Part shown: in pieces, positions 1 to 64,000 of the stretch
Layout: every line of letters starts with the position of its first letter
Numbering within the stretch: position 1 is the stretch's first letter
Source of the DNA: an uncultured Arcobacteraceae bacterium
GTDB lineage: Bacteria; Campylobacterota; Campylobacteria; Campylobacterales; Arcobacteraceae
Reading direction: 5' to 3'
Assembly: GCA_964022095.1 (NCBI GenBank)
Contig: CAXHZO010000011.1
Coordinates: forward strand, 1-64,000
DNA length: 64,000 nucleotides
The notes under the pieces: model-generated
What the model saw: the letters and a program-made list of their open reading frames with translations, nothing else
Told to the model about the DNA's origin: nothing
Databases searched by the model: none
Program-made: the position numbers and the translations under genes

Positions 1-9
1 TTTTCGCTT

Positions 10-15
10 TGTCAA
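10..15 (-). promoter_or_regulatory. Candidate sigma70 -35 box (TTGACA) of a promoter firing leftwards out of the window
   Basis: + strand tgtcaa at 10-15 reads TTGACA on the minus strand (context CCCCTTGACAAAGCGAAAA); the -10 would lie outside the window. Confidence 0.4.
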
Positions 16-92
16 GGGGTTTTGGCTTAAATATAACTTAAATTGTAAAATATACCCCTTCTTAATCTTTTTACTATACTTCTCTTGGGTTT

Positions 93-710
93 TTAGTGTT
101 TTTTTGTAAATCCGGTAGTTGGAAATATGATTAATTCTTCAAATTCATCATTTTCATGTATAAATTTTATGAAGCAAGACTGTTTTATCTCATATTTATT
201 AGATTCAAATTCTATATTACTAAGCTTTGAATAGACTTTTCCATCATTCCCAAATGATATTTGTCCTAAACTATTTGTTTCATTACATGAAACCTGTACA
301 TCTTTTACATTATAGTTTTTACTTAGCAATACATATTTACTGTTTTCATTTGTACTTTTGCATAAGTTAGAGCTATATATATTTTTATTTGTTAAGGGAT
401 CTTTCATACTATCATCAGCACTTGGATGTCCTGATAAATTTTTATCACTATATATAGAAAAATAAATACCTCCAACACTTTGCCTACATCTAAAAAATTT
501 TAGTGTCCATCTTTTTTTATACCATAAACTATTTTCATCATATTTGTTGTCAATTAAAGCTTGGTATCGTATATGTGATAAATAAAGATTTATCCTATTT
601 GTTAATTCATTTAATTTATTGATTTTTTGTTTTGGGATAAAAAAAGTATAAAGTACTGACATTATTGCAATTACTAAAATTAATTCTAATAATGTAAATG
701 ACTTTTTCAT
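93..710 (-). CDS. Prepilin-type N-terminal cleavage/methylation domain protein (pseudopilin-like)
   Basis: N-terminus MKKSFTLLELILVIAI matches the class III signal peptide (FTLxE plus hydrophobic helix). Confidence 0.8.
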   Translation of the reverse strand: MKKSFTLLELILVIAIMSVLYTFFIPKQKINKLNELTNRINLYLSHIRYQALIDNKYDENSLWYKKRWTLKFFRCRQSVGGIYFSIYSDKNLSGHPSADDSMKDPLTNKNIYSSNLCKSTNENSKYVLLSKNYNVKDVQVSCNETNSLGQISFGNDGKVYSKLSNIEFESNKYEIKQSCFIKFIHENDEFEELIIFPTTGFTKKH

Positions 711-1907
711 TTAGATCTTTTTAATATATACTTTCAATAGCTCTTTACCATAATAACTAACTTCTATTTTTTCATCATAATTATAAAATTTACTCTTTGA
801 AACAAAATATTTATTTCCTGATTTTATATCATAAAATTTTAACCTTAGTGCTAATTCATTATCATCACTATATATGTAGTTAATATTTTTATCTTTTAAC
901 TTGTAAGATAACTCTTTTACAAAATGATATTTATATGCAAAGTGTTTTTTTTCATTTGGTAAAACCAAATAAAGTGGTTTATTAATTATTGTTAATACTA
1001 CATTTATACATAACATTGATATGATTACTACTGCTGAAACTTTATGAAACGTTCTAAACTCTTTTAATCTTACTCTATAAGAGTGAAAATATCTTTTTAA
1101 CATAAAAGGTAAAGATATAACTACATAAGGAGCGAAATCTTCTATATATACTCTTTGCCTAAAAGATAACAATAATGATAACAATAATGCTGTTGCAGAA
1201 ATATACCAAGTAAATGTTTTATCATTGTCTTTTAATGATGCTCTATAAACTGAGTATATAAAGTATAAAAATAAAAAAGGGGAAAAGACTGATGCATAAA
1301 TAGCAAAAGTATCAATTAAAAAACCTCTAGGTTTTCCATCTGTATCAAAGCCATATATATACATTGAAACAATAAACAGTAATATTGATATTAATATAAT
1401 CTTTTTATCTTTCTTTTTAATTGAAAAAAAGAAAATAGCAAGATATAAAATTGCAAAAGAGTTATCAATAAATAAGTACAGAACTAAGAGTATATAACAA
1501 TGTTTTTCATAAATTTTATAATAATATAAATATAGTAATGTACAAAAAGTAACTACTATTGCACTATTTACTAAAAGTGAAGCACTAAGTACTCCAGGTA
1601 AAATCATAAAAATAAATATAGATATGTATCTATCTCTTTCATACTTAAAATAGTCATTTGTTAAATTAAACATCAATATAACACTCAATGTATAAAAAAG
1701 TATAAAAGGTAATCTAAGTGCTAAATCATTTTGTCCAAATAAATAAATTGAGCTATTAGTAATTATAGATAGAACAGAATTATTAAAAAAAACATTAAGT
1801 GCTTCTTTATAAGAGATGCTCAATGTTTGTGTTGTATACAGCAATATACCTACTACAAATGCTAATAAAATAGAAAATAAGTAGTTATAGCTGTTTGTTT
1901 TTATCAT
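711..1907 (-). CDS. Polytopic membrane protein, probable GT-C (ArnT/PMT-like) glycosyltransferase
   Basis: Many TM segments; LFGQNDLALRLPF resembles the GT-C/PMT_2 motif. Confidence 0.55.
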   Translation of the reverse strand: MIKTNSYNYLFSILLAFVVGILLYTTQTLSISYKEALNVFFNNSVLSIITNSSIYLFGQNDLALRLPFILFYTLSVILMFNLTNDYFKYERDRYISIFIFMILPGVLSASLLVNSAIVVTFCTLLYLYYYKIYEKHCYILLVLYLFIDNSFAILYLAIFFFSIKKKDKKIILISILLFIVSMYIYGFDTDGKPRGFLIDTFAIYASVFSPFLFLYFIYSVYRASLKDNDKTFTWYISATALLLSLLLSFRQRVYIEDFAPYVVISLPFMLKRYFHSYRVRLKEFRTFHKVSAVVIISMLCINVVLTIINKPLYLVLPNEKKHFAYKYHFVKELSYKLKDKNINYIYSDDNELALRLKFYDIKSGNKYFVSKSKFYNYDEKIEVSYYGKELLKVYIKKI

Positions 1908-2473
1908 AGTTTTAGAAAATTATCGATCATTTCATACCCATATTCGCTCATAATTGATTCTGGGTGAAATTGAACTCCGTAAATTTGTTTGTCTTTTATT
2001 TGTAAAGACATAATCTCATCATCATCTAAACTTTTTGATGTCACAATAATATTATCTGGTAAATTATCTTTTTTTACTGTTAAAGAATGGTATCTTGTTT
2101 GAGTAAACTCTGTTGGTAAACCCTTAAAGATAGGTGTTTGGGAAATAATTTCAATTTTCGAAGTTTTTCCATGCATCATATTTTCTGCTCTTATGACTTC
2201 ACCACCAAATACTTGTGCAATACTTTGATGACCTAAACAAATTCCAAATATTGGTTTTTTATCTGCGAAATACTCTACAACATCTAAACACACACCTGCT
2301 TCATTTGGAGTTGCTGGACCAGGTGATAGTATAATTTTCTCGGGATTTAAATCTTCGATTTCTTTTACACTTAACTCATCATTTCTAATAACTTTTAAAT
2401 CAGCACCTAATTCTAAACAGTACTGAACAATGTTATATGTAAATGAATCATAATTATCAATCATTAATATCAT
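1904..2473 (-). CDS. Anthranilate/aminodeoxychorismate synthase component II (TrpG/PabA glutamine amidotransferase)
   Basis: IDNYDSFT, SPGP, GICLGHQ, RYHSL and VQFHPES motifs. Confidence 0.95.
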   Translation of the reverse strand: MILMIDNYDSFTYNIVQYCLELGADLKVIRNDELSVKEIEDLNPEKIILSPGPATPNEAGVCLDVVEYFADKKPIFGICLGHQSIAQVFGGEVIRAENMMHGKTSKIEIISQTPIFKGLPTEFTQTRYHSLTVKKDNLPDNIIVTSKSLDDDEIMSLQIKDKQIYGVQFHPESIMSEYGYEMIDNFLKL

Positions 2474-2567
2474 ATTTTTATTTTTCCTAAAACTTACATA
2501 GTTAATTTTGTTTTGTATTATATCAGTAAATTAATTTTTTTTTATTAAAAGTAATTTTAATCTTTTA

Positions 2568-2635
2568 TGATAATCATTCTTAGTATTAAGATTATATAAA
2601 GAATTGATTGATTATAATTTCGATAACAATTATCA
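2568..2635 (+). promoter_or_regulatory. Two Fur-box-like 7-1-7 sites and a TATAAT -10 upstream of the iron ABC operon
   Basis: TGATAATcATTCTTA (2568-2582) and CGATAACaATTATCA (2621-2635), each 2 mismatches from TGATAATnATTATCA; TATAAT at 2613-2618. Confidence 0.7.
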
Positions 2636-2659
2636 CTATGAAATAAAAAAGGTAAAAAA

Positions 2660-3664
2660 ATGATAAAAAAATTAGCACTAAGTGCAATTATATTTGCAAG
2701 TTCACTAATCGCAGCAGAACAAGTAAATGTTTACTCAAGTAGACATTATGATACAGATAAACAATTATTTAAAGCATTTGAGAAAAATACAGGAATAAAA
2801 GTTAAAGTAATTCAAGCTAAAGATGATGCTTTAATAAAAAGATTACAAACAGAAGGTAAAAATTCGCCAGCAGATGTATTTATTACAGTTGATGCTGCAA
2901 GAATTCAAAGAGCAACAGAAAAAAAACTATTTCAACCAATCAAATCTGAAGTTTTAGAAAAAAAAGTTCCAGCAACATTAAGAGATAAAGATAACCAATG
3001 GTTTGCTATTACAAAAAGAGCAAGAATTATTGCGGTTAGAAAAGGAAGTGGCTTTGAAAATAAAGAATACACTTATGAAGAGTTAGCAGATCCTAAATAT
3101 AAAGGACAAATTATGGTTAGATCTTCAAGTAATGTATATAATCAATCACTAATGGCAGCAATGATTGCCCACCATGGAGTAGAATATGCAACTAAATGGG
3201 CAAAGGGTATAGTAACAAATATGGCAAGAGATCCAAAAGGCAGTGATAGAGATCAAGCAAGAGGAGTTGCTGCAGGGCTAGGAAGTATTGCTATTATGAA
3301 TACTTATTATTTAGGAAAACTTGCTGTTGGAAGTGCATCAGATAAAGATACTGTAAGTAAATTAAAAGTAATATTCCCTAAATTTAAAAATGGTGCAACA
3401 CATGTAAATGTAAGTGCAGCAGGTGTAGCAAAATATGCAAAAAATAAAGAAAATGCAATTAAATTCATAGAGTTCTTAACTTCAAAAGAAGCGCAAGAGA
3501 TTTTCGCAAAAGGTAATTATGAGTACCCAGTTGTTGAAGGTTCAGAAATTTCTGAATTAGTTAACTCATGGGGTACAATTGAAGATGATAACTTAACAAT
3601 TAATGACCTTGGAGAAAATAATGCTAATGCAGTTAAAGCTTTAGACATTGCAGGATGGAAATAA
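2660..3664 (+). CDS. Fe(3+) ABC transporter periplasmic binding protein (FutA/FbpA family)
   Basis: Signal peptide; VYSSRHY, SPADVFITVDA and NTYY iron-ligand tyrosines. Confidence 0.92.
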   Translation: MIKKLALSAIIFASSLIAAEQVNVYSSRHYDTDKQLFKAFEKNTGIKVKVIQAKDDALIKRLQTEGKNSPADVFITVDAARIQRATEKKLFQPIKSEVLEKKVPATLRDKDNQWFAITKRARIIAVRKGSGFENKEYTYEELADPKYKGQIMVRSSSNVYNQSLMAAMIAHHGVEYATKWAKGIVTNMARDPKGSDRDQARGVAAGLGSIAIMNTYYLGKLAVGSASDKDTVSKLKVIFPKFKNGATHVNVSAAGVAKYAKNKENAIKFIEFLTSKEAQEIFAKGNYEYPVVEGSEISELVNSWGTIEDDNLTINDLGENNANAVKALDIAGWK

Positions 3665-3667
3665 TTA

Positions 3668-5275
3668 TTGACGAATAAATTAAAATCATTAAAAATAAGT
3701 AGTGTTCTTTTAACACTACTTATTTCAATACCTATGATTACTATATTTTTATTTCTTTTTATAGGAAATACTGAAAACTGGGAACATATTAAAAATACTG
3801 TTCTTTTAGATTATATTTACAATACTTTATACATCATGATTGGTGTAGGACTACTAACAACCCTACTTGGGTTTTCAACAGCTTATTTAGTTTCTCTTTA
3901 TCAATTTAGTTTTTCTAAAATTTTTGATTATGCATTAATCTTACCATTTGCGATTCCTACATATATAATTGCTTTTATTTATAATGGAATGTTTGGAATT
4001 TCAGGAAATGTAACTGGATATTTTCTAGGATTGATGGATAAAAACATTAGCCAAGTTCCATTTTTTTGGGATATACAATCAATTGAAGGTGCTGTTTTAG
4101 TAATGTCTTTAGTTTTGTATCCATATGTATATTTAGTTTGTAGAACTTATCTTAGTTTTGAATCATCTTCAATAATTGAAGCTGCTAAAACTTTTAACCT
4201 AAATACTTGGCAAATATTAAAAAAAGTGATTTTACCAATAAGTAGACCAGCAATTATTGCAGGATCAACACTTGCTGTTATGGAAGCTGTTTCAGATTTT
4301 GGAGTTATGGATTACTTTGGAGTTAATACTTTTGTAACTGGAATTTTTAGACTTTGGGAAGGGATGGGAAGTATTGAAGATGCTTCAAAACTAGCAAGTA
4401 TTTTAATGACATTTATTTTTATACTTATTTTACTAGAGAGATTTCAAAGAAGAAATAAGGTTTATAAAAGTTCAGGAAAAGATTTTAGACCAATTACTAA
4501 AATAAAATTAACTGGTTATCAAAACATTATTGCTGTAATAATATGTTTTATTCCACTATTTTTTGGTTTTTTAATGCCATTTATACAATTAGTTTTCTGG
4601 TTTATAGAATCTTATGAAAAAGTAATTGATGAAGATTTTATTGAGCTATTTTTCAGAACAATAGAACTGGGAGTAATTTCTGCAACAATTATTACATCAA
4701 TTGCACTTTTAATTGTTTATAACTTTAGAACAAACAAAGATAAAACCTCATCTTCATTAGTGCAAATCACAAAACTTGGATACTCAATTCCAGGTGCAGT
4801 AGTTGCTGTTGGTATTTTAACTTTTTTTGGTGTAGTTAATGAATATGCATTAAGACTTTTTGACACTACATTTTTAGTAACAGGAACTGTAATTGCAGTT
4901 GTATTTGGATATTTAGTTAGATTTATTGCAATATCAATTAATAATTTTGAAGCAGGTTTTAACAGAATTCCTCAAAGCTATGATGATGCAGCACAGATTT
5001 CAGGGATCGGGTCATTTAAAACTTTTAGAAAAGTTATGTTTCCACTTATTAAAAATTCTGCTTTTGCTTCATTTATAGTAATTTTCATTGAAGTGGTAAA
5101 AGAGTTACCTTTAACAATGGTTTTAAGACCATTTGATTATAACACTTTAGCAATCAGAGCATTTGAGCTTAACGAACAAGCTCAAACAATAGAATCAGCA
5201 GTTCCTTCAATGTGTATTGTACTAATTGGAATCGTATCTGTATTATTACTTACAAGAAATATGAAAAAGGCATAA
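3668..5275 (+). CDS. Fe(3+) ABC transporter permease (FbpB/FutB type)
   Basis: Duplicated permease with two EAA-like motifs (IEAAK, DDAAQ); operon context. Confidence 0.92.
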   Translation: MTNKLKSLKISSVLLTLLISIPMITIFLFLFIGNTENWEHIKNTVLLDYIYNTLYIMIGVGLLTTLLGFSTAYLVSLYQFSFSKIFDYALILPFAIPTYIIAFIYNGMFGISGNVTGYFLGLMDKNISQVPFFWDIQSIEGAVLVMSLVLYPYVYLVCRTYLSFESSSIIEAAKTFNLNTWQILKKVILPISRPAIIAGSTLAVMEAVSDFGVMDYFGVNTFVTGIFRLWEGMGSIEDASKLASILMTFIFILILLERFQRRNKVYKSSGKDFRPITKIKLTGYQNIIAVIICFIPLFFGFLMPFIQLVFWFIESYEKVIDEDFIELFFRTIELGVISATIITSIALLIVYNFRTNKDKTSSSLVQITKLGYSIPGAVVAVGILTFFGVVNEYALRLFDTTFLVTGTVIAVVFGYLVRFIAISINNFEAGFNRIPQSYDDAAQISGIGSFKTFRKVMFPLIKNSAFASFIVIFIEVVKELPLTMVLRPFDYNTLAIRAFELNEQAQTIESAVPSMCIVLIGIVSVLLLTRNMKKA

Positions 5276-5278
5276 ACA

Positions 5279-6274
5279 ATGGTTAGTGTAAATAATTTTG
5301 GAATATCTTTTGATAAAACAAAAATTTTAGAAAATATAAATTTTGATGTTAATGAAGGTGAAATTGTAACCTTACTTGGTCAAAGTGGTTGTGGAAAAAC
5401 TACAATTCTTAGATCAATTGCAGGACTACAAAGAGAGCATGAAGGTGATATTTGTATTGGAAATGTTTGTGTATCATCAAAAGATGTATTCCAAAAAGAT
5501 AGAGAAGTTGGCTATATCTTTCAAGATTATGCACTATTCCCTCACTTAAGTGTTGAAGAAAATATTGCTTTTGCATTGGATAAATTATCTAAAAATACAA
5601 GAGAAAAAAGAGTAAATGAATTATTAGAACAGTTTGATATCGTCCACCATAGAAAAAAATCAACTCATCAATTATCTGGTGGACAACAACAAAGAGTTGC
5701 AATAGCAAGGGCAATGGCTAATAATCCAAAGATATTATTACTAGATGAACCTTTTGCAAATCTTGATTCTCAACTTAGATATAAAACAAAGATGTGGTTA
5801 AAAGGGCTAATTAAAGATTTAAATCTTAGTGCTATTTTAGTAACCCACGATAAAAAAGAAGCTCTTAATATTTCTGATAAAATAGGAATTATTCATAATA
5901 AACAATTGCTTCAATTTGACACTACATTAAATATTTATAATAAACCATCAAATTTTTATGTAGCAAATTTTTTATCAGAATTAAATCTAATTCCAAATGA
6001 CTTAATAAAAAAAGAAAATATTGAAATAAGTGATGATAAAGTTGCTGTAATTGAGATTCATAAATGTCATATTACAAATGAGAAAAATAGCTTTGAATTA
6101 ACAATTTTAGATTCATCTTTTTGTGGTGAATATTATGAATTACTAGTTGATTTTAAAGATTTTCCATGTGAAAAAACATTTAAAATTGTAGTTGATAATA
6201 TTGAAAAATTTGATATAAATGAAAGTTACTATTTAGATATAAATTTAGATGATTTAAAAATCATCTCTAAATAA
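5279..6274 (+). CDS. Fe(3+) ABC transporter ATP-binding protein
   Basis: Walker A GQSGCGKT, LSGGQQQR, LLLDEPF. Confidence 0.92.
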   Translation: MVSVNNFGISFDKTKILENINFDVNEGEIVTLLGQSGCGKTTILRSIAGLQREHEGDICIGNVCVSSKDVFQKDREVGYIFQDYALFPHLSVEENIAFALDKLSKNTREKRVNELLEQFDIVHHRKKSTHQLSGGQQQRVAIARAMANNPKILLLDEPFANLDSQLRYKTKMWLKGLIKDLNLSAILVTHDKKEALNISDKIGIIHNKQLLQFDTTLNIYNKPSNFYVANFLSELNLIPNDLIKKENIEISDDKVAVIEIHKCHITNEKNSFELTILDSSFCGEYYELLVDFKDFPCEKTFKIVVDNIEKFDINESYYLDINLDDLKIISK

Positions 6275-6302
6275 AGAAAAAGAGTTAACTCTTTTTCTTT
6301 AT
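6271..6302. terminator. Bidirectional intrinsic terminator
   Basis: Perfect 32-bp palindrome ataaagaaaaagagtt/aactctttttctttat spanning both convergent stop codons. Confidence 0.85.
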
Positions 6303-8134
6303 AACTGCCACTTAGCAATAAATTCATCATCAATATCTAAAATACCTCTAGATCTTAAATCATTTATTACTTCCCTTGAACAATCAACATCATCTGGCCA
6401 TCTTCTTTTAAAGTTATCAAATGAGTTTTTATTTGTACCATCTAAACAAACAGTATTAGATTCAATATAAACATCTCTATTTGAATCAATATTATTAACA
6501 ACTCTCCAAACTAACATATAAGAGTTTTCAACATCATTTTGATTAGATTCATCAATAATAATTAATATTTTTAAATGCTCATATAATGGCTTTAAATCTT
6601 CAAATAAGTGTTTTTGACTTCTAGTCTTGTCAACAGTAATAACAGTCACAGGATTTTTTGTATCAGTATAGTATTGCTTTAATCCCTTAACTTCATTTGT
6701 AATAGATTGCATTTTAAACAATAGCTGATCATCATCTAAAATAGTAATTCCTAATTCCTCAATCTCTTCTCCTGTACAATCAAGTCCAAGTTTTCCACCA
6801 ACTGCAAACTTTGGAGAACTATGATCAAGGGCATCAACGACACCTCTTGTAATTAAAATATCATCAATATCAATTCTATTTAAAATATGTCTACAGATTG
6901 CATCATGATCAGTTAAATCAGGAGAATCTTCATTTACAAAAATTGCATGTTTAACAAAACTCATTTGCCCTACTCCCCAAAATGCATGCATCATTTGACT
7001 TGCGTGACCGGGATATAAAGTTTTAATTTTTGCTAAAATTAGATTATGAAACACCCCATTTTCAGGCATGTAATAATCAATTAAATCAGGTGCTGTTGTT
7101 TTAAGTAATGGTAAGAAAATTCTCTCTGTTGCATGTCCCATATATTTATCTTCTAATGGTGGCTTTCCAACAACTGTTGCTAAATATGTAGGCTCTTTTT
7201 TATGAGTGATTGCAGTTACTTCCATAAATGGATACTCTTCTTCTAAAGTATAATATCCCGTATGATCTCCAAATGGACCTTCAATTCTTAATTTGCTTGG
7301 ATCAACAAATCCTTCAATTATAAAATCATTGTCTTTTGGAACATAAATATCATTTGTTATTGACTTAACTAATTGTGCGTTTTTACCTTTTACAAAACCA
7401 TAAAGCATAAGCTCAAAAATACCAATTGGAAGTGGCGCTTGACCGCACCAAATATACATTGGATCTCCACCAATTCCAATTGAAACTGGCATTTTTTTAC
7501 CAGCTTTTTTATACTCGTGGAAAAAATGATTTGAATCTTTATGAATTTGCCAATGTAAACCCAAAGTATTATCTTCATATACTTGAAGTCTATACATTCC
7601 AAGATTTTTCATTTCACCATTTAAACTTGTAGTATATACCTGCCCCATAGTAATAAATGGTCCACCATCTTGTTCCCAAGTTGTTAAAACAGGCAAATCT
7701 GATAATTTTGCATCAGCCCCTAATTTTATAACTTGTTGACATTCACCTTTTCCTTTTAGTTTTTTAGGAATAGTGTTTTTAAGGGCAAAAAGTTTTCCAA
7801 ATGTAGAAAGTTTTTCACTAAATGTTGTTGGTGGCTTCATTTTTAGTAAGCCTTCAATTTCATTACCTATTTTATCGCCATCACCAATGAAAAGCTTAAC
7901 TGCTTTTTCATTACAAAAAACATTCATTAGTACTGGAATGTCGTATTTCTTATCATTTCTTCTATCAACAACATTTGTAAAAAGTAAGGCTTTTGAATCC
8001 TCTTTTTTCACTTCAACATATGCAATATGAGGTATTTCAAGATAAATATCTAATTCATCATCAATAACTCTTAAAAGATCATTCTTTTTTAATAGTTCTA
8101 TAGCTTCTTTCATATCTTCCTCAATAATAATCAA
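6299..8134 (-). CDS. UbiD-family decarboxylase, probably for menaquinone (futalosine pathway) biosynthesis; true start probably 8113
   Basis: EGPFGDHTGYY, NLGMYR and TVVGKPPLED UbiD motifs; duplicated C-terminal domain. Confidence 0.88.
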   Translation of the reverse strand: MIIIEEDMKEAIELLKKNDLLRVIDDELDIYLEIPHIAYVEVKKEDSKALLFTNVVDRRNDKKYDIPVLMNVFCNEKAVKLFIGDGDKIGNEIEGLLKMKPPTTFSEKLSTFGKLFALKNTIPKKLKGKGECQQVIKLGADAKLSDLPVLTTWEQDGGPFITMGQVYTTSLNGEMKNLGMYRLQVYEDNTLGLHWQIHKDSNHFFHEYKKAGKKMPVSIGIGGDPMYIWCGQAPLPIGIFELMLYGFVKGKNAQLVKSITNDIYVPKDNDFIIEGFVDPSKLRIEGPFGDHTGYYTLEEEYPFMEVTAITHKKEPTYLATVVGKPPLEDKYMGHATERIFLPLLKTTAPDLIDYYMPENGVFHNLILAKIKTLYPGHASQMMHAFWGVGQMSFVKHAIFVNEDSPDLTDHDAICRHILNRIDIDDILITRGVVDALDHSSPKFAVGGKLGLDCTGEEIEELGITILDDDQLLFKMQSITNEVKGLKQYYTDTKNPVTVITVDKTRSQKHLFEDLKPLYEHLKILIIIDESNQNDVENSYMLVWRVVNNIDSNRDVYIESNTVCLDGTNKNSFDNFKRRWPDDVDCSREVINDLRSRGILDIDDEFIAKWQL

Positions 8135-8197
8135 TCACTTAATTAAGTTTAATTCTTATATCATTTTATCAATAAAATATAGTTTATAATAGAGGTT

Positions 8198-9364
8198 TTG
8201 AATATGGTTTATAATTTTAATGAAGAGATTAATAGAAAAAATACGAATTGTGCCAAATGGGATGGATTAGAAAAATACTTTGGATATGAAGACTTAAATC
8301 CACTATGGGTTGCTGATATGGATTTTAAAACTCCAAAGTTTATTAATGATGCAATAATAAATGCTGTATCAAATTCAGTTTATGGTTATAGTATTGTAAG
8401 TAAAGAATTACTTAATTCAATAGTTAACTGGCAAAAAAATCAGCACAATTGGGAAGTAAAACCAGATGATATTTTTATGGCAAACGGTGTTGTACCATCA
8501 TATAGTGCATGTATTGAAGCGTTTAGTGATATAGGAGATGAAGTTATTGTTCAAACTCCAATTTATCCACCGCTATTTAATTGTATCAATACAAATAATA
8601 GAAAAGTAGTTGTTAATGAACTTAAAAATGACAATGGATATTACACAATGGACTTAGAAGATTTAAAATCTAAGATAACTTCTAAAACAAAAATATTAGC
8701 ACTTTGTTCACCGCATAATCCAGTTGGAAGAGTTTGGAGTAAAACTGAACTTGAACAGTTAGCTCAAATTTGTATTGATAATAATATAATCATAATTGCT
8801 GATGAAATACATTCAGACTTAGCATTTGAGAAGTTTATTCCTATTGCCTCAATTAGTGAGAAAATAGCAAATCAAACTTTAACTTTAAATAGTGCAGGAA
8901 AAACATTTAATATCGCTGGACTTAATACTTCTTATGCAATTAGTAAAAATAAACAAATTCTAGGTAAGTTCAAAAAAGAAGCAATAAAAAGAGAAATAAA
9001 CTCTGTAAACTTTTTTGGATATATTGCAACACAAGCAGCTTATGAAAATGGAGCTGAATTTGTAAAACAATTAAAAGAATATTTAAAATCAAATATTGAG
9101 TTTACAAAAAATTATTTACAAAAAATAGATTCTAAAATTAGTTTTTACACACCAGAAGCTACATATTTAATTTGGCTAGATTTTAATCAAACTAATTTGA
9201 ATCATGATGAAATAAAAGATATACTATTGACAAAGTCAAAAGTAGCTTTAAATAATGGTGTTTCTTTTGGTAGCAATGGGAATGGATATTTTAGACTAAA
9301 TATCGCATTAAATCAAAAAGCCCTTGAAAAGGCATTAAAACAGATTTTTAGTGAATTTAAATAG
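8198..9364 (+). CDS. MalY/PatB family PLP-dependent C-S lyase
   Basis: PLWVADMDF, CSPHNPVGRVW, ADEIHSD, SAGKTFNIAG. Confidence 0.92.
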   Translation: MNMVYNFNEEINRKNTNCAKWDGLEKYFGYEDLNPLWVADMDFKTPKFINDAIINAVSNSVYGYSIVSKELLNSIVNWQKNQHNWEVKPDDIFMANGVVPSYSACIEAFSDIGDEVIVQTPIYPPLFNCINTNNRKVVVNELKNDNGYYTMDLEDLKSKITSKTKILALCSPHNPVGRVWSKTELEQLAQICIDNNIIIIADEIHSDLAFEKFIPIASISEKIANQTLTLNSAGKTFNIAGLNTSYAISKNKQILGKFKKEAIKREINSVNFFGYIATQAAYENGAEFVKQLKEYLKSNIEFTKNYLQKIDSKISFYTPEATYLIWLDFNQTNLNHDEIKDILLTKSKVALNNGVSFGSNGNGYFRLNIALNQKALEKALKQIFSEFK

Positions 9365-9493
9365 CAAATACATAGCAAAGTATTACAAATTTTCTCACTA
9401 ATGTAATAAATGGGATTGAAACAGATTTTTTATATTATAAGATAAAAAAATTAGTGTACAATCATAATTAGAAATTAATAAACAGGATAAGAA

Positions 9494-9856
9494 ATGTCAA
9501 CGCAACTAGTTCTAGCTTCAATTATTTTTGTCATTATTGGTTTCATTTTATCTGCAGTTTTTGTATTATCAAAATATGTAGGTCCTAAAAATGAAGAAGT
9601 TCAACTGAAAAATACAGTTTATGAAAGTGGTGTATCAAATCCAGTTGGAAGTACTAATATTAGGTTTTCTGTCAAGTTCTATCTAGTTGCAATTTCTTTT
9701 TTACTTTTTGATGTTGAAGTTGTTTTCATGTTTCCATGGGCAGTAAATGTAGTGGAACTTGGAGTTGCAGGTCTTGTAAAAATGTTCGTTTTTGTTGGAC
9801 TATTATTTGCTGGCCTGATTTATATTTATAAGAAAAAGGCGTTATCATGGGATTAG
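9494..9856 (+). CDS. nuoA: Complex I subunit A
   Basis: YESG and FLLFDVE..FMFPW motifs. Confidence 0.95.
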   Translation: MSTQLVLASIIFVIIGFILSAVFVLSKYVGPKNEEVQLKNTVYESGVSNPVGSTNIRFSVKFYLVAISFLLFDVEVVFMFPWAVNVVELGVAGLVKMFVFVGLLFAGLIYIYKKKALSWD

Positions 9857-10362
9857 GAGTTGAATCAAAATTAGGTGACTCAATTGTCACTACAAAACTA
9901 GACCATGCAGTTAACTGGGGTAGATCTTACTCACTATGGCCTATGGCTTTTGGTACTGCTTGTTGTGGTATTGAGTTTATGAGTGTTGCTGGTGCTAAAT
10001 ATGATTTATCTAGATTTGGTGCAGAAGTTGTAAGATTTTCACCAAGACAAGCTGACTTACTTATAGTTGCAGGAACAATTTCTTATAAACAAGCTCCTAT
10101 TTTGAAAAAAATCTATGAACAAATGTGTGAACCTAAATGGGTTATTTCAATGGGTGCATGTGCTTGTTCTGGTGGTTTTTATGATAATTACACAACTGTT
10201 CAAGGAATTGATGAAATAATTCCTGTTGATGAATATGTGGCAGGATGTCCTCCAAGACCTGAAGCTGTTTTAGATTCAATCATGAGAGTTCAGAAAAAAG
10301 CTGGTGATGAATCAATTATTAAAGATAGAGTAAAAGAATACAAAGGATTCTTAGATGCTTAA
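9847..10362 (+). CDS. nuoB: Complex I subunit B
   Basis: [21 protein letters not shown] (N2 cluster). Confidence 0.96.
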
Positions 10363-11989
10363 GTGTGATTTACTAATTGATTCAAAAGATATAAGATCAA
10401 CTATATCAAAACTTAAAAACGAAGAAAATTTTACGATTTTATTAGATGTAACTGCAATTGACTATATTAAATACCCTGATGTTACTCCATCAAGATTTGC
10501 AGTAGTTTACATTTTAAGAGACTCTTCTTTTAAAAATCAAAAAACAGTTAAAGCATTTGTTGATGATAATACTTTAAGTGTAGATTCTATTCATGATTTA
10601 TTTGAATCAGCCGATTGGGCTGAGAGAGAAACATTTGATCAGTATGGTGTAAAATTCATTGGTCATCCAAATTTAAAAAGAGTACTAAATCATCATCAAT
10701 TTATTGGTCATCCTTTAAGAAAAGATTATCCAGTAACTAAAGGTCAAATATGTACTGAAACTGAAGATTTAATGGATGAAATGCTTCCAAAACTAAAATC
10801 AAAAGGTTATAGTCAAGAAGAAATTAATGACTTAATGCTTTTAAATATTGGACCATCTCACCCAGCTTCACATGGTACTATTAGAAACTTTGTTGCTATG
10901 GAAGGTGAAACAATCACTACGTGTGTTACTGAAATTGGGTATTTACATAGAGGTTTTGAAAAATCTTGTGAAACTCACACTTACTCGCAAATTATTCCCT
11001 ATACTGATAGATTAAATTATTGTAGTGCTATTTTAAATAACATTGGCTATTCAAAAGCTGTTGAAGAGATGTTAAATATTGATATTACTCCTAGAGCTAA
11101 AATGATTAGAATAGTAATTGGAGAATTAAGTAGAATTATTGATCACCTTGTTTGTAATGCAGCAAATATGGTTGATTTAGGTGGACTTACAAACTTTTGG
11201 TACCTTTTTGCACCAAGAGATAAAGCCTATGATTTACTTTCAAAACTAACAGGAGCTAGATTAACTAATACTTATACAAGAATTGGTGGTTTGGAGTTTG
11301 ATTTATATGATGGTTTTGATGAAGATATAGAGCAAATTTTAAAAGATGTAGAAACAGCATGTGATGATGCCTTATCATTAATAGCGCATAATAAGATATT
11401 CCATGATAGAACGCAAGATGTTGGAGTAATCAAACCAGATTTTGCACTTGCAAATGGTATTTCAGGACCAAATTTAAGAGCAGCTGGTGTTGCACATGAT
11501 TTGAGAAAAGATAAACCTTATTATGGTTATGAAAACTTTGATTTTGATGTAGTTATAGGAAGTCATGGAGATGTTTATGACAGAATGATGTGTAGATTTG
11601 AAGAGATGAGACAATCTATAAGAATCATTAGAACTGCAATGAAAGAGCTTCCAGATGGCCCTTTAAATGTTGATCATCAAGGTATTTACTTGCCAGATAA
11701 AAAAGATGTATACGGAAATATCGAAGGTTTAATGAACCAATTTAAGCTTACTTTTGAAGGTATTAAAGTACCAAAAGGTGAATATTACAGCTCTACTGAA
11801 GCAGGAAATGGGGAACTTGGGTTTTTCATAGTTAGCGATGGTGAGGGCAAACCATACAAAGTAAAATGTAGACCACCATGTTTTTATTCACTTGCAGCAT
11901 ATTCAAAAATTGTTGAAGGTGGAATGTTAGCAGATGCAGTTGTAACAATGGCTAGTATGAATTTTATTGCAGGGGAGTTTGATAGATAA
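10355..11989 (+). CDS. nuoCD: Complex I fused subunit C/D
   Basis: [11 protein letters not shown] and GHPLRKDYP (C part); [20 protein letters not shown] and GEFDR (D part). Confidence 0.94.
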
Positions 11990-12474
11990 TGAGTGAATTT
12001 AAATATACACAAGAAAATGAAACTAAGTTTCAAGAATATGTATCAAGATATCCAAAAATTGACTCATGTATGCTTCCTTCACTTTGGTTAGCACAAGAGC
12101 AAGAAGGTTGGGTAAGTCCAGAAGCTATGACTTATATAGCCAATAGATTAGGGAAAACACCTGTAGAAGTATATCAAGTGGCAACATTTTATACTATGTT
12201 TAATCTAGAACCAATTGGAAAGTATCATATTGAACTTTGTAAAACATTATCTTGTATGCTTTGTGGTAGTCAAGATTTAAAAAAATACATAAAAGATGAA
12301 ATAGGAATAGAACCTGGACAAACAAGTGAAGATGGAATGTTCCACTTAACTGAAGTTGAGTGTTTAGGTGCATGTGGTGGAGCTCCTATGTTTGCATTAA
12401 ATGGTAAATATCACGAAAAATTAACAAAAGAGAAAGTTGATGAATTAATTAAGGAGTGTAAAAATGATAACTAA
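11989..12474 (+). CDS. nuoE: Complex I subunit E (2Fe-2S N1a)
   Basis: VATFYTMF, CKTLSC, CLGACGGAP. Confidence 0.93.
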   Translation: MSEFKYTQENETKFQEYVSRYPKIDSCMLPSLWLAQEQEGWVSPEAMTYIANRLGKTPVEVYQVATFYTMFNLEPIGKYHIELCKTLSCMLCGSQDLKKYIKDEIGIEPGQTSEDGMFHLTEVECLGACGGAPMFALNGKYHEKLTKEKVDELIKECKNDN

Positions 12475-13717
12475 AATTGTAAGTAAAAATTTTGACATTC
12501 CAAATAATCATAAACTAGAAGTTGCTCAAGCAAATGGTAGATACTCTTCTATTGAAAAACTTTTTTCTATGACTCCTGATGATGTTACAAATGAAGTAGT
12601 TGCATCTGGTCTTAGAGGAAAAGGTGGTGGTGGAGCTGCTTGTGGTCCAAAATGGCAACTAATGCCTCCAGTTGATGAAAGACCAAGATATCTAATAGTA
12701 AATGGGGATGAAAGTGAACCAGGAACTTTTAAAGATAGACAAATATTTCAATATGATCCACATCTTTTAATTGAAGGTATTATATGTTCATGTTATGCAA
12801 TCAGTGCAAGTCATGCATATATTTATATTAGAGGTGAATATAAATTCTTCTCTGATAGAGTTCAAGAAGCTATAAATGAAGCTTATGAAGCTGGAATTAT
12901 TGGAGAAAAAGTTATGGGTCATAACTTTAAACTTGATATTACAGTTCATAGAGGAGCAGGTGCATATATATGTGGAGAGAAATCAGCTTTAATTGAATCA
13001 CTTGAAGGTAAAAGAGGTCATCCAAGACTTAAGCCACATGGCAAAGAGTGTGAATGGTACTTTGACAATCCTGCCACTGTCAACAATGTAGAAACTATTG
13101 CTTCTGTTCCAAACATTGTTGAAAATGGTGCGCAGGGTTATACAAAATACGGAACAGAAAAATCCCCTGGTACTATGCTATTTGCAATTTCAGGGCCTGT
13201 GAAAAATCCAGGTGTTTATGAAATGGCTTATGGTAACAAAATGATTGATTTTCTTAATAATCTCGGTGGTGGGATGATTGAAGGGAAAAAATTAAAAGCC
13301 ATTATCCCAGGTGGATCATCATGTCCTATACTAACAGCACAGGAAGTACAAAATGCTGTTTTAGATTATGAATCGATGTGGGATATTGGTTCAACTTTAG
13401 GTACAGGAGGAATGATTGTAATTGATGAAGATACATCAATGGTTGATGTAGCTAAAAATCTTATAGAATTTTACCACCATGAGTCGTGTGGTCAATGTAC
13501 ACCTTGTAGAGAGGGATGTGGATGGATTGATACGATTATTGAAAAAATTCTAAAGGGCGAAGGTTCAAGTGAAGATTTAAAAACAATACTAGATGTTACA
13601 AATACAATGAATGGAAAAACTATTTGTGTATTTGCACCAGCAGTAAAAGATATTATTGAGAGTATTATCAAAAAATTTCCACATGAGTTCGAAGCTTATT
13701 TTGAAAACAAAAACTAA
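12464..13717 (+). CDS. nuoF: Complex I subunit F (FMN, N3) with a divergent nucleotide-binding site
   Basis: NGDESEPGTFKDR, GAGAYICGE, NNVET, HESCGQCTPCREG. Confidence 0.93.
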   Translation: MITKIVSKNFDIPNNHKLEVAQANGRYSSIEKLFSMTPDDVTNEVVASGLRGKGGGGAACGPKWQLMPPVDERPRYLIVNGDESEPGTFKDRQIFQYDPHLLIEGIICSCYAISASHAYIYIRGEYKFFSDRVQEAINEAYEAGIIGEKVMGHNFKLDITVHRGAGAYICGEKSALIESLEGKRGHPRLKPHGKECEWYFDNPATVNNVETIASVPNIVENGAQGYTKYGTEKSPGTMLFAISGPVKNPGVYEMAYGNKMIDFLNNLGGGMIEGKKLKAIIPGGSSCPILTAQEVQNAVLDYESMWDIGSTLGTGGMIVIDEDTSMVDVAKNLIEFYHHESCGQCTPCREGCGWIDTIIEKILKGEGSSEDLKTILDVTNTMNGKTICVFAPAVKDIIESIIKKFPHEFEAYFENKN

Positions 13718-13745
13718 AAATTAAATTTTATACAGGAGAAAATAT

Positions 13746-15032
13746 ATGGCAAAAAATACTATGACGTTGACAGATAATAGAAATGGTAACGCTTATGAAT
13801 ATAATATTATTGATGGAACTAGAGGTCCAAGTGTAGTTGACATTTCAACTTTTTACAAAGATTCAGGAATGTTTACGTATGACCCAGGTTATACTTCAAC
13901 TGCATCTTGTGAGTCAAAAATTACATTTATTGACGGTGAAAATAGTGAGTTAAGATATAGAGGTTATGATATTGCTGAACTTGCGGGTAAATATTCTTTC
14001 TTAGATGTTTCTTACCTTTTAATGAGAGGTAAATTACCAACTGAAGAAGCTTCAAAAAACTTTGACTTAGAAATTAGACATAGATCTTTCTTAAATGAAG
14101 GTATTATCAGATTATTTGATGCCCTACCAGATGGTGCACATCCAATGGCAACTATGGGTGCAGCAACTATGGCTTTATCAGCATTTTATAAAGACCACTT
14201 AAACTTAGAAAATGAAGAAGAGTTTAAAGTTATGAGAAGAAGAATCTTAGCTAAAATGCCTACAATTGCAGCAATGGCTTATAGAAACTCTATAGGAACT
14301 CCTTTAATTTACCCAGATGTAAATAAATACTTTACTGAAAACTTCTTATATATGTTAAGAGCTTATCCAAATGGAAGCATGAAGTATTTAGGTAATGGTG
14401 TTAATGATGATATCAAACAAGTTGAAGTTGATGCATTAGACGCTATTCTTTCATTACATGCAGATCACGAACAAAATGCTTCTACAACAACAGTAAGAAA
14501 TGTTGGTTCAACTGAAGCTCACCCTTATGTATCAATTGCATCTGGTATTTCTGCATTATGGGGATCTGCTCATGGTGGTGCAAATGAAAAAGTTATGGAT
14601 CAATTAACATTAATTGGTGATGTTAAAAATGTACCTACATACATCGCAAAAGCAAAAGATAGAAATGACCCATTTAGATTAATGGGATTCGGTCACAGAG
14701 TTTATAAAAACAGAGATCCAAGAGCTGAAACTTTAAAAGGTTTACAAGATAAATTAAGAGAAGAGTTAAACTTAGACTCTAAATTATTAGATGTTGCTGC
14801 TGCTGTTGAAGAAGCTGCGTTAAATGATGATTACTTTAAAGAAAGAGGTTTATATCCAAATATCGACTTCTATTCAGGAGTAATTTTAACTGCACTTAAA
14901 ATCCCAACTGCAATGTTTACACCATTATTTGTAATTGGTAGAACACCAGGTTGGTTAGCACAATGGTCAGAGTTAAAACAAGATCCTAAGCATAAAATTG
15001 CTAGACCAAGACAATTATATACTGGAAACTAA
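13746..15032 (+). CDS. gltA: Citrate synthase (type II-like)
   Basis: YDPGYTSTASCES, HADHEQNAST, HGGANE, GFGHRVYK, YPNIDFYSG. Confidence 0.97.
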   Translation: MAKNTMTLTDNRNGNAYEYNIIDGTRGPSVVDISTFYKDSGMFTYDPGYTSTASCESKITFIDGENSELRYRGYDIAELAGKYSFLDVSYLLMRGKLPTEEASKNFDLEIRHRSFLNEGIIRLFDALPDGAHPMATMGAATMALSAFYKDHLNLENEEEFKVMRRRILAKMPTIAAMAYRNSIGTPLIYPDVNKYFTENFLYMLRAYPNGSMKYLGNGVNDDIKQVEVDALDAILSLHADHEQNASTTTVRNVGSTEAHPYVSIASGISALWGSAHGGANEKVMDQLTLIGDVKNVPTYIAKAKDRNDPFRLMGFGHRVYKNRDPRAETLKGLQDKLREELNLDSKLLDVAAAVEEAALNDDYFKERGLYPNIDFYSGVILTALKIPTAMFTPLFVIGRTPGWLAQWSELKQDPKHKIARPRQLYTGN

Positions 15033-15064
15033 TAAAAATAAAAGCCATTAAAAGGGGTTAAAAA

Positions 15065-16501
15065 ATGAGTGAAATGATTGAATTCACAGTCAATGGAATG
15101 AAAATGGAAGCTACTAAAGGTAGTTTACTTATAGATAAATTACTGGATGAAAATATCCATATTCCTCATTTTTGTTATCATCAAGCATTGGGAAAAGATG
15201 GAAACTGTCGTATGTGTATGGTTGAAATTGAAGGTCAAAAAAGACCTCAAATTGCTTGTGATACTCCTGTAAAAGATGGGATGATTGTAAGAACAAAAGG
15301 TGAAAATATTGAAAAAGTTAGAAAAGATATTTTAGAGCTTGAACTTATAAATCATCCTATAGATTGTCCTACTTGTGATCAAGCAGGAGAATGTAAGTTA
15401 CAAGATTACTACATGGAATCTGGGTTTTATGAATCTAGAGTAAATGTAGATGATAAAGTTACTCATAGAAAAAGAGTTGATATTGGATCTAATGTTATGT
15501 TAGACCAAGAAAGATGTGTACTTTGTACTAGATGTGTAAGATTTTGTAATGATATTACAAAAACATCAGAACTAGGTGTAATAACTAGAAGTGACCACTC
15601 ATATATTGGAATTTTTCCAGGGAAACCACTAGCAAACCCATATGCCATGAATGTTGTTGATATTTGTCCAGTTGGAGCATTAACATCAAAAGATTTCAGA
15701 TTCAAACAAAGAGTTTGGTTCTTAGAAACTTTTAACGCAATATGTAATGGATGTTCAAAGGGTTGTAATATATATGTTGACCACAGAAAAGAAAAATACA
15801 AAGATGATCAAATTCATAGATTCAGACCAAGAGTTAATAAAGAAGTTAATGGTTGGTTTATGTGTGATGAGGGAAGACTTTCATATCACAATGAAAATGA
15901 AAATAGATTTGAAACTCCAATTTTAGAAAATAGTGAAACAAATATTAGTAATGCTATTTCTAACGTATTTAAACAGTTAAGCACTAATGAAAAAATACTA
16001 TTTGTATTAAGTCCAAATCTTTCTTATGAAGAGATGTCAAATGTTAAAAACTTGGCATCTAAATTAAATGCAAATGTATCAGGATATTCACCAAATACCT
16101 ATGATGAAAACTTTGGTGATGATTATTTAAGAAAAGCAGATAGAACTGCTAATAGAGCATCATTTAAAGAATTAGATATAGATGAATCAAAAGATTCTTT
16201 TGATAAAGCTCTAGAAGAAGCACAATTAGTTATTATTTTAGAAAACTCTGTATTTGAAGAAAATAAAAACTTATTACAGAACAAAAAAGTAATCTCTATG
16301 TTTGCACATAATTGTATGACTATATCTTACTCCAATATTGCAATTCCAGTTGCTTCATTTTATGAAAAATCTGGAACATACATCAATGGTGATGGAATTA
16401 AACAAAAAATGATTTCAGGAATGAATAAAAATAATCCAATGGAAACAGTAACAACAATTATAGAGAATATCCAAACTATGATTGAAAAAGGAGCTCTATG
16501 A
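15065..16501 (+). CDS. nuoG: Complex I subunit G (short form, 478 aa)
   Basis: IPHFCYH..GNCRMC, HPIDCPTCDQAGEC, RCVLCTRC, CPVGAL, CNGCSKGC. Confidence 0.9.
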   Translation: MSEMIEFTVNGMKMEATKGSLLIDKLLDENIHIPHFCYHQALGKDGNCRMCMVEIEGQKRPQIACDTPVKDGMIVRTKGENIEKVRKDILELELINHPIDCPTCDQAGECKLQDYYMESGFYESRVNVDDKVTHRKRVDIGSNVMLDQERCVLCTRCVRFCNDITKTSELGVITRSDHSYIGIFPGKPLANPYAMNVVDICPVGALTSKDFRFKQRVWFLETFNAICNGCSKGCNIYVDHRKEKYKDDQIHRFRPRVNKEVNGWFMCDEGRLSYHNENENRFETPILENSETNISNAISNVFKQLSTNEKILFVLSPNLSYEEMSNVKNLASKLNANVSGYSPNTYDENFGDDYLRKADRTANRASFKELDIDESKDSFDKALEEAQLVIILENSVFEENKNLLQNKKVISMFAHNCMTISYSNIAIPVASFYEKSGTYINGDGIKQKMISGMNKNNPMETVTTIIENIQTMIEKGAL

Positions 16502-17781
16502 GTACTTCAACATTAGTAATTGTAATTATAAATATCTCTATTGCATCATTACTTGCAGTTGGTTTAACACCACTTTTTGTATGGTGGGAAAGAAGAGTAT
16601 CAGGATTTATGCAAGATAGAACTGGTCCTAATAGATGTAATATTGGGCCATTTAGACTTGGTGGACTGATCCAAAGTTTTGCAGATATGCTAAAACTTAT
16701 ATTTAAAGAGGATTTTGTTCCTGCTCATATTAAATACAGATTTTTCTTCTCTATAGCTCCTGTAATTGTATTTGTGTGTTCTTTTTTATCTTTTGCAACT
16801 ATACCTTTTGCAGATGTATTAGTAATAGATGGTAAAGAGCATATCATGCAAGCAATTCCAAGTCAATTAGGAATTATGTGGTTTTTAGCATTTGCGGGAC
16901 TTTCTGTTTATGGAATAATACTAGGTGGTTATGCATCAGCTAATAAATATGGACTTTTAGGTTCAATAAGAGCAAGTGCTCAAGTTATTTCATATGAAGC
17001 TGCAATGGGGCTATCAATTATTTCAGTGTTAATTTCATATGGCTCTATTCACTTAACAGATATGGTAAATGCACAAACAGGAACTTATCTTGGAGTAATT
17101 CCTATGTGGGGGATATTTATTCAACCACTTGCCGCAATTATATTTATAATATGTGCATTTGCAGAAACAAATAGAGCGCCATTTGACATAGCAGAAGGTG
17201 AATCTGAAATTGTTGCAGGTTATCATACTGAATACTCAGCAATGAAGTTTGGTCTTTTCCAAGTTGGTGAATATGCTGCAATGAGTGCTTCAAGTGCAAT
17301 AATTGTAACACTATTTTTTGGTGGATATCAAATTCCTTGGCTAGATACACAAGCTATTCAAAGTAATATTAATTATGTGATAATTGCTATTATGATCTTA
17401 CTTCCTTTAAAAGTATTTTTCTTTACAAAATGGATGAAAAAGAATAATGTTACAAAAGGATTAGGAGATGGTAGTAGGGAAAAAGAGACTAAAATCCTAA
17501 CTTTTATATTTTGGGGCCTAGCAATTGGAATTGTTGCATTATTAGCAATATTCTTAGCAACTGGTCTTGGAACAAATGGTGTAAATATAGCAACAGCAAT
17601 TATTCAAGTAGGAACATTTTTAGTTAAATTCTTTTTAATAGCATTTGTTTACATTTGGGTAAGATGGACTGTTCTTAGAGTTAGATACGATCAATTACAA
17701 ATGTTTGGTTGGAAAGTGTTAATACCATTAGCACTTTTAAATATAGCGATAACTGCAATAGTTGTAGTATTAGGGAGCTAA
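16498..17781 (+). CDS. nuoH: Complex I subunit H
   Basis: ERRVSGFMQDRTGPN, AETNRAPFDIAEGESE, RYDQL. Confidence 0.95.
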   Translation: MSTSTLVIVIINISIASLLAVGLTPLFVWWERRVSGFMQDRTGPNRCNIGPFRLGGLIQSFADMLKLIFKEDFVPAHIKYRFFFSIAPVIVFVCSFLSFATIPFADVLVIDGKEHIMQAIPSQLGIMWFLAFAGLSVYGIILGGYASANKYGLLGSIRASAQVISYEAAMGLSIISVLISYGSIHLTDMVNAQTGTYLGVIPMWGIFIQPLAAIIFIICAFAETNRAPFDIAEGESEIVAGYHTEYSAMKFGLFQVGEYAAMSASSAIIVTLFFGGYQIPWLDTQAIQSNINYVIIAIMILLPLKVFFFTKWMKKNNVTKGLGDGSREKETKILTFIFWGLAIGIVALLAIFLATGLGTNGVNIATAIIQVGTFLVKFFLIAFVYIWVRWTVLRVRYDQLQMFGWKVLIPLALLNIAITAIVVVLGS

Positions 17782-17782
17782 G

Positions 17783-18289
17783 ATGGGAATAAAAGTAGTA
17801 AAAAGACACGGTGATTCTTTTAGAGATAAATTATACCTTCCTGCAATTGCAAGTGGTATGACAACAACTATAAAACACTTTGTAAAAAACCTTAGAGATG
17901 TAAATAATCTAAAAACCATGCAATATCCAGAAGTGCAACCTGATGATTTAAATGAAAGATACAGAGGCGTGCATAGACTTACTAAGTGGGAAGATGAAAG
18001 TGAAAAATGTGTTGCATGTTATATGTGTGCAACAGCTTGTCCTGCTGAGTGTATATTTATTGATGCTGAAGAAAGATTTGATGATAAAGCTGAAAAAAGA
18101 CCAAAAGAGTTTAAAATCGATTTATTAGAGTGTGTGTTTTGTGGATATTGTGTTGAAGCATGTCCATGTGATGCCATTAGAATGGATACAGGGATTTTTT
18201 CATTTACAGGTGATAAAAGAGAAGATTTTGTTCTTGATAAAAAAGCATTAATGGCAAATGAAAGATCAAAGGATTTAAATAATGATTGA
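17783..18289 (+). CDS. nuoI: Complex I subunit I
   Basis: Two CxxCxxCxxxCP ferredoxin motifs; operon position. Confidence 0.94.
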   Translation: MGIKVVKRHGDSFRDKLYLPAIASGMTTTIKHFVKNLRDVNNLKTMQYPEVQPDDLNERYRGVHRLTKWEDESEKCVACYMCATACPAECIFIDAEERFDDKAEKRPKEFKIDLLECVFCGYCVEACPCDAIRMDTGIFSFTGDKREDFVLDKKALMANERSKDLNND

Positions 18290-18815
18290 TTTAATTTTTA
18301 TAGCTTTATCATTTTTAGCAATTAGTGGTGCAATTGCAATGATAGTATATGCAAATCCAATGTATAGTGCACTAGGAGTTTTAATATCAATGCTAAGTGT
18401 TGCAGGGATGTTTGCACTTTTAAATGCCATATTCTTATTTTTAGTTCAAATTATTGTTTATGCAGGTGCAATTATGACATTAATTTTATTTATATTAATG
18501 TTCTTAAATATTAGAGAAGAAGATTTACCAAAAGAGCCAAAAAAATTTAAGCTAATTGCACTTGGTGCGGTGATTATGATTCCTTTAAATATTTTAATTT
18601 TGAAAGCTGTTTCAAAACTGCCTGAAAAAGATATGAGTATAGTTGAAGGAGGTTTTGGAGATATAAAACCTATTGGAGATCAGTTATATAATGACTGGAT
18701 AATTGCATTTGAGTTAATCTCAATTTTACTTTTAGTAGCACTTATTGGTTCAGTTGTTTTAGCTAAAAAAAGAACTTCAAAAATTAATTCTAAAAATGCA
18801 GGAGGACAATCATGA
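18282..18815 (+). CDS. nuoJ: Complex I subunit J
   Basis: QIIVYAGAI, FELISILLLVALIG. Confidence 0.93.
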   Translation: MIDLIFIALSFLAISGAIAMIVYANPMYSALGVLISMLSVAGMFALLNAIFLFLVQIIVYAGAIMTLILFILMFLNIREEDLPKEPKKFKLIALGAVIMIPLNILILKAVSKLPEKDMSIVEGGFGDIKPIGDQLYNDWIIAFELISILLLVALIGSVVLAKKRTSKINSKNAGGQS

Positions 18816-19126
18816 TTTCACTTGAGTCTTATGCATTTGTTTCTATGATGCTTTTTTCTATTGGAGCTATTGGTGTAATTGCAAGAAGAAATGTCTTTGT
18901 AATTTATATGTCTATTGAAATGATGTTAAATGGAGTGAACCTATTTTTAGTAACTTTTGCTAGATATCATTTTAATATGGATCCTCAAGTAATTACAGTT
19001 ATGGTAATTGCAATTGCTGCTGCTGAAGCTGCTATTTTTTTATCAGTAATAATTCTTTTATATAGAAGTAGAAAATCACTAGATACAGATATCTTTACAA
19101 CTTTAACACAAGGAGAAAAATCATGA
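18812..19126 (+). CDS. nuoK: Complex I subunit K
   Basis: RRN..MSIEMMLN, AAAEAA. Confidence 0.94.
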   Translation: MISLESYAFVSMMLFSIGAIGVIARRNVFVIYMSIEMMLNGVNLFLVTFARYHFNMDPQVITVMVIAIAAAEAAIFLSVIILLYRSRKSLDTDIFTTLTQGEKS

Positions 19127-21012
19127 TAGATACTTCTTTGTTAGTTTGGATCATATTAGCACCACTTATGGGTGCAATTTTAAATGCTGCTTTTTACTTT
19201 TATCATATTAAAAGAAAACCTGTTAGTGAATTAACTTTTGCACTTATTGGATGTATTACTCCACTTATTGCATTTTTATTTACATTGGCAGTTTTTCTAA
19301 ATATAAATGAAACAGGTAGTACTTATACTCAGCACCTATTTACTTGGCTTAGTGTTGATAAGCTTGATATTGGAATGACTTTACTTGGAGATAACCTATC
19401 AATATTTATGTCTATGTTTGTAACATTTGTTGGTTGGTTAATTCATATTTATGCAATTGGATATATGAGAGGAGATGCAGGATTTGGTAAATTTTTTGCA
19501 TATTTCAATCTGTTCTTAGCATCAATGTTAATTTTAGTACTTGCAGATAATCCAATTATTTTATTTATTGGATGGGAAGGTGTTGGAGTTTGTTCATACC
19601 TTTTAATTAAATTCTATTATGGGAATAAAGATAATGTATTAGCTGCAAATAAAGCATTTATTGTTAATAGAGTTGGAGATTTTGGCTTCTTACTTGGTGT
19701 TGTTGTACTTTTCTTTGCATTAGGAGAAGTTAACTTATCATTTGGGAATATTGAAGCAAATATAGGAAATGCATCTAATTCACTTTTACTAGTAGCTGGA
19801 TTTTTACTATTTGTAGGAGCTATGGGTAAATCAGCTCAAATACCTTTATATGTGTGGCTTCCAGATGCAATGGCAGGACCTACTCCAATTTCAGCTTTAA
19901 TTCATGCTGCAACTATGGTTACAGCAGGTATTTATATGGTTGCAAGATTTCACTTTTTATATAGTGGAATTGAAGAAATCGGATTATTTATAGCTTATAT
20001 TGGTGCATTTTCAGCCCTATTTGCAGCTATTATTGCCACAAGACAAACTGACATTAAAAAAATACTTGCTTACTCTACAATGAGTCAGTTAGGATATATG
20101 TTCCTTGCTGTCGGGCTTGGTTTTTATTCAACTGGACTATTCCATGTATTTACACATGCATTTTTCAAGGCAATGTTATTTATGGGTGCAGGTGGAATTA
20201 TAATTGCCTTACATCATGAGCAAAATATATTTAAAATAGCTCAACACAGAGCAAATCTTCCTATTATAGGAACTACATTTTTAATAGGGGTTATTGCAAT
20301 ATCAGGTATTCCTCCATTTTCTGGCTTCTTTTCAAAAGATGCAATTTTAGCAGCAGCTTTCCAAGAAGGTGAATATTTATTGTATGCAATAGCATTATTT
20401 ACAGCATTTTTAACAGCATTTTATATGTTTAGAATGTATTTTATTGTTTTTGTTGCACCAACTAAGAGTAATAGCTCATATGTTTATACTTCAAAAACGA
20501 TTACAATTCCTCTTTTATTACTAGCGATTGGTGCAGTATTTGCAGGTTTTTTAAATCTTCCAGCAATATTTGGAGGAGATCATTTAGTTGATACATGGTT
20601 AGGTCAACTTAATTCTAAACATATCCATATGGATCATACAACTGAGTTTGTATTAATGGCACTATCAGTTATTGTTGCTGCTACTGGAATTATGGCTGCA
20701 TATTCTAAGTATGCAAAATTTGATGTTAGCAAGCCTGAAGAAGAGATTGGCTTTATTGGTAAAAAATTCTACGTGGATGAAATTTATGATTCACTGTTTG
20801 TACAACCATTAAAAGCTATATCAACATTTATAGACAAAATAGTAGATGATAAAATCATTGATGCATTTATTATGAACTCATCAGCTATGTTTATCAATAT
20901 AGGTAAAAAAGTTTCAATGATTCAAAATGCAAATGTAAGATTTTATGCAGGAACAATGCTTGTTGGTATGACTTGCATATTTATCTATTTATATATCAAA
21001 TTAGGATTGTAG
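19123..21012 (+). CDS. nuoL: Complex I subunit L
   Basis: FIGWEGVG, GKSAQIPLYVWLPDAMAGPTP, HAFFKA. Confidence 0.96.
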   Translation: MIDTSLLVWIILAPLMGAILNAAFYFYHIKRKPVSELTFALIGCITPLIAFLFTLAVFLNINETGSTYTQHLFTWLSVDKLDIGMTLLGDNLSIFMSMFVTFVGWLIHIYAIGYMRGDAGFGKFFAYFNLFLASMLILVLADNPIILFIGWEGVGVCSYLLIKFYYGNKDNVLAANKAFIVNRVGDFGFLLGVVVLFFALGEVNLSFGNIEANIGNASNSLLLVAGFLLFVGAMGKSAQIPLYVWLPDAMAGPTPISALIHAATMVTAGIYMVARFHFLYSGIEEIGLFIAYIGAFSALFAAIIATRQTDIKKILAYSTMSQLGYMFLAVGLGFYSTGLFHVFTHAFFKAMLFMGAGGIIIALHHEQNIFKIAQHRANLPIIGTTFLIGVIAISGIPPFSGFFSKDAILAAAFQEGEYLLYAIALFTAFLTAFYMFRMYFIVFVAPTKSNSSYVYTSKTITIPLLLLAIGAVFAGFLNLPAIFGGDHLVDTWLGQLNSKHIHMDHTTEFVLMALSVIVAATGIMAAYSKYAKFDVSKPEEEIGFIGKKFYVDEIYDSLFVQPLKAISTFIDKIVDDKIIDAFIMNSSAMFINIGKKVSMIQNANVRFYAGTMLVGMTCIFIYLYIKLGL

Positions 21013-21013
21013 T

Positions 21014-22501
21014 ATGAGTGCAGATATTCTTTCATTTATCATATTTTTACCAGCAGTTGTAGCATTTGGATTAATGCTTACAACTAGGGATGTTAATACT
21101 ATTAGAAATATTGCATTTTTAAGTACAACAGTTATCTTAGCACTAGTATTAAAAATCTATATTGAGTTTGAACCAAGTGCAGGAATGCAGTTTGTTACAA
21201 ATGTAGCATGGATTGAAACATATGGGATTCATTACTATATCGGACTTGATGGTTTTTCTTTAACAATCTTAGTAATGATTGCTATACTTATTCCTACAGC
21301 ATACTTACTGCTATGGGAAGGAAAAACTAAAGGATATTGGATAAATATGCTTTTAGTTCAAAGTGGTGTTACAGGAACTTTATTATCACTTGATGTGGTA
21401 CTTTTTTACTTCTTTTGGGAAGTTATGCTTTTACCAGTATTTTTGATGATTGGTCAGTATGGATTTGGTAATAAAGTATTTACAACTATAAAAGTAACTG
21501 TTTATACAATGGTTGGATCACTACTTATGTTTATAGCCATTTTATATCTTGGAGTTGCTTACCATAATGAGTTTGGACAATGGTCTTTTGCATATGATCA
21601 ATTAACAAAAATCACAACTTTAGAATATGATACAAAAGTTTGGTTGTTCTTAGCATTTTTAGCAGCATTTGCAATTAAAATTCCTATTTTTCCATTGCAC
21701 ACTTGGATTATGGAAACATATAAAAATGCCCCTACTGGTGCAGTTTTTTTACTATCTTCAATTATGGCAAAACTTGGTGTTTATGCAATTGTTAGATTTA
21801 TGATTCCAATTTTTCCAGATATTTATGTTGAATTTTCATCTTGGTTTGTAGCTATAGGATTATTTGGTTTAATCTACTTTGGAATTGCAGCAATTATGCA
21901 AGATGATATTAAAAGAATGTTTGCATACTCTTCAGCATCACATTTAAGTTTCATCTCTGCTGGTATTTTTTCGCTAAATGAATATGGAATTAATGGAGCA
22001 TTATATTTAATCATAGCACATGCTATAGCAACTGGTGCATTATTTTTACTTGTTGGATTAATTCATGAACAAACTGGATTTAAAACAATTAAAGATTTAG
22101 GCGGAATTGCTAAAAAAGCTCCTATATTAACTTTTATATTTGCAATTATGTTATTTGCAAATGTTGGATTGCCAGGAACGAATGGTTTTGTATCAGAACT
22201 TTTAATCATTTTTGGTATTTTTGAATTTAATGCAGCACTTGGTTATGTATCTGCACTTACTGTTATTATTGGAGCTTCATATATGCTATGGATGTTTCAA
22301 AGAGCAATACTTCAAGATAGACCAGAAGGTTCTACGCAACTTGTAATGAGAGACTTAAAAATCAAAGAAATCATTGGTTTAGCTCCATGGGTTATCTTAG
22401 TATTTGTAATGGGATTTTATCCAGAAATATTTATGAATAAATTTGAGCCAACTGTAACTCACTACTTAAATGATATCTTACATATTGGAGCAGCAAAATG
22501 A
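21014..22501 (+). CDS. nuoM: Complex I subunit M
   Basis: [25 protein letters not shown]. Confidence 0.95.
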
Positions 22502-24018
22502 GTCAATTCTTCTATTTAGTACCAGCACTATCAATTTTAATTGGTGCATTGACACTTATGTTCATGAGTATGTATGAAAAGTTTAGTGTTAAAAACTTTA
22601 TTACTGTATCTTGTGTATTTTTATTTATTGCACTTGGATTTTCATTAATAGAAGTATCTAATTTATACTCTATTCAGCCATATAGTAAATTTATAAATGA
22701 TGTTTTAATATTTGATACATTTTCAAATTTCTTTAATGTACTTTTAATTGGTGGTACAATTTTAACTCTACTAATTGGTGAGCATTATTTCCAACATAGA
22801 AGTTACTTCAAAGGTGAGTTCTTTAGTATTTTACTATTTGCACTTTTTGGAATGATGATGTTAGCTCATGCTAATGAATTAGTAACTGCTTATATTGCAT
22901 TAGAAGTTGCTTCTTTTTCTGTTTATATTATGGTTGGATATAACTCTAATGATTCAAAAAGAGTTGAAGCAATTTTCAAGTATTTAGTTTTAGGTTCATT
23001 TATTGGAGCATTTTACTTATTAGGTGTAGTTTTAGTTTATGGAGCAACTGCAACAACAAACTTAACTGAAATTGGGGCATTTATTACAAGTCATGGAAGT
23101 GAAGATTTAATTTTAGTTTATATTGGATTAACTCTAATTTTATTCACATTCCTTTTCAAAGTTGCAGCATTTCCATTCCAATCATGGGTACTTGATGTTT
23201 ACAGAGGTGCGCCTATGGTTATCACTGCTTATATGGCATCAACATTTAAAATTGCAATCTTTTCATTCTTCTTAAGAGCAATACTACAAGATATTGCTCC
23301 TATTATTGATTTTTGGGATACTATAATTTCAGTGATTATTGTATTAACTTTAGTATTTGGTACTTGGTTAGCAATTACTCAACAAATCATTAAAAGAATG
23401 CTAGCAGCATCTTCTATAGTTCATACAGGATATTTATTATTAGCATTTATTGCACTTAGTTATAAAGATGGTGAAGTATTAAATATAGATTCTGCATATG
23501 CAATTATGTTTTATTTAATTGCATATTTATTATCAGCACTTGGTTCATTTGGACTTGCATCACATATTATTTCTGAAACAAATGTAAGAGTTACATATGA
23601 TGACTTTAAAGGTTTAGCAAAAGAGAGACCTTTTTTAGCAGCAATGATGACAATATTCTTATTCTCACTTGCAGGAATTCCATCAACTATAGGTTTTATT
23701 GGTAAATTTTATGTATTCACTGAAGCAATAAACGCTGGATATACAGCACTTACAGTTTTAGCCGTATTTGCAACAATTATCTCAGTTTATTACTACTTTA
23801 AACTAATTGCAATGATGTATTTTTATCCAACAAAACAAGAGTGTATCTCAGAAGAGTTTAATGATAAAAGAGTTTCAACTTATGCAATAGCATTTGTTGC
23901 AATTTTAACTGTATTAGGTGGAATTGGTTCAGCAATTGTATTCTTTATTCCTGGACTTACTATTGACACACTAATTAATTTATCACAAACTGCTGTACAG
24001 TCACTATTTATCAAATAG
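22498..24018 (+). CDS. nuoN: Complex I subunit N
   Basis: [27 protein letters not shown]. Confidence 0.95.
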
Positions 24019-24025
24019 TGACTGT
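23997..24025 (+). terminator. Hairpin at the end of the nuo operon
   Basis: acagtcactattt-atc-aaatagtgactgt, 13-bp stem overlapping the nuoN stop, followed by T-rich sequence. Confidence 0.65.
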
Positions 24026-24230
24026 GTTATTTTGTAACATAAGCCACATAATTAATTTATATAATTAATCTAAATTTTATTTATACCAAATCCCTATAAA
24101 ATCGAACTTCCTATCAATTATTTTATCTAAACGTGTTAATTTATCATTAACTTTCTAAACATATGTGAAGACGGTATTAGCTATTATATTGCTATTATTC
24201 AAAATCTAAAATCGTAGGAAAGGATAGACA

Positions 24231-25031
24231 ATGAGTGACCTAATAGAAGGTTATTTAGGTAAAACTGTTGAGGGAAGAAAGAGCAGATTACCTGCAAAAC
24301 TTGATTATATTCAAAGTTTTACTGGAGGTTTTTTAGCTTTATTTATGTGGGCGCATATGTTATTAGTTGCATCGATTCTTGTATCAAAAGATTTCATGTA
24401 CACTGTAACAAAGTTATTAGAGGGAAGTTTTATATTTGAAGGTGGTAATCCAATACTAGTTACGATAGCTGCAGCATTTATTTTTGTTGTATTTATTGTT
24501 CATGCTGCAATGGGTATGAGAAAGTTACCTGGTAACTTTAAACAGTATCAAGTAATGAGAGCACATGCAAAAAATATGAAACATGATGATACAAAATTAT
24601 GGTTTACTCAAGCATTTACTGGGTTTGCAATGTTCTTCTTAGGTTCTATACACTTATACATTATCATGACTAACTCTGCTGATATTGGTCCTTATGCATC
24701 TGCAGATAGAGTTTGGTCTGAGTGGATGTGGCCATTATATATTTTACTTTTATTAGCTGTTGAATTCCATGGAACAATTGGTCTTTATAGATTATGTGTT
24801 AAATGGGGATGGTTTGATGGTGAAAACCCAAGAGAAACTAGAAAAGCTCTTAAAAAAGTGAAATGGGGATTAACTGTTTTCTTCTTAGTATTAGGATTTG
24901 CTTCATTAGCAGCATATATGAAAATTGGTATGGATCAAGTTAACAACGGAAACGTTGGTAACAAATATCAACCTACTGCTAAAGTAATGGAGTACAAAAT
25001 GATAAATAAAAATGTTGGAGGAATTGCATAA
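24231..25031 (+). CDS. frdC: Quinol:fumarate reductase dihaem cytochrome b subunit
   Basis: Five TM helices with haem-ligand His; Wolinella-type motifs ([24 protein letters not shown]). Confidence 0.93.
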
Positions 25032-27016
25032 TGAAAATTAATTACTGTGATGCATTAGTTATTGGTGGAGGTTTAGCTGGTCTTAGAGCTGCAGTTGCTG
25101 CTCAAAAGAAAGGTTTAAACTCTGTCGTTTTATCATTAGTTCCTGTAAAAAGATCTCATAGTGCAGCTGCTCAAGGTGGTATGCAAGCATCTTTAGGTAA
25201 CTCAAAAATGTCTGATGGTGATAATGAAGATTTACACTTTGCAGATACTGTAAAAGGTTCTGACTGGGGATGTGATCAAGAAGTTGCAAGAATGTTCGTA
25301 CATACTGCACCAAAAGCTATTAGAGAATTAGCATCTTGGGGTGTGCCTTGGTCTAGAGTTAAAGAAGGAACAAGAGAAGCAGTTATCAATGCTAAGAAAA
25401 CTACTATTACTGAAGATGCTGATAGACATGGTCTAATTACATCAAGAGACTTTGGTGGTACTAAAAAATGGAGAACATGTTATACAGCTGATGCAACTGG
25501 ACATACAATGTTATTTGGTGTTGCAAATGAAGCTTTAAAACATGATGTTGATATTAGAGATAGAAAAGAAGCATTATCATTAATTCACGAAAATGGAAGA
25601 TGTTACGGTGCAATCGTTAGAGATTTAATTACTGGTGAATTAGAAGCTTACGTTGCAAAAGGTACATGTATCGCAACTGGTGGATATGGTAGAGTATTTA
25701 AACAAACTACTAATGCTGTAATTTGTGAAGGTACAGGGGCAGCTATTGCACTTGAAACTGGTATTGCTACACTTTCAAATATGGAAGCAGTACAATTCCA
25801 CCCAACTCCAATTGTACCATCAGGTATTTTATTAACTGAAGGTTGTAGAGGTGATGGTGGTATCTTAAGAGACGTTGATGGTCATAGATTTATGCCAGAT
25901 TACGAGCCAGAGAAAAAAGAACTTGCTTCAAGAGACGTTGTTTCTAGAAGAATGATTGAACATATTAGAAATGGTAAAGGTGTTCCTTCACCTTACGGTT
26001 TCCACGTATGGTTAGATATTTCTATTTTAGGTAGAGAGCATATTGAAAGAAACTTAAGAGACGTTCAAGAAATCTGTCAAATCTTTAATGGTATTGATCC
26101 AGCAGATGAAGGAAAAGCAGGATGGGCTCCAGTTTTACCAATGCAACACTACTCTATGGGTGGAATTAGAACTAAACCAACAGGTGAGTCTACTAGATTA
26201 GGTGGATTATTTGCTTGTGGTGAAGCATCTTGTTGGGATATGCATGGATTTAATAGACTTGGAGGAAACTCTGTATCTGAAACTGTTGTTGCTGGTATGA
26301 TTATTGGTAACTACTTTGCAGATTATTGTTTAGAAAATGATGTAACAATTCCTACTTCAACTGTACAAAAATTCTTAGATGAGCAAGAAGCTTATTTAGA
26401 TGAAATCTTAGCTTACAATGGTAATGAAGATATCTTCAAAATCAAAAATAGAATGCAAAGATTAATGGATGAAAAAGTTGGTATCTTTAGAGATGGTCCA
26501 CACTTAGAAGAAGCTGTTGAAGAGTTAAAAGAGTTATTACTTAAAACTAGACAAATTAATGTTAAATCTAAAGAAAAAGCTGGTAACCCAGAATTAGAAG
26601 AAGCATATAGAGTTCCTAGAATGTTAAAAGTTGCATTATGTGTAGCAAAAGGTGCTAGAGATAGAACTGAATCTAGAGGTGCACACTATAGAGAAGACTA
26701 CTTAAAAAGAGATGATGCTAACTGGTTAAACAGAACTTTATGTACATGGCCAAATAAAGATGATATTGAACCAACTATCGAATATGCTCCATTAGACATT
26801 ATGTCTATGGAAATGCCTCCAGCATTCAGAGGTTATGGTGCTAAAGGTATGATTATAGAGCATCCAGAATCTGAAGTAAGACAAGCTCAAGTTGATGAAA
26901 CTGTTGAGAAGTTAGAAGCAGAAGGTAAAGATAGACATGAAATTCAAGATGCATTAATGCCATTTGATTTACCAATGAACTATAAAGAGAAAAATGAAAG
27001 AGCAGGAGACAAATAA
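25031..27016 (+). CDS. frdA: Fumarate reductase flavoprotein subunit
   Basis: [16 protein letters not shown] (covalent FAD His), [21 protein letters not shown]. Confidence 0.96.
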
Positions 27017-27750
27017 TGAGCGTTGAAAAAGGTAGAGAAATAACTATATCAGTTCTTAAATTTAATCCAAGAAGTAAGGTTGCAAAACCTCACTTTGTAG
27101 ACTACAAATTAGAAGAGACTCCAGGTATGACTCTTTTCATTGCATTAATGAAAATTAGAGAAGAAATGGATCCAGATTTATCATTTGACTTCGTATGTAG
27201 AGCCGGAATTTGTGGTTCTTGTGGTATGGTAGTTAATGGTAAGCCAGCACTTGCTTGTAGAACATTAATTGCTAATTACCCTACTGGTAATATTCAGTTA
27301 ATGCCTATGCCAGCATTTGAACTTATCAAAGATTTATCAGTTAATACTGGTAAATGGATGGATGCAATGTCTAAAAGAGTTGAATCTTGGATTGTTGATA
27401 ATGGTGAAGAAACTGATATTGCAAAAATGGAAGAAAGAATTGATCCAGATGTAGCAGACCAAACATTTGAATTAGACAGATGTATTGAGTGTGGTATTTG
27501 TGTTGCTTCTTGTGGTACTAAATTAATGAGACCAGATTTCGTTGGACCTGTTGGATTAAACAGAGTTGCAAGATTTGAAGTTGATCCTCATGATAAAAGA
27601 ACTGCAGAAGACTTTTATGAGTTAATTGGTGATGATGATGGAATCTTTGGTTGTATGTCTTTAATGGCGTGTGAAGACCACTGTCCAAAACACTTACCAT
27701 TACAAAATAAAATTGCTTACTTAAGAAGAAAACTAGTAGCACTTAGATAA
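27016..27750 (+). CDS. frdB: Fumarate reductase iron-sulfur subunit
   Basis: [32 protein letters not shown]. Confidence 0.96.
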
Positions 27751-27756
27751 TAATTT

Positions 27757-27782
27757 TAATACGAGGGATTCCCTTCGTATTA
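27757..27782 (+). terminator. Probable terminator hairpin after frdB
   Basis: taatacgaggg...cccttcgtatta inverted repeat. Confidence 0.65.
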
Positions 27783-27852
27783 TAAAGCTCAAGTATAAAA
27801 AGTTAAGTACCATTATTTGGTATTTAACTTTTTATATTTTAGGGAGAGAGAT

Positions 27853-30210
27853 ATGAGCTTAGCAAATGACTATTTTTTACTATATCATGGTATTACATTC
27901 GAACAGAATTTAGATGTAGAACCAATTGATTTAGAAGTTGACCATGATGTATATTCAATATATGCATTAGTTCTAGCAATTACAAGAAAGAGTTCAGATA
28001 GAATTGTTCCTTTAACATCTTTTAAAACATTATGTCAAAAACTTAATGTTAAAGCACCTTCAAATATTGAAGAATTGAATCACTTACAACACAATATTGT
28101 TGAAAATATAAAAATCACAAAAAGTAAAGATTTTATAAACACATTACATGAATCTTTTGAATACTTAAAAAAAGAAAAAATGCTTAAACTTGAAGGATTA
28201 AGTAAATTAATTTCATTATTTGATCCAGAAGAGTTAGATTTAAATAATCATATCAATAATATTGATAATGAAGATTATGTAAAAGAAGAGAATAGATCAT
28301 CATTTAAAGATCTAAAAGCTACTTTAGAAAAAGTAATTAATGAAGTTAAAAGTGAAATTTCTACAAATGAAAAATTTAAAGATGAATTAGAAGAAACAAC
28401 TGAGTATTTAAACAATCAAAAATTCTCTATTGGTATTACAGGCGTGATGAATGCTGGTAAATCAACAATGTTAAATGCCCTAATGGGTAGAGAAATTCTT
28501 GGAAGTGCCGTTGTTCCTGAAACTGCAAATTTAACAATAGTAAAACATAACGTAAGTGAAAATGCAAAAGTATTTTACTGGAATAAAAACGAATGGTCTA
28601 GAATAGAAAACTCGGCAAAAGAGCTAGAGTCTATGAGAGATTATGTAAATGAAACAAACAAAATCTTTGGTGATGAATTAAAATCATATATTCAAGAAGA
28701 ATCTAGATTTGATGAAGTAGAAATAAATGATTTATCACAATACACTTCAGCAGAAGCAAGTGGTAAAAAATGTAATTTAGTTAAATATGTAGAACTAGGT
28801 TCAGATTTAAACTTCTTAAAAGATGGAATTGAAATTGTTGATACTCCAGGATTAGATGATCCAGTAATTCAAAGAGAAGAAATTACAAAAGAGTACTTAG
28901 CTCAATGTGATATGATGTTACATTTAATGAATGTATCTCAAAGTGCAACACTAAAAGATGTTGAATTTATCATTGATGCACTGCTTTATCAAAATATCTC
29001 AAAACTATTAATTGTAATTACAAGAGCTGATACAGTTAGTAAAGAACAACTTGATGAAGTAATTAGTTATACTAAATCATCAATTGAAAAACAACTAAAA
29101 AAACAAAATAAAGATTCTCAGCTTGATTATATTTTAAAAACAATCAAATTTATTCCAATCTCTGGAAAAATGGCCTTACTTCATAGAATAGGAAGAGAAC
29201 AAGAAGCATTAGATGCTGGTTTTAAACTTGAAGACACTGGAATATTAGAAATTGAAAACTACTTAAATGAAACTCTATTTGGATCAAGTTCTCAAAAAGG
29301 TGAGATAATTATTCAATCTGCTAAATCACAGATTATAAAAACCATCGAAAAAGAGAGCTTATCTTTAAACTATGAATTAAAACTTTTATCAAAATCAAAA
29401 GATGAACTAGAAAAAGAATTAAAAGAGTTCTCTAAAAGAAAAGAAGTAAATAAAAGAATTTTCGATGCTATGAATGAAGATATTAATTTCTATAAAAATG
29501 ACGCTAAATCATACATAGAATCACTTGAAACTTTTTTACAAGGGGAATTAATAGAGCTACAAAATGTCATCAAGCAAAGAGTTGTTGGTGATGTTAGATA
29601 CTCTTTTGAAAAAACTAAGAAAAGACCTGAAAATTCAAGAATCAAAGTTATTGTTCAAACTGCAATTAAAGATGGAATGATAGATATCATTAGAGACTAC
29701 AGATATAAATTTATTAAAAAATCTCAAAGTATAGGGGAACAAAGTGAACAAAAATATCAAGACTTTGGATTTGTAGTTGGTCACAAAAATGATAATTTTG
29801 ATGCAAGAGGTTTTTTCCAAGATGATTTTAAATCAGGTTTCTTAACATCAAACAATGAGGTACTTGTAAATCAAATTACAAATGCCGTTTCAAAATCAAA
29901 AGCTAATAAAATTCAAGAATTAGACAGAGAAATTGAATCTTATGTAAAAGAGCAATTTATTGATATTGAAAATGATTTAAAAACAAAAATAAATAAAGTT
30001 TCTCATCATCTTGTAGAGACATTCTTTGAAACATTAAATGCTCCACTAATTAGAGTTAGACAAAAATTAGAAGATGAAGAAAATATTTTACAAAATCAAA
30101 TAGAGTCATTTGAGAAAAATGATGAAAATAGATCAAACTTATCAATTGATATTCACAAAAAAATCAAAAAATTAGAAACTATTTCTAATGATATTAAAGG
30201 ACTTGTATAA
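27853..30210 (+). CDS. Bacterial dynamin-like GTPase 1 (start chosen at the ATG after the AGGGAG RBS; ORF extends to 27817)
   Basis: G1 GVMNAGKST, G3 IVDTPG, G4 TRAD; long helical C-terminus; tandem pair like Campylobacter DLP1/DLP2. Confidence 0.88.
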   Translation: MSLANDYFLLYHGITFEQNLDVEPIDLEVDHDVYSIYALVLAITRKSSDRIVPLTSFKTLCQKLNVKAPSNIEELNHLQHNIVENIKITKSKDFINTLHESFEYLKKEKMLKLEGLSKLISLFDPEELDLNNHINNIDNEDYVKEENRSSFKDLKATLEKVINEVKSEISTNEKFKDELEETTEYLNNQKFSIGITGVMNAGKSTMLNALMGREILGSAVVPETANLTIVKHNVSENAKVFYWNKNEWSRIENSAKELESMRDYVNETNKIFGDELKSYIQEESRFDEVEINDLSQYTSAEASGKKCNLVKYVELGSDLNFLKDGIEIVDTPGLDDPVIQREEITKEYLAQCDMMLHLMNVSQSATLKDVEFIIDALLYQNISKLLIVITRADTVSKEQLDEVISYTKSSIEKQLKKQNKDSQLDYILKTIKFIPISGKMALLHRIGREQEALDAGFKLEDTGILEIENYLNETLFGSSSQKGEIIIQSAKSQIIKTIEKESLSLNYELKLLSKSKDELEKELKEFSKRKEVNKRIFDAMNEDINFYKNDAKSYIESLETFLQGELIELQNVIKQRVVGDVRYSFEKTKKRPENSRIKVIVQTAIKDGMIDIIRDYRYKFIKKSQSIGEQSEQKYQDFGFVVGHKNDNFDARGFFQDDFKSGFLTSNNEVLVNQITNAVSKSKANKIQELDREIESYVKEQFIDIENDLKTKINKVSHHLVETFFETLNAPLIRVRQKLEDEENILQNQIESFEKNDENRSNLSIDIHKKIKKLETISNDIKGLV

Positions 30211-32243
30211 TGAGTGCAAATTTAAAAATATTAGATAGTTTTATAAACGAATATAAACACACCTATGGAAAAGAAGAAACTGTTTATGATGAAAGTTTAG
30301 TTGGTGATATTAAAAAGATTAAAGATAAATTATTAGATGAAAAGTTTTTACCTTCAAGACAATTAGAAAGAATTTTAGATAAACAAATAAGAAAAGCAAG
30401 ATATCCTATGGAAGTTGCAATTACAGGACAATTTTCAGCTGGTAAATCAACTTTTTTAAATGCCCTTTTATCAAAAAACATCTTACCTACAGGAATTACT
30501 CCTGTTACTTCAAAAGTAAACTTTATCAATTATGGAGATGAGTATAAACTTAAGATCACATACTATTCAGGTGCTCAAGAATATGCTCCAATTGAAGCAA
30601 TTGCAGATTTTACAGATCAAAGACAAGATGAAATGAATGATATCAAATATCTAACTCTTTATGCTCCTATGGATATTTTAAAAGAGATATCTTTTGTAGA
30701 TACTCCAGGACTTAATTCTCAAAGTCAAAGTGATACAGATACAACAAGAAGAGTTTTAAGAGATGTAGGTGGTATTATTTGGTTAACACTAATTGATAAT
30801 GCAGGAAAACAATCTGAAGCTAAAATACTAGAAGAGTACATGGAGCATTTCCAAGATAAAACACTTTGTGTTTTAAATCAAAAAGATAAATTTAGTGAAG
30901 AACAAATTCAAACAACAACTAAATACGTAAGTGAAAAATTCTCAAAATATTTTGCCCAAGTTACTCCAATATCTGCAAAAATGGCACTTGATTCTAGAGC
31001 TCAACAAAAAGATGTACTTATAGAAAACAATGTTGATGATATTTTAAAAGAGTTCAAAAATGATTTAAAAAGAAATTTAGACAGTGGGAATCTAGAGTTC
31101 TTTGGAGAAAAATATAAAGAATTCCAATATAAAATTAGAGAAATCAAATATACTGATATCACAGAAAATCTAAAACTACAAAATGATTCAAATATCCAAG
31201 AAGTATTAAATTATATTGAAAATGAAATGAGACCAAAAGCAGCACAATCAAAAGAGCATGCAATTAAAAAAGATTTAAAAGGTATATGTGATATTTTAAT
31301 TAAAGAGTATCAAACAATTATCGGTGTTTATGAAGCTTTAGCTCAAACATTACAAGACTTAGAAGAGTCTGTAATAAAAGATTTTGAAGAAATTCATAAA
31401 AAATATAGTAAGCAACTATTTACTATATATAACTCTTTAGAATCAATCATGGATAAAATATCTCAAGAAACATATAAGAATATAGAGAGAAAAAAAGCTA
31501 TAAGATTTGAAGAATCAAAAGGTGGCTTCTTAAAAGGTGAAAAAATCCAAAAAGTTGAATATGAAACTTATTGGCTAAATGCTGATAATATTTATAAAAA
31601 CCTTTTTTATGATGATCAAACAATTGATAAAATGTTTAAAAGATCAATTAAACTTCTAAAAAATGTTGAGCTTGAAACAGATGAAGCATTTAGAGAAGTT
31701 TATAGACATATTAGAAAAGATGTTAAAAAATGGCAAGAACCATATGAACTTCTTAGAAAACACAGAGAAATTGCTTCTGATTTAGAGTTCTCAAATACAA
31801 GACACTTTGCAGCAAAAGTTTATGAAAATGTTTTAAGTAGTTACCATAGAGCTATTTTAGAAAATATCTCAGCACTTAGAAAAAAGTTTGCATACTTTAA
31901 TGGTGCCTTATCTTATTCATATATTCAAACAACACAAGCAACTGTTGCACACTTTGAGCAACAAATACATGAGTCAGAAGAGCTATACAAAAAAGAACCG
32001 ACAAGATTTTCTATTCAACATCCAAGACAAGAAGATATTCTTACAAAATTAAAAGCTAATTTTGGATTTGAAAAAATTGAAGACTTCTTAACTTCAAGAA
32101 GAAACTATTTATTTAAAGTAGTTAAATACTCAAAAGAGCAATTTGTAGATATAAATGAAGATAGAATAAAATTCATTAAGTCTAAAGAGGCACAATATCA
32201 AGAAAAAATTAAAGATTTAGAAAAAATTAAAGAGGGAATTTAA
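30210..32243 (+). CDS. Bacterial dynamin-like GTPase 2
   Basis: GQFSAGKST, LPTGITPVT, VDTPG, NQKD; start overlaps the DLP1 stop. Confidence 0.88.
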   Translation: MSANLKILDSFINEYKHTYGKEETVYDESLVGDIKKIKDKLLDEKFLPSRQLERILDKQIRKARYPMEVAITGQFSAGKSTFLNALLSKNILPTGITPVTSKVNFINYGDEYKLKITYYSGAQEYAPIEAIADFTDQRQDEMNDIKYLTLYAPMDILKEISFVDTPGLNSQSQSDTDTTRRVLRDVGGIIWLTLIDNAGKQSEAKILEEYMEHFQDKTLCVLNQKDKFSEEQIQTTTKYVSEKFSKYFAQVTPISAKMALDSRAQQKDVLIENNVDDILKEFKNDLKRNLDSGNLEFFGEKYKEFQYKIREIKYTDITENLKLQNDSNIQEVLNYIENEMRPKAAQSKEHAIKKDLKGICDILIKEYQTIIGVYEALAQTLQDLEESVIKDFEEIHKKYSKQLFTIYNSLESIMDKISQETYKNIERKKAIRFEESKGGFLKGEKIQKVEYETYWLNADNIYKNLFYDDQTIDKMFKRSIKLLKNVELETDEAFREVYRHIRKDVKKWQEPYELLRKHREIASDLEFSNTRHFAAKVYENVLSSYHRAILENISALRKKFAYFNGALSYSYIQTTQATVAHFEQQIHESEELYKKEPTRFSIQHPRQEDILTKLKANFGFEKIEDFLTSRRNYLFKVVKYSKEQFVDINEDRIKFIKSKEAQYQEKIKDLEKIKEGI

Positions 32244-32249
32244 CCCTCT

Positions 32250-32741
32250 TTGAAACAAATAGCACACTATCCAAAAGAGATACAAACACAAGTAAAATCT
32301 CTAATTGACAATAAAAAACTATCAGATTATATAAAATCTAAATATAAAAGCAAACACAGTTATGCAACTGATAAATCACTTTATAATTTTGTAATGGATT
32401 ATAAAAATGACTACTTCAAAAAATATCAAGTATCAAAAGCTATTTATGATGGAAAAATAAATGTAATTGATAATGCTTTAGGAATGCATTCTTTTGTATC
32501 ACGAGTTCAAGGTGGAAAACTAAAAGCAAAAAATGAAATTAGAGTTGCAAGTATGTTTAAAAATATGCCCGAAGAGTTTTTAGAAATGATTGTTGTTCAT
32601 GAGTTATCTCACTTTAAAGAAAAAGAGCACAATAAAGCTTTCTATGATATGTGCACTTATATCATGCCTAATTATCATCAAGTTGAGCTAGATCTTAGAA
32701 TTTATCTTATTCATTTAGAAAGGTTTGGAAAGCTTTACTAA
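32250..32741 (+). CDS. YgjP-like M48-family metallo-hydrolase
   Basis: IVVHELSHFKEKEHNKAFY HExxH motif typical of YgjP. Confidence 0.85.
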   Translation: MKQIAHYPKEIQTQVKSLIDNKKLSDYIKSKYKSKHSYATDKSLYNFVMDYKNDYFKKYQVSKAIYDGKINVIDNALGMHSFVSRVQGGKLKAKNEIRVASMFKNMPEEFLEMIVVHELSHFKEKEHNKAFYDMCTYIMPNYHQVELDLRIYLIHLERFGKLY

Positions 32742-33649
32742 ATAAATTTTATAGGCACATAATAATCTAAACTAAACTTCTCTTCACTATTTAAAAAATG
32801 GTTTTCATGATAAATAGTAAATGATGGATTAGTTGAAGTTTCATAACCACTATTTATAAGCCAAGAGTGATAAACCCATTGAATTAATTTTAAAACATCT
32901 CCATAAACTCCAGTTACGCTAAATTTTGCATAAACTCCAGATGGAATATTTAAACTTGGTAAAGAACAATTCTTTATATCTTTTGAAGTACTTACACAAG
33001 CTATATATTGGCACTCTTTTAAATTTGTAATAATAGGATTATCATGGTGCAGTCCTACTTGAATAAAGTTTTCAATATCATTTGAATAAATCCAAGTTTG
33101 AAGTTTCTGCCAAGTTTTTTTGATACTTCTATCATAACCTTGATGTCTAATATAATATGCTTTTCTTGAAGATAATCTTACTATTTGAGGCTGTAAATTA
33201 GTAAAATCTGCTTTTGAATTAATTGCACTAATCGAATCTTTTAATATCTCATTTGAGTATTTTTTGTACCCTTCAGATTTCCACTGCTTTGGAGTCATTT
33301 TAAATCGTTGTTTAAATGCCCTTAAAAATGAAGTTTGAGAACTATATCCTATCATTTTTGATATTTCAGTTATTGTTGAATTTGTATTTGAAACTAATAA
33401 ATTTGAAGCTTTTATAAGTCTAATATCTTTTATACTTTCATAAATATTTTTTCCAAACTCATCTTTAAAAATTCTATGTAAATGATATTTACTTACGTTT
33501 AAATCAATTGATAATTCATCTATATTTATATCTGTATCAATATATTTATAAATATAATTCATAACATCATTTGCTAACTTTGCTCTTTTTTGAAGTGTAA
33601 TTTTTTTCATAATTTTTATTATATCAAATTTTGCAAATAATATTAGCAA
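32738..33649 (-). CDS. AraC-family regulator with GyrI-like C-terminal domain (start probably 33610)
   Basis: SKYHLHRIFK, GYSSQTSFLRAFKQRFKMTP; C-terminal HDNP..T..CQY and IPSGVYAKF. Confidence 0.9.
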   Translation of the reverse strand: MLILFAKFDIIKIMKKITLQKRAKLANDVMNYIYKYIDTDINIDELSIDLNVSKYHLHRIFKDEFGKNIYESIKDIRLIKASNLLVSNTNSTITEISKMIGYSSQTSFLRAFKQRFKMTPKQWKSEGYKKYSNEILKDSISAINSKADFTNLQPQIVRLSSRKAYYIRHQGYDRSIKKTWQKLQTWIYSNDIENFIQVGLHHDNPIITNLKECQYIACVSTSKDIKNCSLPSLNIPSGVYAKFSVTGVYGDVLKLIQWVYHSWLINSGYETSTNPSFTIYHENHFLNSEEKFSLDYYVPIKFI

Positions 33650-33730
33650 AAATAGATAGTTTTTGATTGTTTTTTAGTAAAGAATTAATTTTTTAAATAA
33701 TATAAACTTCAAATAAAAAAAGGATAACAA

Positions 33731-34837
33731 ATGAAAAGATCATTTGTAAGAGAAATATTAGAATCAATTGATGAACAAACAATATCATTTGCAGGTGGCT
33801 TACCAAACGAAAAATTATTTCCAAGTAAACAATTAAAAAAATGCGCAAAAAAAGTATTAAAAGATAAAAATATTTATCAATATAGTTTAAGTAATGGAAT
33901 ACTTCCTTTAAGGCAAAAAATTGCAAAAAGGTACACAAATGAGGGCTTTGAAACAAATGAAGAAAATATTATGATTACAACAGGTAGCCAACAAGCTATG
34001 TTTATACTTGCAAAATATTTTGAACAAAAAGAGATTACTTTAGAATGCCCATCATATCTAGGAGCAATAAATATTTTTAAATTAAACAATATAAAAATGA
34101 ATAGTATAAAATTAAAAGAAAAGGGAATAAAGCTAAATGATTTTGAAAAAAGTTTCAAAAAAAACAAACTTGCATATTTAATTCCTGATTTTCAAAACCC
34201 AACATCAAAAACATATAGTGAAAAATCAAGAAAAGAAGTTGCAAGTATTATAAGAAAGTACAATGGACTTCTAATAGAAGATTCCCCATATAGTGAATTG
34301 TATTTTGATAAAAAAATGACTTCTATTAGTTCTTATATTCCAAACAATAGTTTTCATCTAGGAAGCTTTTCAAAGACTTTAAGCCCAAGTCTAAGGCTTG
34401 GTTGGATTAGAGCATCAAAAGAGCTTATTGACTCGCTAATGATTATAAAAGAGAGTATTGATTTACATTCAAGTGGAATATCTCAACATATTTTAAATGA
34501 ATATTTAAGTGATGAAAATATGTATGAAGAACATATACAAACAATTAGAAATAATTACAAAAAAAAGATGAACTACTTTTGTAAGTGTTTAGATAAATAT
34601 CTACCTACATTTAAATATAAAAAACCAAAAGGTGGAATGTTTATTTATGGAAGTTTTAAAGATATTGATACATTTAAATTAGTACAAAAAACAATGAAAG
34701 AAAAAGTTTTATTTGTACCGGGGAATCAATTTTATGAAAATAAAGAGCTTGAAAATAACCAGATCAGATTTAATTTTACTAACTCAAAATTAAAAAATAT
34801 GAAAAAAGGAATTAAAAAAATTGCTTCTTTAATCTAA
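33731..34837 (+). CDS. PLP-dependent class I/II aminotransferase (MocR/LysN-like), divergent from the AraC gene
   Basis: ISFAGGLP, TTGSQQA, PDFQNPT, EDSPY, GSFSKTLSPSLRLGW. Confidence 0.9.
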   Translation: MKRSFVREILESIDEQTISFAGGLPNEKLFPSKQLKKCAKKVLKDKNIYQYSLSNGILPLRQKIAKRYTNEGFETNEENIMITTGSQQAMFILAKYFEQKEITLECPSYLGAINIFKLNNIKMNSIKLKEKGIKLNDFEKSFKKNKLAYLIPDFQNPTSKTYSEKSRKEVASIIRKYNGLLIEDSPYSELYFDKKMTSISSYIPNNSFHLGSFSKTLSPSLRLGWIRASKELIDSLMIIKESIDLHSSGISQHILNEYLSDENMYEEHIQTIRNNYKKKMNYFCKCLDKYLPTFKYKKPKGGMFIYGSFKDIDTFKLVQKTMKEKVLFVPGNQFYENKELENNQIRFNFTNSKLKNMKKGIKKIASLI

Positions 34838-36157
34838 AGGAATATTTATAACTGTCTTTAAACCTTTATACTCTTCATCTTCAAAAGTAAAGTTTATATT
34901 TTCACTATAAACTTTACCTGATATTCCATTTTTTACTAGATTATAAACTATATTTAATCCCAATCCGGTACCAATATTTTTATGCTTAGTTGTAAAATAT
35001 GGCTCATAGATTTTTTCTAAGAAGGCATCTTTAGAGTTATTAAAAATATTTAATAAAATTTGCAGAATTTCATTAGGATAGTTATATAGTATCTCATCAT
35101 TAAGTATATTAATTTTTAAGTTAATATTATTAAACCATAACACAGGTTTAGTTAATTCATTAAAACTACTAATAACTTCAGAAACTTTAAAATGTACTTT
35201 ATCTTTTTCACCTTTTATGTACTCTCTAAAATCATCAATTGTTTTTGATAGATACTGTACATTATCGTTTATATATTTACAGTTTTCTTCTAAATTTTCT
35301 TTTGTAAGTATATTATTATCGCTTTGAATAATAATTCCTGTGGCACTTGAAGAAATGACAGATAAGGGCTGTCTCCACTGATGAGCTATATTTGCAATCA
35401 TTTCACCCATTGAAGCTAATTTTGCTTGTTCAAATAAAATTTTGTCTTTTGCTTTATTTTTTTCAATTTCTTCTTTGATTTTTTCATCTAAGTTTTTATT
35501 TAAATCTTTTAACTTATCACTTCTTTCTTTGATTTTTGTTTGCATTTGAATCATAGATTTTGAAAGTACACTCACTTCGTCATTTGAAAAAATTTGTTTT
35601 ATCTTGTAATTTTCATCTTCACCAAGTTTTTTTGCATCAATTTCTAATTTTTCTAAATTTTTTGAGAGGGTATAACCAATTAAATATGCCATTAATAAAG
35701 ACAATAGCAATTCAAGTAAAATAATCTTATACATAGTATTTTTATGATTTTCAATAATCGAGTAATTTTTCTGAAAATCTAACCAAATTTCTAAATAGCC
35801 TAACTTTAGATCATTTTGAATTAATGATATTTTTTCTACTGTAGAGTTTGATATATTTTGTGCATCTCCAACCTGAGATAAAAGTAAATTTGAAGAGTCA
35901 AAAACTTTCATCAATTTTACATTTTGATGTTCAATCATATTTTTTAATATATTATCAATTGTTCCAATATCACAATTAGAAACTGGGACTTTCAATAACT
36001 TTTTACTAAGATTTTTAATAAATTTTTCTTTTTCATCAATTAGTTTATATGATGAATTATTTATAAAGTTAATATTAAAGTATATAATCAATGCCAAAAA
36101 GATTGATTCAAGGAGAACAAAAGAAAAAATAAATTTATATTTAAATGAAAAGTTCAA
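34829..36157 (-). CDS. Membrane sensor histidine kinase (HAMP-HisKA-HATPase) with apparent internal deletion of the G1 box; possibly inactive
   Basis: H-box MGEMIANIAHQWRQPL, N-box NIFNNSKDA joined directly to F-box KIYEPYFTTK and G2 GTGLGL; no DxGxG motif. Confidence 0.8.
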   Translation of the reverse strand: MNFSFKYKFIFSFVLLESIFLALIIYFNINFINNSSYKLIDEKEKFIKNLSKKLLKVPVSNCDIGTIDNILKNMIEHQNVKLMKVFDSSNLLLSQVGDAQNISNSTVEKISLIQNDLKLGYLEIWLDFQKNYSIIENHKNTMYKIILLELLLSLLMAYLIGYTLSKNLEKLEIDAKKLGEDENYKIKQIFSNDEVSVLSKSMIQMQTKIKERSDKLKDLNKNLDEKIKEEIEKNKAKDKILFEQAKLASMGEMIANIAHQWRQPLSVISSSATGIIIQSDNNILTKENLEENCKYINDNVQYLSKTIDDFREYIKGEKDKVHFKVSEVISSFNELTKPVLWFNNINLKINILNDEILYNYPNEILQILLNIFNNSKDAFLEKIYEPYFTTKHKNIGTGLGLNIVYNLVKNGISGKVYSENINFTFEDEEYKGLKTVINIPLD

Positions 36158-36211
36158 ATTAAAGCCTAATATTAAATGAATATTGATTCACATTATACTA
36201 TAAAGAGTTTA

Positions 36212-36238
36212 TAAAATAGGGATTAAATCCCTATTTTA
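36212..36238 (-). terminator. Intrinsic terminator downstream of the sulfite/nitrite reductase
   Basis: taaaatagggat...atccctatttta inverted repeat. Confidence 0.7.
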
Positions 36239-36246
36239 ATCAAGTT

Positions 36247-37818
36247 TTATTTATTTAATTCAATATTGTTTAAATAGTCTTTAAAAGTTACATGTCCTAA
36301 ATTGTCAGTTTGATAATCTGTTATTAAGTCAGTCACAAAATTTACTAATTTTGTAGCTTGTACTTTTACACCAGTTTTTTTAGCAATTCTACTTAGTTTT
36401 TCACCTTGTAAGTGTCCACCAAGTAATACATCATAACCCTCTACTCTATTACCATCTTCATCTCTAACTTTTGTTCCCACAAAACCTATATCAGAAATTT
36501 GAGGTTGAGAACATCCATTTCCACATCCAGAAATTGCAATCATTACTGGCTCATCAAAATCAGGGTTTTTTTCTTCAAGCTCAAGTACAACTTTTTTTGC
36601 ATACTCTTTAGTTTCTGTAATACCAAATTTACAGAACTCAATTCCAGTACATGATTGTAATCTTGCTCTAAATGGTGTTGGTTTATATGGATATCCAAGT
36701 GCATCGAATTCATCAGCTAAAGCTTGAGCTACCTCATCTTTAACACCATATACAATAAAGTTTTGAGTTGAAGTTAGAGCTATTCCACCTGCATTATATT
36801 TTTTACAAATGTCACTCATAATTTTAAAATCAGTACCTTCAACTCTACCAGAGTTTGTTGCAAATCCTACAAAAGATTCACCCTCTTGTTTTGCTTTATG
36901 AATACCAAAGTGATCTCTTTGATTAAACGGTGTGATTTCAGGCTCAACAGTTCCAACTTGAAGTTTATATCTAAGTTGATTTTCAATCTCATCAACAAAC
37001 TTTTCTAATCCCCACTCATTTACTAAGTGTCTAACTCTTGCTTTGTTTCTATTATGTCTATTACCATTATCTCTAAAGATTTCAGCACATACAACTGCTA
37101 CGTCTAAAACTTGTTCTGGTTTTACATATCTATTTGCTCTATATGCAATTTGTTTTGATTTTGATAATCCACCTGCAAGTGTTAAATCAAATAAAACTTC
37201 TCCATTTTCATCTTTAAATGCTGTAAATGCAACATCTTGAATTTCATGTGCAACTGCATGTTTTGAACATCCTGAAATTCCTATTTTATATTTTCTAGGG
37301 AAGTTACAAAATCTATCTTCATTTTCATCAAAGTATGTATCTACTTGTTGTGCTAATACACTTGCATCAATAATTTCTTCAGGATCAATTCCACCAACTG
37401 GAGAAGTCATAATAGGTCTTGGTCCATCACCTGATGCCATTCTTGAAGTTAATCCAACACTATCTAATAATTCGAACATTGCTGGAATCTCTTTTATTTG
37501 AATGTAATGAAACTGTACATTTTGTCTATCTGTAAAATCAACTAAACCTTGTGCATAATCTAAACCAATCTTAGCCATTACTTCTAATTGCTCTAAGTTC
37601 ATTTTTGCATCAGTTAATTTAATTCTTTTCATAAAGTATGCTTTATCTTCTAAATCATCTTTATTAATATGTGGGTACATTCCATACCACTTTAAAAGTC
37701 CAATATATTCTGGCTTTAAAGGAACTCCTTCCTTTGCTTCTTTGAACATATCATCAACTACTCTTAAAGGATTTCTTGAAGCCTTTAATTTTTCTAAGTC
37801 TGATAACTCTTTTTCCAT
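36247..37818 (-). CDS. Siroheme/4Fe-4S sulfite or nitrite reductase (Sir/NirA family), more sulfite-type
   Basis: SCTGIEFCKFG and SGCGNGC ligands; FTDRQNVQFH; PRKYK with Lys (plant-type NiRs have Asn here). Confidence 0.85.
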   Translation of the reverse strand: MEKELSDLEKLKASRNPLRVVDDMFKEAKEGVPLKPEYIGLLKWYGMYPHINKDDLEDKAYFMKRIKLTDAKMNLEQLEVMAKIGLDYAQGLVDFTDRQNVQFHYIQIKEIPAMFELLDSVGLTSRMASGDGPRPIMTSPVGGIDPEEIIDASVLAQQVDTYFDENEDRFCNFPRKYKIGISGCSKHAVAHEIQDVAFTAFKDENGEVLFDLTLAGGLSKSKQIAYRANRYVKPEQVLDVAVVCAEIFRDNGNRHNRNKARVRHLVNEWGLEKFVDEIENQLRYKLQVGTVEPEITPFNQRDHFGIHKAKQEGESFVGFATNSGRVEGTDFKIMSDICKKYNAGGIALTSTQNFIVYGVKDEVAQALADEFDALGYPYKPTPFRARLQSCTGIEFCKFGITETKEYAKKVVLELEEKNPDFDEPVMIAISGCGNGCSQPQISDIGFVGTKVRDEDGNRVEGYDVLLGGHLQGEKLSRIAKKTGVKVQATKLVNFVTDLITDYQTDNLGHVTFKDYLNNIELNK

Positions 37819-38082
37819 GCTTTTCTCCTAGTTTTTTAAACTATATTTGTAAAATTATATCAGCTTTTCTTGAAAAACTAATTAATTTAATCTTGATTAT
37901 TTTACTATAGTATTAAAAATGATAAGTTTTTTTACTCAAAAATTAATTTATTCCAAAAAAAATATTATTTGCCAAGAAAAAAAATTGTATTAAAGTGCCT
38001 ATAAATAAGGTCTTTTTTTTAAGTAAAATCATATTAAGTTTTATTTAAGTTTATTTCTAAATTTATGATTTATAATTCCGAT

Positions 38083-38211
38083 ATAGAATAAGAAGTATGT
38101 ATTAGGCATTCTAGAAATTTAATCATTTGGCGATGGGATAAATTTCTAGAATATGTTGACTCTTTTATAAAGAGTTCTTCATACTAACTAAAAAATCTTA
38201 GTTTTTAGTTA
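38083..38211 (+). ncRNA. Candidate structured RNA or 5' leader (unassigned)
   Basis: TATAAT at 38071-38076 followed by four stems, including a perfect 14-bp stem 38108-38121/38139-38152. Confidence 0.4.
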
Positions 38212-38232
38212 AATATTTGGAGTAAACTAACT

Positions 38233-38454
38233 ATGTTAAAATTTTTAATGATTACGCTTGTAATATGTTCAATCTCGCTATTTGCAAATGAAGATATGGA
38301 CCAACTAGACCAAATAAATAAATGCGATATAGTTTATGATAACTGTGCATTAAAATGTGAAAAAAACGATTCAACTGACAATGAAGAGTGTTACGCAAAG
38401 TGTGAAGCACTATTTGACAAATGTCAAAATGAATCTGAAAACTTAGAAAACTAA
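38233..38454 (+). CDS. Small secreted acidic six-cysteine protein
   Basis: GGAG RBS, signal peptide ending SLFA, mature C-x6-C-x3-C-x10-C-x3-C-x6-C. Confidence 0.75.
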   Translation: MLKFLMITLVICSISLFANEDMDQLDQINKCDIVYDNCALKCEKNDSTDNEECYAKCEALFDKCQNESENLEN

Positions 38455-38503
38455 TTTTTGTTTTTTCTTCTTATTCTATATTTATTTTATTAGGAGAACA
38501 AAA

Positions 38504-39589
38504 TTGGATAGTTTTGTAAAAAATGAGCCAATTAAAAATTTTATTCCATTCTTTGATTTACTAAAACAGCTTATTAGAATACCAAGTGTAACGGGAGCTG
38601 AGCACTCTTTTTTACTATATTTAAAAAGAGAACTTGAAGAAATCGGAATAAAAACACAACACTATGATGGACTTTTAGTAGCCCAAGGTAATAATCCCCA
38701 AAAAGGTATGCTAAGCGCGCATATAGATAGACACGGTATTATTTGCACTGGTCCAAATGAGTTTCAATTTGCAGCATTTCTTGCAAAGAATAGTTCTGAT
38801 TTAAAAGGCAATTCTTTATCAGAACAGACTTATCAACTAATTGCATCTAGATATATAAATCAACAAGTTCAAGCTTATGAGCCTTGGAGTGGATCATATT
38901 TAGGTTTAGGAAAAATTGATGATGTGTTTATTGATAAAAGAGTAAACAACCTATTTTTTAAAATTGATGGGCTATCTCACTTATTACCTGGAACACCTAT
39001 TGCATTTAGTGATAAACTAAAAAAAGATGATGATCTAATAAGCGCACAACTTGATAATGTAATATCTGCTGCAATAATTGTATATCTTTACCAAAACGGT
39101 TATGAAGGAACTGCATTTTTCACAGCACAAGAAGAGGCTGGAAAATCTTGGAGATATGTTTATGAGTGGTTTAAAAAAAATGATTTGACTACTGATGAAC
39201 TATTAGTATTAGATACAAGTCCTTTTGATACAAGACAAGAAGCAAATATGCAACAAGTCGTACTAAGAAATCAAGATGCAAATGCAAAATTTAAATCAAA
39301 AGTTTTAAATGATTTAAAAAAATATTGTAGAAAAAATAAAATTGAATTTATCTGTAAAGATACATTCATAAAAAACAAAAACAAATTACGAATTGAAAAT
39401 GGCCTAGAACCAATAACAATTGGGAGTACTGAGCTTGGAAGAATTGTAAAAGAATCCAATGGAAAAATTCAAGGGACAACTCTTCAAATTCCAACAACAG
39501 GTTATCATACAGTAGAAGAAACAGCTTCTATAAAATCTGTAAAAGCCATAATTCAAATCTTAAGTGATTTGTATATTAATAAAGTATAA
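38504..39589 (+). CDS. M20/M28/M42-clan zinc metallo-hydrolase
   Basis: IPSVTGAE, SAHIDR, AQLDN, AQEE, LD, GYHT metal ligands. Confidence 0.85.
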   Translation: MDSFVKNEPIKNFIPFFDLLKQLIRIPSVTGAEHSFLLYLKRELEEIGIKTQHYDGLLVAQGNNPQKGMLSAHIDRHGIICTGPNEFQFAAFLAKNSSDLKGNSLSEQTYQLIASRYINQQVQAYEPWSGSYLGLGKIDDVFIDKRVNNLFFKIDGLSHLLPGTPIAFSDKLKKDDDLISAQLDNVISAAIIVYLYQNGYEGTAFFTAQEEAGKSWRYVYEWFKKNDLTTDELLVLDTSPFDTRQEANMQQVVLRNQDANAKFKSKVLNDLKKYCRKNKIEFICKDTFIKNKNKLRIENGLEPITIGSTELGRIVKESNGKIQGTTLQIPTTGYHTVEETASIKSVKAIIQILSDLYINKV

Positions 39590-39600
39590 AAGGTTTAATA

Positions 39601-39837
39601 ATGGATTTAGCAATTGTTTATGAACTAAGAGCTAATGATGTAAAAGAGGAACACATTAAGCTGATTATGGAAAAAGTTAAAAATAGATTCACCGAAGAAA
39701 ATATTGATTTAGAACTAGTAAAATTGGGTTATCAAAAAATGTTTACAGTAGATTATGATGAATACGATGAATATGGCTATAATGAATTGGATTATGTTTC
39801 AAATCAGAAAGGGCACCATGAAGAAGACTTTGAGTAA
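39601..39837 (+). CDS. Hypothetical acidic protein
   Basis: AAGG RBS, in operon; D/E/Y-rich C-terminal tail. Confidence 0.7.
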   Translation: MDLAIVYELRANDVKEEHIKLIMEKVKNRFTEENIDLELVKLGYQKMFTVDYDEYDEYGYNELDYVSNQKGHHEEDFE

Positions 39838-40225
39838 CAAAGAGCTAGTAAAACTATACTATGAAGAGTTATGGAATAAAAAGAATAAAGATTACATAGA
39901 TATTTTATTTGATGACAATTTTACATTTCATGGCTCATTAAATGTTACAGCAAATGGTAAAAAAGAGTTTGAAAAATATATGGATACTATATTCACGGGT
40001 ATTCCATCACTATTTCACAGTATTGTATCTATGGTTTGTGAAAATGATCAAATTGCAGTAAGAGCACTATATAATGGAAGACATACAGGAAAACTTTTTG
40101 AATATGAAGCTAGTAATAATAAGATAGTTTATAATGGTGCTTCATTTTTTAAATTTGCAGATGGAAAAATTATTGATATCTGGGTTTTAGGTGATTTAAA
40201 TAACTTGACAAAGCAATTAACATGA
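39818..40225 (+). CDS. SnoaL-like ester cyclase / NTF2-fold protein (start reassigned to ATG 39818)
   Basis: NKELVKLYYEELWN, GRHTG, FADGKI..W; AAAGGG RBS before 39818. Confidence 0.85.
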   Translation: MKKTLSNKELVKLYYEELWNKKNKDYIDILFDDNFTFHGSLNVTANGKKEFEKYMDTIFTGIPSLFHSIVSMVCENDQIAVRALYNGRHTGKLFEYEASNNKIVYNGASFFKFADGKIIDIWVLGDLNNLTKQLT

Positions 40226-40241
40226 TTTTAAATGATTCAAA

Positions 40242-40952
40242 TTGAGACAAATTAGTAACAAGGTTTTTTGTGAAGATTTTTTATTAGACTTTGATATTCA
40301 AACAAAAATATTACCAAACCCATATTATGATTATCCATATTTAATTATTGAAAACTTTTTTGATTTAGATGAGTGTAAATTAGTAAATAATATTACTAAA
40401 AAAAATAATGACTTTCAAAAAGCACAAGTTTTAATTTCAAAAGAAGTTGTTACAAGTAAAACAAATGAGAATATTAGAAAAACAAATATTTATAAATTAG
40501 ATGAAATATTACAAAAAATTTATGATGAAAGATTTATTAAGTATCAAAAACAAATAGAAGAGTTTTTCAAACTTCCAATTAGCACAACATCCAATCTACA
40601 AGTACTAGAGTATCAAGAAGGTTGTTTTTATAATATGCACAGTGATGATTCTAGTATGTTATATAAAGATGATGAATTAGTTGGATTTATACCAGTAACA
40701 AAAGAGAGAAAAATATCTACTGTTTTATTTACAACTTCGTATGATGAAAATATTGATGAAAATAGTTTTTTAGGGGGAGAGCTTTTGTTTAATTTTTTAT
40801 ATGACATAAATGGAAATCAAATAAAAATTAAACCAAAAGCTGGGAATATGGTAGTATTCTTAAGTAATCCCTACTTCACACATGAAGTATTAAAAGTAAA
40901 ACAAGGGAGAAGAATCTCCCTTGTTCAGTGGCACAATGCTATTGTAAACTAA
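40242..40952 (+). CDS. 2OG-Fe(II) oxygenase (prolyl-4-hydroxylase-like)
   Basis: HSD...H facial triad, GGEL, HEV..V..GRR.SLV.W. Confidence 0.88.
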   Translation: MRQISNKVFCEDFLLDFDIQTKILPNPYYDYPYLIIENFFDLDECKLVNNITKKNNDFQKAQVLISKEVVTSKTNENIRKTNIYKLDEILQKIYDERFIKYQKQIEEFFKLPISTTSNLQVLEYQEGCFYNMHSDDSSMLYKDDELVGFIPVTKERKISTVLFTTSYDENIDENSFLGGELLFNFLYDINGNQIKIKPKAGNMVVFLSNPYFTHEVLKVKQGRRISLVQWHNAIVN

Positions 40953-40972
40953 AGTAAGTTTTCTTACTTTAG
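40950..40972. terminator. Short bidirectional terminator between convergent genes
   Basis: taaagtaag-tttt-cttacttta inverted repeat including both stop codons. Confidence 0.55.
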
Positions 40973-41397
40973 TAACTTAGATTTTGATAATCTTTATTTA
41001 ATAAATTTGTAGCAACATCCATTGGTTTTGCAACAGTAATTCCATCTAATAATACAGATGCATCTTTGTTAGCATTTGGTAAATAAAGTGGACAAACTTG
41101 AACATTAGCACCTTTTTTGATTAGGCCATTTAAAAGCATTTTTGGTGATTTATTTTTTGGTTTTAAAGTTTCACCTTTGATATTTTTATCTGCTAAATCT
41201 CCTGCTTTTGAACATAAAACAATATTTACATCTTTTCCTTGTTTTTTAGCCATTGTTGATAAAACCATTGCCATCATTTGAGTTTGACTATCTGCTGAAG
41301 TTACAACTACGTTTAATCCCTTTGCGCTATTTTCACTTGCATATAAATTTGCCGATAAAAAAAGTACACTTACAAATACTAATATTTTCTTTAACAT
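40969..41397 (-). CDS. Exported DsrE/DsrF-like protein
   Basis: Signal peptide; LCSKAGDLA and VQVCPLYLPN resemble the DsrE fold. Confidence 0.7.
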   Translation of the reverse strand: MLKKILVFVSVLFLSANLYASENSAKGLNVVVTSADSQTQMMAMVLSTMAKKQGKDVNIVLCSKAGDLADKNIKGETLKPKNKSPKMLLNGLIKKGANVQVCPLYLPNANKDASVLLDGITVAKPMDVATNLLNKDYQNLSY

Positions 41398-41565
41398 AAG
41401 TTTTCCTTATAATTTATTGATTAGTTTTACTAATAAAACTTTTCAATTATAGGTCTAATAAACTTATATTATTATTAAACGTAAATATTTTTGTTATTAA
41501 TTAATTTTATACGTTAAATAGGTAAGTTTTTATATAATCAAAAAAATATTTCATAAAGAGTATAG

Positions 41566-42300
41566 ATGCTACTTACACCTCAACAACTTGAAAAATTCCA
41601 TGAAGATGGCTTTTTAGTTCTTAAAAATTTTGCACCACATCAATTGTGTGATGAAATCTTAGAAAAAGCCAAAGAACACCTAAATAAAAAACTTGCACCC
41701 ATAGAGAGTGAGCAAGAGTATATGAATATAAATGAAGATGAAATTACAGTTAGAAGACTAAGACAAGTATATGATAGAGAAGAAGTTTTTAGAACTTGGA
41801 TGACAAATCAAGAAATCAGACCTATCTTAAAACAGATCTTAAATGACACTCCTGTTTTAACTTTGGCACATCATAACTCTATTATGACAAAGCTTCCAAA
41901 AGAGAGTACTAGAACATACTGGCATCAAGATAGAAGATATTGGAACTTTGAAAATGACAATTTAGTTTCTGTTTGGCTTTCACTTGGAAATGAGTTTATA
42001 GAAAATGGATTATTGGAGTTTATTCCAAGAAGTCATAAAATGGATTTTGGCTCTGATAGATTTGATGAAAAATCAAACTTTTTAGATGAAAACGAAGAGA
42101 ATATAAAACTAATTCATCAAAGAACTTACACAAACTTAGAAAAAGGTGATGTTGTTTTATTTCACTGTAAAACACTGCACCATGCTAGTAAAAACACAAC
42201 AGATACTCCTAAAATCTCTTTTGTGTACACAGTAAGAGCGCAAAGTAATAAACCAATAAAAGATACAAGAAGTGATTTTAAGGAAGTAATACTTGACTAA
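41566..42300 (+). CDS. Phytanoyl-CoA dioxygenase (PhyH) family 2OG-Fe(II) enzyme
   Basis: F.EDGFLV, WHQD, NGLLEFIPRSH, GDVVLFH..TLH. Confidence 0.9.
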   Translation: MLLTPQQLEKFHEDGFLVLKNFAPHQLCDEILEKAKEHLNKKLAPIESEQEYMNINEDEITVRRLRQVYDREEVFRTWMTNQEIRPILKQILNDTPVLTLAHHNSIMTKLPKESTRTYWHQDRRYWNFENDNLVSVWLSLGNEFIENGLLEFIPRSHKMDFGSDRFDEKSNFLDENEENIKLIHQRTYTNLEKGDVVLFHCKTLHHASKNTTDTPKISFVYTVRAQSNKPIKDTRSDFKEVILD

Positions 42301-44398
42301 TGATTTAATAAACCTACTTAGTGAAAAAACAAAACTTTCAGATAAAACCATACACAACATCATCAAACTACTTGATGAAGGTTGTACTATTCCTTTTATT
42401 GCAAGATACAGAAAAGATTACACTAATGGTGCAACTGATGAAGAATTAAGAATTTTTGAAGAGACATATAACTATTTTGATAAGTTTTTGCAAAGAAAAG
42501 AAGAGATTAAAAATATACTAAAAGAGAAAAACTTTTTAGATGATAGGGTTTTAAAAAATCTAAATGAAGCAAAAACACTACAAGCTTTGGAAGATATATA
42601 TACTCCATTTAAAGATAAAAAATCTTCAAGAACAAGTAGTGCAATAGAAAATGGACTAGAACCACTAGCAAATATAATTCAATCTATGAAATACTCAAAA
42701 GAAGATGTAGAGTATAAGTCAAAACAGTTTTTAAATAAAAATATAAAGACAACTACTGATGCAATAAATGGTGCAAAAGATATCATAGCCCAAAGATATG
42801 CAGATGATTTTAAATCAAAAGAGGTTTTAAGAAACCTAATATCAAATTGGGGAAACTTAGAGATAAAAGAAGCAAAAGAGTTTGATAAAAATGGTGTTTA
42901 TGCAAACTTTGCAAATACAGTTGAGAAAATAAAATATATAAAATCACATAGAATCTTAGCAATTTTAAGAGCAGTAAATGAAAAGCAACTAAGTATAAAA
43001 GTAGATATTGATGAAAAGCATATTTTAGAAAATATCAAAAAATACAAAATTCCATCACATGCAAACTCTTCAAAAGATATAGTTTTTGATGCATACAAAG
43101 ATGGATTAAAAAGACTTTTGCTTCCTAGTTTAAAAAGAGAAGCAATCAATAACCTAAAAGAAAAAGCTAGCCTAGAAGCTATCGAGCTTTTTGGGAAGAA
43201 CCTAAAAGAGTTACTCCAAACAGCTCCACTTGTAAATCAAGTAATCTTAGGAATGGATCCTGGATATAAAACTGGATGTAAACTTGCAGTAATTGATGAA
43301 AATGGAAACTACCAAGATAGTAGTGTTATATATCCTACAAAACCAAAAGAGGATATAAAAACATCTTCAAAAGTAGTACTTGAACTAATCAAAAAATACA
43401 ACATCACTTCAATAGCAATTGGAAATGGAACAGCTTCAAGGGAAACTGCGCAGTTTGTAAGTGAACTAATCACTCAAAATAATCTAGAAATAAACTACGC
43501 AATAGTTAGTGAAATAGGAGCTAGCGTTTACTCTGCTTCAAAAATAGCTATACAAGAGTATCCAAACTTAGATGTTACCATAAGAGGAGCTATCTCAATA
43601 GCAAGTAGACTAAGAGACCCAATGGCAGCCTTAGTTAAGATAGACCCAAAATCTCTTGGAATCGGACAGTATCAACACGATGTAAACCAAAAAGAGTTAG
43701 AGAAAAAACTAGAAAACATCACTATAGATTTAGTAAATAAAGTAGGAGTAGATATAAACTCTGCTTCATATAAACTTTTATCTTTTATCTCAGGAATATC
43801 TGAAAAACTAGCTAAAAACATAATAGAACATAGAGCCAAAATCAAAAACTTCACTTCAAAAAAACAACTTCTTGAGGTAAAAGGAATTGGTGCAAAAGCA
43901 TATGAGCAAGGTGTTGGATTTTTGAGAATCAAAGATGGAAAATCTATTTTAGATAATACTGGTATTCACCCTGAAGATTATGATTTAACTGATAGGATAC
44001 AAAAGAACTATGAATTAGAAAAAATAGTTGATTTTGAAAAAGTAGCAAAAGAGTTAAACACTACACCACTAAAACTAAAAGATATAGTAACAGAACTTTT
44101 AAAACCTGGATATGATGTAAGACAAGAGTTTAATCAAGTAAAGTTTTCAAGTGATATTACAAATATAGAAGATTTAAAAGAGGGTTTTACCTTAAGTGGA
44201 ATAGTTAGAAACATCACTGATTTTGGAGCTTTTGTAGATATAGGACTTAAAAATGATGCCCTACTTCATATCTCACAAATAAGCCAAAAAAGAATCTCAC
44301 ATCCAAGTGAAGTTTTAAGTATAAATCAAAATTTAGAAAATATAAAAGTACTAAGTGTAGACTTAGAAAAACAAAGAGTAGGTCTTAGTTTAAAATAG
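42293..44398 (+). CDS. tex: Tex (YhgF) RNA-binding transcription accessory protein
   Basis: TIPFIARYRK, GMDPGYKTGCK, IGNGTASRET, GIGQYQHDV, C-terminal S1 domain. Confidence 0.95.
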   Translation: MTNDLINLLSEKTKLSDKTIHNIIKLLDEGCTIPFIARYRKDYTNGATDEELRIFEETYNYFDKFLQRKEEIKNILKEKNFLDDRVLKNLNEAKTLQALEDIYTPFKDKKSSRTSSAIENGLEPLANIIQSMKYSKEDVEYKSKQFLNKNIKTTTDAINGAKDIIAQRYADDFKSKEVLRNLISNWGNLEIKEAKEFDKNGVYANFANTVEKIKYIKSHRILAILRAVNEKQLSIKVDIDEKHILENIKKYKIPSHANSSKDIVFDAYKDGLKRLLLPSLKREAINNLKEKASLEAIELFGKNLKELLQTAPLVNQVILGMDPGYKTGCKLAVIDENGNYQDSSVIYPTKPKEDIKTSSKVVLELIKKYNITSIAIGNGTASRETAQFVSELITQNNLEINYAIVSEIGASVYSASKIAIQEYPNLDVTIRGAISIASRLRDPMAALVKIDPKSLGIGQYQHDVNQKELEKKLENITIDLVNKVGVDINSASYKLLSFISGISEKLAKNIIEHRAKIKNFTSKKQLLEVKGIGAKAYEQGVGFLRIKDGKSILDNTGIHPEDYDLTDRIQKNYELEKIVDFEKVAKELNTTPLKLKDIVTELLKPGYDVRQEFNQVKFSSDITNIEDLKEGFTLSGIVRNITDFGAFVDIGLKNDALLHISQISQKRISHPSEVLSINQNLENIKVLSVDLEKQRVGLSLK

Positions 44399-44416
44399 AA
44401 AAATAAAAGGAAAAAA

Positions 44417-44683
44417 ATGCAAGATATAAAAACACAACTAAAAGAGTTAATTGACGAAACAATGATTCCAGAAACAATGGATTATATAGAAGAATTAAAA
44501 GTTTTAAAACAAAATAACAAAGCTACACAAGATGATTTAAACGCCATTGAAGAGATGCAGTTCTTTTTAGAAGAGTTAGAATCTGTTGTAACTGCAATAG
44601 AAGAAGATAAAATCTCAGATGAAGAAGCACAAGAGATTTTTACTAAAATTGAAAGTATGATTGAGGAACATCAAGAACATTGA
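44417..44683 (+). CDS. Hypothetical acidic helical protein
   Basis: AAGGA RBS, 88-aa ORF followed by a terminator. Confidence 0.75.
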   Translation: MQDIKTQLKELIDETMIPETMDYIEELKVLKQNNKATQDDLNAIEEMQFFLEELESVVTAIEEDKISDEEAQEIFTKIESMIEEHQEH

Positions 44684-44685
44684 TT

Positions 44686-44710
44686 AAAAACTAGAGAGAA
44701 ACTCTAGTTT
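44686..44710. repeat. Left copy of a 25-bp direct repeat / terminator hairpin flanking the CRISPR-Cas locus
   Basis: aaaaactagagagaaactctagttt, identical to 51324-51348. Confidence 0.9.
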
Positions 44711-44711
44711 C

Positions 44712-46329
44712 TAATTAACCTACTCTCAAATCCCCATTTGATATAATACAAAACCAGTAAATTTCATGCCTTCGTAAGTTTTAACCTACTCTCAAATCCC
44801 CATTTGATATAATCAAAGCATTCAGGAATTGGCTGTCCTTTTGTTTTAACCTACTCTCAAATCCCCATTTGATATAATCAAAACATTTGAAAGTAATCAC
44901 CATCTAAAGTTTTAACCTACTCTCAAATCCCCATTTGATATAATTGTTCTAAATTTGTTTGTAAAACCATTGCTGTTTTAACCTACTCTCAAATCCCCAT
45001 TTGATATAATTATATCACGAATATGAACGCAGAAAGCTTTGTTTTAACCTACTCTCAAATCCCCATTTGATATAATCTAAGTTCTAATTGGCAATATTCG
45101 GAAGTAGTTTTAACCTACTCTCAAATCCCCATTTGATATAATGTTGTAGTTTTGTGCTTTCAGTTCGCGTTAGTTTTAACCTACTCTCAAATCCCCATTT
45201 GATATAATATTATGATAATAGTCGGCACTAATTCTTATGTTTTAACCTACTCTCAAATCCCCATTTGATATAATTTAATAGCTTAATTGTTATTGATGAG
45301 GCACAGTTTTAACCTACTCTCAAATCCCCATTTGATATAATTTGCTTTCTTGTTTCTTCTTCAAATACGTTCGTTTTAACCTACTCTCAAATCCCCATTT
45401 GATATAATGATTACTTTGCTCAAGAATTAGCGTTAAGGGTTTTAACCTACTCTCAAATCCCCATTTGATATAATTCATTCTTTAATGTTCTCTGGAATTC
45501 CCATGTTTTAACCTACTCTCAAATCCCCATTTGATATAATATTTGAAGTCCCATACCATCTAATGTCAGTGTTTTAACCTACTCTCAAATCCCCATTTGA
45601 TATAATCCCATCTTTCTTTTCGTATACATTAGTTAGTTTTAACCTACTCTCAAATCCCCATTTGATATAATATATATTTTCCAATTGCATTGTTTAAGTT
45701 TGTTTTAACCTACTCTCAAATCCCCATTTGATATAATTAGAACCTTGGCAGAAAAAGATGATTTGCGTTTTAACCTACTCTCAAATCCCCATTTGATATA
45801 ATAAATAAAAATAGATATTTATCGGAAATTAGTTTTAACCTACTCTCAAATCCCCATTTGATATAATGGGAGCAGGAACATGGATAGTGGTTTACTTGTT
45901 TTAACCTACTCTCAAATCCCCATTTGATATAATGGGAGCAGGAACATGGATAGTGGTTTACTTGTTTTAACCTACTCTCAAATCCCCATTTGATATAATT
46001 TGTTATTGACTCAAGATTATCAATATCCCGTTTTAACCTACTCTCAAATCCCCATTTGATATAATTTCTTAATTCGAGAGATGCATTAGTATCTTGTTTT
46101 AACCTACTCTCAAATCCCCATTTGATATAATAACAAGAATTTAAAGAAAACAATAGTAGTTGTTTTAACCTACTCTCAAATCCCCATTTGATATAATTCA
46201 AAAGCTAGAAGTAAGTTCTTGAAAGATGTTTTAACCTACTCTCAAATCCCCATTTGATATAATTTTAGATGTATTTCAGATATATTTATGATGGTTTTAA
46301 CCTACTCTCAAATCCCCATTTGATATAAT
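44712..46329 (+). CRISPR. Type II-C CRISPR array: 25 repeats of 36 bp, 24 spacers of 29-31 bp
   Basis: Repeat GTTTTAACCTACTCTCAAATCCCCATTTGATATAAT; first repeat (44712) has 3 altered 5' bases; orientation from the GTTTT 5' end, tracr complementarity and embedded TGnTATAAT. Confidence 0.99.
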
Positions 46330-46377
46330 AGAGTAGATTAAAACTTCGATTTTATAGGGTTTTCAAGTCTAAAAACA

Positions 46378-46728
46378 CTAAAAAACAAGTACAGTTTGTA
46401 CTTGTTTTTCTACTTTTTCTTCGGGTTTTTCTCTATAATTTTCTATTACTAACATATTTTTATATTGTGCTTCTGTAACTTTTACTACTCTTATAGAACC
46501 ATTTAAAGGTGAAGCTAGTTCAATCTTTTTTTCATATTTTTGTGCGATTGCCAAACTTTTGCAAAATCTTATATAAACTGAATATTGAAACATTATAAAA
46601 CCCATTTCTAAAAGTTTATTTCTAAATTTTGTATATTTTTTTATATCTTTTTTTGTATTTGTTGGCATATCAAACATTGCAAATAAAACCATCTTTCTAT
46701 ACCTACTTTCTTGTGATATATTTTTCAT
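46378..46728 (-). CDS. cas2: CRISPR-associated endoribonuclease Cas2
   Basis: LFAMFDMPT, FRNKLLEMGFIMFQYSVY, GSIRV..VTEAQY. Confidence 0.96.
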   Translation of the reverse strand: MKNISQESRYRKMVLFAMFDMPTNTKKDIKKYTKFRNKLLEMGFIMFQYSVYIRFCKSLAIAQKYEKKIELASPLNGSIRVVKVTEAQYKNMLVIENYREKPEEKVEKQVQTVLVF

Positions 46729-47597
46729 AATTTAAATAATATTAATTCTTCAGTTTTTGATAAGCAAATTGATTGATAATTTGCAACCATAAGTTTCATA
46801 CAGTTTGATACAGTCATATTTTTATTATCATAAGTAACAGTTTCCTCTAATAGTTTTAATAAAGCTATTTTAATAGATGAATTTAATTCCATATCTTTTT
46901 TTATAGACCTTGCAACGTAGTTATCTACTATTGGTCTAAAAGGTTCTATTAAATCATCTGCTAGATTAAAAGAATTTAATTCACTACTGTGATGAATACC
47001 AAAAGCTGGATTTAAACCATAGGCTATTAAATATCTACAAATAGAACTTCTAAATATTGCATAACCAAAGTTTAGTACTGAATTGTTTATATTTTCAGGA
47101 TTATTTCGTGAAAAATCTTTACCAAATAACTCTTTAAAATAATACGCTGCTGCAGTTGCCTCAATATTTTCTTTATCATTTGATTTTATTCTAGGAATTA
47201 ATAAATCAATATATTCATAGTTTTTATTTAGTTTTTTTAATATTTTGGATTGATTTCTCACTTTTGAAGCGACTATATCTTTCCATATTTGATTTAGTTT
47301 TGGTTTTGAAACTAGGATTTGAGACTTTTGTATTTTTGTTGTTCTACTGTTTTTATTTATTCCAAGAAGTATGGAACTAGGCATAAATTTTTCATCACAA
47401 AAGATTACATTGATATTTGATTTAGTTAATTGAGATAGAAGTGCAGAGGTGATGGTAGTTTGCTGGTTTTCTATGACTATTGTATCAATATCATCAAAAC
47501 AGACAGTTGTTTCAAAGTCATCAATTTTTACAGATATTAGATTATTTTTATAGCTTAGATATGATTTGTTTTTTATATATAGTTTTTGAAGAGACAT
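46725..47597 (-). CDS. cas1: Type II CRISPR-associated integrase Cas1
   Basis: EATAAAYYF..LFG, NSVLNFGYAIFRS, GIHH, FNLADDLIEPFRP. Confidence 0.97.
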   Translation of the reverse strand: MSLQKLYIKNKSYLSYKNNLISVKIDDFETTVCFDDIDTIVIENQQTTITSALLSQLTKSNINVIFCDEKFMPSSILLGINKNSRTTKIQKSQILVSKPKLNQIWKDIVASKVRNQSKILKKLNKNYEYIDLLIPRIKSNDKENIEATAAAYYFKELFGKDFSRNNPENINNSVLNFGYAIFRSSICRYLIAYGLNPAFGIHHSSELNSFNLADDLIEPFRPIVDNYVARSIKKDMELNSSIKIALLKLLEETVTYDNKNMTVSNCMKLMVANYQSICLSKTEELILFKL

Positions 47598-47697
47598 TTA
47601 TAAACTCCTCAAAAAGAAGAGCTTATAAAAAAACTTTTGCGGGACTAAATCGTCCCTTGTTTTAACCAGACTATCAAATCCCCATTTGATATGAGAA
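47597..47697 (-). ncRNA. tracrRNA (ends approximate)
   Basis: 47659-47692 matches the repeat (9 bp + internal loop + 19 bp); minus-strand TATAAT at 47709-47704; then GGGAC/GUCCC hairpin, U7 tract and a 14-bp hairpin whose G-U pairs work only on the minus strand. Confidence 0.9.
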
Positions 47698-47709
47698 TAT
47701 TTTATTATA

Positions 47710-50700
47710 TTATTTCTTAAACTCTTCATAGGAAATATCTCCTTGATAATTTATAAATACTTTTCTTGCAATTGTGTCTTTATTCAATGTTACTTTTATT
47801 TCAACTTTAGATTTTGTATTTAAAGGTTTTAATTTAATTTTATTGTTTGAACTTGATATATCTCCTCCACCATTAAAAATAAAATACTCTTTAGTAGATT
47901 CTTTTAAATTTTCAATTTCTAGAATATCACCTTTTTGAATATTGATTTTGTCTTCGTAATCTTTTATAAGTTCTATTTTCTTTTCATTTATTTTTGGAGG
48001 AATATTGTTTTTTATAGAAGAAAAATAGTTTAAACCTATAACTTGTCCTTTTGAAGTATTAAATAAATCTACATTTAATGTAGTGTCATTTAGTTTTGCG
48101 ACAAAGGGAATATCTTTTTCTTTTAATTCTTTATATACATCAAGTGATAATCTTTGTAATCTATCTTTTTGTGTTTTATCTGTGATTATTATACTATCTG
48201 CTTTTGAGGCACTTTTAGTTTTTACTTTTATATTTCTAACTATTTGTTTTAGACCTTTTTTTGTAATAAAAAAGCAAGGTTCGTTTTGTAAAAACTCTTC
48301 ACTTTTTTTCTGTTCATCTAGTCTAGATATTTTATCTTTTATAGCTATTGTTTGCTCTGTATCTTCATAGTTTTTTTTGTTTGGTAGTTCACCTTTTAAT
48401 TCATCTATCTCTTTTTTAATATTTGAAATATTTTCTCTTGTAGTTAAAAGTTTATTTTTATATTCTAATAATGCATTTCTAATATTTTCTTGTTTTGGTA
48501 AATCTAAATGAGAGATCAAATCTTCTACTTTTTTATTTACCTCTTTATCACTTATATCTTTTCCATAATTATCAAATAAAAGATTTTTATCGATAGCTTT
48601 TTTATCAATTTGATAAAATTCTTCTTTCTCTTTATCTAAATATAGTTTTACATTTCCATCTTTAAAGCCTACTACATTGTCTCTTTTTTTGATTATTGGG
48701 CAAATATATAATTCGTTGTTTTCATATTTTTTAACTTTATCTTTTATAAATTCTACTAAATTAGTTCCATCACTAGTAACTGGAAATCTAGTTTTGATTT
48801 TTTCAATTATCTTCTTTGTTTTAAATCCATTTTCGTTTTGTTTAAAAAAATCATTTAAACCTTTTTTTGCTGATTCATTTAAAAGAGAAATTACTATTGC
48901 ATCAATAGTATGATGATAGTTTGTTTTCCTATCTTTTTTATCATCTTCATTTTTAGGCTGTACTTTATCAACACCCCAAAGTCTTTTTAATTCACTTATT
49001 GCTTTTCCAGTAACTCTTATTACATTTTGATTTGTTTCACCTTTTCCATATTCATTTTGTTTAGGATATAAATAGTGTTCCAAATAATTAGCTATAATCT
49101 TTGTAGCACTTCTAGTATCATTTAAAAACCTATCTTCAAGATTTTCTCTTTCCCAATTTTTATTTATATTTTCTTCATCAGTTAGCCAAAAAACTTTACT
49201 ATCGTTTGTTAATTCTTTTTTAACTCTTGAAGTAAACTCCTCCCAAATATTTTTTGATTTTAGATAAGTGATTGGATGTGTATTTGATTTGTCCTGATTA
49301 TGTTTTTTTAGAACTAATATTTTATTTTTATATGAATTTATCCATATTTTACTTCTTGGGATAAAATGTTCTACTTCTGTTTTGTGTTCATCAAGTGCAT
49401 CTTCTAAAGTTAAAGGCTCCCCACTATAAAGACATTTTGATTTTTGTTCAATTAAAAGTCTAGCTCTTTCTATATTTTTTCTACTTAATTCATAATCTTC
49501 AGCTAAAAGCAGTTTCTCAGAAGCTTTTATCTCTTTTCTACTATTTGCTTGAGCTTCTTTGATTTGCTCTTCTTCTTTTTTTGAGTTTAACTCTCTGGCA
49601 GTTTCAATGATTATTTTATCTATTTTCCCATATTTAAATATTAAATCATTTACTAATCTTCTTAAAATTGAAATTACTCTTTTTACATTTGGAGAAACTA
49701 AAGGCTGATAAAATATATGCTCTCTTTTGAAGTTCTCAATATTTTTTTCAAGCCAAAGTAAATCTTTTTCTGATGGATTTAATGGTGGTAAATAAGAATA
49801 AGGTTTCATATCTAAATATTTTCTAAAATATCCTAATTCAACAAGAGTATCGTGATATGATTTTTCAAATCTCATTTTTTGTAAAATCTCTTCAATGAAA
49901 CATAACGAAAAAGAAGCATATGTGTCTTTTGTTCCTTTTGAAACTTTTGATAATTCTTTGATTATTTCATTACTTAAAAGGTTTTCTTTTTCAACTTTTT
50001 TAATCTCTTTAAAAATTTGTTCTTTATTTACATAATAAAATATTTTCTTTAAAATCTCTGAATATAAGTCTTTATGTGTTTTAAAAATATCAAAATCAGT
50101 CTTTTTAAATATTTCCAATAACTGTGTATGAATTCCAATATCAAGAATAGTTTCATCTTGTTTATTTGAAGTTTTAATTTTTATATTTTTTAGTCCAGCT
50201 TTATCAAAAATATTTTTAGTATTTATTGTTTTTGTTGGTGGTTTTTTTAACCATAACTCTACTGTATTATCAATTTGTTCTTTTGTTGGAGTAAATAGTT
50301 CTCCGGTTTTATCATTAAAAATTAAATTACCTAAAATAGAATTCTCAATTCTTTGTCTAATAGTTAACTCAATACTAGAAATATGAGATTTTGGAATTCT
50401 TTTTTGAGGCTTTTTATGGAATTTATTATAGAAACTACAAAAACCAACCATATCTTCCATACTTTTTAATGCTCTTTGTTCAAAAATACCTATTGAGTTT
50501 TCATTTACACCATTAATAAGCTTATTCTTAAAATTATCATATATTTCAACAGTTTTAAAAAGCTCTTTATTTTCTTTTTGTGATTCTAATAATATTTCTA
50601 ATTCTTCTTGCCATAAATCTCTATCAAGTGAATTATTATAATTGTCTTTTTTATTTCTAACTGCAATATTTGTAAAACCATTATTTTCTAAATTTAACTT

Positions 50701-51216
50701 TTTATTTAACAAAACAGAGGAAGGAAGAGATAAATCATTTTTTACATATAGTTCTTTATTGTTAGAGATAGCTTCATTTATCACTCCATCATCTTTTGAA
50801 TCTTCTGTTTTAAATTGATTAGAATATCCCCTTCTTGTAATGATAGAATAAAGTGAAAAAGTGAAATCATCTTTCGATAAATTTTTACCATTAACGGCTT
50901 CTTGCCTTAAAATATATGGATTTTTATCTTTTGATAATTTGTTAAAATATTTAATTGGATTAGTAAGAATAGATTTTTCTGCTAGTTCAAAACTACTCAA
51001 TAGTTTTCTAACTATTTCATTTCTTCTACTTTTTCTTTCATTTCTTCTTCGGCTACTTCTAAAACTTCTTCTATCCTCTGCTTTAATATATTCACTAAAT
51101 ATAACACTATTTGAAGACAGTTCTTTAAAAACTGTTTGTTCATTTTCTATTTTTATTTCATTAAGTGAATAACCAATACTATTTGTACCAATATCTAATC
51201 CTAATACCTTTGACAT
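47710..51216 (-). CDS. cas9: Type II-C Cas9 (1168 aa), catalytic motifs intact
   Basis: RuvC-I LGLDIGTNSIG, Arg-rich bridge helix, RuvC-II IIETARE, HNH EVEHFIPRS..N..NQDK, RuvC-III HHTIDA; no csn2 or cas4 in locus. Confidence 0.98.
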   Translation of the reverse strand: MSKVLGLDIGTNSIGYSLNEIKIENEQTVFKELSSNSVIFSEYIKAEDRRSFRSSRRRNERKSRRNEIVRKLLSSFELAEKSILTNPIKYFNKLSKDKNPYILRQEAVNGKNLSKDDFTFSLYSIITRRGYSNQFKTEDSKDDGVINEAISNNKELYVKNDLSLPSSVLLNKKLNLENNGFTNIAVRNKKDNYNNSLDRDLWQEELEILLESQKENKELFKTVEIYDNFKNKLINGVNENSIGIFEQRALKSMEDMVGFCSFYNKFHKKPQKRIPKSHISSIELTIRQRIENSILGNLIFNDKTGELFTPTKEQIDNTVELWLKKPPTKTINTKNIFDKAGLKNIKIKTSNKQDETILDIGIHTQLLEIFKKTDFDIFKTHKDLYSEILKKIFYYVNKEQIFKEIKKVEKENLLSNEIIKELSKVSKGTKDTYASFSLCFIEEILQKMRFEKSYHDTLVELGYFRKYLDMKPYSYLPPLNPSEKDLLWLEKNIENFKREHIFYQPLVSPNVKRVISILRRLVNDLIFKYGKIDKIIIETARELNSKKEEEQIKEAQANSRKEIKASEKLLLAEDYELSRKNIERARLLIEQKSKCLYSGEPLTLEDALDEHKTEVEHFIPRSKIWINSYKNKILVLKKHNQDKSNTHPITYLKSKNIWEEFTSRVKKELTNDSKVFWLTDEENINKNWERENLEDRFLNDTRSATKIIANYLEHYLYPKQNEYGKGETNQNVIRVTGKAISELKRLWGVDKVQPKNEDDKKDRKTNYHHTIDAIVISLLNESAKKGLNDFFKQNENGFKTKKIIEKIKTRFPVTSDGTNLVEFIKDKVKKYENNELYICPIIKKRDNVVGFKDGNVKLYLDKEKEEFYQIDKKAIDKNLLFDNYGKDISDKEVNKKVEDLISHLDLPKQENIRNALLEYKNKLLTTRENISNIKKEIDELKGELPNKKNYEDTEQTIAIKDKISRLDEQKKSEEFLQNEPCFFITKKGLKQIVRNIKVKTKSASKADSIIITDKTQKDRLQRLSLDVYKELKEKDIPFVAKLNDTTLNVDLFNTSKGQVIGLNYFSSIKNNIPPKINEKKIELIKDYEDKINIQKGDILEIENLKESTKEYFIFNGGGDISSSNNKIKLKPLNTKSKVEIKVTLNKDTIARKVFINYQGDISYEEFKK

Positions 51217-51248
51217 AATTAGCCTTTAATAATTGTAATAATAACTAA

Positions 51249-51286
51249 ATAATAACATAATAATGACTCAGAAATGACTCAATTTA
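51249..51286 (-). promoter_or_regulatory. cas9 promoter: extended -10 plus double TGAGTCA operator-like box
   Basis: Minus strand TAAATTGAGTCATTTCTGAGTCATT (51286-51262), 4 nt, TGTTATTAT (51257-51249); same layout at 62928-62965. Confidence 0.7.
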
Positions 51287-51323
51287 GAAGAAAAGTAGGA
51301 TTATAGATTAGAAAAATTGTTAG

Positions 51324-51348
51324 AAAAACTAGAGAGAAACTCTAGTTT
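51324..51348. repeat. Right copy of the 25-bp direct repeat; overlaps the ridA stop and its terminator
   Basis: Identical to 44686-44710; stem aaaaactagag/ctctagttttt. Confidence 0.9.
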
Positions 51349-51725
51349 TTAAATGCAATTACATCAACTTCTACTAAAACATTTTTAGGAAGTGTTTTCA
51401 CTGCAACTGTAGCACGTGCAGGTGCAGTTTCAGCGGAGAAGTACTCTGCATATACTTCATTAAATGCTACAAAGTTATCCATATCTGATAAATAACAAGT
51501 AGTTTTAAGTACATTATCAAAAGATGAGTTTGCTTCTGTTAATACTGCTTTTAAGTTTTCCATAACTTGTTTTGTTTGCTCTTTGATTCCACCTTCACAA
51601 ATTTCCATTGTTTCAGTGATTAATGGAATTTGTCCTGATAAAAATACTAGCTTCTCAAAAGAAGTTCCTTGGTTATATGGGCCAATTGCCGATGGTGCTT
51701 TATTAGTAGAAATTATTTCTTTCAT
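51342..51725 (-). CDS. ridA: RidA family reactive intermediate/imine deaminase
   Basis: APSAIGPY, SGQIP, FNEVY, PARATVAV..LP..VLVEVD. Confidence 0.92.
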   Translation of the reverse strand: MKEIISTNKAPSAIGPYNQGTSFEKLVFLSGQIPLITETMEICEGGIKEQTKQVMENLKAVLTEANSSFDNVLKTTCYLSDMDNFVAFNEVYAEYFSAETAPARATVAVKTLPKNVLVEVDVIAFKN

Positions 51726-51759
51726 AAAAATCCTTTATATTTTTTAAGATGGTATTATA

Positions 51760-52893
51760 TTAGAATCTTCTTTTTATTACAATTATTATTAAAATAATTA
51801 AAATAAACCAACCAAAAATTTCAAAGAATTTTTGAACACCAAAAATACTAACTAAAGGCATAGTAAGTATGGGAGAGAAAAACTGTCCCATAAATAATGA
51901 GCTTGTTAGATATCCTGAACTCTTTACTCTTTTTTCTGGTTTTACTAAAGTTAACATCCAAGAAGTTACACAAGTCATTAGTAAACCTCCACCAAATCCC
52001 ATCAGTGGCGAAGTTAAGAAAAAGTAATAGACATTATCTATAATTCCAATAATAATAAATCCAATACCAATTACTACTAACCCAATGATATAAATAGTAC
52101 TAAATTTTAGTTTCTTTTTTAACCTTGCAAAAGCCAATGCACCCAAACCATTAAAAACAAAGGCAAGACTTATAATACCACCTGCTAATGTTCCACTTGC
52201 ACTAAAATGATTCATAATCAAAAATGGCATTTGTGTTGGTAAAATATAAAAAATCACCATCAAAATAAATGCTAAAACATAAATAAAAAACACTCTATTA
52301 TCAGCTGTTTCTTCTTCTAATTCTTGATCTTGGATTGGTATTTCTTTTACATATTTTAATACAAAAGGTAAAAGAACAACTCCAATAGAATAAATCAAAA
52401 ATGGATAATGCCAAGAGATATCACTAAGCATTCCTCCACCTGCTACAAATAGCACTCCTCCAAGAGAAGTAAAAGCCATTTGTACACCCATGAATCTATG
52501 TCTTTGCTCACCTTTAAAGTAATCCCCTACTAAAGAAGTAGATACAATCATAAGTATTGCAACAGATATTCCAAATACTGCTCTTGATACTAATATTTGT
52601 TCAATACTTTGTAAATAAAACCCTGCAGTTCCAGTTAGTGAAAAAAGAATCAGTGCAAAAACAGCAGAGTTTTTCTTACCAATTTTATATACAAAATGCC
52701 CTAAAAAAGGCGCTAAAAAAGCTATTGTAAAAGATGGCAAAGTAACTATTAGTCTAGAATATAGTTCTATATTATCTATTTTAAAAATATCTTTTAAGTG
52801 AGGAATCACTGTAATTATTGCAACATTACTCATCATTGTTGTTACTGCTAAAAGTAACAGTGTGAGTTTAGTTAAGTTTGAGATTTGGTTCAA
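51760..52893 (-). CDS. MFS transporter
   Basis: About 12 TM helices; LVGDYFKGEQR MFS-like loop. Confidence 0.85.
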   Translation of the reverse strand: MNQISNLTKLTLLLLAVTTMMSNVAIITVIPHLKDIFKIDNIELYSRLIVTLPSFTIAFLAPFLGHFVYKIGKKNSAVFALILFSLTGTAGFYLQSIEQILVSRAVFGISVAILMIVSTSLVGDYFKGEQRHRFMGVQMAFTSLGGVLFVAGGGMLSDISWHYPFLIYSIGVVLLPFVLKYVKEIPIQDQELEEETADNRVFFIYVLAFILMVIFYILPTQMPFLIMNHFSASGTLAGGIISLAFVFNGLGALAFARLKKKLKFSTIYIIGLVVIGIGFIIIGIIDNVYYFFLTSPLMGFGGGLLMTCVTSWMLTLVKPEKRVKSSGYLTSSLFMGQFFSPILTMPLVSIFGVQKFFEIFGWFILIILIIIVIKRRF

Positions 52894-52901
52894 TATTTTA
52901 C

Positions 52902-53675
52902 TTAGGAATTATTAAGAAAGAAAAGTTCAAAAGTTCTATTGACTTTATTTAGTACCTCTTCATTTTTTCTTATTAGTTTATGGTTTGATTGTCCTGCTTT
53001 TACTATCGCTTTTGAGTAGGGAATAACATTTTCATCATCTAAGTATTCATTTACATCTACCCATTTTGCATCTTCTATTTCATCAGTATCATTTATATTT
53101 ATTTCAGATGTTAAAGGTTTGGCACAACATAAAATATATAAATTTGATTTATGAAATTGATGTGGATAAAAATGCCCAAGAGAAACTACAGATTCAAACT
53201 GTACTTTTATTCCTGTTTCTTCATATACTTCTCTAATGGCAGCTGTTGAGATCATTTCAGCATCATCAATATGCCCACCAGGAAGTTTATACCCAATAGT
53301 ACTGATTTTCTCTTTTATTACAAGAAGTTCATTTTTTTCATTTATAACTACAACCCCTACTCCTAAAGTATGATTTGCAGCAGTGGGAATAATAGCATTT
53401 GGTTTTAATCTTCTTACAACTAAAACATAATCTTCACCGCAAGAGTGAAAAAAGAACTCTTTTTTTGTTGCTATTTGTATAAAATTTGATTTTTCAATAG
53501 GTATATAAATCCATATCAAAAATCTGTGATTTATAGTCTCTTGTATTAAAAAATCAAGATTTAATTCAAACTCATTTATATCATCTGGTAAATCTTTTGC
53601 ATCAATTGTAAGACCATTATATGGGTCTAATATAGTTTTAAAACACCCTATTTCTTCTACACTTGTATTTTTCAT
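52902..53675 (-). CDS. NUDIX hydrolase with N-terminal pre-NUDIX domain (Nudt6-like)
   Basis: Nudix box PGGHIDDAEMISTAAIREVYEETG; ANHTLGVG. Confidence 0.9.
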   Translation of the reverse strand: MKNTSVEEIGCFKTILDPYNGLTIDAKDLPDDINEFELNLDFLIQETINHRFLIWIYIPIEKSNFIQIATKKEFFFHSCGEDYVLVVRRLKPNAIIPTAANHTLGVGVVVINEKNELLVIKEKISTIGYKLPGGHIDDAEMISTAAIREVYEETGIKVQFESVVSLGHFYPHQFHKSNLYILCCAKPLTSEININDTDEIEDAKWVDVNEYLDDENVIPYSKAIVKAGQSNHKLIRKNEEVLNKVNRTFELFFLNNS

Positions 53676-53688
53676 AGACCTATCTTAA

Positions 53689-54303
53689 CTAAAATGAAAT
53701 TAAATCTATTAAAGAATAAGCAATATAAAGCATAAGTAAACCAATACCTACATCTAATATTTTCCATGTGATTGGTTTTTTAAATAGTGGTATTAAAAAC
53801 CTTGCCCCAAAACCTAACATACTAAACCAAACACTAGAGGCTAAAACTGCACCAAAAAGAAAATATAGTTTTAGACTATCTTCAATATTTGCACCAATTC
53901 CACCAATTAATAATACAGTATCTAAGTATGTATGAGGGTTTAAATACGTAAATACCAAAATCATAGTAATTACTTTTTTTAAAGGATTAGTTTTAACTTC
54001 ATCATCAATTTTTAAACTCTCATTTTTTAAAGCTGATTTAAATGATAAAAAAGCATAAGAAACTAAAAATATTATTCCAAAAATTGCAATTGAATTTATA
54101 AGAAGTTGATTACCTTTGATAAAAAAACCTAGACCATAAACACCTAAAGTAATAAGTAAAAAATCAGAGATTACACATATTAAAACTGCAGGTAAGACAT
54201 ACTGTCTTAGAAGTCCTAATTTTAGTAAATATGCATTTTGAGCACCTATTGCTACAATCAAAGAGAAGGTAACAATAAAGCCTTTTAAAAGAATATCAAG
54301 CAT
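53689..54303 (-). CDS. LysE/ArgO family amino-acid exporter
   Basis: LIVAIGAQNAY, LNPHTYLDTV. Confidence 0.92.
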   Translation of the reverse strand: MLDILLKGFIVTFSLIVAIGAQNAYLLKLGLLRQYVLPAVLICVISDFLLITLGVYGLGFFIKGNQLLINSIAIFGIIFLVSYAFLSFKSALKNESLKIDDEVKTNPLKKVITMILVFTYLNPHTYLDTVLLIGGIGANIEDSLKLYFLFGAVLASSVWFSMLGFGARFLIPLFKKPITWKILDVGIGLLMLYIAYSLIDLISF

Positions 54304-54925
54304 TTAGATACATCTTAACTAAACTCACAGTTCCACCAACTATAAACTGTACTGCAATTGCACCAACAATTAATCCCATAAGTTTAGTAATAATATTTTG
54401 TCCCGTTTGTCCAAGATATTTTTTTATATAAATTGAATTTTTTAAAACTAAATAAAGAATTAAGGCATTTACACAAAAAGCAATTAAAATAGATACCACA
54501 TCAAGTGCAGTTTGAGCTTGGTGCTTAAAAATAATAATCGTAGTAAATAACCCTGTTCCAAAAGCAATTGGAATACCAATTGGAATTATTGCTAATTCTT
54601 GATCATCTTTTTTATCATTATTTTTTACATCACCTGTTTTTGGGCCATTTACCATGGAAATTGCCATTAAAATAAGTACTAATCCACCCATTACTTTTAA
54701 TGAATTTTCACCTATTCCAAAAAGTTTTAAAATAGCATCACCTGTTATTAGAACTATTATAAAAGCTATTAAAATAGTAATTGTTGTTTTAAATGCAATT
54801 GAAGATATTTGTGATTTTGTAATATTAGAGCTAAGTAGTGAAAGTGCGATTGCACTTACACCAATAGGATCCATAATAGCAAAAAATGTAATTGTTTGCT
54901 GTAGTAAAAGTGAAGTAAAATCCAC
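54296..54925 (-). CDS. MarC family membrane protein
   Basis: FFAIMDPIG, IIPIGIP, KLMGLIVGAIAVQF. Confidence 0.9.
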   Translation of the reverse strand: MDFTSLLLQQTITFFAIMDPIGVSAIALSLLSSNITKSQISSIAFKTTITILIAFIIVLITGDAILKLFGIGENSLKVMGGLVLILMAISMVNGPKTGDVKNNDKKDDQELAIIPIGIPIAFGTGLFTTIIIFKHQAQTALDVVSILIAFCVNALILYLVLKNSIYIKKYLGQTGQNIITKLMGLIVGAIAVQFIVGGTVSLVKMYLNA

Positions 54926-55890
54926 TAACTCATTCCACCTTTAGAAGCCATGTTTTTTTCTAGTCTATGACCAATAAAACTTAAAACTGAAGTTATACAT
55001 AAATATAAAAGTGCAACAACAATCCATGTTTCAAAAGGAGAGAAAGTATTTGCAACGATCTCTTTACCAACTTTTGTTAAATCTGTAATTGAAATTACAG
55101 AAACTAAAGATGAATCTTTCACAAGTGCGATCATTTCTCCAACTAATGTTGGCAATGCTCTTTTAAAAGCTTGAGGTAAGATGATATATCTCATAGCTTG
55201 AAAATTTGAAATACCAAGTGACTTAGCAGCTTCAAGTTGACCTTTATCAATAGATTGAATAGCACCTCTTAGAATTTCTGCCATATAAGCACCAAAGAAA
55301 ATACCAAGTGATAATACACCAGCTACAAAACTTTCTAATCCAAATATATTAGCTACAATAAAATAGAATAAAAAGATTTGTACAAGTAAAGGTGTACCTC
55401 TTACAATAGTAATATAAACCGTTGCGATACTTCTTAAAAAACTCAAAGATGACAATTTCATAAATGCGACTATAATACCTATTATAAATGTCAATACAGC
55501 AGCTAAAAATGATATCTTAAGAGTCATCCACAGACCGTTTAATATAGGACCTGCTTTTGTTTCAGTTTTAGAAGCAATATAATCATATTGATAAATATTG
55601 TCTCCAACTTCATAATCAAATGAAAAACTACTATCCAAATTTGTTAGCTCTATCTTTTCATCACCATCAATAAAGTATTTTCCATTTTCTAATACTAGTT
55701 TTCCATTTGCTGGTGCTTCAATACTTATTGTTTCTTCATATACAAAATATTTAGGAACAGAATTCCACTTCCAAACATAATTCATGTTTGAAGCAGCCAT
55801 ATAGAAAAAGTAACCAACTACTACATAAAAACATAGAGCAATTAAATGCCCTGTGTTTTTATTTTGTGTCCAAGATTGTTTTTTAGCCAT
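54925..55890 (-). CDS. Polar amino-acid ABC transporter permease
   Basis: RGTPLLVQI, AYMAEILRGAIQSIDKGQLEAA, KDSSL. Confidence 0.93.
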   Translation of the reverse strand: MAKKQSWTQNKNTGHLIALCFYVVVGYFFYMAASNMNYVWKWNSVPKYFVYEETISIEAPANGKLVLENGKYFIDGDEKIELTNLDSSFSFDYEVGDNIYQYDYIASKTETKAGPILNGLWMTLKISFLAAVLTFIIGIIVAFMKLSSLSFLRSIATVYITIVRGTPLLVQIFLFYFIVANIFGLESFVAGVLSLGIFFGAYMAEILRGAIQSIDKGQLEAAKSLGISNFQAMRYIILPQAFKRALPTLVGEMIALVKDSSLVSVISITDLTKVGKEIVANTFSPFETWIVVALLYLCITSVLSFIGHRLEKNMASKGGMS

Positions 55891-55893
55891 TTA

Positions 55894-56703
55894 CTATTGA
55901 ACTCTTTTTAACCAAGCTGTATCTTTAAGCCATTTTTCATTTAAGTTGTCATAGAAACCTACAACTTTGTCTTCTTTTACTTGTCTTAAGAAGTTGTTTA
56001 ACCAGTTTAAGAAATCTGGATCACCTTTTCTAATTCCCCAACCTAATGGCTCATAAGTTAATGGTTCATCTAGGTGAACTAATTTTCCTTTTCCTTTATC
56101 ACTCATAAATAAAATATTATATGGTTGGTCATATACAAAAGCATCTGCTTTTCCATTTAGTACTTCACTAGCGGCATCTGCTTCTGTTTCAAAAGTTACG
56201 ATTTTTGCTTTTTTAAAGAATTTTCTTGTTGCAACTTCACCAGAAACACCAAGTTTAGTAACAATAGTATATTCAGGTTTATCTAACTCTTTTGCACTTT
56301 TAGCAGAAAGACCTTTTTTCATCATAACAGTTTGTCCAACAACAACATATGGATCAGCAAAGTTAATTTTTAAGTTTCTTTGTTGAGAAATAGTCATACC
56401 AGACATGATGATATCACATTTTTCAGTTACAAGTGCAGCAATAATACCATCCCAAGCAGTAGGAAGTAATTTTAACTTAACACCCATTTCTTTAGCCATT
56501 TTTTTAGCCATATCTACATCATAACCTATGATTCTTCCCTTTTTGTCTTTCATCTCAAAAGGCATATACCCAGGTTCTAAACATACTTGTAATTCACCTC
56601 TTTGAATAATTTTATTCAATGTAGAATTCTTCCAAAGGTTAATATCAGCTGCAAACATATTTAATGTTGCAAAAGCCATCATTGCTAGTACTATTTTTTT
56701 CAT
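55894..56703 (-). CDS. Polar amino-acid ABC transporter substrate-binding protein
   Basis: Signal peptide; YMPFE, GYDVD, WDGII, SGMTI...RN. Confidence 0.93.
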   Translation of the reverse strand: MKKIVLAMMAFATLNMFAADINLWKNSTLNKIIQRGELQVCLEPGYMPFEMKDKKGRIIGYDVDMAKKMAKEMGVKLKLLPTAWDGIIAALVTEKCDIIMSGMTISQQRNLKINFADPYVVVGQTVMMKKGLSAKSAKELDKPEYTIVTKLGVSGEVATRKFFKKAKIVTFETEADAASEVLNGKADAFVYDQPYNILFMSDKGKGKLVHLDEPLTYEPLGWGIRKGDPDFLNWLNNFLRQVKEDKVVGFYDNLNEKWLKDTAWLKRVQ

Positions 56704-56730
56704 TTTGTCTCCTTGTTTTTGTTAAATAAA

Positions 56731-57471
56731 TTAGTGAATTAAAATTTCATTTAGAAACTTTTTAGCTCTTTGACTTTTTGGGTTTTCAAAAAACTCTTTT
56801 GGTGTAGTTTCTTCAATAATTACACCCTCATCCATAAATACAATTCTATCTCCAACTTCTTTTGCAAAACCCATTTCATGAGTTACACAAACTATTGTAA
56901 AACTCTCTTTTGCTAAATCTTTCATAACTGAAAGCACATCACCAATAGTTTCAGGATCAAGTGCAGATGTTGGTTCATCAAAAAGTATAATCTTTGGTTT
57001 CATTGCTAAGCTTCTAGCTATTGCAACTCTTTGCTTTTGACCACCACTTAAATCACCTGGATATGAATCTGCTTTATGCTCAAGTTTAACTTTCTTTAAT
57101 AAAGACATTGCTACTTCTTGTACATCAACCTTTTTCATATCTTTAACAAGTTGTGGGGCTAAAGTTATATTTTCTAAAATTGTCAAATGGGGAAATAAAT
57201 TAAAATGCTGAAATACCATTCCTACTTCACTTCTAATTGTTTGAAGATTTTTCTTTTTCTCATGAATATCAATATTGTCAACAACTATATTTCCATTATC
57301 AATATCTTCTAAACCATTAATACAACGAATTAAAGTAGATTTTCCAGAACCACTAGGTCCACAAACTACAACAATTTCACCTCGTGCTACACTAAAATCA
57401 ATATCTTTTAATACATGAAAGTCATCATAATATTTATTGATTTTAGACATAGAGATTATGTTTTCTGCCAT
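56731..57471 (-). CDS. Polar amino-acid ABC transporter ATPase (GlnQ-like)
   Basis: [36 protein letters not shown]. Confidence 0.95.
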
Positions 57472-57613
57472 AATACCTCTTTTTAAAATTTGCTAAGAGC
57501 AAATCATACAATAGATAATGTTAATTAAAAATATATTAAATACATAGTTTATATACAATTTAAATACAATTTAAATATTTTAGAATATAATCCATCTTTT
57601 TATTGGAGAAATC

Positions 57614-58495
57614 ATGATTATAAATAAACTGCAATCTTATAAAGCAGACTTATTACTATTGTCTGTTGCTATTGCATGGGGTGTTACATTTTTAATGGTT
57701 CAAGAAGCAATTGATACTACTCCTGTTTATTCATTTTTATTTTTTAGATTTTCATTAGCTTCACTTATTATGTTTGTTCTTGCTTATAAATTTTTTAGAT
57801 TTTTTAATATGAAAACACTTTTATATGGAATCATTTTAGGAATATTTTTATTTTCTGCTTTTGCAACCCAAACATTTGGACTAGCATATACAAGTAGTTC
57901 CATTGTTGCTTTTATCACAGGATTAAATGTAATTGTAGTTCCTTTTTTAGCATACTTACTTTTTAAAAATACCGTAAAACTAAATGTATTTATAGCAACT
58001 ATTCTTGCAGTAATTGGACTTTATATGCTAACTATGAGTGGAACATTAACATTTCAAAAAGGTGAATTTCTAACTTTAATTTGTGCAATATTATTTGCAC
58101 TACAAATTATATTCACTGGAAAATTTTCAAAAGAGGTAAATGTATTTTTATTAGTTTTAATTCAATTAATAACAGTTTCTGTTTTATCTCTTATTTTTTC
58201 ACTTGGATTAGATAGTGCAACATTTGATATTCCATATGATTATGCATTTTTTAAAGCAGTTATTATTACTGCAATATTTGCTACAGTTTATGCTTTTTTA
58301 ATACAAACATATATGCAACAATTCACAACAGCAACAAAAACTGCAATTATATTTACTATGGAGCCAGTAAGTGCTGGCGTGTTTGGATACTTTATTGCAA
58401 ATGAACTACTAACATCAACTCAATTAATTGGTGCATCTATAATTATTTTTGCAACTTTACTTGCAGAAATTAAACTAAAAAAGAGAAATACATGA
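57614..58495 (+). CDS. DMT/EamA family transporter
   Basis: About 10 TM helices; AWGVTF, FFRF, EPV motifs. Confidence 0.88.
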   Translation: MIINKLQSYKADLLLLSVAIAWGVTFLMVQEAIDTTPVYSFLFFRFSLASLIMFVLAYKFFRFFNMKTLLYGIILGIFLFSAFATQTFGLAYTSSSIVAFITGLNVIVVPFLAYLLFKNTVKLNVFIATILAVIGLYMLTMSGTLTFQKGEFLTLICAILFALQIIFTGKFSKEVNVFLLVLIQLITVSVLSLIFSLGLDSATFDIPYDYAFFKAVIITAIFATVYAFLIQTYMQQFTTATKTAIIFTMEPVSAGVFGYFIANELLTSTQLIGASIIIFATLLAEIKLKKRNT

Positions 58496-59382
58496 ATTTA
58501 TTTGGCGCATTAATTTTAACATTTGCAATGTTTATTTGGGGAAGTTCTTTTATTGCTTTAAAAATAGCAATGCAAGACATTGGACCACTAACAGTTATAT
58601 TTTTTAGAATGCTAATTGCATCATTGTGTTTTGTATATTTTATAAAGAGTTTTTTACAATTTAATTTTAATAAAAAAAATATACGATTATTACTTTTATT
58701 AGCTTTTTTTGAGCCTTGCTTATACTTTATATTTGAAGCAAAAGCATTACAACTAACAACTGTTTCTCAAGCAGGAATGATTACCTCACTTTTACCTATT
58801 ATTGTAGGAGTTGCAGCAGGATATTTTCTAAAAGAGAAAATCACACTAAGACTTGTAATAGGTGCACTAATAGCCTTAAGTGGAGCAGTTTTACTTAGCT
58901 CAAATGCGACAATCTCAACACAAGCTCCAAATCCAGCTCTTGGAAACTTCTTTGAATTTTTAGCAATGGCTTGTGGTGCAGGATATACAATAGTTGCACG
59001 ATATCTTACAAAAGAGTTTTCAGCCTTGTTTATCACTGCATTTCAAGTATTTATTGGTGTAGTTTTCTTTTTTCCAATGTTTATTTATGAAAGTATGACT
59101 ATGGAAATGAACTATACGTTTGATGCTATTAGTTCACTATTTTATTTAGGTGTAGTTGTAACACTTGCAGGGTATGGATTATATAATTATGCCCTAACAA
59201 AAATAGAAGCTTCAAAAGCTGCTATTTTTATATATTTAATTCCTATTTTTTCATTAATATTAGCAAATTTAATACTACATGAAAAAATTACTATTTTAGA
59301 GCTTGTAGCATCGGCTATAATACTATTTGGAGTATTTATTAGTGAATTTCCTATAAAGAGGTTTATGAAAAACAAAGCATAA
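58492..59382 (+). CDS. DMT/EamA family transporter
   Basis: IWGSSF, FFRM, EPCLYF..E, LKEK and LHEK repeats. Confidence 0.88.
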   Translation: MNLFGALILTFAMFIWGSSFIALKIAMQDIGPLTVIFFRMLIASLCFVYFIKSFLQFNFNKKNIRLLLLLAFFEPCLYFIFEAKALQLTTVSQAGMITSLLPIIVGVAAGYFLKEKITLRLVIGALIALSGAVLLSSNATISTQAPNPALGNFFEFLAMACGAGYTIVARYLTKEFSALFITAFQVFIGVVFFFPMFIYESMTMEMNYTFDAISSLFYLGVVVTLAGYGLYNYALTKIEASKAAIFIYLIPIFSLILANLILHEKITILELVASAIILFGVFISEFPIKRFMKNKA

Positions 59383-59443
59383 TGCTTTTTTCATGCGACT
59401 TTTAACTGCTAAAATTTTTAAGAAAAATTAAAGGAGTTAAGAG

Positions 59444-60556
59444 ATGAGTAAGTTTTTGTATATTACAGACCAAAACGAATTTACTGACCACAGTTTTATA
59501 GGCCCTTTATTCCAAAAATACTTAACAAAACATTTTGATATTAATACAACATTTTTTTCAGATTATAAATTTGATATTGAGATTCAAGATAATGGAACAA
59601 TTGTTATTCCAGAAAAGTTTAAAGGTAATATCCTAAAAGAATTAGAAAATGCAGGTGTTGATTTGTCAAGTTATGATTTTGTTGTTGTAAGAAATAGTAC
59701 TAATTTATTAAAAGAAGTACTAAAAAAAAGACTATCTTACAATTTCAAAGTAGGATTTAGACTATCTTTTCCAAAAAGAATCGCAAAACTTCAAACAGAT
59801 GAAGCAAATAATAAAAAGTCTTTAATTGATGTTATTAGTAATAAAGTAAAAACATATGGAGAAATAGGACTTATAAATGAATGTGATATTTTCTTACCCA
59901 CTTCATTTAAAATGAAAAATGATTACTTCAAAGATGTAAAAGTTAGAAGTTTCGTTATCCCTTCTGCAATTGACCCTGATAATTTACATACTAATGTTCA
60001 ACATGAAGGAAGTGAAAAAAGATTTTTCTATGCAGGAACACTTGATAAACTTAGAGAATTTGAAACTATATTAGAAGCATTCTCTAGTATAAATAGTTCT
60101 AATTACAAACTTATGATTTCTACAAAAGATCCGGCTTATTTAAATAAACTTATAAAAGAGTATTCAGTTCTTGAAAATAATATTGAAGTATATGAAGCAA
60201 AAACAAGAAAACAGCTATTAGAAGTTATTGCAAAAGCAGATATTGGACTTGCTACACTTCCTGATATAGAATTATTTAATAGTTCAACTCCTATGAAGGT
60301 ACTAGATTACTATTCAAGTGCAATTCCATGTATTATGAGCGGAAATGAAAATAATGCTTCTATATTTGAAGACAATGAAAGCGCCTGGTTTGTAAACTTC
60401 AATGAAGACTCAATTAGAGAAAAACTTGAATATATAATTTCACTTTCAAAAGATGATGTTACAAAAGTAGGAGTTAATGGTCAAAATAGATTATTAGCAG
60501 TAAGAAATTATGAAAGAATTGCAGCTGACTTAGCACATCAATTAAATATATTATAG
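59444..60556 (+). CDS. GT-B glycosyltransferase (GT4-like)
   Basis: [25 protein letters not shown]-terminal motif. Confidence 0.75.
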
Positions 60557-60564
60557 GAAAATTT

Positions 60565-61836
60565 ATGAACAAAAACTCACTTGTAATTTCATTCGTAGCT
60601 ATAGTATCAATAGTATTATTAACTCTTTTAAATAAAGAAGCAACTAATGTTGCTATTGGTATTTCTGTTTTATCTGTATTAATAATAATAGGTTTAAACT
60701 TTTTTCTTAGAGAAAAAACAACAAATGAAATTGTCCAAGAAGAAGTTGTGCAAGAAGAATCTATAGATGATGTTTTCTTAGATGAGATACTAGAAGTTAC
60801 TAAACAATCTTCTAATGGTGAATATGACATTAGGATTACGAAAAATGGTAGTGATGAAAAACTTCAATTAATTGCAAATAATATTAATAATACTTTAGAT
60901 CAATTTAGAAAATCTATTGATTCTATTAAATTATTTATGGAAAAATATCATCAAAATGACTTTACAATTCAGATTGAAAATAGTTACGACAATGATTTAA
61001 AAGAGATGGTTGATGAAATAAATCAAGTAAACATCAAAATATCAAAAATGTTATTAAGTAGTTTAAAAAATAATACAAAATTAAATGCAAACTCTGATGA
61101 ACTAAAAGCAAACATGGACTCATTAGGAGATAGTGTTATTCAACAATCTGCAACACTAGAAGAAACAGCAGCAGCAATTGATGAGATCACAAGTACAGTA
61201 ATTAATAACAATAAAAGTGTAAATGATATGCTTCAATATTCTGAAAAGCTGAGTGCTTCTATTGATAAGGGATACTCAAATGCTAGAGAAAATGCACAAT
61301 TAATGGATGGGATAAGTGAAAAGACAAATGCAATAGAAGAAGCAATTGTAATTATTGATCAAATAGCATTCCAAACAAATATTCTATCTCTAAATGCAGC
61401 AGTTGAGGCTGCAACAGCAGGAGAAGCTGGAAAAGGTTTTGCTGTAGTTGCACAAGAAGTTAGAAATCTAGCTTCAAGAAGTGCTGAAGCTGCAAATGAA
61501 ATAAAAAAATTAGTAAATGATGCTACAGAAGTTACACAACAAGGTAAAAATGCTTCAAATGATATGATAAATGAATACACAATTATTAATGAAAATATTG
61601 ATAAAACAAAAAGTGTTATTAATGAAGTTTCAAACTCTTTAAAAGAGCAAGAAAGAGGAATTGCACAAATTAATGACGCAGTATCTCAACTAGACAAAAC
61701 AACTCAAGAAAATACTATAAGAGCACAAAATACACTACAAGTCGCAAATATAAATCATGAAATGGCTAAAAAAATGGTAGAAGATACAAATAAAACTAAT
61801 TTTTTTGGAAGAGATGATTCTAATTCTAAAAATTAA
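60565..61836 (+). CDS. Methyl-accepting chemotaxis protein without a periplasmic sensor domain
   Basis: [37 protein letters not shown] hairpin tip; two adjacent N-terminal TM helices. Confidence 0.93.
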
Positions 61837-61861
61837 AAACTAGAGAAATTCTCTAGTTTTT
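61835..61861. terminator. Bidirectional terminator with the same stem as the CRISPR-flanking repeat
   Basis: aaaaactagag-aaatt-ctctagttttt between convergent stops. Confidence 0.85.

Positions 61862-64000: not shown

Follow-up and report, generated by a model that had tools for sequence, protein, structure and literature searches.

When bacteria express defence systems that are costly or even self-toxic is a largely open question, and most of the regulators known to control such systems are local, one per island. A cas9 gene in an uncultured Arcobacteraceae bacterium brings this question into focus. Within the window, the 64,000-nucleotide stretch of contig CAXHZO010000011.1 analysed here, the 25 bp AATGACTCAgAAATGACTCAATTTA at 51262-51286 upstream of cas9 recur as AATGACTCAcAAATGACTCAATTTA at 62941-62965 upstream of an unrelated gene for a 346-aa protein. 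Re-reading the sequence gives 24/25 identities between the two, as a preliminary description of the locus had reported. Why does Cas9 share a promoter element with an unrelated gene, and what kind of factor would read it?

The structure of the element is the first part of the answer. Read on the coding (minus) strand, it is TGAGTCATTTCTGAGTCA in front of cas9 and TGAGTCATTTGTGAGTCA in front of the 346-aa gene, and at both sites this core is followed by 9 nt and then by the -10 hexamer (TATTAT and TAAAAT, respectively; Table 1). The 4 nt to an extended -10 given earlier is the same distance, counted from the limits of the 25-bp stretch. The conserved unit is a direct repeat, GAGWCATTT, and the whole box can be written as GAGWCATTTnn twice with an 11-bp period. 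The quasi-palindromic TGA(C/G)TCA heptamers of the preliminary description turned out to be incidental, since 8 of the 14 sites of the genome under study (G000) have GAGACA as their second unit and the base preceding the second GAG is often A in another genus. A palindromic operator is thus not supported; the repeats run in tandem, oriented and fixed relative to the -10. The statement that the window contains only two doubled heptamers agrees with our search, which at up to two mismatches returned the same two sites, each scored on both strands; at two mismatches the window is a weak test (four observed versus 0.50 expected, with 1 of 100 shuffles reaching four).

Table 1. Features of the cas9 locus and of the second box in the window
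Feature	Position	Strand	Description
cas9 promoter box	51259..51280	-	two 11-bp direct repeats, units GAGTCATTTCT (51280..51270) and GAGTCATTATT (51269..51259)
18-bp core of cas9 box	51281..51264	-	TGAGTCATTTCTGAGTCA
Extended -10 of cas9 promoter	51249..51257	-	TGtTATTAT; hexamer TATTAT 51254..51249
cas9	47710..51216	-	1168 aa; Pfam HNH_4 and RuvC_III; TIGR01865 E=4.5e-118; PADLOC Cas9
tracrRNA anti-repeat	47659..47692	-	repeat-like 34 nt in the cas9-cas1 spacer; local alignment to CRISPR repeat, score 53
cas1	46725..47597	-	Pfam Cas_Cas1
cas2	46378..46728	-	Pfam CRISPR_Cas2
CRISPR array	44712..46329	+	25 repeats of 36 nt, every repeat ending in TGATATAAT on the plus strand
Hairpin and T-run	51324..51350	-	end of upstream RidA-like gene (51342..51725); from sequence; kept in sister species G018
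Second box	62938..62959	-	units GAGTCATTTGT and GAGTCATTTCT; 18-bp core 62960..62943
Extended -10 of 346-aa gene	62928..62936	-	TGgTAAAAT; hexamer TAAAAT 62933..62928
346-aa protein gene	61860..62900	-	N-terminal signal-peptide-like segment

The start codon of cas9 lies 47 nt past the box, and the hairpin at the end of the RidA-like gene, which a simple terminator scanner did not call, sets that gene apart from the cas9 promoter. The locus is of type II-C: it has cas9, cas1 and cas2 only, an anti-repeat adjoins cas9, and each repeat closes with a -10-like box. Repeat-internal promoters are associated with type II-C, and we take the TGATATAAT repeat ends to be such promoters by analogy with the II-C systems of Neisseria and Campylobacter. 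By this analogy, transcription of the crRNAs would run against that of cas9 and would not depend on the box, so that the box would set the levels of Cas9, Cas1 and Cas2, and probably that of the read-through tracrRNA as well. Autorepression of cas9 of the tracr-L type is not indicated, as the best repeat alignment in 51200-51800, a range containing the cas9 promoter, scored 19 versus 53 for the anti-repeat and revealed no repeat-like target; an Rfam scan of 44000-52000 gave no matches. At the second site, the 346-aa ORF begins 42 nt past its box. Its product has no match in Pfam, NCBIfam or PADLOC, and an Atlas search gave no lead; the ortholog in the sister species G018 (349 aa, 77% identical) has kept the box upstream.

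Counted over its whole length, the genome under study contains 14 box promoters, 10 of them exact and four with one substitution, and the next-best eight matches, with two substitutions, are all without a -10. On this scale the outcome is decisive: the pattern TGAGWCATTTNTGAGWCA has 10 exact occurrences compared with an analytic expectation of 0.002, and no occurrence across 10 genomes simulated with a third-order Markov model. This genome scan, which the preliminary description had proposed, places the motif in promoters: all 14 sites are intergenic, outside ORFs of at least 100 aa, and all point at a downstream ORF. The geometry is equally constant. TGAGWCA is separated from TAnnAT by 9 nt in 14/14 sites here and in 16/17 sites of G018, the last one having 8 nt; counted from GAGWCAT, the distance is 8 nt in 30 of the 31 aligned sites of the two genomes and 7 nt in one. 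GAGWCATTTnn is doubled in all 31, an A-tract (aAAw) stands immediately 5' of the box, and the -10 consensus is TGnTAnAAT, of the sigma-70 type. Information content is about 31 bits within the box and about 0 in the flanks, which argues against a mobile repeat, and the sites show no likeness to each other beyond the box and the -10.

Comparison with relatives extends this picture to the family. The sister species G018 has 17 box promoters, including one upstream of its cas9 ortholog, where the box is kept inside an otherwise diverged spacer. Boxes are common to five orthologous operons and the capsule region of the two species, and the box and the -10 form conserved islands in their diverged spacers. 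Across 184 genomes of the family, GAGNCA-N5-GAGNCA-N9-TANNAT was found in 46, and the reversed-pattern control gave no match in any of the 184. Box-positive genomes are distributed unevenly among genera (2/2 in g1, 20/44 in g11, 21/25 in g20, plus three singletons), and 24 of the 44 genomes of g11 are entirely without the box. In genus g20 nearly all units are GAGACA, and genus g8 has a GTTACA variant of the half-site. A cas9 of this type occurs in 22/184 genomes, with the box upstream only in the two g1 genomes; since the orthologs of other genera, 46-84% identical, are without it, the box is a feature of the host rather than of the cargo. Furthermore, in G142 the box stands, with its geometry unchanged, before a different Cas9 (TIGR01865 E=1e-120; 27% identical over 299 aa). 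Two side observations concern the edges of this distribution: one geometry match in G126 (L310) sits amid flagellar-type coding sequence and looks fortuitous, and six g20 genomes share a conserved TGAGACATTTKTGAGACA without a -10 at the right distance (L030, L031, L033, L034, L036 and L037).

What lies behind the box? With operon membership taken from ORF spacing, the genes in G000 include cas9-cas1-cas2, a Gabija system (with sbcDC) and the 346-aa gene, those in G018 a type I restriction-modification system, and those in another genus cas6, Mrr, Eco47II, Abi, a McrB-like system and the second, unrelated cas9. Restriction genes of types I, II and IV are represented, and a PLD-helicase also lies behind the box. 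Non-defence genes include capsule and polysaccharide loci, a type II secretion system, TraT-like lipoproteins and adhesins, together with chemotaxis and c-di-GMP genes. The suggestion of a defence regulon thus gains Gabija, restriction, cas6, Abi, the McrB-like system and a second cas9, and loses its exclusiveness, at least half of the genes being for envelope, secretion or signalling; in g20, none of the 17 sites examined precedes a recognised defence gene. The broader proposal, that a promoter-proximal element links cas9 to unrelated genes and implies a trans-acting factor that the window alone does not identify, is supported by these results.

The position of the box relative to transcription can be estimated from a gene for a 193-200-aa protein whose ATG lies 5-6 nt past the -10 in four genomes (G000, G114, G070 and G104), which fits a leaderless transcript. 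On the basis of these leaderless relatives, cas9 transcription is predicted to start near 51242, with a 5' UTR of about 26 nt in which AAAGG precedes the ATG, and the box would occupy about -38 to -17. Neither of the two window sites yielded a -35 hexamer on its coding strand in a standard -35/-10 scan. Sigma-70 promoters of Epsilonproteobacteria are generally without a -35, according to part of PMC3847290.

Two known systems share the layout of tandem repeats at the -35 position. The Pho box of E. coli has 18-22 bp, with two 11-bp direct repeats of seven conserved bases each (consensus CTGTCAT) and an AT-rich spacer of about 4, and it stands in for the -35, some 10 bp ahead of the -10. The present box has a similar two-repeat layout, and the core GTCAT is common to both. 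It is not a Pho box in function as far as gene content tells: the GAGWCA repeat is absent upstream of pstS (C5:12749-13810), and none of the 14 sites of G000 precedes a phosphate gene, the pstSCAB-phoU-phoB cluster being located elsewhere. The second system is that of the SARP regulators. As described in part of PMC10936776, SARP boxes consist of direct repeats with an 11-bp spacing, of which the 3' one is 8 bp away from the -10. OmpR-type DNA-binding domains occupy such a box as a side-by-side dimer, which engages sigma region 4. The same part of that source gives heptameric repeats 11 bp apart for the Streptomyces afs box of AfsR, matched here by GAGWCAT, 8 nt and TAnnAT, and a 22-bp box that overlaps the -35 position, as here; the centre of the afs box is at -29.5 (PMC10936776), and that of the present one at about -27.5. 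The two differ in phylum and in repeat sequence, and SARPs act on one gene cluster whereas the present box is genome-wide. In addition, the 38 Trans_reg_C proteins encoded by G000 are all 214-252 aa, the size of response regulators, so that no large SARP is among them.

Because this geometry matches the class II activator sites of the Pho-box and SARP kind, it points to a dimer of an OmpR/PhoB-type winged-helix regulator. Like class II activator sites, the box has tandem repeats with an 11-bp period, in a fixed, oriented position that leaves about 8-10 bp between the 3' repeat and the -10. We therefore favour, with somewhat better than even confidence, the reading that the box serves as operator for a host regulon that includes cas9 and is bound by an OmpR/PhoB-type dimer acting as a class II activator. 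The element itself, its constant geometry, its spread through the genome and the family, its conservation and the genes behind it are observed, whereas binding by a protein, the family of that protein, activation and the start site are what we infer. The most likely ligand would be a head-to-tail dimer, which would occupy the site of normal -35 recognition by sigma region 4 and would recruit RNA polymerase. When the regulator is active, cas9-cas1-cas2 would be transcribed along with about 13 other operons of G000. The element is one of the host lineage, and incoming defence genes, two unrelated cas9 included, have ended up behind it. The ligand of such a box need not be a winged-helix protein.

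Which protein could this be? All 38 Trans_reg_C proteins were passed through a three-genome filter (G121 and G162 box-positive, G148 box-negative), and among the four of them tested (C1:164242, C6:99495, C4:93111 and P0002) none tracks the box across genomes. C1:164242 has a match in 160/184 genomes at E up to 1e-55, and close homologs, 68-100% identical (E about 1e-98 or better among the matches listed), in most of the 184, box-negative ones included. C6:99495, an orphan regulator adjoining luxS, has orthologs at least 82% identical in only 8 of the 20 box-positive g11 genomes and is absent from G138, a genome with 9 boxes. C4:93111 is found within g11 in 16/20 box-positive and 0/24 box-negative genomes, and also in the box-less genera g7 (11/11), g18 (8/8) and g14 (7/7), as well as in g3 and g16. 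C3:168731, searched within g11, has its own orthologs (79% identical) in 2/44 genomes, its weaker matches being the loci matched by C4:93111. P0002, an atypical Trans_reg_C protein of 216 aa encoded inside a box-driven operon of G000, G018 and G136, looked like an autoregulator at first; its recognition-helix region hardly varies in g7 and g3, both of them box-less, the box-negative G148 has a homolog 53% identical to it, and the P0002 operon is without the box in g3, g7, g16 and g18. P0001, the 195-aa receiver-like product of the leaderless gene, is absent from G018 despite the 17 boxes there and was likewise rejected. A divergent response regulator at C2:148335-149006 is syntenic with box-less operons of g3 and g7. 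Literature on Arcobacter transcription starts, on Arcobacter CRISPR, Cas9 and response regulators, and on anti-phage regulons yielded no account of the box, and a search with the motif string returned only unrelated eukaryotic primer matches.

An activator is not the only factor that could occupy the box. A repressor at the same element might block RNA polymerase at otherwise constitutive extended -10 promoters until a signal derepresses cas9 and the other operons, an arrangement that we regard as possible but unlikely. Near-consensus TGnTAnAAT elements and a site spanning -38 to -17 would suit it, as would the example of CovR, an OmpR-family regulator. CovR represses a cas promoter in group B Streptococcus (part of PMC12216829), and promoters of the phylum need no -35 (part of PMC3847290). 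With a good extended -10 already in place, a protein at this position could repress as readily as activate. A repressor, however, needs neither 1-bp precision nor a single orientation to the -10, whereas 30 of the 31 sites have one spacing, all have one orientation, and the sites of two further genera are likewise fixed, a pattern typical of factors that touch RNA polymerase and one that returns us to the class II activator.

If RNA polymerase of these genera read the box directly, with its alpha C-terminal domain or with sigma region 4, the sites would form a constitutive class of strong promoters that have no dedicated regulator. The geometry fixed relative to the -10, the A-tract just 5' of the box and the four regulator tests that found none are in line with this idea, but it is improbable with only 14 promoters in the genome, no ribosomal or other core operon among those listed for G000, and the box missing from more than half of g11 (24/44). 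Control by a WYL-type or DNA-damage-responsive factor, raised in the preliminary description, finds some encouragement in that WYL regulators control defence genes (part of PMC10693628) and that a WYL gene was met once, in a box-driven operon of G121. That gene is itself a downstream target and does not adjoin cas9. In G000, WYL, recA and lexA genes are absent behind all 14 sites, and a domain scan of ten window ORFs near cas9 and the 346-aa gene gave no WYL domain. WYL factors are not known to use tandem direct repeats that are spaced 11 bp and abut the -10, and such a circuit seems very improbable here.

A conserved upstream element at fixed spacing could also be the -35-like element of an alternative (ECF-type) sigma factor, which we consider highly implausible: the -10 resembles that of sigma-70 and has a TG extension, neither of the repeats is spaced 16-18 nt away from this -10, and a single Sigma70_r2 gene (a 640-644-aa ORF) is present in each of the box-positive G000, G121 and G138 but four in the box-negative G148. 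Chance likeness, a dispersed mobile repeat carrying a promoter or, as a variant, a methylation switch at GANTC might be suspected in an AT-rich, repetitive-looking genome where GAGTC is a GANTC site, and can scarcely be believed given the 10 occurrences for 0.002 expected, the empty control in 184 genomes, the unlikeness of the sites outside the box and -10, and GAGACA units (8/14 second repeats, nearly all units in g20) that are not GANTC.

How does the activator reading, with its host regulon, compare with other cases in which CRISPR-Cas is coupled to wider programmes? In Pseudomonas and Serratia, CRISPR-Cas is tied by quorum sensing, Rcs and KinB-AlgB to programmes of surface polysaccharide or cell density. 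These links were established by genetics and concern type I and III systems, and we know of no common operator shown to be shared there between CRISPR-Cas and restriction, Gabija or Abi systems. In Streptococcus agalactiae, CovR, a global two-component regulator of surface and virulence genes, binds a cas9 promoter and likewise ties Cas9 immunity into a wider network, as reported in part of PMC12216829. The promoter that CovR represses there is a second, distal one, in a type II-A system with tracr-L feedback (PMC12216829, same part), whereas the present box lies at the only evident promoter of a II-C system, with no repeat-like tracr target upstream of cas9, and several other defence systems share the element.

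One short element of fixed geometry thus ties Cas9 to Gabija, restriction, Abi and further defence genes, and to the cell surface, in at least three genera, and it shows how horizontally acquired immune genes are brought under the transcriptional control of the host. The same cas9 with and without the box in related genera is a natural experiment, and the box offers a 22-bp probe for the regulator and a set of promoters for reporters. For the use of this II-C Cas9, it would imply that native expression is conditional. A wider proposal, attractive but in our judgement slightly short of an even chance, is that one master regulator, conserved in several genera, runs a combined immunity-plus-envelope programme, in which acquired defence genes would have been domesticated behind its operator and barriers to foreign DNA would be raised together on one signal.

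Two 25-mers of the window, identical but for one base, had been described as an operator-like box shared by cas9 and an unrelated 346-aa gene, and both were found where they had been placed. On the coding strand, which is the minus strand for both genes, the boxes of cas9 and the 346-aa gene read TGAGTCATTTCTGAGTCA and TGAGTCATTTGTGAGTCA, and each is followed after exactly 9 nt by a hexamer (TATTAT or TAAAAT) preceded by TGn. A third copy is absent from the window at up to two mismatches, as had also been stated, and at this threshold the counts within the window carry little statistical weight (4 observed on both strands together against 0.5 expected, with 1 of 100 shuffles reaching 4). The assembly of the window's genome (G000; 2.57 Mb, 27.9% G+C, 31 contigs) contains ten exact copies of TGAGNCATTTNTGAGNCA and four with one substitution. 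A -10 element follows all 14 copies, none overlaps an ORF of at least 100 aa, and an ORF starts 20-100 nt downstream of every one; among the next eight matches, with two substitutions, none has a -10. Furthermore, TGAGWCATTTNTGAGWCA has ten exact occurrences in G000 against a chance expectation of 0.002 from base composition, and none in ten third-order-Markov genomes. The observation made at cas9 and the 346-aa gene is real and highly non-random.

The 14 sites were aligned with 17 exact copies from the sister species G018, the only other genome of the genus compared, giving the consensus aAAwTGAGTCATTTyTGAGwCAtTtnttnGnTAnAAT, with about 31 bits of information in the box and almost none in the flanks. 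Measured site by site, the distance from box to hexamer is 9 nt in 30 of the 31 and 8 nt in one (L019 of G018). Because the second repeat unit is GAGACA at 8 of the 14 G000 sites, the quasi-palindromic look of TGAGTCA is incidental. In G018, the box precedes a cas9 ortholog (protein 89% identical) and the orthologs of the 346-aa gene, the 255-aa operon, the secretion operon and the HlyD-like gene, and it is also present inside the capsule region; targets specific to this species include HsdM-HsdS, large Ig/cadherin lipoproteins and an OmpA-VWA lipoprotein. Pairwise spacer alignments of the two species show box and -10 as conserved islands, and the stretch from the upstream terminator hairpin to the box has diverged.

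Coordinates of features at the cas locus and at other loci discussed in the text
Feature	Position	Strand	Remarks
cas9	47710..51216	-	1168 aa; HNH_4 and RuvC_III; TIGR01865
cas1 and cas2			after cas9
CRISPR array	44712-46329		25 repeats of 36 nt
Repeat-like anti-repeat	47659-47692	-	34 nt; in the 112-bp cas9-cas1 spacer
346-aa ORF	61860..62900	-	signal-peptide-like N-terminus
Gabija string after sbcD-sbcC	L002 (G000:C12:9400-21000) 1051-10238		101-aa DUF2779-like fragment and PDC-S05 candidate after GajA/GajB
P0001 family	L004 1088-1672 (G000:C2:331887-332471); L032, L295, L299; L048, L066, L070		193-211 aa; receiver-like; CxxC insert
Hemerythrin behind box	L008 4402-4999 (G000:C16)		split into 62-aa and 121-aa ORFs; possible frameshift or sequencing error
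Orphan regulator and adjoining gene	G000:C6:98878-100187		regulator atypical, OmpR-type
Second Cas9 behind box	L282 (G142:C2:1497180-1500511)		TIGR01865 E=1e-120

In G000, where operon membership was judged from strand and spacing only, the box stands before cas9-cas1-cas2 and the gene of the 346-aa secreted protein, for which no family match was found. It also precedes sbcD-sbcC, to which GajA (PADLOC E=6.7e-214) and GajB (1.1e-176) are joined on the downstream side with no gap, and further on comes a PDC-S05 candidate; a Gabija defence system appears to have been grafted onto this DNA-repair operon. The other targets comprise a PAS protein with a NIT-HAMP chemoreceptor; P0001, a 195-aa receiver-like protein whose ATG lies 6 nt past the -10, with a small secreted protein; an operon of a 255-aa protein, a 99-aa lipoprotein, the 216-aa atypical Trans_reg_C protein P0002, an ABC exporter and an AI-2E-family transporter; a galE/ugd polysaccharide cluster; a type II secretion operon (GspG, GspF, GspC-PDZ); DUF3015 and Lnb_N proteins; a hemerythrin; an HlyD-like fragment adjoining an IS200 transposase; and two units without assigned function. 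A KDO/capsule operon is recognized by its domain families (HAD-type phosphatase, DAHP-synthase-I-family enzyme, SIS-CBS protein, cytidylyltransferase), which we take to be kdsC, kdsA, kpsF and kdsB with a 2-epimerase, names that are our reading rather than the result of a family scan. The gene after the cytidylyltransferase shares 84% identity with the one that comes first after the capsule box of G018.

Of 121 genomes sampled across the family, 12 contain the exact 18-mer, and the looser pattern GAGNCA-N5-GAGNCA-N9-TANNAT is present in 46 of 184; read backwards, the same pattern has no match in the 184. The window's genus has matches in both its genomes (10 and 17), genus g11 in 20 of its 44 (up to 11 each, in the form GAGTCATTTG[A/T]GAGTCATTTG), genus g20 in 21 of its 25 (GAGACA type, 1-5 each), and three other genera in one genome apiece. 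Downstream genes were inspected at 11 sites in the g11 genome G121 and at 60 further sites in 16 genomes, apparent replication across genomes being inflated by kinship. One g11 gene behind the box is cas6, in G121 and G141 and, as judged by an identical N-terminus, also in G138 and G147 (the G121 protein scores 53.2 bits, under the NCBIfam cas6 cut-off of 58.65); the box of this genus likewise precedes a PLD-ResIII helicase with DUF3427, a WYL regulator with a PD-(D/E)XK nuclease, HsdR-Abi_2-HsdM, and DUF2779 with a McrB-like ATPase. Further g11 targets are Mrr-type nucleases (G151, G143), an Eco47II endonuclease operon (G142), HsdM-HsdS (G146), HigB (G138), sbcD-sbcC (G151, G143, G142, G134, G130), a TraT lipoprotein with cdsA and dxr (six genomes), Wzz-galE, PAS-chemoreceptor pairs, GGDEF-EAL proteins and, in G136, the 255-aa/Trans_reg_C operon known from the window's genus. 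One match (G126, L310) lies inside a coding sequence and is chance-like. Enrichment for defence genes is seen in raw counts without background correction, for example behind 5 of 11 boxes in G121 and 2 of 14 in G000. At the 17 g20 sites inspected, hemerythrins, P0001 homologs, polysaccharide genes and lipoproteins lie downstream, and no recognized defence gene was found. Six g20 genomes (L030, L031, L033, L034, L036, L037) also carry a conserved cttaaaaWTGAGACATTTKTGAGACA with neither a -10 at the usual distance nor an obvious downstream ORF, which is either a locus of non-coding RNA or the same site put to a different use.

The same architecture occurs with a different half-site in genus g8, where P0001 homologs follow GTTACA-N5-GTTACA, 9 nt and TACAAT. 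Since the ATG lies 5-6 nt past the -10, in g8 as well, P0001-family genes are probably leaderless. Upstream of the 255-aa/Trans_reg_C operon, box-less genera show a conserved pattern of another kind, TTTTACTNTTTTTTACT and AATGAAATAGTAAGT (genus g7, L074-L083), instead of the GAGWCA box.

The core inference of the preliminary description, that a trans-acting factor ties cas9 to other genes, holds; its WYL/SOS colouring is unsupported. The -10 elements are sigma-70-like, and a standard -35/-10 scan of the coding strand found no promoter at either window site. Leaderless genes in four genomes place the predicted start about 7 nt past the hexamer, so that the 22-bp box would span about -38 to -17. 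The Pho box is similar in architecture, and no box was found in the pstS promoter of G000. Campylobacter jejuni sigma-70 promoters have gnTAnaAT 4-8 nt before the start and no -35 (PMC3847290). In SARP target promoters, direct repeats are spaced by 11 or 22 bp and the 3' repeat is separated from the -10 by 8 bp, and the SARP domain of AfsR dimerizes side by side over the -35 and contacts sigma region 4 (PMC10936776). If GAGWCAT is counted as the heptamer, the sites described here likewise lie exactly 8 nt from the -10. The favoured reading is that an OmpR-type winged-helix protein sits on the box as a head-to-tail dimer and acts as a class II activator. A bound repressor is conceivable: the -10 elements are good, and CovR, a response regulator known at a cas9 promoter, is a repressor (PMC12216829). 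Nevertheless, we favour activation, because spacing and orientation are invariant.

Single Sigma70_r2 genes (ORFs of 640-644 aa) were found in G000 and in the box-positive g11 genomes G121 and G138, and four in box-negative G148, where the three extra ones are ECF-sized. All 38 Trans_reg_C proteins of G000 were filtered by comparison with two genomes that have the box and one that lacks it. Candidates that passed the filter failed wider tests across genomes, and the regulator was not found among the proteins taken that far. P0002 lies in a box-driven operon in three species and was rejected because its recognition-helix region hardly changes in genera without the box and G148 has a homolog; P0001 is absent from G018. 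An orphan regulator of G000 lies directly 5' of a gene that, from its translation rather than a family scan, we take to be luxS, and an AI-2E-family transporter ends one box-driven operon; a link of the box set to AI-2 signalling is possible.

Within the cas locus, each CRISPR repeat ends in TGATATAAT on the plus strand, opposite to cas9, so that each repeat seems to hold a promoter of its own; transcription of the crRNAs would then run opposite to cas9. The anti-repeat has no Rfam match and is likely a tracrRNA gene. Since the repeats end in this way and the anti-repeat sits between cas9 and cas1, the box would govern the cas proteins, and possibly the tracrRNA via read-through, but not the crRNAs. 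The absence of a repeat-like target upstream of cas9 (best alignment score 19 versus 53 for the anti-repeat) argues against tracr-L-type feedback.

The N-terminal 300 residues of the window's Cas9 retrieved orthologs in 22 of 184 genomes and 12 genera, 27-87% identical outside G000 and at least 46% for 18 full-length relatives. Only G000 and G018 have the box within 130 nt upstream; it is absent from the cas9 orthologs of box-positive g20 genomes (G164, G020, G055), and repeat variants are genus-specific. Over the first 300 residues, cas9 is 83-84% identical between different genera (L108, L109 and others) in differing contexts, which suggests recent horizontal transfer of the locus. The g11 genome G142 has a Cas9 behind the same box geometry that is only 27% identical to the window's over 299 residues. 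This is a second, independent cas9 behind the box, and incoming cas9 genes have been placed there twice. The box is a property of the host and not part of the cargo. The operator architecture itself is of a known type, and the novelty lies in the size and make-up of the set behind it: in several genera, one operator stands before many unrelated defence systems as well as envelope loci.
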